This document shows, piece after piece, positions 1 to 39,964 of a DNA stretch of 39,964 bases. Made by a program: the position numbers and the translations under genes. The DNA is from a virus. Lineage: Duplodnaviria > Heunggongvirae > Uroviricota > Caudoviricetes. The DNA is taken from positions 64,001-103,964 of the IMG/VR virus record IMGVR_UViG_3300048672_000524. The stretch is one strand, 5' to 3'. Numbering within the stretch: the stretch's first letter is position 1; each line of letters opens with the position of its first letter. The notes beneath the pieces were generated by a model. It was not told the origin of the DNA. It saw only the letters and a list, made by a program, of their open reading frames with translations, and made no database searches.

Positions 1-6684: not shown

Positions 6685-7905
6685 ATGACTTGGTATAAAC
6701 CAAATACATGGTTTACCTCTAACGAAGAAAAGCTTAATCCCGCCCAGGCGATGATTAGTCGTGAACAGGGTCTGTTTATTAATACAGACGCTGTAATCAC
6801 ATATAACCAAGCTTTTGAAAAGTTAGAAGTTGTAAACCGCGGTATCAATATGATAGTTAGTGCTTGCGCTAGTCTTGATTATGATATTAAAGACAAAAAG
6901 ACTGATGGTGTAGTAGGCGGCATGCGACAAAAGCAGTTAGCTACTCTACTTAACTTTACAGCTAATCCATACCAGTCATCACAAGATTTTAGAGTAAACA
7001 TATTTACTGACTTCTTACTAGAAGGCAATATATTCGTTTACTATGATGGTGTTTATATGTACCATCTACCTGCCTCTAGAGTAGTGGTAGAAACTGATCC
7101 AAAAACATTTGTACGTGAATATACGTATAACCGTACTATTACATTCAAACCAGAAGAAATTATCCATATTAAAGACCTTAGTAGTATTTCTGTATATCGT
7201 GGCACTAGTAGACTAGCAGCCGCGGAAAGAAGTATTAAGACTTTATATAAGATGCAAGCTTTCCAAGATCAATTCTTTGAAAACGGTGCTGTAGCTGGTT
7301 TAATCCTTACTTCTGATAATACTTTAAGTCAAGTAGCTAAAGATAAGACGATTGCTTACTGGCAGTCGCGCTATAGCCCTAAGAATGGCGCTAAAAAGCC
7401 AATGATCTTAGATAGTGGACTTAAACCTTTTGCGGGTATTACACAGACCTTCCAAGAAATGGATTTTGATACAAGTATCAAGACCCATGATGAGAAAATT
7501 CTAAAAGCACTGGGTGTCCCACCTATTCTTTTAGATGGCGGTAATAACGCTAATATCTCTCCAAATTTAAGACTGTTCTATTTAGAAACTATTCTACCTA
7601 TTGTACAGAAGTTTACTTCTGCAATTGAACGCTATTATGGCTACGATGTAGAACCAGTTACTACTAATGTATCAGCCTTGCAGCCTGAGTTGAAAGACAT
7701 TGCTGCATATCTTACAACCCTTGTTAATGGTGGCGTAATGGCTCCTAATGAAGCAAGAGTTGAATTACGCTTAGCAGCAAAACCAGGTCATGACGATTTA
7801 CGTATTCCAGCAAATATCGCAGGCTCTGCAGCTAATCCAAGCGTAGGTGGTGCGCCTCCTAAACCACCTAATAGTGGTAAGGAACCCGCCAATGGTGGGA
7901 AATAA
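6685..7905 (+). CDS. portal protein (HK97/T5 type)
   Basis: 'NPYQSSQDF', 'EIIHIK', 'FFENGAVAG', 'ALGVPPILL', 'TPNEAR'-like 'APNEAR'. Confidence 0.95.
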   Translation: MTWYKPNTWFTSNEEKLNPAQAMISREQGLFINTDAVITYNQAFEKLEVVNRGINMIVSACASLDYDIKDKKTDGVVGGMRQKQLATLLNFTANPYQSSQDFRVNIFTDFLLEGNIFVYYDGVYMYHLPASRVVVETDPKTFVREYTYNRTITFKPEEIIHIKDLSSISVYRGTSRLAAAERSIKTLYKMQAFQDQFFENGAVAGLILTSDNTLSQVAKDKTIAYWQSRYSPKNGAKKPMILDSGLKPFAGITQTFQEMDFDTSIKTHDEKILKALGVPPILLDGGNNANISPNLRLFYLETILPIVQKFTSAIERYYGYDVEPVTTNVSALQPELKDIAAYLTTLVNGGVMAPNEARVELRLAAKPGHDDLRIPANIAGSAANPSVGGAPPKPPNSGKEPANGGK

Positions 7906-7930
7906 GCCACCCAAGTAAGTAAGGAGTCAC

Positions 7931-9904
7931 ATGAAAGATAAAGTACTACATATTAATAGTACTTTTACTGTCGACAAGAGCCTAGTTGTAAAAGACGGCG
8001 AAGGTTCTACTGACTCGATTTATATTGAAGGGTACGCAAGTACTAATGATGTAGATAGAGCTGGTGATGTAGTAAGTTCTTCAGTTTGGGAAACTGGAAT
8101 GAAGAACTACTTAAATAATCCGATTATTCTGGCCAACCACGATTATGATGATCCAATTGGTAGAATGGTGGAGCATAGAACTGACAGTAAGGGTCTATGG
8201 ATTAAAGCACGTATTTCAGCAGCTGCTGAAATATTTGGCCTTGTTAAAGACGGGGTCGTAACCGCATTCAGTATCGGTTTTAGAATCGTCGATGCTGAGT
8301 ACAATTCAGCCGCTGAGGTATTCGTTATCAAGCAGATTGAACTTATTGAGATTTCAGTAGTTTCAGTTCCTTGTAACCAAAATACTTTATTCAGCTTATC
8401 TAAAGCATTCGATAATGCTGAAGAATATAAGAAATTTAAAGAGCAATTTACATCTAATGCAGAATCAGCTAAAGGGCTAGAATCTACTGCAGCTGTAGAG
8501 AGCGTAACAAAGAAGGAATGGAATATGAGTCCAGAAGAAATGCAAAAAATGCTTGCTGATGCCGCTAAGTCTGCTGCTGAAGAAGCTACCAAGGCCCTAC
8601 TAGCTGTTCAAGCCAAGGAAAAGGCCGATAAAGAAGCTGCTGAAAAGGCTGCTAAGGAACTAGAAGATCGCGTTAAGGCTGCCGTAGAAGCACAAGTTAG
8701 TGTTGGTAAGTCAGGTGCAGAACGTCTTCTAGAAGATATTACTAAGCGTTTTGAAGAACAGTCAAGTGCTTCAAAGAGCGCTCTTGAAGGTCTAGAAGCT
8801 ACCATCAAGGAAAAGACTGCAGAACTATCACGTATTCAATCTAGCAAGATGCAGTTTGAAGACAAGTCAAAGGGTGGCGATTCAAGCTACGCTGACCGTG
8901 AAAAGGCTGTTCTACTAGGTAAGGTATCTGGTAAGGGTGTAACTGGAACTCGTTTCGGTGCTGCTCTAGTTGAAAAGGTTGGTGCTCACCTACCTTCAGC
9001 TACCTGGGAACTAGAAGTTTCACTAAACATGGAACAAGAAGTTCGTCGTAAGCTAGTAGTTGCTCCTCTACTACGTAACGTTTCTATGCAAACTAACGTT
9101 ATGACACTACCAGTAAACCCTGAAGCCGGTGTGGCATCATGGGTTACTAACGCCCAGTTCGGTACTACCGCTTCATCTGGTGGTACTACTGCTACTACAG
9201 GTCAAACTCCTGGTTCAGGCTCACCTCACGTATTAAAGGAAATTACCCTTAATGCTTACAAGGTAGCTACCAACGAATACCTAGCATACGAAGAAGAAGA
9301 AGATTCACTACTAGTAATTATGCCTATCGTGCGCGATGCTATGGTACGTCGTCTAGCTCGTTCAGTTGACCGTGCTTACCTTCTAGGTGCTGGTGCTGGT
9401 GCTGACCCAGTTAAGGGTATCTCTATTTATGATGCTACTTCAGTAGTAACTCCTACTAACACCGGTGTAGCAACTATTGCTAACTTACGTGCTCTACGTA
9501 AGGACCTTGGTGCTTGGGGTCTTGATCCTGCTGAGCTAGTATATGTAGTTTCTACAGAAGTATACTACGATCTATTAGATGACACTAGCTTCCAGACCAT
9601 GGCACAAGTTGGTCCACAAGCTACTCTACTAACTGGTCAAGTTGGTTCACTTGGTAATACTCCAGTTCTAGTATCTGCTGAATTCCCAAGTAAGGCTGGT
9701 GGTGGTGCTACCGCTGCTACCAACATTGGTGCTCTATGCTTTGCACCTGGTAACTTCCTTGCTGGTAATCAGCGTGGTCTACGTTTTGATACTCAAGAAC
9801 TAGTTGAATCACAACGTCGTGTTCTAGTAGGCTCACTACGTACTGGTCTAGTACAAGTTACTACCAACCTAGGTCCTGCTGTATCTACTCTACGTTGGAG
9901 TTAA
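7931..9904 (+). CDS. fused prohead protease - scaffolding (delta) domain - HK97-fold major capsid protein
   Basis: aa 1-~160: HK97 protease ('IEGYAST', 'ILANHD', 'AFSIGF', 'EISVVSVPCN'); Ala/Glu/Lys-rich coiled coil; T5 pb8-like capsid C-terminus; no stop between the parts. Confidence 0.92.
   Translation: MKDKVLHINSTFTVDKSLVVKDGEGSTDSIYIEGYASTNDVDRAGDVVSSSVWETGMKNYLNNPIILANHDYDDPIGRMVEHRTDSKGLWIKARISAAAEIFGLVKDGVVTAFSIGFRIVDAEYNSAAEVFVIKQIELIEISVVSVPCNQNTLFSLSKAFDNAEEYKKFKEQFTSNAESAKGLESTAAVESVTKKEWNMSPEEMQKMLADAAKSAAEEATKALLAVQAKEKADKEAAEKAAKELEDRVKAAVEAQVSVGKSGAERLLEDITKRFEEQSSASKSALEGLEATIKEKTAELSRIQSSKMQFEDKSKGGDSSYADREKAVLLGKVSGKGVTGTRFGAALVEKVGAHLPSATWELEVSLNMEQEVRRKLVVAPLLRNVSMQTNVMTLPVNPEAGVASWVTNAQFGTTASSGGTTATTGQTPGSGSPHVLKEITLNAYKVATNEYLAYEEEEDSLLVIMPIVRDAMVRRLARSVDRAYLLGAGAGADPVKGISIYDATSVVTPTNTGVATIANLRALRKDLGAWGLDPAELVYVVSTEVYYDLLDDTSFQTMAQVGPQATLLTGQVGSLGNTPVLVSAEFPSKAGGGATAATNIGALCFAPGNFLAGNQRGLRFDTQELVESQRRVLVGSLRTGLVQVTTNLGPAVSTLRWS
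8513..8527 (+). promoter_or_regulatory. internal in-frame RBS and ATG (codon 199) of the protease-capsid ORF
   Basis: AAGGA at 8513-8517, 7 nt before the ATG at 8525 (MSPEEMQKMLA...), giving a 459-aa product. Confidence 0.65.
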
Positions 9905-9913
9905 TCTAACGAT

Positions 9914-9941
9914 GATAGGGAACTTCGGTTCCCTATCTTTT
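9914..9941 (+). terminator. Rho-independent terminator after the capsid gene
   Basis: GATAGGGAAC-TTCG-GTTCCCTATC-TTTT (cUUCGg tetraloop). Confidence 0.9.
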
Positions 9942-9972
9942 ATAAGGTACTTATGGTATCTTATAAAAGATA
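9934..9972 (+). other. 17-bp alternative hairpin overlapping the capsid terminator
   Basis: TATCTTTTATAAGGTAC-ttatg-GTATCTTATAAAAGATA, one G-U pair. Confidence 0.6.
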
Positions 9973-9985
9973 ATAAGGAATAAAA

Positions 9986-10564
9986 ATGGGATTAGATTTA
10001 TTTACATTAGCTGAATATAAAGCTTATATGGGTATTACTAATCCCAGCGATGATGCAGCTATTAGCGCATTAATTCCAAAAGTTAGTAATATCGTAAAAA
10101 CTATTTGCAAAAGAACCTTCGTAGACTATGTAAATGATAGTAAGGTAGAAGTTTCTAGAGGTGGCAAAGGTTACTTAGATCTATCAGAATATCCGGTTCT
10201 ATCAGTATCGTCTGTAGAGTTTTCTGATACATATGGTCAATCTTACACTACTCTTACAGAATTTATAGACTATATAGTCGATGCGGAAGCTGAGAAAGTA
10301 GTATTTATTGCCGGCCCGTATAACTCAAATGTATCACAGCCTAATAGATTTAAGGTTACGTATACTGCAGGATACGAAGAACTACCAGTAGACCTAAAAC
10401 TAGCCTTATTCGATCTAGTTACCTACTATAGACGTGGTGACGGAGCAATTCACTCCCATAAGAATCCAGGTTCTAATACTGTACTTATTGACTATATTAC
10501 TAATAATAAGTTACCAGCACATATTAGTCGTATCCTAGAACTTTATATGGCACACTATGGCTAA
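9986..10564 (+). CDS. head-tail adaptor / head completion protein (T5 p144-like)
   Basis: Position after the capsid gene; 'TLAEYKAY', 'VTYTAGYEELPVDLKLALFDLV', 'LPAHISRIL'. Confidence 0.85.
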   Translation: MGLDLFTLAEYKAYMGITNPSDDAAISALIPKVSNIVKTICKRTFVDYVNDSKVEVSRGGKGYLDLSEYPVLSVSSVEFSDTYGQSYTTLTEFIDYIVDAEAEKVVFIAGPYNSNVSQPNRFKVTYTAGYEELPVDLKLALFDLVTYYRRGDGAIHSHKNPGSNTVLIDYITNNKLPAHISRILELYMAHYG

Positions 10565-11924
10565 GAAGATGACGCTAGAGGACGCAATATCCATAGCGGA
10601 TAAGGATATTAGTAAGGTACTAGCTACCGACTTTAGACCTATACTTAATAAAAGAGTAACTATTCTTGATCTATCGTATGACGCCTTAAAGGTAAACGTA
10701 TATAGAAATACTAAGGCTCACTTAGACGCTTATAATGAAGCGTATAAAACTCTAGTACAAGTACTAGACGAAAAAGTTACTAGAACATATAGATCGTTAG
10801 AGGAACTACCAGTAGGATACTTTGATAATGCTACTGCACCTTTCGTATATATTAATGGAGGAGACTCTAGTAGATTCATAGTTGCTAAGAACTTCGAAGC
10901 TATTAGAAAATTTGTAACCTCATATATTAGTAGTGATCCAAGGTTAGTAAAAACTAGTTTCGGGCAGACTACGTTATATAAAGACGAACTTAATAGTAAG
11001 GGGCTACCTAATGGAAGTTATACTAAAACTACTAGAACTAAGGTAGATATTGGACATATATCTTCAGCTGATAATGATAATCTGATTTCTCCATTAGAAC
11101 TAAAGTTATCTAGTATACTAGAATTAGGTGTGCAGAAGGCTAACCCTATTATAATTCAGGAAGCTAATAAAGCCCTTTCTGATCTATATAAAGTTCAGGC
11201 TGAAGCTTCTTATTCTTTCAAGAATACTACTCCAGAGGCTATTAAATTAGCAAGAGATACATTAGGTGAAGCGTACGTTGTAGTTACACTTCATAGACAG
11301 AAACTTAATAATAAGTTCTCTACCGAGGAATTAGCAATTTTTAATAGGCTGAGAGCTAACTTAGCTCTTAAATTAAAGAAAGTATCTTTCGAGAATATTG
11401 AAGGATCTAATTCTATAATAGAGGATATTGTTGAGGGAATAGTAAATACTTTATCTGGTAATAAAAAGTCACTAAAGTCTCATAATACTCATAAAGTTTC
11501 CAAAAGTAAAACAGTATCGGGTTCTGCAAAAGTATCTAGTAATAAGTTAGATATTAAAAAAGATCCTAGTAAGTCAACTTCTTCACTACCACCTACTCTA
11601 TCATTAGCTTCTCTACTAACTTTATTACGTAGAGATATTAGAGCTAAGCTAGAGATAAATATGGGTGATGGGTCAAGGCGAGATATTCTTAATTACCGCT
11701 CAGGTAGATTTGCTAATACCGTAAGTATTAATAGACTTACTCAGTCAAAAGAAGGAATGATTTCCGTATTCTATGACTATATGAAATATCCATACGCTAC
11801 TTTCTCTGAAGGTGGTGAACAAGACAAGCCAAAATCAAGAGACCCTAAAACTTTAATTTCTAGATCAATTCGAGAGATTGGAGCTTCTGTGGTAGCTAAC
11901 CGTATGAGAGCCATTGTAGTATGA
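10557..11924 (+). CDS. tail completion protein (T5 p143-like C-terminus, long N-terminal part)
   Basis: C-terminal 'LNYRSGRFAN...YDYMKYPYATF...RDPKTLISRSI' resembles recalled T5 p143; syntenic position. Confidence 0.7.
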   Translation: MAKKMTLEDAISIADKDISKVLATDFRPILNKRVTILDLSYDALKVNVYRNTKAHLDAYNEAYKTLVQVLDEKVTRTYRSLEELPVGYFDNATAPFVYINGGDSSRFIVAKNFEAIRKFVTSYISSDPRLVKTSFGQTTLYKDELNSKGLPNGSYTKTTRTKVDIGHISSADNDNLISPLELKLSSILELGVQKANPIIIQEANKALSDLYKVQAEASYSFKNTTPEAIKLARDTLGEAYVVVTLHRQKLNNKFSTEELAIFNRLRANLALKLKKVSFENIEGSNSIIEDIVEGIVNTLSGNKKSLKSHNTHKVSKSKTVSGSAKVSSNKLDIKKDPSKSTSSLPPTLSLASLLTLLRRDIRAKLEINMGDGSRRDILNYRSGRFANTVSINRLTQSKEGMISVFYDYMKYPYATFSEGGEQDKPKSRDPKTLISRSIREIGASVVANRMRAIVV

Positions 11925-12361
11925 GCAGAAGAACAAGTATTATTAATGCTATCGTAGAAAAACTAAGAACCATTGATGGTACTGGAAGCTTCAAGACTAA
12001 TATCTATGGGGCAGCATACGGTAAGTTAAAGTTCTGGGACGAGATTCAGCAGTTTCCTGCAATCTATCTAGTTGCAGGAACTGAGACTAGAGAGTACCAC
12101 CCTTCCGATTTTACCTGGGGATACTTAAATATCTCTTTAAAGGTATATTGCAAAGGACCCGATTCCGGTGATGAACTAGAAAGTCTACTAGAAGACGTAG
12201 AGCTAGTACTTCATGATAATAGGAATCTAGTATATGATCCAGTAACTCTAGATCATACTACTGAAATATTGATTACAGCTATAGTAACTGATGAAGGATT
12301 ACTAGCTCCCTACTCAATAGCAGAATTAAATCTGCAAGTAAGATATCAAGTATCACATTAA
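11921..12361 (+). CDS. tail terminator protein (T5 p142-like)
   Basis: 'RRTSII.AIV', 'EIQQFPAI', 'TDEGLLAPYSIAELNLQVRY'. Confidence 0.85.
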   Translation: MSRRTSIINAIVEKLRTIDGTGSFKTNIYGAAYGKLKFWDEIQQFPAIYLVAGTETREYHPSDFTWGYLNISLKVYCKGPDSGDELESLLEDVELVLHDNRNLVYDPVTLDHTTEILITAIVTDEGLLAPYSIAELNLQVRYQVSH

Positions 12362-12450
12362 GGCCGCCATCGCCTTACAATCTACGATAGTGCGTACAGA
12401 TAAATATCTAGTCAATCTTTAGTAGATTTACCTAACTACAGGAGAAATCT

Positions 12451-13890
12451 ATGGCATCATCATTTAATCTATTACGTAATAGTAGAGTATTCTTTACTAC
12501 CGACGTAGCAGCGGGAACTGGTATTGTAAACCAGGGTACCCTAACTGCACCAGGTACTCAAGAACTAACTATTCTTGATAACTTCTCATTCTCACAAGGT
12601 GTAAATAACGACGTTATTACTGTATCAGAAACTGGTAATACTCCAGCTCGTGGTCAACGTAGCTTCAATACTGCACTAAATCCAGTTGAATTCTCATTCT
12701 CAACCTATGTACGTCCTTACGTATCAGGCACTGTTAAGGCTGACGAATCAAATCTTTGGAACGCTCTATTTAACGATAAGGCTCTTTCAACTGCTGCTAC
12801 TACCATTGGTACCGCTGCTACTACAGCAAGCTGCACCACTGCGGGTGTACTTACTATTGTTAGTACTGCGCTAAATACTCTAACTCCAGGTGCTATCTAC
12901 ACTGCTAAGGGTATTACAGGTGCTTTTGCTAGTCAGTTTAACGCTCCTTTCAAGGTAACCTCAAGTTCAGCTACTACCCTAATTGGTCAGTACTTAACTG
13001 CTCCAGCTAACGCGGCTTCTCTTGCAGCAGCGGGTGTTACAGTAGGTGTTTCATTCACTCAAGTTGCATGGAACGAAAACGTTGGCGTTGCTGCAGATAC
13101 TTCAATCGGTAATACTGCATACTCAGAACTAACAACTGCTCGTTCAAACATTAACCAACTACTACCATTCGGTCTAGTTGTTGTTATTGATAGCGTAACC
13201 TATGTAATTGATAACGCTGCACTTGATCAAGCCTCTATCGACTTCGGTCTAGATGGTATTGCTACAGTTCAATGGACTGGTAAAGCTACCGCACTGCGCC
13301 AATTAGCACAAACTACTATCGTAGGTACTACCCTAACAGGTGGTGCGGCGGGCACAGTTACTGGTAAGTCAGCAGCTGCTTCAACTCGTTATATTACCAA
13401 TAAGCTATCAACTGTAGCAATCAATGCTAACATCGGTGGTGGTGGTACTACTTATAACGTACCTATTACTGGCGGTAGCATCCAAATTAGCAATAACATT
13501 AACTATGTTACCCCTGCTAACCTTGGTGTTGTTAATACACCTATAGGTTACTACACTGGTTCACGTGCTATTACTGGTTCGCTAAACGCTTACCTACGTG
13601 CAGGTACTGGTTCTGGTCAGCTAATGAGCGATATGCTTGCTGTAGCTTCAACCACTATTGAACCTAAGTTCCAGTTATCTATTGCTATCGGTGGTAGTAC
13701 AAATGCTACTCGTGTGGAGGTTCTGGCAAACGGCGCAAGCTTACAGATTCCTACAATCGATGCACAGTCAGTTATCTCAACAGTAATTAACTTTACCGTA
13801 CAGGGTGCTGATGCTATTCAAGGTATCGCAGGTGCTGCTTACGACCTTGAAGCAACTAACGATCTACGTATTCGTTACTTCAGTAATTAA
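12451..13890 (+). CDS. major tail tube protein (T5 pb6-like)
   Basis: 'LLRNSRVF', 'RGQRSFNTALNPVEFSFSTYVRPY', 'RAITGSLNAYL'; codon usage like the capsid gene; AGGAG RBS. Confidence 0.9.
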   Translation: MASSFNLLRNSRVFFTTDVAAGTGIVNQGTLTAPGTQELTILDNFSFSQGVNNDVITVSETGNTPARGQRSFNTALNPVEFSFSTYVRPYVSGTVKADESNLWNALFNDKALSTAATTIGTAATTASCTTAGVLTIVSTALNTLTPGAIYTAKGITGAFASQFNAPFKVTSSSATTLIGQYLTAPANAASLAAAGVTVGVSFTQVAWNENVGVAADTSIGNTAYSELTTARSNINQLLPFGLVVVIDSVTYVIDNAALDQASIDFGLDGIATVQWTGKATALRQLAQTTIVGTTLTGGAAGTVTGKSAAASTRYITNKLSTVAINANIGGGGTTYNVPITGGSIQISNNINYVTPANLGVVNTPIGYYTGSRAITGSLNAYLRAGTGSGQLMSDMLAVASTTIEPKFQLSIAIGGSTNATRVEVLANGASLQIPTIDAQSVISTVINFTVQGADAIQGIAGAAYDLEATNDLRIRYFSN

Positions 13891-13898
13891 TTACTGAA
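13879..13898. repeat. perfect 20-bp palindrome spanning the tail-tube stop codon
   Basis: TTCAGTAATT|AATTACTGAA. Confidence 0.8.
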
Positions 13899-13903
13899 TT
13901 TAT

Positions 13904-13935
13904 AGGACTCGGTACGCGCACCGAGTCCTCTTTTT
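13904..13935 (+). terminator. Rho-independent terminator after the tail tube gene
   Basis: AGGACTCGGT-acgcgc-ACCGAGTCCT-c-TTTTT. Confidence 0.9.
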
Positions 13936-13972
13936 CCAAAATTGTTACATTACTATAAAAGGATATAAATCC

Positions 13973-14410
13973 ATGGCTGCAGAAAAGACCGTTACCCTAT
14001 CACTTAAGTCACTTCTAGTTCCTAGTAAACTAATCGAAGTTGACTATCCAGGTTTTGATGGGTTTAAGGTTCAACTATCATTCCTATCACGTGAAACTCT
14101 TATGAATATTCGTAAGAAGGCCACTAAGGTAGTATTCAAGCAACGTCAACCAGTTGAAGAACTAAATGACGAACTATTCCTACAGTTATATGTAGATGCT
14201 AGTATTAAGGGTTGGACAGGCTTAAAGCTTTCTTACCTAGAACAACTAGCTCCAGTTGACCTAGCCGGTCAGTCTGATCTAGATGCTGTACTTGAATACA
14301 CCGCAGAAAATGCTCTATTCTTAATGAAGAACTCAAGCAATTTCGATGCATGGGTAAGCGAACAGGTTACAGAACTGGGAAACTTTCAGAAGTCCAGCGC
14401 AGCCAAGTAA
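13973..14410 (+). CDS. tail assembly chaperone (gpG-like)
   Basis: Between the tail tube and tape measure genes; AAAGGA RBS; carries a slippery heptamer near its 3' end. Confidence 0.85.
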   Translation: MAAEKTVTLSLKSLLVPSKLIEVDYPGFDGFKVQLSFLSRETLMNIRKKATKVVFKQRQPVEELNDELFLQLYVDASIKGWTGLKLSYLEQLAPVDLAGQSDLDAVLEYTAENALFLMKNSSNFDAWVSEQVTELGNFQKSSAAK

Positions 14411-14766
14411 TTGAGCAATTCGAGTCATACTTCCAGAATTCCGCTGTAGGTATGACTAAGGATCAATACTTTGAAATGTGTGAAATGATGGGTAATGAAC
14501 CTCTAGATGAAGAAATTCCTGTAGAGTTCAATGATCTTACCCTAGAGCTTCAGGAAGCGCTGCAGATATACAATAACTTGCAGGATTCCTGGGATTATAT
14601 GGGTGGCAATTATATAGGTAAAAATATGACTGGATTCATAGATATTCTTAATATTTATGAAATTGCTCCAGAAGATAGACGCCATATATATGAGCTTATT
14701 TTACATATAGATAAGATACGCGCTAAGCAAATACGGGATTCAAAACCCAAACAAAAAGCCTCCTAA
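14350..14766 (+). CDS. tail assembly chaperone frameshift extension (gpT-like), probably expressed as a G-T fusion from 14377
   Basis: Overlaps the upstream ORF in the -1 frame; no obvious RBS at the 14350 ATG. Confidence 0.8.
   Translation: MGKRTGYRTGKLSEVQRSQVIEQFESYFQNSAVGMTKDQYFEMCEMMGNEPLDEEIPVEFNDLTLELQEALQIYNNLQDSWDYMGGNYIGKNMTGFIDILNIYEIAPEDRRHIYELILHIDKIRAKQIRDSKPKQKAS
14377..14383 (+). promoter_or_regulatory. -1 programmed ribosomal frameshift site G GGA AAC
   Basis: X XXY YYZ heptamer correctly phased (GGA starts at codon 136 of 13973..14410); the -1 frame continues as GKLSEVQRSQ... Confidence 0.85.
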
Positions 14767-14782
14767 TTTAGGGGGCTTTTTT
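14753..14782. terminator. Rho-independent terminator (possibly bidirectional)
   Basis: AAAAA-GCCTCCTAA-T-TTAGGGGGC-TTTTTT, containing the gpT stop codon. Confidence 0.75.
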
Positions 14783-14802
14783 ACGTCCATAAAAAATTAT
14801 AC

Positions 14803-14831
14803 TTGACACTAAACACCTATGATGCTATAAT
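14803..14831 (+). promoter_or_regulatory. consensus sigma70 promoter for the tape measure operon
   Basis: TTGACA-17 nt-TATAAT with TGn and an A-tract UP element. Confidence 0.9.
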
Positions 14832-14878
14832 CACTAGGTTACTAAAAATACGTCCCAGAATAAGAAAGCGGAGACCGT

Positions 14879-17800
14879 ATGGCCGATAATATCGCTAATA
14901 TTACTCTCAAGGTAAAAGCCGAGGGTATGACCGAGAATGTAAAGAATTCTCAGCTAATCAAAGATAACTTAACTGCTGCAAGTTCAGTTTCAAATAAAAT
15001 TAACTCAAAAGTAGCTTCTGCTACTTCACCAACTGCATCTGCTGCTAGAGCAGGTGCACGTACGCCTATTGAAAACCTAGACTATGCAGTAGGTAGATCG
15101 ACTATCGGTACTGGTGCTGCATCAAGAGACTTTGCTAAGCAAGCTCAAGGACTAAGTGGTTTAGTACACCTATACGCTACTTTTGCTGCTAATATCTTCG
15201 CAGCTGGTGCAGCATTCAGAGCACTTTCTAGTGCTATGGATACTAGCAATATGGTAAAAGGTCTAGACCAACTTGGATCAGCAGTAGGTAAGAATTTAGT
15301 ATTTACTGCTAAACAATTAGCTATTGTATCAGATGGTGCTCTGTCTCTAAAAGATGCGATGCAAGCAACAGCTATGGCGTCCTCTGCAGGTCTTAGCTCA
15401 GATCAAATCTCAAAACTAGGTGAAGTCGCTAAGAAGTCATCACAGGCTCTAGGTAGAGACATGAGTGATGCGTTCTCTCGTCTAAGTCGTGGTATTACTA
15501 AGTTAGAACCTGAACTACTAGATGAACTAGGCTTATTCACTAAAATTGGTCCTGCTACTGAAAACTATGCTCGTTCTGTAGGTAAATCCGTAACAAGTCT
15601 TACAGACTTTGAAAAGCGCCAGGCTTTCGCTAATGCAGTTCTAAAAGAAGGTTTAGATAAATTCAGTGGTATTAACCTAGAATCTAACCCTTTTAGTAAA
15701 TTACTAGCTTCTGCTACTAATCTAATGCAGACTGGTTTAGAACTAGTAAATAAAGTACTAGGTCCTGTTGCTAAGCTACTTTCTGAATCTCCTACAGCTC
15801 TACTAGGTGTTATCACTTTAATAGGTGCTAAGCTATTATCTACAGCTATGCCAGCGCTTGTACATTGGCGCGAAAACTTAAAGGGTGCTGCTGTAGATGC
15901 TGCAAAAACTGCCAAGGCTTTTAGGGACTCATTCGGTGATGAATTCCAAAGTAAGCTAGATCAAGTATTCAAGATTCCTGATCTACAGAAACAGTTAAAG
16001 AAAGCTGAAGATGACATTGTAGCTTTCAAGAAGAATACTTCTGGAGCTATTGGTGGTATTGATAGTATAAAGAGTAAATCTTTAGGTAGTATCTTATCTG
16101 ACCCTATTAATGATCAAACTAGCAAGAATTTATCTGGTGTACAAAGCTTACTTACTGGTAGACTTAAACTACTAGCTGCAGATGCAGATGGTACTAAGAA
16201 GTTAGAAGCTGCAAAGAAAGCACAACTAGATACTGAAGTTAAGGGTCTTACTCAAGTAATCGAACAGACTAAAGCATTACGTGCTTTAGAAGATGCTAGA
16301 GCTAAAAAGAAGATTGAACTTGATACAGCATATGCTGCACAGCAAACTTCTGCGGATAAACCTGTAGGATTCCTAGATCCTGAAAGAATTGCTACTGCTA
16401 AAGCTGTGAAGCTAGAGCAACAAGCTGCTAAGGCTGGCATTGTATCTAATGCTGCATATAATGCTTCAATTTTAGGTGTACGTGGCAGCTGGCAACTTCT
16501 TAATCAAGAAATTGAAAAGAATGGTATCACGGGTATTTCTAAGTATACTACTCTAGCTAAGGGTGGGTTAACTGCAGTAGCCACAAGAGTAATGGGTATT
16601 GCTAGTGCCTTTAGTAGTATTGGTATGGTAATTGCCGTAGCAATTGGTGCTTTCCAACTACTAGATTCTTGGTTTTCTAATAACTCCAAAGAATCAGCGG
16701 CTACTAGTGATGCATTTGAAAAGCTACACAGTACTGCAGCTCTTGTAGATGAAGTACTTGGTAACATAGCTAAGAAAGATCCTTTAGCTGCTATTTCTAC
16801 AGCCTCTATTAATGCTAGAGCTTCTAGTCTTAATGAGTTAGCAGATACATTAGCTTCTACTTTTGATAGAGTAAAAGCACAGATTGATAAAACTAATTGG
16901 TGGGATTCACTAATTAATGGTACAAAAGGTTTAGTAGGTAAAGATGTAATTTCTTCTAGCGCTAAAGAATTTGCGTACAGTATTACTCAGGCACTAAAGG
17001 TAGCAATGCCTGGTGCAAAAACAGATAAAGCACTGGGTGATGTATCTACCCTATTAGGAGTAGACCCTAGAGACTTCAAAGCAGTAATGCAAGTAGTAGG
17101 TTCTAGTGAAGAAGTATTCCTTAACCTAGCTCCTAAGGTTACTGCTAGACTTAAAGAACTTGGTATTGAATTAGGTAATACAGCATCTAATGCTAAGCAA
17201 CTAGATATGTCTTTTGAGGCAGCTAGTAAGCAAATGGATATCGTACTTAACTCAGCTGTACCAAGTGAGCCTATGGCTAAACTTGGTATGGATTTCATTG
17301 CCATTGGTAGTGAAATGAGTAACGCACTTAAAGACCCTATTACTTCTTTAAGTCAGCTAGCTGAAATTAGTGGTAATACTGCTAAGCTACGTTTCTTTCC
17401 AAGTGATATAGCACAAAACTTACAATCTAACTCTGCAGAAATTAAGAAAACCGTATCTTATATTTCCGAACTAACAGCAGCAACAGAACAGCTAAATGCT
17501 AAAGAATCCGCATTAGCTGCTAAGCGTAAAATGTGGACTGAGCGTTACATGGCTGCTAGTGGTGGTAAGGACTCTGCTTATATCCAAGGCCAAATTAACA
17601 AAGAAATGGGTGGAGAAGAAAAACAAGTTTCTCAAGCCAAATCTTATATTAGTGGGCTACTAGCTACCCAAACAAAGATTATTGAACCTTATATGGATAG
17701 GTTCAAGAAAGCTAACGCTGAGGTCTTTGCTATTGGTGCTGATATGGTAAGCACTGCAATTGCACAAGGTTTTACTAAAGCAGCTATTACTGTTCAAACA

Positions 17801-20800
17801 GCTTTTGCGGGTGCTTTAAGTGGTACAGTAGCAGGAGCAGACCTTGGAGCTTCATTACAAAATCAGTCAATTAGCTTACAAATAGCTTCCAATAACGCTA
17901 CATTAAGTTTAGTAGAAGCAACGGAGAAGCTACGTAGTACTAATGAAGAAACTAACCTACGCATGGCGAAGCAGGATTTATCAATTAACCCTAAGGGTTC
18001 TAGACTTGATAATGAACGAGCACTACATTCGATTGATGATAAACTAGAAGCTGTAATTAAAGCGCGTGACTTATATAAAGGTCCTCGCGCTATGCAAGAG
18101 ATTGCAGGGACTAATGGACTACGTAGTGATAACGAGTCAGTAGTTGAAGCAGCACGTGGTAGACTAGCTAGCGTAGAACAGAAGACAGCTATTGCTAGTC
18201 AAAACGCTCAATTAGCTGCACAGCAGAAGTCTAATCTAATTAACAAAGAGCTCCAACAACGCAGTATATTAGCAGGATACGCTAAGCAAGAGCTTTCATA
18301 TGAAGGTAATTCCTTATCTAATAATAAGACTATGCTAGATATGCAGCATCAGTATGCTGATTTCTTATCTGAAGAATCTATCTTAAGTAAGAATTCACTA
18401 GATGATAAAATTGCGGCCAACAAATATACTTTAGAACAGTTCGATTTAGTAAAGAAAATATTTGATGCACAGTACGTTATTGATAATTCTGGTAATGATA
18501 GCACAAAGGCTAAAGCGCTTGCTTCTCAAACAGAATACTATAACCAGTTAGCTTCTTTAGGGAAGAAAGAGACTCAAGATGAGAATACTCGTAATGCTCA
18601 AACTGCTCAATTTAAACTAGCTAACAATAAAAAGGTTACTGACGCACAATTAGCCTCTGAAGAATTAGTATTTAATACTCGTTCAATAGTTGAGAATACT
18701 CTACTAACATTACGTGAAGATAACTTAAGTAAATTAAGTACTTTAGGTGCTACTAGTCCAGAAGATGCAGCACGTGAACAAGGTATTCTAGATATTGAAA
18801 AAGAACGCTTACGTAATAAAGAACAATTATTTAGACTAGATAAAGAAAGTAAAGCAGCGCAAGCTGATCTAACCTTAAAAATTGGATCAACAGCAGATGG
18901 TGCTGAAAAAGAAGCCTTAAAGCAGAAACTAACAGATACACAAGCATACTATAATTCTAGTATTGCTGCTGAAAATCAATTAACTCAATCTAGAGTAGCG
19001 GGTGTAGCTGCTTTAACTGATCAAAAAGTACAATTAGCTCAAGTAGCTGATATTACTAATAGTTTAAATGTACTATTTAAAGATCTCGGTAGTACAATGG
19101 GTGGAGTACTATCTGCTATTACTAGCATGGGTACTTCAATGAAGGCTCAAGCTGATGCGGTAGAACAAAATACTGCTGCACAAAAAGCAGCCCAGAGCAT
19201 TATTAGTGATGGCGTTAGTTCTGTAAAAGCTAAAGAAGATGCAGAAGCTGCCTTAACTGATGCAAAGACTAAAGGACTACTACTAGAGAAAAGTGGTACT
19301 AAACTAGAACTTGATAATGCTTCTAAAGTAACTGGAGCTACTAAGAAATTATTTGCCGAGAAGACGTTTGCGTTCAAAGCGCTAGCTAATGTTGAAAAGG
19401 CTATGCACATTGCTAAATTAGCAATGATGATTAAAGAAATGTTCTTAGATACTACTGTAACTAGTGCGCATATTGCTAATACTGCTGCCGCAGCTACAGT
19501 AGATGGTGCAGGTGCTGTTGTTAACCAAGGTAAGGGTGATCCTTATACCGCGTTTGCTAGAATGGCAGCCATGGCTGCAATTGTAGCAACAGTATTAAGT
19601 AGCATTGGTGGTAAAGGTAGTAAGATTGCTATACCAGCAGGTATGTCTGCAAAAGATAGACAAGAAACTCAAGGTACAGGATACTCTCACGATGCTCTAA
19701 CTGGTAAAAAGGTAGAGAATGGGGGTGGAGTATATGGTGATCCAGCCGCGCATACACAGTCAATTGCTAAGTCATTAGAAATTGTTAAGGCTACATCTAT
19801 TGAAGGGTTAGACTCTTCAAATCAGATGGTTAAACTACTATCTAATATCGATGTCGGTATTAACGGAGTAGCTAAGTCTTTATACGGTATGCAAGGTGTG
19901 AGAACCTCACTAGATAGTACTAGTGTTACTAAGAATAATTTAGGAGCCGCAGCTAGCGCTGTAGCAGGATTAATCTTAGGCGGCCCAGTAGGGGCTATTA
20001 TTGGTGGTATTAGTTCTAAGGTTAGTGGTGCTATTTTTGGTAAAACTACTGTAACTAAAGATTTAATCGATTCTGGTGTGTCTCTAAAGGGTTCACTAAT
20101 TGATCTAGCTACTAATGCCAATAAAGCTGCTCAGGCTTTCCAAAATATAAATACTACTACTAAAAATAGTGGTGCACTATTTGGATTAATTGGTGGTGGA
20201 ACTAGTAGTAAAGTTTCTACAGAGTTCTCAAATCTAAGCCCGGAGTATACTAAAGAACTTCAATCAGTATTTAGCTACTCAGTTAATTTAATGGAACAGT
20301 TAGGTAGTTCTTTAGGTAAATCTAAGGAATCCGTCGATGCTATTCTTAAAACTATTGACGTAAGTAGTTTTACTTCATTAAAAGATTTAACTGGACAAGA
20401 CTTCGTAGATGCTTTATCTGGAATGATTAATACTGCTCTCGATAAAGCTAGTACTGGCCTATTCTCAGATATTGTAAATAAGTATAAAACTATTGGCGAA
20501 TCCGCACTACAAACCGTAGTGCGTGTAATTGATAGTAATGATAAGGTTAATTTAGCTCTACAAGCTATGGGTGCTAATACTGTTGACGCAGTACTTAATG
20601 CTCAAAATGCAGCTGGTAAGCTAACTAAGACTGTACTAACTATGACTACTACCTCTACAGGTGGTATTTATAAATGGTTAGGAAATACACTTAAAGCTAT
20701 TACTACTGGTACTACTAGTATTCAGAAGTATACAGCTGAAGATATTAAACAAGCAAGTATTGATATTACAGAGGCTCTAGTAGCTGCTGCTGGTAGTCTT

Positions 20801-22282
20801 GACAAATTTGTATCGCAGTCAAAATTCTTCACAGATAACTTCTTAACTGAATCAGAACGTTTAGCTCCAATTCAACAATCACTAAACGATAAGTTTGCTG
20901 CTCTAGGTATTTCAGGTATCGATTCAAGAGATGCCTTTAAGAAACTAGTTTTAAGTCTCGATCTTACTACTAAGTCAGGTCAGGATATGTACCAAAGTCT
21001 AATGGATATGGCTTCTTCTTTTGCTATGGTTTATCCACAGCTACAGAAGTCAATGACTGCGGAAGAATATAGAACAAAAATACTTAGCGATGAAATAGAA
21101 ATTCAAAAGCTGCTTGGTAACGTTTACAAAGCCACTCTAATGAGTAGAGAAGAAGAGCTTGCTCAACTTGCTCTATACCCAGAAGAACAGGCTAAAGTAC
21201 TAATTGCTAACCGTAAAACAGTATACGCTTTACAAGATGCAATAGCTGCTACTAACCAACGTGTTAATATACTTAAAGCCGAAGGTAAGACTACTGAAGC
21301 TCTAACCTTACAACGTAAGCTAGAGCTACTAAATATGGATGATAGACTACGTGCTAGTCAAGAGTATATTTATGCTCTAACTGACGAAGCAAGTATTTTA
21401 TCAGATCTTACTAAAGCACGTGATACTGAAAAAACTGCACTTGATACAACTATTAGTAGTATCAAGGGATTTGTTGATAATATTAAGAAGTATAAAGCTT
21501 CATTACTGAGTGGTTCAGGTTCTATCCTAACTCCTCAACAAAAATATCAACAAGCCAAGCAAGAACTAAATAAACTAGCTTCATTATCTCTATCTCCTGC
21601 TGTTACTGATGCTGAAAAGGTAGTACAGAAGGATGCTTTAGATAACTTAAGTAGTGCTGCGCAAGCTTTCCTAGATTCCTCACAAGGAATGTTTGCTAGT
21701 TCTGATCAATATGTTACTGATTACAATTCAGTAATGCAAATTCTTGATCAAACTTCAAACGTACTAGGGGAACAACAAAGTGCTGCTCAACAACAACTAG
21801 ATCAATTAGTTTCAAGTACCGCATTCTTGGATAGTATTAATGCCAATACTAAAACAACTGCTCAACTACTATCTGATTACTTTGCTGCCCAGCAGGCAAC
21901 TGCCCTAGCAAAGATCGCCGCCGATGCGGCACCTTCTGCAGCTATTACTTCTGCAGATGTACAAGGTAGTTTAGCTAGTTTAGTAGAAACCGCTTCAAGT
22001 ACTAATGTATCAATTCCAGAAGCTCCAAGTAGAGCTACTGCTCAATCAGTACCTGTCGTTGATACTACTATGACAGATCAAATTTCATCTTTAACAGCTC
22101 AGATATCTTCTCTACAAGCAGAAGTTGCAGGTCTAAGAGCAGACCAGGCTGCACAAACAGCTGCACTTATTAATACTAATGTTGCGGCTACTACTAGTGT
22201 TGCTACTGCTGTAACCTCTACTGCAAAAAATGCAGCGGTTACACAAGTATGGAACAGTAGAAATATCCCAGCAATAGCGTAA
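14879..22282 (+). CDS. tape measure protein (2467 aa)
   Basis: Follows the TACs; long Ala/Leu/Ser/Lys helical ORF; N-terminal 'LYATFAANIFA...LGRDMSDAFSRL.RG..KLEPELLDELG' resembles T5 pb2. Confidence 0.93.
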   Translation: MADNIANITLKVKAEGMTENVKNSQLIKDNLTAASSVSNKINSKVASATSPTASAARAGARTPIENLDYAVGRSTIGTGAASRDFAKQAQGLSGLVHLYATFAANIFAAGAAFRALSSAMDTSNMVKGLDQLGSAVGKNLVFTAKQLAIVSDGALSLKDAMQATAMASSAGLSSDQISKLGEVAKKSSQALGRDMSDAFSRLSRGITKLEPELLDELGLFTKIGPATENYARSVGKSVTSLTDFEKRQAFANAVLKEGLDKFSGINLESNPFSKLLASATNLMQTGLELVNKVLGPVAKLLSESPTALLGVITLIGAKLLSTAMPALVHWRENLKGAAVDAAKTAKAFRDSFGDEFQSKLDQVFKIPDLQKQLKKAEDDIVAFKKNTSGAIGGIDSIKSKSLGSILSDPINDQTSKNLSGVQSLLTGRLKLLAADADGTKKLEAAKKAQLDTEVKGLTQVIEQTKALRALEDARAKKKIELDTAYAAQQTSADKPVGFLDPERIATAKAVKLEQQAAKAGIVSNAAYNASILGVRGSWQLLNQEIEKNGITGISKYTTLAKGGLTAVATRVMGIASAFSSIGMVIAVAIGAFQLLDSWFSNNSKESAATSDAFEKLHSTAALVDEVLGNIAKKDPLAAISTASINARASSLNELADTLASTFDRVKAQIDKTNWWDSLINGTKGLVGKDVISSSAKEFAYSITQALKVAMPGAKTDKALGDVSTLLGVDPRDFKAVMQVVGSSEEVFLNLAPKVTARLKELGIELGNTASNAKQLDMSFEAASKQMDIVLNSAVPSEPMAKLGMDFIAIGSEMSNALKDPITSLSQLAEISGNTAKLRFFPSDIAQNLQSNSAEIKKTVSYISELTAATEQLNAKESALAAKRKMWTERYMAASGGKDSAYIQGQINKEMGGEEKQVSQAKSYISGLLATQTKIIEPYMDRFKKANAEVFAIGADMVSTAIAQGFTKAAITVQTAFAGALSGTVAGADLGASLQNQSISLQIASNNATLSLVEATEKLRSTNEETNLRMAKQDLSINPKGSRLDNERALHSIDDKLEAVIKARDLYKGPRAMQEIAGTNGLRSDNESVVEAARGRLASVEQKTAIASQNAQLAAQQKSNLINKELQQRSILAGYAKQELSYEGNSLSNNKTMLDMQHQYADFLSEESILSKNSLDDKIAANKYTLEQFDLVKKIFDAQYVIDNSGNDSTKAKALASQTEYYNQLASLGKKETQDENTRNAQTAQFKLANNKKVTDAQLASEELVFNTRSIVENTLLTLREDNLSKLSTLGATSPEDAAREQGILDIEKERLRNKEQLFRLDKESKAAQADLTLKIGSTADGAEKEALKQKLTDTQAYYNSSIAAENQLTQSRVAGVAALTDQKVQLAQVADITNSLNVLFKDLGSTMGGVLSAITSMGTSMKAQADAVEQNTAAQKAAQSIISDGVSSVKAKEDAEAALTDAKTKGLLLEKSGTKLELDNASKVTGATKKLFAEKTFAFKALANVEKAMHIAKLAMMIKEMFLDTTVTSAHIANTAAAATVDGAGAVVNQGKGDPYTAFARMAAMAAIVATVLSSIGGKGSKIAIPAGMSAKDRQETQGTGYSHDALTGKKVENGGGVYGDPAAHTQSIAKSLEIVKATSIEGLDSSNQMVKLLSNIDVGINGVAKSLYGMQGVRTSLDSTSVTKNNLGAAASAVAGLILGGPVGAIIGGISSKVSGAIFGKTTVTKDLIDSGVSLKGSLIDLATNANKAAQAFQNINTTTKNSGALFGLIGGGTSSKVSTEFSNLSPEYTKELQSVFSYSVNLMEQLGSSLGKSKESVDAILKTIDVSSFTSLKDLTGQDFVDALSGMINTALDKASTGLFSDIVNKYKTIGESALQTVVRVIDSNDKVNLALQAMGANTVDAVLNAQNAAGKLTKTVLTMTTTSTGGIYKWLGNTLKAITTGTTSIQKYTAEDIKQASIDITEALVAAAGSLDKFVSQSKFFTDNFLTESERLAPIQQSLNDKFAALGISGIDSRDAFKKLVLSLDLTTKSGQDMYQSLMDMASSFAMVYPQLQKSMTAEEYRTKILSDEIEIQKLLGNVYKATLMSREEELAQLALYPEEQAKVLIANRKTVYALQDAIAATNQRVNILKAEGKTTEALTLQRKLELLNMDDRLRASQEYIYALTDEASILSDLTKARDTEKTALDTTISSIKGFVDNIKKYKASLLSGSGSILTPQQKYQQAKQELNKLASLSLSPAVTDAEKVVQKDALDNLSSAAQAFLDSSQGMFASSDQYVTDYNSVMQILDQTSNVLGEQQSAAQQQLDQLVSSTAFLDSINANTKTTAQLLSDYFAAQQATALAKIAADAAPSAAITSADVQGSLASLVETASSTNVSIPEAPSRATAQSVPVVDTTMTDQISSLTAQISSLQAEVAGLRADQAAQTAALINTNVAATTSVATAVTSTAKNAAVTQVWNSRNIPAIA

Positions 22283-22285
22283 TAC

Positions 22286-22313
22286 ATAGCCCCCGGAGAG
22301 ATTCGGGGGCTAT
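22286..22313 (+). other. stable stem-loop without a U-tract after the tape measure gene
   Basis: ATAGCCCCCGGA-GAGA-TTCGGGGGCTAT (GNRA loop). Confidence 0.7.
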
Positions 22314-22328
22314 TCCTCAGGAACCTAT

Positions 22329-23969
22329 ATGGCGTATACTAATTATTCACAGGCTTGGTTAGAAGACCAGTCTTCGATTAGATCAATCTTTGTTGTTGCT
22401 AATGTACTTTACGATAGTACAGGATTAGGTACATCCTATGTTTCTACACCATTATATTTTTCATCAGATGGTTATATAACTACTGATGGATTGATTAGCT
22501 TTAATCCAATTATTAGAGGCGATATTACTTTATCAGAATCTATAACTTCTGATGGTAATATTACTATGTCATTTGGAGATATTTCACTATCTAATTTTAA
22601 TGGTGAAATAGACTCGTACCTTGATAATAATAAATACATTTGGGTTAATCAATCCATACAGATCTACCTTGGAGACCCTACATGGGCCGCAGTCAATACA
22701 GACTTCTCTATTAGTACTAGTAAATTTAAACTAGTATTTAATGGAATAATGGATGATATTGATTGTAAATCAAGAACAGAATTAAATATTAAGCTTAGAG
22801 ACAAGCTGGAAAAGCTTAATAGTCCATTAACAGAAAACAAATTAGGCGTTTATGGTACCTGGGTAAACTCAGTACAAAATGCCGATAATATTAAGCCCTT
22901 AGTATTTGGTGAAGTATTTAATATGTCACCACTACTTATTGATCCTAATAACGGCGGTGGCCAGTATATGGTTAATGATGGGGCTGTAGCTGAAGTAATT
23001 GAGATCAGAGATAATGGAGTCCCAATTTACCAAAATGGTAGTTCAGTTTATACTGGTGCTACTGTTAATACTTCTACTGGTACATTTATCCTTACGTATC
23101 CACCTTCTGGTACTATAACTGCGTCCGTACGAGGAGTTAATAATTCTATTAACTTAAGCACTGGGGCCTTAGTTACTGGTACATATACTAATAAAGTAGC
23201 TAATTTAATAGCACTTATTACCACACAGTATGGTAAAGCCAATTCTAGGTTAGTAGCTGCTGATTTAGACTTAACTAACTTATCAGCTTTTGATTCTGCT
23301 AATACTCAACCAGTAGGTATAGTAATTACAGATAGAACAAATGTACTAACAGTATGTCAGGATTTAGCTTCAAGTTTAGGTACGCAACTTTATTTTAATA
23401 GAGAAGGTAAATTACAGCTTATTAAATATGGTGTAGGTATAACACCTGCACAGGATACTAATATAACAATAGGAGTTGCTTCTCCTATTACAGAATCAGA
23501 CATTATATTTGATTCTATTTCCATCAGTAGTAAGGTTCCTTTTTCTGGAGCTATTAAGTTAGGCTACTGTAAGAATTGGACAGTACAGGATAGTCTAGTT
23601 ACTGCAATACCTGCAGATCATAAAGATATGTTTGCTACAGAGTGGTTAACAGTAACTTCAACAGCTAGTCCTACTCTTGTAGCAAACTATAAGTTAGATA
23701 TTGATCCACCCCAAAAAGATACAATGCTTCTAGTATCTACGGATGCTACTACTGAAGCTACAAGATTAGTTACTTACTATTCTACTCAACGCTTTGTCTA
23801 TAAGTTTACAGGCGTACCGAAACTACTAGCTCTACGACTAGGGCAGCAAGTATACTTAGCACATTCCAGATTTAATCTGTATAATTCTGGTGCTGGTAAA
23901 TTAGGTCAGGTAGTAAGTATTAGTCCTAACTGGACTACAACACATATTGATATTGAGGTAATTATTTAA
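22329..23969 (+). CDS. baseplate hub / tail tip protein
   Basis: First gene after the TMP; 'KPLVFGEVFNMSPLLID', 'VIEIRDNGV', 'LRLGQQVYL.H.RF.L' hub-like motifs; not T5 pb3-like by recall. Confidence 0.65.
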   Translation: MAYTNYSQAWLEDQSSIRSIFVVANVLYDSTGLGTSYVSTPLYFSSDGYITTDGLISFNPIIRGDITLSESITSDGNITMSFGDISLSNFNGEIDSYLDNNKYIWVNQSIQIYLGDPTWAAVNTDFSISTSKFKLVFNGIMDDIDCKSRTELNIKLRDKLEKLNSPLTENKLGVYGTWVNSVQNADNIKPLVFGEVFNMSPLLIDPNNGGGQYMVNDGAVAEVIEIRDNGVPIYQNGSSVYTGATVNTSTGTFILTYPPSGTITASVRGVNNSINLSTGALVTGTYTNKVANLIALITTQYGKANSRLVAADLDLTNLSAFDSANTQPVGIVITDRTNVLTVCQDLASSLGTQLYFNREGKLQLIKYGVGITPAQDTNITIGVASPITESDIIFDSISISSKVPFSGAIKLGYCKNWTVQDSLVTAIPADHKDMFATEWLTVTSTASPTLVANYKLDIDPPQKDTMLLVSTDATTEATRLVTYYSTQRFVYKFTGVPKLLALRLGQQVYLAHSRFNLYNSGAGKLGQVVSISPNWTTTHIDIEVII

Positions 23970-26900
23970 TGGCAACACCAGTAAATACACGTGATCTAAT
24001 TTTAGAAAACGTAAATAGAGCTCGTTTTACTCGTAATCCTAAGACGTTTGTTGGTACCTCATATCCTTGGACTAACTTATTTACTAGTCCTGCTAGTCCT
24101 ACTACTACAGCATTAAATGTTAGTAGTCCTGGGTTACTTGACCCATACGGTACTGTTGCTAAACTGTATGTGCCAACTGCTGTAAATACTACGCACTTAC
24201 TAGCTCCTATTACTTCTACTGGTACTATAGTATCAGGACAAGTATATGAAACAACAGTATACGTTAAAGATGATGGTTCTGGTTTATATAGGCTAGGCAT
24301 TGCTATGCAGGCAGCTAATGCTGGAGGTACCTTAACTAGTTGGCTCCAGTATATTATTGATCCTGTAACTGGTACTTCACCATCTTCAACAAAAAATGTA
24401 GGATGGTCTAATTGGTCCGTAAGTATTGCAGGTATCGGTGCAGGCTGGTGGAAGGTATCTATTTTAGGTACTTTTACCCCTACTCAGTCAGAAGTTACAA
24501 TGAAGGTATATATAGACCTACATGATTCTGCTAACGCCTCTACATTTACTGGTACTGGTATTAACGGTTTATACCTATTTGGTCCGCAGACTTACGTTAA
24601 TAGTCAACCAGATGAAATGATCGGTGATCAGTTTGTAGATTCTACAAATACTACTTATCGTTGGAATGGTTGGGGCTGGTACGCTGCTAGTGGTTCTGCT
24701 AAGACTATTTCACTAACTAATGATAAGCAAGTATTTACATATGACGGTACCGGAGCAGTAGCTCCTGCAGGTCAGTACGTAACATTTAATGTTCAGAAGC
24801 AGAATACTACCGCTACAGTCACTTGGTCAACCGCACCCGCAGTTACACTTTATACTGCTAGTACTGGCGGTTCGACTACTACTACCGGCGATACTGTATA
24901 CATGCGTATTGCCGACTTTGGCGCAAATACTTCTGTTCAAGTTACTGCGTCAATTACTGATAGTGTAACAATCACTGACACTACCACTATTGTTAAGCTT
25001 CAAAATGGTAGTGCTGGCACAAGTGGAACTACTCCAGTAGTAGGATTTTTAACTAATGAAGCTGCGTTAGTATCAGCAGCTAGTGATGGTACAGGATACG
25101 TACTTACTAGCTCTGGTGGTACCTTTAAGACCTATAGCGGTACTACCGATGTAACTACCTCTGCTACCTATGGCGTAAATACTATAGGTAATGCTACAGC
25201 TACACAGAATGGTTTAGCCATTACTATAAATACCGCAACCGGTGTTTATAGCCTAGCAGGTACTTGGACTACAGATACAGAATCCTTTACACTATTAAGT
25301 TTATACAATGGTGTAACTAATACTAAGATTTATAAAATTAGTAAGGCTAAGGCTGGTACACAGGGTACACAGGGTACACAGGGTACACAGGGTATTCAGG
25401 GTGTCCAAGGTCCCTCAGTAGTAGTAACTTCTAATAGAGCAGCCTCCTTTACTAGTACTGCTACAACATTAGACGGAGCCCAAGCAGACATTATACTTAC
25501 TGCTAGCATATTTGGTATTACTTCACCTACATATGCTTGGACATTTAGTGGTTTTCAGTCCTCCCCTACTAATAGCGGAACTTCTAGTCAAACTATTACA
25601 GCTGCTCAATTTGGTACCTCTTCATCAGCTATAGTTACTTGTACAGTTAATGGTACTTATGTAGATAAAATAACTATAGTAAGATTAGATATAGGAGCAA
25701 TCTGGGGTTCTAATATTACTGGGAAACCTGGTACCGATAACCAAATGGTTCGAAACCTGATCGACGCTTCTGTGTGGGCTGTTGGACACACAGGCTCGTA
25801 CCCACTGTTCCCTGAGAACGGCGTATCTACTGGTGGTCTGAACTCAATCGTGCTGGGCGTCGCACCTGATGGCATTCAGCGCCAGTTGTGGAAGGCAGTC
25901 GCTGGCTCTGCTGCTGGCTCTGCTGGTGAGGGCGGCTGGGACTCCACATCGAACACGCCAGTCGATACCTCCAAGGGGTACCGATTCAGCACGTGGATCA
26001 AGATGTCTAACGGCACGACTGGCTCTGTGTACCTTGGTCTGGCATCAAGTGCAGCAGTCGCGTACACCGACACGCCCGGAATCTCTGATGGGAACCCATA
26101 CTTTGTCTCTCAACTACGCTCAGTATTCATTCAGGATCGTTGGTACCTGTTCGTTGGTTACGTGCTGCCGTACGGTACAAGCGACGGCATTCAGCACAAC
26201 TATTCTGGTGTGTACGACGGTGTCACTGGTCAGAAGGTCGCTGTTGGCTCAGACTTCGTGTTCCAGGCGAACACCACAGGATGGATCGGTCTTCGCACGT
26301 ACCAGTACTACACAAACGGTGCTGGCACGACGCAGCACTGGTGGGGTCCTCGCCTCGAACTGTGCGACGGATCAGAACCAACTGTTCAGCAACTCCTGGC
26401 ACCTGCGATTCAGTCGCAAGTTCAAGCGCTCGACACGACTCGTCTCGTGAACAACTACCCGACTGTCATCACAGTTGTGGGTAACACGATCACGAAGTCG
26501 GCTGGTGCGAACGCTTGGGATGCTGGTGTGTTCAGCACGGACTCGTTCACTGGCGGTTGCTACGTCTCGTGGACTGCTCCGAATGCCGGTACTGCCCTAC
26601 CATCGAACTTTATGGTCGGTCTGAATACTGCTTCAGACATATCCGATCCAGGGTACGCAACGCTAGACTGGGCAATCCAGTGCGTTGGCTCGAATCTCGA
26701 ATGCTATGAAAGCAGTAACTACCGTGGCTCTCTAGGCACGTTCGTGAATACTGACGTTCTCGCAGTCACGTATGATGGCTCGAAGGTTCAGTACCTGAAG
26801 AATGGTTCTGTACTTCGCATCGTCGATGCTGCTATCACTGAACGTCTATTCCTTGATACTACACTGAACGATATTGGTTCGAAAATCGCAAATATTCAAT

Positions 26901-27622
26901 TCGGTCCGATGACTTCTGTCGCTGGTCAGGGCTCGCTCTCGCTGGTGAACGATGGTGGTATGGCAGTTGTGAATAACTCTGCAACGAAGGTCGCTGCTAC
27001 ATCTGCTTGGGACTCAGCGTTCCACTCGAAGGACTCGTACACAGGCGGTGCGTATGTCTCGTTCGTTCCTGCTCAGGCTACTCGCGCACTGATGGTTGGT
27101 CTGAATACTGATCCATTAAACACCAACGATTGGAATCCACTAGACTACTCCGTGTACTGCACGTCATCTGGCCAGATCCACGCCGCTGAGAGTGGGGGCC
27201 TATACTACTTGGGTACGTACGCTGTTGGCGATGTACTTGCAATTACGTACGACGGTTCGTACATTCGGTACTACCAGAACGGCACAGTCGTTCGTGGTCC
27301 GAACGCAGTCACGATCACTGCTCCGCTGTTCGTCGATTCGTCGTTCGCTGACACTGGCGGCAAGGTCACTAACATTCAGTTTGGCCCAATGTCCAGTAAT
27401 AATTGGTCAGCGATTGGTGGTGCCCAAAAGCCAGAAAATAATGCTACTTACGGAGCTAACTCTACAAATATTACTTCAATTGGAGTAACTCCAGTATCTA
27501 ACGCCGTTAATAATGGGACAGCTAGTGGTAACAGAGTAGTTATTGATAATACCTCTAATGGTAGAATTATGATTTATGATTCATCTAACGCGCTTCGTGT
27601 AAAAATAGGATATTTAGTATAA
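23969..27622 (+). CDS. central tail fibre / host-specificity protein, multi-domain
   Basis: Beta-rich sugar-binding-like modules, collagen-like GXQ run, gpJ-type C-terminus 'GRIMIYDSSNALRVKIGYL'. Confidence 0.8.
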   Translation: MATPVNTRDLILENVNRARFTRNPKTFVGTSYPWTNLFTSPASPTTTALNVSSPGLLDPYGTVAKLYVPTAVNTTHLLAPITSTGTIVSGQVYETTVYVKDDGSGLYRLGIAMQAANAGGTLTSWLQYIIDPVTGTSPSSTKNVGWSNWSVSIAGIGAGWWKVSILGTFTPTQSEVTMKVYIDLHDSANASTFTGTGINGLYLFGPQTYVNSQPDEMIGDQFVDSTNTTYRWNGWGWYAASGSAKTISLTNDKQVFTYDGTGAVAPAGQYVTFNVQKQNTTATVTWSTAPAVTLYTASTGGSTTTTGDTVYMRIADFGANTSVQVTASITDSVTITDTTTIVKLQNGSAGTSGTTPVVGFLTNEAALVSAASDGTGYVLTSSGGTFKTYSGTTDVTTSATYGVNTIGNATATQNGLAITINTATGVYSLAGTWTTDTESFTLLSLYNGVTNTKIYKISKAKAGTQGTQGTQGTQGIQGVQGPSVVVTSNRAASFTSTATTLDGAQADIILTASIFGITSPTYAWTFSGFQSSPTNSGTSSQTITAAQFGTSSSAIVTCTVNGTYVDKITIVRLDIGAIWGSNITGKPGTDNQMVRNLIDASVWAVGHTGSYPLFPENGVSTGGLNSIVLGVAPDGIQRQLWKAVAGSAAGSAGEGGWDSTSNTPVDTSKGYRFSTWIKMSNGTTGSVYLGLASSAAVAYTDTPGISDGNPYFVSQLRSVFIQDRWYLFVGYVLPYGTSDGIQHNYSGVYDGVTGQKVAVGSDFVFQANTTGWIGLRTYQYYTNGAGTTQHWWGPRLELCDGSEPTVQQLLAPAIQSQVQALDTTRLVNNYPTVITVVGNTITKSAGANAWDAGVFSTDSFTGGCYVSWTAPNAGTALPSNFMVGLNTASDISDPGYATLDWAIQCVGSNLECYESSNYRGSLGTFVNTDVLAVTYDGSKVQYLKNGSVLRIVDAAITERLFLDTTLNDIGSKIANIQFGPMTSVAGQGSLSLVNDGGMAVVNNSATKVAATSAWDSAFHSKDSYTGGAYVSFVPAQATRALMVGLNTDPLNTNDWNPLDYSVYCTSSGQIHAAESGGLYYLGTYAVGDVLAITYDGSYIRYYQNGTVVRGPNAVTITAPLFVDSSFADTGGKVTNIQFGPMSSNNWSAIGGAQKPENNATYGANSTNITSIGVTPVSNAVNNGTASGNRVVIDNTSNGRIMIYDSSNALRVKIGYLV
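25355..25414 (+). repeat. 9-nt tandem repeat (GGTACACAG x4 plus degenerate copies) encoding a collagen-like G-X-Q run
   Basis: GTQ-GTQ-GTQ-GTQ-GIQ-GVQ-GP. Confidence 0.9.
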
Positions 27623-29436
27623 TGGAAACATATGGGCTCGCAGTATACAGCTCCAGTGGGGTAAGTATATTAAATAATAGTAATACTGTAAACTCTTTAT
27701 TTGTAGAAAAATTAGTAGTTAATACTGCAGGTACTGGAGGTACGTTTACAAGAACATATCCAAATATACCTAATGGATCCTATTTAGTAGTTCAACAAAC
27801 TGGTCAATCTTTTCATAGTTATACAATTGGTACTAATGGTAGTGGTCAGGCTACCATTAGTTTTACTGCGTATTCAGCTGGAGTCGCTGCAGATAGTACA
27901 TTTTTAATATTTACTAAATATGTAGTTGAACCAGATTATGGATTTAGTTTTATCAATAGTAGCGGTGTAAAGATAGCCTCTTCAGAATACGCTACTCCAG
28001 AATACCTAGGTCAAGTATCCTCATTCTCTTACGCTGGTAGTGTTACCTCAGGTTCATATATAGGATACATTTTCATAGGTAATATAAGCGTAGCGCAACA
28101 TAATTATATGTTAGCCTGGGCTTTACCATTAAATACTTCTGCTAATATATGGTACCAAGTAGATAGTTACGTATACTCTAATATGTCAGCTAGCGCTACT
28201 TTTACAGTATGGGCCTTAAATACTGTAACTAACTTCCCATTACCAGTAGCTATAGTGTATAAAGTCCCTCCTTTACACAATGGAGTTAGTTTTAGTGGTA
28301 CTACTAGTGGTATACAGTTATTTGACTCAAATGGTAGTTTAACATTTGATTCCTCATTTATACCTTTAAATATATTTAGTATTTATACAGATGTATCCTA
28401 TACAGCTACTGGAGGAAATGCTCTAGGAAGTTGGGGAGTAAATACTAATAATTATACAGGAGTTAGTTTTACTCCTGCTATAGTTTTCCCAGATTCTTAT
28501 ATTTCTGCAGGATATGGGTCAGGGTTATATAGACTGGCATACGCTGCTAGTACCAGTGGTAGTACCTATAGTTTAAAGTATACTGCTGCTGGGGCTAATG
28601 GTACTTCTAGCACATACTCATTTATAGGTACTACATTTAGTAATTTATCAATTACTATGGTAGATACTTCTCAGCAAGGCGGTACACCTACTTTTGGTAG
28701 TTACACAGTGCCTTATACTCCTACTCAACGAGTATTTACTTCAGGAACTAATACCTTTACCGTACCAACTGGTTGTACTTCATTAAATGTACTTTTAGTG
28801 GGTGGCGGGGGTAATGGTGGAACCTCTACATACACCTCGGGTACTACAGGAGGTGGTGGAGCAGGTTCTGGTGGTCAAGTACTTAACTATACTGCATACT
28901 CTGTTACAGCAGGACAAACTATAACTTGTACTGTAGGAACAGCAGGAGGTAGTACTATCATTAGTGGTGGTAATAGTGGTACTATTACAGCTAATGGAGG
29001 TTCTGCAGGTGGTAATATTGCTACTGCTGGTAGTTCTGGTGCTTCTGCTTCTGCATTACAAAATGGTGTTAATACAGATCCTACTACATCTTATGGAGCC
29101 GGTTCTAATAGTACCACTGGAGCAGGTGGCGCAGGCGGCTCTGGGGGAGCGGGTAGCGCGGCTTCAAGTGGTACTGCTGGTGGTACCGGTGGTATAGGTG
29201 TATCAGTTACTATTAATGGTACTACGTATAATGTAGGTGGTGGTGGTGGTGGTGGTTCCGCTGGTAGTGGTGGTACTGCTTCCTACGGTGGTGGTGCTGG
29301 CGGTAACTTAATGAATATAGGAGCTAATGCTACTGCTAATACAGGTGGTGGTGGTGGTGGTGCTGGGGGTAGGTTAGTTTCTGGTGGTAACTCCGGAGGC
29401 TCTGGGGCTTCTGGTATTATAGTTTGTTATGGATAA
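27622..29436 (+). CDS. tail-tip accessory protein fused to a glycine-rich domain
   Basis: Three 'YG(L/F)...SSG / IQLFDSNG' modules at the N-terminus; C-terminal 'VLLVGGGGNGG...GGGGAGSGG...ANTGGGGGG...GSGASGIIV' Gly-rich domain. Confidence 0.65.
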   Translation: METYGLAVYSSSGVSILNNSNTVNSLFVEKLVVNTAGTGGTFTRTYPNIPNGSYLVVQQTGQSFHSYTIGTNGSGQATISFTAYSAGVAADSTFLIFTKYVVEPDYGFSFINSSGVKIASSEYATPEYLGQVSSFSYAGSVTSGSYIGYIFIGNISVAQHNYMLAWALPLNTSANIWYQVDSYVYSNMSASATFTVWALNTVTNFPLPVAIVYKVPPLHNGVSFSGTTSGIQLFDSNGSLTFDSSFIPLNIFSIYTDVSYTATGGNALGSWGVNTNNYTGVSFTPAIVFPDSYISAGYGSGLYRLAYAASTSGSTYSLKYTAAGANGTSSTYSFIGTTFSNLSITMVDTSQQGGTPTFGSYTVPYTPTQRVFTSGTNTFTVPTGCTSLNVLLVGGGGNGGTSTYTSGTTGGGGAGSGGQVLNYTAYSVTAGQTITCTVGTAGGSTIISGGNSGTITANGGSAGGNIATAGSSGASASALQNGVNTDPTTSYGAGSNSTTGAGGAGGSGGAGSAASSGTAGGTGGIGVSVTINGTTYNVGGGGGGGSAGSGGTASYGGGAGGNLMNIGANATANTGGGGGGAGGRLVSGGNSGGSGASGIIVCYG

Positions 29437-29439
29437 TTT

Positions 29440-30012
29440 ATGGCAATAATTAAAATGTTTGAAACTCCTCAAGGAGTAGATGCTAAGTATCATAAAATAA
29501 TTAAAGCAGAGATTATTATTTCTGAACTAGTTATCCGAGTGGTAGTAGCTATTTATGCATCGTCAGTAGCTAGAGACGCAGGTAAGTCAGTACTATGGCA
29601 TGAATATGTAGATATTCCCTTTAGTGCCCTAACACAGGATCCTCGTGATCTGCTTTACCCTATGGTGGCTGCCTTCGGTAGCAGTTATTTACATGCTGGA
29701 CAGGCTGATGCTGAAGGTTCAGGGGCACCTGGTAACTTTAATATTAGCCTAAAACCAGAGGCTATGGTAGCTCCTGTTGTACTAGAGCATCCAGCAGGGC
29801 CTACTCCCGAAGAGGCTGCTATGGTTGATATGGGACCGCAACTTCCTATAGTAGAAACACCTATAGTAGATGCTACTCCTATCAATGATGCTCCAGTTTT
29901 ACCTATTATTGAATTTAATCCGGTAGAATCGCCTCCAGCTCCATCTACTCCAATTGACCCAGAAACGGGGCTACCTTATGTAGCCCCCGTTTTAGACCCT
30001 TTAAAGGTATAA
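29440..30012 (+). CDS. fibre-associated/chaperone-like protein with a Pro/acidic C-terminal tail
   Basis: Follows a fibre gene; last ~75 aa rich in P/E/D/V. Confidence 0.5.
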   Translation: MAIIKMFETPQGVDAKYHKIIKAEIIISELVIRVVVAIYASSVARDAGKSVLWHEYVDIPFSALTQDPRDLLYPMVAAFGSSYLHAGQADAEGSGAPGNFNISLKPEAMVAPVVLEHPAGPTPEEAAMVDMGPQLPIVETPIVDATPINDAPVLPIIEFNPVESPPAPSTPIDPETGLPYVAPVLDPLKV

Positions 30013-30015
30013 TTT

Positions 30016-31143
30016 ATGGCATTTAAATACGCCGAACGAGTGATTGATACCACCGATACTTCGGGTACTGGTACAATAACCTTAAATAATACAGTAATTG
30101 TTGGATATAAGTTATTTGGAAGTGTACTATCAGTCAACGATAGTACCTCATACTGTATAGAAGATCCTACTAATGGAGATTGGGAAGTTGGTGTAGGTAC
30201 ACTTACTTCTTCAACTACTTTTACTAGAAATAGTGTAATATCTAGTTCTAATGCTAATACTTTAGTTAATTTTACATCTAACAACAAAAATGTAACTTTA
30301 GTATACCCAGGTTCTAGAGTTCTAATAGGAACAGGTTCTGGAGGTACCGCTACTCCAGCTGGTACTTGTGAACTATTTGGAAAGAGTCAGGGTGGCAGAC
30401 TTATGCCTGCTTTCGTGGGTCCTAGTGGGCTCGATTCAGTACTCCAGCCCCATATGGCTAAGAATGGCTGGGCACAGTGGAAACCTGCTGGCAATAGCAC
30501 CACCATCTCGGCCATTGGTGCTGCGGCTCTTTCTGCGACTGGTACAGCTACTGCTAAGAACTATGCAACTACTAGCCTGCATACTAGAACAACGGGCATT
30601 GATTACCTTGTAACTACCGCTGCCACTACAGCGGTAGCCGGCTACCGTGCTACAACGGCCATTTACCGCGTTGTTGACGGCTTCCATATGATCTTCCGTG
30701 TAGCACCAGCCACGGGTAGTACAGTAGTCACTGGGCGCTTCTTCTGTGGTATGAGCACTAGCACGGCGGCCCCGACTGATGTTGACCCAAGTACACTTAC
30801 CAATAGCGTGGGCGTGGGTTACGCCAAAGGCACCGACACCAACTGGCAGGTATATTTCGGTGGCACGGCGGTGGCCAAGGTGAATACTGGTATGGTGGTA
30901 CCTGCCGCCGACCGTACTGGACCGTACACCGTCATCATCTTTGTGCCGCCTGGTGGTTCATACATCGGCGTTAAGCTAGTGGACGAGACCACTGGGGTGA
31001 GCTTCGAGACCACCACCACCACCAGCACCAACATGATGGCAGCAACCACCGCCAGTGGCCCACGTGGCTACCATTCGGTAGGCGGAACATCGAGTGTAGT
31101 TGGTCTGACGCTGTTCTCAGGGTATATAGAATCAGATAATTAA
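30016..31143 (+). CDS. side-fibre / adhesin with an N-terminal anchor domain
   Basis: N-terminal 'AERVIDTTDTSGTGTITL...DWEVGVGT...RNSVISSSN...VNF' anchor motif; C-terminal beta-rich domain of different DNA composition. Confidence 0.65.
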   Translation: MAFKYAERVIDTTDTSGTGTITLNNTVIVGYKLFGSVLSVNDSTSYCIEDPTNGDWEVGVGTLTSSTTFTRNSVISSSNANTLVNFTSNNKNVTLVYPGSRVLIGTGSGGTATPAGTCELFGKSQGGRLMPAFVGPSGLDSVLQPHMAKNGWAQWKPAGNSTTISAIGAAALSATGTATAKNYATTSLHTRTTGIDYLVTTAATTAVAGYRATTAIYRVVDGFHMIFRVAPATGSTVVTGRFFCGMSTSTAAPTDVDPSTLTNSVGVGYAKGTDTNWQVYFGGTAVAKVNTGMVVPAADRTGPYTVIIFVPPGGSYIGVKLVDETTGVSFETTTTTSTNMMAATTASGPRGYHSVGGTSSVVGLTLFSGYIESDN

Positions 31144-31151
31144 GGATTTGT

Positions 31152-31538
31152 ATGTATACAGTAATACCTGAAAAAGGTGTAGTAGTACGAAATACCGATG
31201 GTGTAGTTATTTCTCCTTGCCAGTCATATACTGATGAAGCTTACGTAGAGTATACTACTTGGGTGTTAGCGGGCAATACTCCTAGTATTCAGCATTATGA
31301 AGCACCTATTGTTCCAACCTCTGTAACGCCTAGACAGATAAGATTAGCTCTTAATATTCTAGGTATTAGAAATACTGTCGAAGAAGCAGTTAGTGTAGCT
31401 AGTCAAGATATTAAAGATACTTGGAATTACAGCACTGAAATAGACCGCAACAATCCACTAATAGCTGGAATGGCTAATACACTAGGATTAGCTGAAGCGC
31501 AAGTGGACTCTCTATTCATCTTAGCTTCGGGACTATAA
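31152..31538 (+). CDS. tail fibre assembly/chaperone-like protein
   Basis: 'VTPRQIRLAL...W.YSTEIDRNNPLI..MA..LGL...QVD.LF..A' motif, typical directly after fibre genes. Confidence 0.6.
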   Translation: MYTVIPEKGVVVRNTDGVVISPCQSYTDEAYVEYTTWVLAGNTPSIQHYEAPIVPTSVTPRQIRLALNILGIRNTVEEAVSVASQDIKDTWNYSTEIDRNNPLIAGMANTLGLAEAQVDSLFILASGL

Positions 31539-31554
31539 ATATACCTAGCTAAAT

Positions 31555-31590
31555 TTTATACTTGACATACTTTAATATGTCAAGTATAAT
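31555..31590. promoter_or_regulatory. palindromic bidirectional sigma70 promoter
   Basis: + strand TTGACA(31562)-17-TATAAT(31585); - strand TTGACA(31583-31578)-17-TATAAA(31560-31555); perfect 14-bp inverted repeat 31556-31569 / 31576-31589. Confidence 0.8.
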
Positions 31591-31624
31591 TAAGCATACG
31601 AAAATATGTACTGGATAATGGTAT

Positions 31625-32566
31625 ATGGCTACAAATAATTTAAGAATAATCTATAATAATATAGTAGATTTGTCCACTACTACTTTAAGTGCATCTACTA
31701 CTCAAAATGCAACTAATACTCCTGTAACTAGTTTAGCTAAAGACACAAAATCTTTAGTATGGAGATCAGCAGCTACAACCGCAGCAAGTACCGCCGTAAC
31801 GGCGATGCTTGCTGTATCTTTTGCAAGTACTATTATAGGTGGTGTAGTACTACCTTTCACTAATATAAATTCAAATACTGCTACTATCAGAGTAATTGGA
31901 TACACTGGTACTGCAGCTTCAGTTGGTGGTACAGCGGATACGCCAACGTTTACAGCGGGTACTACACAAGTATTTGATACTGGTAATATACAAGCGTGTC
32001 CATGGAATACTTTAGCACTACCTAATTGGAATAGTAATCCGGTAGGAGCTTCAAGTTACTCGTATGGTGGCGGAACGTACTTACGAGTATGGTTAACACC
32101 TGGTCAGCAAGTAGCATGTACTAGTATAGTAATAGTAATTACGGATAATTATAGTACTTCGGCAGCAGGTAGGTACATCGAAGCATCTAGACTAGTTATA
32201 GGTGGGTACTGGTCACCTAAGTATAACACTGGCTATGGTTTAAGTGGTACTATAAAAGATTTAAGTACTCATGAAAGGTCAGAGGCAGGAGATTTAGTAT
32301 CTCGTAGAGCTCCTAGATTTAATTCATTATCATTTGATTTAAAATGGTTAGATGTTAGTGACCGTGTACAGATGACTAAGATATTATTAGGTAATGGGCT
32401 GCCTAGACCTATGCTAGTTAGCTTATTTCCTGATAATACAGGTACTGCTACTGATTATGAAAAAGAAAGAGCTCACCAAATATACGGTAAGTTAGTTACT
32501 CTACCAGGTGTTACATTAGATACACCTTTTACATATAGTACACAGTTTGACATAGAGGAAGTTTAA
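31625..32566 (+). CDS. distal-tail (Dit)-like protein with an N-terminal discoidin/CBM-like domain
   Basis: 'KSLVWRS' N-domain; C-terminal 'DLSTHERSEAGDL...RFNSLSFDLKWL...QFDIEEV' Dit-like pattern. Confidence 0.6.
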   Translation: MATNNLRIIYNNIVDLSTTTLSASTTQNATNTPVTSLAKDTKSLVWRSAATTAASTAVTAMLAVSFASTIIGGVVLPFTNINSNTATIRVIGYTGTAASVGGTADTPTFTAGTTQVFDTGNIQACPWNTLALPNWNSNPVGASSYSYGGGTYLRVWLTPGQQVACTSIVIVITDNYSTSAAGRYIEASRLVIGGYWSPKYNTGYGLSGTIKDLSTHERSEAGDLVSRRAPRFNSLSFDLKWLDVSDRVQMTKILLGNGLPRPMLVSLFPDNTGTATDYEKERAHQIYGKLVTLPGVTLDTPFTYSTQFDIEEV

Positions 32567-32568
32567 CT

Positions 32569-32805
32569 ATGTTTAAGACTTATTTATGGAATATAGCGGT
32601 AGCCTTAGATCAGTTTCTAAATACTGCTTTAGGTGGCGATCCTGATATGACTTTATCAGGTAGAATGGGTAGGGCTATTAAACAGAATAAATGTTACCTT
32701 TGTAGAGCAATCTGTTTAGTACTTAATAAGTTTGAAATTAATCACTGTATTAAACAAGATATTAACGAACAAGACGAAGGTAGGGACGAAATATGGCATC
32801 TATAA
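32569..32805 (+). CDS. conserved phage hypothetical protein
   Basis: 'YLWNI..ALDQF.N..LGGDPD.T.SGR.G' motif seen in many phages (recall); coupled to its neighbours. Confidence 0.7.
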   Translation: MFKTYLWNIAVALDQFLNTALGGDPDMTLSGRMGRAIKQNKCYLCRAICLVLNKFEINHCIKQDINEQDEGRDEIWHL

Positions 32806-33089
32806 TTGGATATTTTAGCAGTAGAGTAAAGAACTTTGATAAGTATTTACATTTTATCATTGGCTTCACTATAGCGCTACTAACTAGTTTAATTGAACCA
32901 GGTTTCGCATCTTCCGTTGGTACTCTAGCTGGATACTTAAAAGAAGAATATGACTCTAAGCACCCAGATAAACATACATATGATGGATGGGATGCTTATA
33001 CTACTGCAGCAGGTGCCGTAGTAGGACAAATGGTAGGTTTGTATTTAGAAAAAGTACATATTATACACCCTTTGTTATCACTGATTTAA
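32793..33089 (+). CDS. small membrane protein (DK.LHF...KE..D family)
   Basis: 'DKYLHFIIGF', 'GYLKEEYD', 'DGWDAYTTAAG'; 2-3 hydrophobic segments. Confidence 0.65.
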   Translation: MASIIGYFSSRVKNFDKYLHFIIGFTIALLTSLIEPGFASSVGTLAGYLKEEYDSKHPDKHTYDGWDAYTTAAGAVVGQMVGLYLEKVHIIHPLLSLI

Positions 33090-33101
33090 TGGAGGATGTT
33101 G

Positions 33102-33692
33102 ATGTCAGCACCTACAAAAACAAACCTTAGAATATATCAAGGAAGTAATTTTGAGCAGGTAATACGATGGGAATCTAATGAAAAAGGTTATGTAAATATA
33201 ACTGGAATTAGTAAGAGTGCCCCTATTATTATTACTGCTCCAGGACACTTACTACCGGCAGGTTGGAGAGTACTGGTAACAGATGTATTAGGTATGAAAG
33301 AAATAAATTCTTCAGATACCTATCATAAGATTACTGTAAAGACTGTAGACTCAGTAGAAATTAATAACCTTAATTCTATGAGTTTTTCAGCATATACTTC
33401 TGGTGGTGTACTAACCTATAATAAGCCCGTAGACTTAACAGGTTTTACGGCAAGAATGCAAATACGAGCTAGTATTTCCGACAGTACTGTACTAGAGGAT
33501 TTAACTACCGAAAATGGTAAAATTGTTATAGATATTGTTAATAAATCTATAACAATTAATTTAAGCGCTACAGCTACCGCTGCGTATACATGGAGCGCTG
33601 GTGTATATAGTCTAGAAATGGTATCTCCGTTAGGAACAGTTACCCAGATTCTAGTTGGAAATGTTGCTTTAGTAAAAGAAGTAACTAGATAA
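33102..33692 (+). CDS. baseplate upper/adaptor-like protein with an inserted FCCH-like beta domain
   Basis: 'IYQGSNF...PVDLTGFTARMQIR...GVYSLEMVS' scaffold interrupted by 'ITGISKSAPIIITAPGH...VTDVLGMKEIN...AYTSGG'; start moved to 33102 (GGAGG 6 nt upstream). Confidence 0.65.
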   Translation: MSAPTKTNLRIYQGSNFEQVIRWESNEKGYVNITGISKSAPIIITAPGHLLPAGWRVLVTDVLGMKEINSSDTYHKITVKTVDSVEINNLNSMSFSAYTSGGVLTYNKPVDLTGFTARMQIRASISDSTVLEDLTTENGKIVIDIVNKSITINLSATATAAYTWSAGVYSLEMVSPLGTVTQILVGNVALVKEVTR

Positions 33693-33706
33693 TTTAAGGA
33701 ATAATT

Positions 33707-34120
33707 ATGGCTTTAAGATTTACTACTGCTCTACGTAACGCACAACAAGATGCTATTACTTCAGCAGCTGGCGCAAGTTGCCAGATTCGCCTATATTCAG
33801 GCACAATCCCTACCAATGCTGATACGGCAGTAGGCGCTCAAGTACTACTTTGTACTCTAACTGGTAATGCTACATTTGCGCCTGCCGCTTCGGGTGGTGT
33901 ATTAACACTAAACGCTATTACCTCAGGTTCAGGTACTGCAGGTGCAGGTGCTGGTACTAACGCTACATGGTTCCGTATTACTAATGCTGCAGGTTCTACA
34001 ACCATTATGGATGGTACTGTAGGTATTTCTGCTAGTGATCTTAACCTTAATAACGTTAATATCGCTACTGGTCAAACCGTTGCTATCTCTAGCTTCACCA
34101 TTACTAACAATAACGTTTAA
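33707..34120 (+). CDS. small virion structural protein (137 aa; candidate filament subunit)
   Basis: Conserved phage family 'ALRNAQ.DAI...IRLYSG..P..AD...WFRI...MDG.VG...DL.L.N..I..GQ.V.I.SFTIT'; TAAGGA RBS; codon style (cgt/aac/ttc/tca) like the capsid and tail tube genes. Confidence 0.7.
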   Translation: MALRFTTALRNAQQDAITSAAGASCQIRLYSGTIPTNADTAVGAQVLLCTLTGNATFAPAASGGVLTLNAITSGSGTAGAGAGTNATWFRITNAAGSTTIMDGTVGISASDLNLNNVNIATGQTVAISSFTITNNNV

Positions 34121-34147
34121 TAGTAATTAGCTAGTAAGGGGTATTTA

Positions 34148-37093
34148 ATGCTAATAGGATTACTTCCTATAGCTAGTAGCCCCATTGCGTCAGAACAAAT
34201 AGATATTAGTAGTAATACTGTGACAGGTATCACGGGTTCCGCAGCTGTAGTACTAGTTAAAGCTAGCTCTACAGCTGTTGGTGCTGTAGGTATTACTGGT
34301 ATTGTTACTTATACTATTCCAAAGGCTACAGCAGCAGTTACTGCTGTAGCTGGTATTAGTGGAGCAGGACCACCTGTACAGGCAGCTAATACTGCTGTAG
34401 CTACAGGTACAGTGTCGGCTTCTAATATTACTGGTACCGCAAGTGCTACTTTAGCTATATCGTCCTCTAATATCACTGGTACTACTGGTATTAGTGGTTC
34501 TTCTGCCAATACTCTACAAAAAGCTACAAGTACTATTACTAGTACTACTGGTATTAGTGGTTCTTCTGCCAATACTTTACAAAGTAATACTGCAAGTGCA
34601 GTAGGCTCCTCTAACCCTAATATTACTGGGTCGGTAGCTTCTACTTTAGTATCCAGTACTTCCAGTGCTGCTGCTACTATATCTACTATAGGTGCTTCAA
34701 GTATTACTACTCAAAGTAATACTAGTATAGCAATAGGTGGAGAACTAGATAATGGTTCTGCCTCTGTCCTCTTAGTAGCTAGTACATCTAATTCTACTGC
34801 TACTAGTATAATTTCTGGTACTTCCTCTACTAGTACTCAATCTAGTACTTCTATAGCTGCAGGTGGCGAAACTGATAATGGTTCTGCTGCTATCAGTACA
34901 GTATCTTCTACTTCTGTAGTACTAGGCACTGTAGGTATCGTAGGTAGTTCTTCTGTTACTTTACAAGTATCTACAAGTATAGCTTCTGGTGGTGAAATTG
35001 GTAATGGAACTGCTAGTATTGTATCTGCATCAGATAGTACTACTTCTATAGGTTTCGTAGGTATTGATGGTACTTCAAACAATACCATAGAAGCTAACCA
35101 GTCAGAATACAACTTTATAGCTATTGCTAATACATTAGCTTTATCGTACAATCCTAGTGCTGCTACTATAACCAATAATGTATTAACCGATCCTTACGGC
35201 GGTACTACTGCTGGATATATAACTACTGTAGCTACTAACCCAGTTTATAACTTTGTAACTGGAGGTAATAGACAGGTAGTAACTGGTGAACAAGTATCAC
35301 AATCCGTATTTATAAAATACGTAGGTGGTGGCAATTTAGGGTTCCAAATCTACTTCGGTGGTGGTACTTCGCAAGGTGGTATACTACCTATATTTAGTTT
35401 TAATAGTGGTATACTATCTAGAATAGGCGGAGCAGCCGCGGGCGTCATAGATGTAGGCAATGGTTGGTACTTAGTATCAGTTAATTATACTGCTACAACT
35501 ACTAGTGTAAGTTCTGCGTATAACTTCACCGTAAGTCAGAACGGCTTAAATGGCGTAGGTATGCCAATAGGCTCTCAGATAGCCTTCTGGGGTTTCCAAG
35601 CTAACTGGGGTTTAACTACTAACAAGTATATTGCGGCGTACCAAAAAGGTACGTACGGGTACTTACCAATAGTATCTCTTTCCGCAGCTACGCAGGCACA
35701 ACGAGATACTAGCTCTGCTTCAGGAACTACTATTTTAGGTATTTCTGGAACTGTTGCAGTAAGTGATACTTCTAGTACTTCCTTTATTACTGGTACTATT
35801 AGTATTAGTGGTAGCTCTACGAATATTCTGCAGAAAAATACTTCTAATGCTTCTGGCGGAGAAACTGACAACGGTTCCGCTAATATCAGCTTAGTATCTA
35901 GTACTCAATCTGCTACTGGTACAGTAGGAGTTACAGGTTCTTCGCTTAACACTTTACAAAGTAATACTAGTATAGCAGTTGGTGGTGAAATAGATAGTGG
36001 TTCGGCATCTATAACTATATTACCTAGCACTTTAGCTGCTATTGGTACAGTTGATATTACTGCTCTAGTATCTACTATAATACAAAGCAATACTTCTATA
36101 GCTAGTGCTACAATTAACATTACTGGTAATTCTTCCGCTACGAATAGTAGTACTAGTACTGCTTCCGGTACTGTAATTAGCGGTATATCTGGAAGTGTTT
36201 CAAGTACTTTAATTAGTAGTACCCCTACTGCTTCTGGTACTATAAGTATTATTGGTACAGCTACAGATATAGAGTCACTAAGTACAATATCTGTATCAGG
36301 TACTGTAAGTATTTACGGCAGTATTAACTATACTACCACACTAACCACTCCTGCTAGTATAGCTTCTGTACTTATTAGTGGTTCGTTAGTAAGTACTTTA
36401 TTAGTTAATTCTGCAATAGGTGTAGGTTCTGTTAGTAACGTATACTCAGGTTCTGTTACAGCTATATTAAGTAGGGATACTTCAAGTGCATTAGGTACTA
36501 TAGGTATTTCTGGTTCTTTAAGTTACACTCAAAATCCTAATACTAGCAGTACTAATGGTATTGATAATATTTTAGGTAGTTTATCTTATATATTACCTCG
36601 TAACACAGCTAACTCACTTGGTTCTTTAAGTATTATAGGATCTTCTTCTTCTAATACTCTTATAAGAGATAGTGTATTAGCCTCTGGCGGTGAAATAGAC
36701 TCCGGCAGTGCTAATATTAGTATAGCTTCTAATACTTGTAATATTAATGGTACTACAGGTATTATAGGTAGTCTAACCTATAATATAAATACTACTACTG
36801 CTGTATTTGTGGGTATTAGTACTATAAATGGCACTGTAAATGTATATGACGTACCTCAAATTTCAGATGCGTATGACTTTGTACAGTCTACAACAGACTT
36901 TACAGACCAACTAGTTTATTCATCTATTGATTCAGTTATACACCACGTAGCTACTGAACTTATTACGTGGTGTACTATGAGTACAGAAGACGTAGCCTGT
37001 GTAATGGATACTTTAGAAACATTTATAACACAAGAATTAGATACCTCCAATCATACAAACGAGTATATAGAAACCTATGCTGTTACTACTTAA
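34148..37093 (+). CDS. Ser/Thr-rich fibre-like protein with a 21-aa periodic repeat and an inserted sugar-binding-like domain
   Basis: GGE(I/T/L)(D/G)(N/S)G(S/T)A motifs spaced 42 aa apart; 'TTGISGSSANTLQ' repeated at 21 aa; globular insert at ~35100-35640; acidic C-terminus. Confidence 0.75.
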   Translation: MLIGLLPIASSPIASEQIDISSNTVTGITGSAAVVLVKASSTAVGAVGITGIVTYTIPKATAAVTAVAGISGAGPPVQAANTAVATGTVSASNITGTASATLAISSSNITGTTGISGSSANTLQKATSTITSTTGISGSSANTLQSNTASAVGSSNPNITGSVASTLVSSTSSAAATISTIGASSITTQSNTSIAIGGELDNGSASVLLVASTSNSTATSIISGTSSTSTQSSTSIAAGGETDNGSAAISTVSSTSVVLGTVGIVGSSSVTLQVSTSIASGGEIGNGTASIVSASDSTTSIGFVGIDGTSNNTIEANQSEYNFIAIANTLALSYNPSAATITNNVLTDPYGGTTAGYITTVATNPVYNFVTGGNRQVVTGEQVSQSVFIKYVGGGNLGFQIYFGGGTSQGGILPIFSFNSGILSRIGGAAAGVIDVGNGWYLVSVNYTATTTSVSSAYNFTVSQNGLNGVGMPIGSQIAFWGFQANWGLTTNKYIAAYQKGTYGYLPIVSLSAATQAQRDTSSASGTTILGISGTVAVSDTSSTSFITGTISISGSSTNILQKNTSNASGGETDNGSANISLVSSTQSATGTVGVTGSSLNTLQSNTSIAVGGEIDSGSASITILPSTLAAIGTVDITALVSTIIQSNTSIASATINITGNSSATNSSTSTASGTVISGISGSVSSTLISSTPTASGTISIIGTATDIESLSTISVSGTVSIYGSINYTTTLTTPASIASVLISGSLVSTLLVNSAIGVGSVSNVYSGSVTAILSRDTSSALGTIGISGSLSYTQNPNTSSTNGIDNILGSLSYILPRNTANSLGSLSIIGSSSSNTLIRDSVLASGGEIDSGSANISIASNTCNINGTTGIIGSLTYNINTTTAVFVGISTINGTVNVYDVPQISDAYDFVQSTTDFTDQLVYSSIDSVIHHVATELITWCTMSTEDVACVMDTLETFITQELDTSNHTNEYIETYAVTT
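34479..34583 (+). repeat. 42-nt near-perfect direct repeat at a 63-nt period
   Basis: 34479-34520 vs 34542-34583, one mismatch. Confidence 0.85.
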
Positions 37094-37451
37094 TCTATTA
37101 AAAAGCTATTGGAAGCAATTAGCTATAGCTGTTATCTTTTTAGCAGCTGCTTTTACTGCATATAACCATGTTTACCAACGTGGTTATATGGCTGCTGAAG
37201 CTACTTATCAAAAACAAATAGCTACTTATCAGGAACAAGTAGCTAAGCGTATTGATAACGTCGAGAAACTGAGTACGACTTTAGTAGAGCAAAGTAATAC
37301 TAACGCTCAGACCTTATCCAAGGATCTGAGCGTTATTTTAACTACTGTAAAGAATAAGCCTTTATATAAAATTGAAAATGGTAAGTGTAGCCCATCGGTA
37401 GATTTTATTGATAGTTATAATGCCGTTATTTTAAGAGGTAATCAGAAATGA
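37077..37451 (+). CDS. i-spanin-like (Rz-like) protein
   Basis: N-terminal TM helix followed by a coiled coil; overlaps the downstream lipoprotein gene. Confidence 0.7.
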   Translation: MLLLLNLLKSYWKQLAIAVIFLAAAFTAYNHVYQRGYMAAEATYQKQIATYQEQVAKRIDNVEKLSTTLVEQSNTNAQTLSKDLSVILTTVKNKPLYKIENGKCSPSVDFIDSYNAVILRGNQK

Positions 37452-37744
37452 AAAAAGCTATTATAATTAGTGTTTTTCTTCTAAGTTTACTTCAAGGATG
37501 TGCTTTTGACGGATTTTTCCAAAAGAAAAATCCGCCTATCATACCTAATAAAGAAGTAAGAATAGACGCTAGAGCTATGGAACCATGTTTACCTTTAGAA
37601 ATAATTAAAGTAGATAGGCCAGAGTTTCTAGATATCCTTAATAACTTAGATACTAATACTAAGTTATATAATGACTGTGCTACTAAACAAAGTAATTCTA
37701 TAAAGTTACTCAAACAGTTTAGTGTAGCTACGGAGTTAAAATGA
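37448..37744 (+). CDS. o-spanin-like (Rz1-like) lipoprotein
   Basis: Signal peptide with lipobox 'LLQGC'; Pro- and Cys-containing mature part ('AMEPCLPL', 'YNDCATKQ'). Confidence 0.75.
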   Translation: MKKAIIISVFLLSLLQGCAFDGFFQKKNPPIIPNKEVRIDARAMEPCLPLEIIKVDRPEFLDILNNLDTNTKLYNDCATKQSNSIKLLKQFSVATELK

Positions 37745-38082
37745 ATAACTTAGTAACTTGGTTAATGGCCAATATTGATATCCCTGCAATAGGTTTTGCA
37801 GTTGTAATGGCTATAGGCCTATGGGTTTTAGCTAAAACTCAAGCAAATCCTACTAATGGATTTGATATGGCCGATATGTTACGTGATGATACGGGTAAGC
37901 CCTCTGCACTACGTTTAGGCATATTTGTATCTCTAGCTGCTACTACTTGGGGCTTAATGTACCATATAATCCATACTCGTGGAGAAGTACATGATTGGCT
38001 ATTTCTTGGATATGCTGCTATTTGGTCAGGTTCTGCAGTAGCTTCTAAAGCTATTGAAATATACGGTGGGAAGAAAGAATGA
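37741..38082 (+). CDS. holin-like membrane protein
   Basis: 113 aa, three hydrophobic segments, charged C-terminus 'YGGKKE', adjacent to the spanins. Confidence 0.6.
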   Translation: MNNLVTWLMANIDIPAIGFAVVMAIGLWVLAKTQANPTNGFDMADMLRDDTGKPSALRLGIFVSLAATTWGLMYHIIHTRGEVHDWLFLGYAAIWSGSAVASKAIEIYGGKKE

Positions 38083-39964
38083 GTAGAATATACGAATATT
38101 TTAATGTATCAGGACAGCCACTAGTAGTAGGCCAATATAACTTTAAATATGGTACTAGCTTTAAAAGTCCTGTTCCTATACCTGAGTTAGAAGCTTTGCT
38201 ATCTGCTAGTATTGATAGAAGAATTTCTGAAGATAGTAAGACTATTAGTGCTGATAATGCAGAAGTAGGTATTGGAAGTGTGTCCTTTACAACTGACGCT
38301 AGCGGTGCCCCTACCATCTGGACAAAGAACAGCGCGGGCGGGGATGTGAGTTTCGACATCAGCAAGAATTTGTCGAATTCAGTCCTTGTGGACATGAATA
38401 GAGTGTTCGGGTGTAAGCCGGGGGATGATGTAACAACAGCAATGCAGACGGTGCTGTTGTCTCTGGCGCAGGGCATTGCGCTCGATGTCGTCTTCAGTGT
38501 GCCGGGAACGTATTTCATCAACGGGGCGCAGCAGACGGGGACGGCACTTGGGTACAACTACAGCGGAAGCATCCTGATTCCAGCAATCGCATGGAATGGT
38601 GGAGCGGCGACACCGTTGCGTATTCGCGGAATGAGTCCAATGACGTCCGGTGATCCGTCAACAGGTGACGCTGGCGGAGGCCTTGTGTTCAAGACCACAA
38701 ACAACACAGCAGGCGGTTATATGTTCGCTGCGGTTCCTCAATTCTCGAAGTGGGGGTTCAACTGGACCGGGGTAATGCCCTATTTCGAGAACATCACCTT
38801 CGTGCATCCAACGGACCCACAAGGTGGCTCGGTCAATGTGGAGTGCTGCATACGCGCCAGCTTTGAGCGCATCGTCTGTGCACAGGGTCAACTCAACTCG
38901 GCCAATTTCCCTACAGGATCAGCCGAGGCCATCATCCTCCCGCAATCAAAGAATAACGGCGATGTGCTTGCCAGGGATATCCAGATTCGCGGCTGGGGTG
39001 CGGGAATGCGGCTGAGTGAACACGCGGTTCTGGACAACGTGCAGTTTTCATACTGCAACAGCGTCTTCACCTGCAATGCGGGAGGGCATTTCAATTGGTT
39101 TGGCTATGTAGACGTTGAGGAGTGCGCCACGATCTTCAAGATCAACGCTGCAGCAACTTGTGTCGTGAATGGCTCTCTCGACATTGAGAACGTGGCTGTC
39201 GGCACCTCGTTCGCGCCCACAGTCTTCGCTGATGTTGGTGCTTCCGGTGGATTGCTCGGGCAGTTGGATGTGTTTTGCGACCCATCTGGAAGCCTCGGCA
39301 TCAAAGGCACGGGCAACGTGAAGATGGAGATTCACAACCTGTCGGAGCCGCGCAAGTTCTCGCACCCAGTTGACACCATGCTGCGCTTGCAAAATGCAGC
39401 GCTTCCATCTGGCTCGGCCCCAGGGATGACTTGGCCCACATTCGATGTCTGGAAAGTGGCCTCGGGAAGCTTTGCACTCTCAGCTGCGGGCGTGCTCACA
39501 AACACCAACGCCGGCAGCAGTTCGGCTTTTTTGCCGGTGCGTGATGGCCTCATCGGAGGCTCAAGCCGCCGAGTGCAATGCACCGTCACGTTGCCGGCAA
39601 CCAACTACGACTTCAGCCTTGCGGCGCATCGTCAACAAAGCGGCGCCCTGGCAACGTGGGCGCGCGTCAACAATGGGAACCTGACGTTTGGAATAGGCTC
39701 CTTAGCTGGTGGTGGGCTCATCAAGACCCTTGCCGGTGTTGTCGCGGGTAGCGGAACCTACACCATTGCAATCGACGTCTTCATCGCCAACGGTGTTCTG
39801 GCCTCTGCGAATCTCTACCTGAATGGGGTTCTCCAGTATTCGCATGCATGCAGCGCCGCCCAGCAGTACGGGGCGACGGCAAGTGACCCTTACCTGTACG
39901 ACGGCATCTATCAGCTCGACAACGGCGCGAACGTCACAGGTATGAGCGCCTTCCGCGTGCTCCC
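38079..39964 (+). CDS. tailspike/depolymerase-like protein (3'-partial, >=628 aa)
   Basis: Absent from the ORF track because it has no stop; hand-translated open frame from the ATG at 38079 (ATGA overlap with the holin) to the window end; 'FGCKPGDDVTTAMQTVL' pectate-lyase-3-like start followed by beta-helix-like sequence. Confidence 0.75.
   Translation, partial: MSRIYEYFNVSGQPLVVGQYNFKYGTSFKSPVPIPELEALLSASIDRRISEDSKTISADNAEVGIGSVSFTTDASGAPTIWTKNSAGGDVSFDISKNLSNSVLVDMNRVFGCKPGDDVTTAMQTVLLSLAQGIALDVVFSVPGTYFINGAQQTGTALGYNYSGSILIPAIAWNGGAATPLRIRGMSPMTSGDPSTGDAGGGLVFKTTNNTAGGYMFAAVPQFSKWGFNWTGVMPYFENITFVHPTDPQGGSVNVECCIRASFERIVCAQGQLNSANFPTGSAEAIILPQSKNNGDVLARDIQIRGWGAGMRLSEHAVLDNVQFSYCNSVFTCNAGGHFNWFGYVDVEECATIFKINAAATCVVNGSLDIENVAVGTSFAPTVFADVGASGGLLGQLDVFCDPSGSLGIKGTGNVKMEIHNLSEPRKFSHPVDTMLRLQNAALPSGSAPGMTWPTFDVWKVASGSFALSAAGVLTNTNAGSSSAFLPVRDGLIGGSSRRVQCTVTLPATNYDFSLAAHRQQSGALATWARVNNGNLTFGIGSLAGGGLIKTLAGVVAGSGTYTIAIDVFIANGVLASANLYLNGVLQYSHACSAAQQYGATASDPYLYDGIYQLDNGANVTGMSAFRVL

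What the first reader, a model, noticed from the sequence alone, without database searches (positions are those of the whole stretch)
33707..37093. Highly expressed 137-aa subunit paired with a strictly 21-residue periodic Ser/Thr 'ruler': candidate length-defined filament
Seen: the 981-aa protein keeps an exact 21-aa register. GGExxxGxA motifs recur at 42-aa spacing (checked for three adjacent pairs), and a 42-nt DNA duplication at a 63-nt period shows recent repeat expansion. There are roughly 30-35 units by eye, interrupted once by a globular domain. The small upstream gene has a strong RBS and capsid-like codon bias, implying many copies. Inference: each beta-strand repeat templates or complements copies of the 137-aa subunit, building a long flexible head/neck/tail filament whose length is set by repeat number, like a second tape measure. 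The dense Ser/Thr surface is the obvious substrate for the TPR-glycosyltransferase.
Basis: partly seen in the sequence, partly recalled or inferred. Interest (0 to 1): 0.75.

Follow-up and report, generated by a model that had tools for sequence, protein, structure and literature searches.

The report
Beads-on-a-rope phage fibre gene pair
The small gene is a relative of the "bead" proteins that thread as dimers onto a "rope" protein to build chain-like phage fibres, and the 981-aa 21-residue-repeat protein next to it is most likely an unusually long rope, so this is a new variant of a recently described appendage, not a new kind of machine.

Summary
The 981-aa protein has about 32 units of 21 aa in two arrays, split by a lectin-like domain. 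The register is exact only in the first array.

The 137-aa protein is homologous to solved "bead" proteins:
- A1002 gp40 (PDB 44NX), whose dimers dock on a rope protein by beta-sheet augmentation.
- Phage 7-7-1 garland protein (9RKV).

Gene order matches A1002/KPP25 and GP4 (bead, then rope). In 61 distinct related loci, 42 carry a 21-periodic ORF, and every one lies just downstream of the bead gene. All 6 reverse look-ups found a bead gene upstream. In at least 14 loci a GP4 gp77-type fibre adaptor follows.

The best reading (about 0.6) is a chain-like fibre whose length is set by the number of repeats.

The main counter-evidence is AlphaFold2. With an alignment, it folds the second array as a right-handed beta-helix (pLDDT 60-86, Z 13-17 to tailspikes).

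The proposed glycosyltransferase link is unsupported. This is a new variant of a known kind.

The parts
33096..33692 (+). 198-aa upstream gene (phrog_1084, E1_FCCH-like domain). It sits where A1002/KPP25 has its second bead gene, but no similarity to that gene was detected.
   Evidence: A close homologue was found in only one related locus, L093, in the same position.
33696..33700 (+). Shine-Dalgarno AAGGA, 6 nt before the bead ATG
33707..34120 (+). 137-aa bead gene (phrog_3758 'virion structural protein'); homologue of A1002 fibre I gp40 and the 7-7-1 garland protein gp014
34118..34126 (+). Three consecutive in-frame stops (TAA TAG TAA) ending the bead gene. The rope gene follows in the same frame.
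34136..34141 (+). Shine-Dalgarno AAGGGG of the rope gene
34148..37093 (+). 981-aa repeat protein, the candidate rope
34211..35092 (+). First array, residues 22-315: about 14 units of 21 aa, with exact register from residue 106 and GGExDNGSA variant units every 42 aa
34468..34583 (+). Recent unit duplication: 53-nt copies, 49/53 identical, 63 nt apart
35093..35707 (+). Non-repeat central domain, residues 316-520 (GNGWY motif). It is related to phage proteins with weak CBM_4_9 or Laminin_G_3-type hits, so it is a probable carbohydrate-binding jelly-roll.
   Evidence: It was not folded by AF2 because the alignment had no depth there.
35708..36847 (+). Second array, residues 521-900: about 18 units with slips of 1-2 aa. 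AF2 models it as a three-stranded 21-aa coil (right-handed beta-helix).
36848..37090 (+). Acidic C-terminal domain, residues 901-981: three predicted helices (pLDDT 61-79). It is a candidate attachment domain and lacks the [ED]xRxhxV tail motifs seen in relatives.

Best explanation
[quoted passage not shown] Dimers of the 137-aa protein (the beads) have an incomplete beta-sandwich. An extended strand of the 981-aa protein (the rope) completes that sandwich.

Each 21-aa unit is a short V-x-V/I strand between two invariant glycines, plus a conserved T-Q-A-x-N-T linker. Each unit is one docking site, for a monomer (42 aa per dimer) or for a dimer. The roughly 32 units would therefore carry 16-32 dimers, and the number of repeats would set fibre length at roughly 45-90 nm.

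The lectin-like domain between the two arrays is the probable sugar-binding element. The helical C-terminus probably anchors the rope to the tail.

Shown here: the periodicity, the homology of the bead to solved beads, and the conserved bead-then-periodic-protein gene order. Inferred: that the repeats are the docking sites, the stoichiometry, the length, and the position on the virion.
For: 1. Bead homology. The family profile hits PDB 44nx_B (A1002 gp40) at E 5.8e-15 and 9rkv_A (7-7-1 gp014) at E 2.3e-11. The pairwise match to KPP25 gp07 is 33% identity over the full length, E 1e-14.

2. Literature on these beads.
- In A1002, 11 dimers dock by beta-sheet augmentation on the roughly 300 A fibre-dock rope of gp39 (PMC13730344).
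- In Bas63 the rope runs through grooves in the whisker monomers and completes their incomplete sandwiches, and GP4 has a separately encoded rope (PMC12609058).
- The Milano garland dimers form a beads-on-a-string chain whose string is unidentified (PMC10811340).

3. Synteny. KPP25/A1002 runs bead, bead, rope. GP4 runs bead gp80, then a 325-aa protein with 20-aa periodicity, and later gp77.

4. Association. Across 61 distinct bead loci, 43 of 387 ORFs of at least 250 aa are 21-periodic. All 43 lie downstream of the bead gene, 41 within 1.6 kb, and 42 of the 61 loci are positive. All 6 contigs found through the repeat protein alone carry a bead gene 0-2 genes upstream.

5. Adaptor. In at least 14 loci the periodic gene is followed directly by a PF23148 'GP4 fiber-tail adaptor gp77' gene. 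Many of those ropes end in [ED]xRxhxV motifs, which also occur in the GP4 325-aa protein.

6. Period. It is fixed at 21 aa while the sequence and the unit number (6-23) vary. The A1002-type rope shows docking motifs every 20-23 aa.

7. Codon use. The bead gene's CAI is 0.617 against 0.435 for the rope, which fits many beads per rope.
Against: AF2 with a 30-row alignment folds residues 511-841 alone as a right-handed parallel beta-helix with three strands per 21-aa unit. pLDDT is 60-86 and Z is 13-17 to phage tailspikes.

The unit has three pairs of i/i+2 small or hydrophobic positions and N/Q/T ladders. A 21-22-aa coil is the canonical length for a beta-helix.

The arrays show no sequence similarity to the solved A1002 rope or to the GP4 325-aa protein, and they have a different composition (Ser/Thr/Gly-rich, without Pro).

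This genome has no gp77-type adaptor and only one bead gene.

The same bead family also occurs next to self-folded beta-helical fibres in 7-7-1 and Milano, and without any periodic partner in mycobacteriophages.

No bead-array fusion protein was found.
Confidence: 0.6

Rival explanations
1. The two arrays fold by themselves into right-handed parallel beta-helices, one 21-aa coil per unit and about 15 nm in all. They would form the stalk of an ordinary fibre or adhesin that displays the lectin-like domain. The 137-aa protein would then be an accessory 'garland' or connector dimer that binds this fibre at a few sites, as in phages 7-7-1 and Milano.
For: The AF2 model of residues 511-841 is a beta-helix, with Z 13-17 and rmsd about 4 A over about 300 residues to the Pam1, APK16, phi29 and CBA120 tailspikes, and pLDDT 60-86.

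The sequence pattern shows three inward-facing pairs per unit and Gly at the turns.

The 7-7-1 garland protein is a homologue of the bead. Its gene lies beside a long tail fibre that has a beta-helical middle domain, and it contacts that fibre.

One fusion protein joins a Pfam Beta_helix domain to two tandem bead domains (P0214).
Against: AF2 may produce confident solenoids for repeat sequences (my own knowledge; no paper was checked here). The confidence here is only moderate, and it is seen only where alignment rows exist.

No Pfam beta-helix or haemagglutinin repeat family matches the window protein, and only 1 of 31 arrays gives a weak match.

The variant units put Glu and Asp at the two most conserved hydrophobic positions.

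Some relatives stack four acidic residues per unit with no compensating charge.

This model does not explain the recurring triad with the GP4 gp77 adaptor or the bead-first gene order.

Even the Milano garland is described as a chain that needs an unidentified string.
Confidence: 0.28
2. The Ser/Thr-rich arrays are a flexible, possibly O-glycosylated, mucin-like spacer that holds out the lectin domain. The small protein would be an unrelated minor tail protein that merely shares the operon.
For: The composition is rich in Ser, Thr, Gly and Ala. The ESM Atlas model is poor, with mean pLDDT 0.50.
Against: A spacer would not keep an exact 21-aa period, two invariant glycines and conserved hydrophobic positions across dozens of diverged phages. 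It would also not show a 43-of-43 positional association with the bead gene. The glycosyltransferase homologue is absent from the flanks of all related loci except L069.
Confidence: 0.05

Closest known systems
Chain-like fibre of Pseudomonas podophage A1002 (gp40/gp41 dimers on nozzle-rope gp39; PDB 44NX, 26GP; PMC13730344); the same genes occur in KPP25
   Same: The bead is a sequence homologue (33% identity; profile E 5.8e-15). The bead gene lies directly upstream of the rope gene. The rope has docking sites every 20-24 aa. A globular domain interrupts or terminates the docking region, and attachment is at the C-terminus.
   Different: The A1002 rope is part of the nozzle of a podovirus, has 11 sites, and is Pro- and hydrophobic-rich with barely detectable sequence periodicity. 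Here the rope is a free-standing 981-aa protein in a long-tailed siphovirus, with about 32 strongly periodic Ser/Thr/Gly units. It has one bead gene instead of two, and no sequence similarity to gp39.
Fibre-1 of Ralstonia podophage GP4 (gp80 dimers, separately encoded rope, Ig-like adaptor gp77; PDB 8JOU) and the Bas63/Sf14 collar-whisker complex (PMC12609058)
   Same: The rope is separately encoded and sits next to the bead gene. Relatives of the window's pair carry a gp77-type adaptor gene (PF23148) directly after the periodic gene. They also share C-terminal [ED]xRxhxV motifs with the GP4 325-aa protein. Rope length sets the number of dimers (2 in Bas63, 5 in GP4).
   Different: GP4 gp80 and the Bas63 whisker were not among the PDB hits of the bead-family profile (E up to 10). 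Their kinship to the A1002 beads is structural, as reported in the papers. The window genome has no gp77 homologue, and its rope lacks the tail motifs. I could not read the GP4 paper, so calling the 325-aa protein the rope is an inference from gene order.
Garland proteins of Agrobacterium myophages 7-7-1 (gp014, PDB 9RKV) and Milano (gp125/gp127), with the T4 gp8 / A511 gp105 fold
   Same: 7-7-1 gp014 and gp012 are sequence homologues of the bead (E 3e-13 and 5e-17). They are small dimers present at high copy number (the 7-7-1 paper's 36 homodimers imply 72 chains) and are arranged in chains around the fibres.
   Different: There they decorate self-folded fibres and tailspikes on a contractile-tail baseplate. 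Their genes follow the fibre gene, and no rope has been identified.
Regular-repeat beta-helix adhesins (FHA/HMW1, AIDA-I/TibA) and phage tailspike beta-helices
   Same: The repeats are 19-22 aa. The AF2 model of the second array superposes on them (Z 13-17).
   Different: There is no family-level sequence match. The hydrophobic content is much lower, and there is no catalytic groove or secretion domain. The resemblance rests on a prediction of moderate confidence.

Membership tests
[quoted passage not shown] | Small (about 140-170 aa) bead protein of the gp40 / gp014 family | tested here: met
   Profile against PDB: 44nx_B at E 5.8e-15 and 9rkv_A at E 2.3e-11. BLASTP to KPP25 gp07 gives E 1e-14 over the full length.
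[quoted passage not shown] | Bead forms dimers with an incomplete sandwich that a foreign strand completes | not testable with these tools
   The single-sequence AF2 run failed (pLDDT 41). No multimer tool and no model coordinates were available. Tandem bead domains in the fusion protein P0214 hint at a paired unit.
[quoted passage not shown] | Rope: an extended chain with serial docking sites, not folded on its own | tested here: inconclusive
   The 21-aa units and their spacing fit the 20-24 aa per site seen in A1002. However, AF2 folds the second array alone as a beta-helix.
[quoted passage not shown] | Bead and rope genes adjacent, bead first | tested here: met
   The window, KPP25 and GP4 all show this. 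In the related loci, all 43 periodic ORFs lie downstream of the bead gene.
GP4-type fibre-1 module | Ig-like fibre-tail adaptor gp77 (PF23148) that anchors the rope | tested here: not met
   There is no PF23148 match in the whole 104-kb genome. It is present next to the periodic gene in at least 14 related loci.
Right-handed parallel beta-helix fibre or tailspike | Three-stranded coils of about 22 aa stacked into a helix | tested here: inconclusive
   The AF2 model of residues 511-841 matches at Z 13-17, but pLDDT is only 60-86 and AF2 may favour solenoids for repeats (my own knowledge). Pfam Beta_helix and haemagglutinin repeat families do not match the window protein.
Tape measure protein | Helical protein inside the tail tube, encoded after the tail chaperones | tested here: not met
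   The real tape measure is the 2467-aa protein at 14879-22282 (phrog_3779). The 981-aa protein is beta-rich and is encoded at the end of the tail module.

The most novel reading that the evidence does not exclude
The 21-residue-periodic proteins may be a large, so far unnamed family of ropes. If so, chain-like fibres are a common appendage whose length changes by gaining or losing docking units. They would occur in phages with siphovirus-type tail genes and with myovirus-type baseplate genes, as well as in the solved podophages.

In this long-tailed phage the rope would reach 16-32 dimers, against 2-11 in solved cases. It may fold back at the mid-chain lectin domain, so that the antiparallel first and second arrays fill the two symmetric grooves of each dimer and place the sugar-binding domain at the tip.
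Probability: 0.2. Interest if true: 0.65.

Novelty: new variant of a known kind. Interest (0 to 1): 0.55.

Why it matters
Beads-on-a-rope fibres were described only in 2023-2026, from a handful of cryo-EM structures. In several of those (Milano, 7-7-1, VP1) the rope is still unidentified.

A sequence signature for ropes would let them be found in genomes. The signature proposed here is a 21-aa period, two fixed glycines, a position directly after the bead gene, and often a gp77-type adaptor gene afterwards. It would predict fibre length from the repeat count. It also offers a simple system for testing how a rope sets the number of subunits in a filament.

The bead family is very common: more than 2200 clusters in the protein collection.

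For this phage, the result assigns a likely role to two otherwise anonymous genes at the end of the tail module.

Tried and rejected
- tblastn of the 981-aa protein against 50,697 phage records found no match. The word-based protein search found none either.
- phmmer of the 981-aa protein against PDB found nothing.
- Single-sequence AF2 of the bead was useless, with pLDDT 41.
- I made a read-through fusion of bead plus rope (same frame, P0213) to try docking in one chain. MAFFT dragged the array rows onto the bead columns (A2). The tool also returns no coordinates or PAE, so I dropped the idea.
- An alignment that included central-domain homologues misplaced them on the second array (A3). They were left out of A4, so the central domain and the first array had no alignment depth. 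Their low pLDDT is therefore uninformative.
- The 198-aa upstream protein showed no similarity to the A1002 gp41-type second bead (BLASTP E 59). Only one related locus has a homologue.
- phmmer of the GP4 325-aa protein against all the ropes gave nothing significant. That protein and the GP4 568-aa protein are not in PDB by sequence.
- The GP4 J Mol Biol paper is not held in the library.
- The search for bead-array fusion proteins found beads fused to other domains, but none fused to an array.
- No RNA holder was listed for this stretch. The only run is the probable source metagenome.
- Foldseek of the model against PDB gave no significant hit.
Full report
**Setting**

The window is the last 40 kb of a 104-kb IMG/VR virus contig. 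Earlier notes of this scan call it a distant T5-like phage. I did not re-test that.

The window carries a complete siphovirus structural module:
- terminase, portal, a protease-capsid fusion, connectors and the major tail protein;
- tail chaperones and a 2467-aa tape measure;
- distal tail, hub and several minor tail proteins;
- then a 198-aa, a 137-aa and a 981-aa gene;
- then spanins and a membrane protein.

**The observation**

The 981-aa protein is strongly periodic. Lag-21 and lag-42 identity are about 0.20, against 0.104 +/- 0.009 for shuffled sequence. The signal is in residues 21-315 and 521-900 and is absent from 316-520.

A repeat HMM finds about 14 units in the first array and about 18 in the second. 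The first array is in exact register from residue 106. The second array slips by 1-2 residues several times.

The GGExxxGxA motif sits at 197/239/281, 570/612 and 847.

Two adjacent units are 49/53 nt identical at the DNA level. That is a sign of recent unit duplication, although it is not an exact 42-mer.

The small gene has a good RBS. It also has the highest codon adaptation to the capsid and tail-tube genes of any other gene in the window: 0.617, against 0.39-0.47 typically and 0.435 for the repeat gene.

**What the small protein is**

It belongs to phrog_3758, 'virion structural protein', and to a very large, well conserved family. More than 2200 clusters match, and the best 120 share 61-81% identity at an almost fixed 137-138 aa.

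A profile of the family hits two solved structures:
- 44nx_B at E 5.8e-15.
- 9rkv_A at E 2.3e-11.

44NX is fibre I (gp40) of Pseudomonas podophage A1002. [quoted passage not shown] Each dimer forms an augmented beta-sheet with the rope (PMC13730344).

9RKV contains the 141-aa garland protein gp014 of Agrobacterium phage 7-7-1, present as 36 homodimers around the distal tail fibres (PMC12796354).

Three other papers describe the same arrangement:
- The Milano paper describes its garland proteins as dimers with the fold of T4 gp8 and A511 gp105. They form beads on a string around an extended chain, and in Milano the string is unidentified (PMC10811340).
- The Bas63 paper shows whisker dimers wrapped round a rope that 'completes the incomplete whisker sandwiches'.
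- The same paper states that GP4 has a separate, longer rope protein that carries five dimers and interlocks with an Ig-like collar (PMC12609058).

**What the repeat protein is, judged by context**

Direct searches give only weak hits: 92 at E up to 1e-3. The best of these are phage proteins whose C-terminal halves are also 21-aa repeats with different sequences.

Forward test. I fetched 80 viral loci with the bead family. After removing duplicates, 61 loci remained, and 387 ORFs of at least 250 aa were tested for periodicity. Of these, 43 are 21-periodic. All 43 lie downstream of the bead gene, 41 of them within 1.6 kb. In all, 42 of the 61 loci are positive.

Reverse test. Six contigs were found only through similarity to the repeat protein. 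All six carry a bead-family gene 0-2 genes upstream.

Unit properties. Unit numbers in relatives range from about 6 to 23, and the period stays at 21 (lag 21 far exceeds lags 20 and 22). The consensus unit is x-N-T-S-S-A-S-G-x-V-x-V/I-S-G-S-A-A-S-T-Q-A. It has two invariant glycines six residues apart flanking a short hydrophobic strand.

Adaptor. In at least 14 loci the gene directly after the periodic gene matches Pfam PF23148, 'Podophage GP4 fiber-tail adaptor protein gp77'. Many of those periodic proteins end with 2-5 copies of an [ED]xRxhxV motif.

GP4 itself has the following order:
- bead gp80, which is identical to 8jou_a;
- a 325-aa protein with 20/40-aa periodicity of glycine-flanked strands, which also carries the C-terminal motif;
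- a 568-aa fibre;
- gp77.

KPP25/A1002 has the order 171-aa bead, 147-aa bead, 620-aa rope. The rope's docking region shows [LI]PR-type motifs every 20-23 aa.

A cultured example of the pair is Vibrio phage 367.14. It has a 135-aa bead followed by a 542-aa protein with 21-aa repeats (roughly 14 units), inserted in a myovirus baseplate cluster.

**Most likely mechanism**

The 981-aa protein is the rope and the 137-aa protein supplies the beads. Each 21-aa unit offers a strand that completes the sandwich of a bead monomer. The marked 42-aa super-period would then be one dimer. Alternatively, each unit serves a whole dimer.

On that basis, about 32 units bind 16-32 dimers. Scaling from roughly 27 A per dimer in A1002 gives a fibre of roughly 45-90 nm.

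The central domain is related to phage proteins with weak CBM_4_9 or Laminin_G_3-type hits and probably binds a sugar. The helical, acidic C-terminus (pLDDT 61-79) is the likely anchor.

This genome has no gp77 homologue and only one bead gene, so its attachment differs from GP4. The position on the virion is unknown.

**Counter-evidence**

I used the last AF2 job on the whole 981-aa protein, with an alignment of 30 arrays from relatives (A4). MAFFT placed those rows almost entirely on the second array (the same 30 rows behaved that way in A3). The first array and the central domain therefore had no depth, and their low pLDDT (30-50) says nothing.

Where depth existed (residues 521-830), the model has three short strands per 21-aa unit at pLDDT 60-86. 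Against 48,161 PDB representatives it superposes on right-handed parallel beta-helices of phage tailspikes, with Z 13-17 and rmsd about 4 A over about 300 residues. Foldseek gave no significant hit.

I weigh it as real but not decisive, for these reasons:
- AF2 may produce solenoids for repeat sequences (my own knowledge, not checked against a paper here).
- The confidence is moderate.
- No Pfam beta-helix or haemagglutinin repeat family matches the window protein, and only 1 of 31 arrays gives a weak match.
- The GGExD variant units put acidic residues at the two best-conserved hydrophobic positions.
- Some relatives would stack four uncompensated acidic residues per coil.
- A beta-helix stalk does not explain the bead-periodic-gp77 triad.

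The bead family also accompanies self-folded beta-helical fibres in 7-7-1 and Milano. A 21-22-aa coil is the canonical beta-helix length. The rival therefore keeps about 0.28.

The glycosyltransferase link is unsupported. A homologue of the 417-aa enzyme occurs in the flanks of only one related locus, L069. An earlier follow-up found that the enzyme co-varies with a tail-tube domain.

'Second tape measure' holds only in the loose sense that rope length sets the number of subunits. The protein is not a tape-measure relative.

**Verdict**

It is therefore not categorically new.

What appears to be new, as far as the papers read here show, is:
- the recognition of a large family of sequence-periodic, free-standing ropes tied to the bead gene;
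- their presence in a long-tailed siphovirus;
- the extreme length and the mid-chain lectin-like domain of this example.

Direct binding remains to be shown.

Noticed in passing
window 38079-39962 (+), runs off the contig end: The 628+-aa ORF after the lysis genes is compositionally foreign. Its GC3 is 0.60, against 0.16-0.41 for the other genes in the window. Its codon adaptation to the capsid and tail genes is the lowest in the window (0.22). It has no PHROG or Pfam family. It may be a recently acquired tailspike-like gene.
   Followed up: partly
L088 (phage 7-7-1, NC_019519) 8334-12740: 7-7-1 has a second bead paralogue, gp012, which matches our family better than the published garland protein gp014 does. 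Two genes downstream of it also have lag 21 as their top self-similarity: gp010 (GDWxYPxY motifs) and gp009 (APMADA motifs). They could be looked at as candidates for the unidentified string of the garland or for the unidentified capsid fibres.
   Followed up: partly
L005, L009, L011, L016, L019, L026, L053, L056, L058, L096 (C-termini of the periodic proteins); L103 17948-18925: These proteins carry 2-5 tandem copies of an approximately 11-aa [ED]xRxhxV motif at the C-terminus, always next to a gp77-type adaptor gene. Similar motifs occur in the GP4 325-aa protein. They may be the strands that interlock with the Ig-like adaptor ring.
   Followed up: partly
P0214, P0234, P0235: Bead domains occur fused to the C-termini of other modules. 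P0214 has a Pfam Beta_helix domain followed by two tandem bead domains. P0235 has a Laminin_G_3 domain followed by one bead. This suggests that beads can tether enzymes or adhesins.
   Followed up: no
window 34118-34147: The bead gene ends in three consecutive in-frame stops (TAA TAG TAA). The rope gene starts 21 nt later in the same reading frame.
   Followed up: no
window 37077-37093 and 37199-37245: The Rz-like spanin gene starts 17 nt before the rope gene's stop. It also contains a 21-nt tandem repeat of 2.2 copies.
   Followed up: no
L100: In one contig the bead, periodic and gp77-like genes sit between the head genes and the head-closure and tail-completion genes, not at the tail tip. 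The module therefore moves between neck and tail-end positions in different phages.
   Followed up: no
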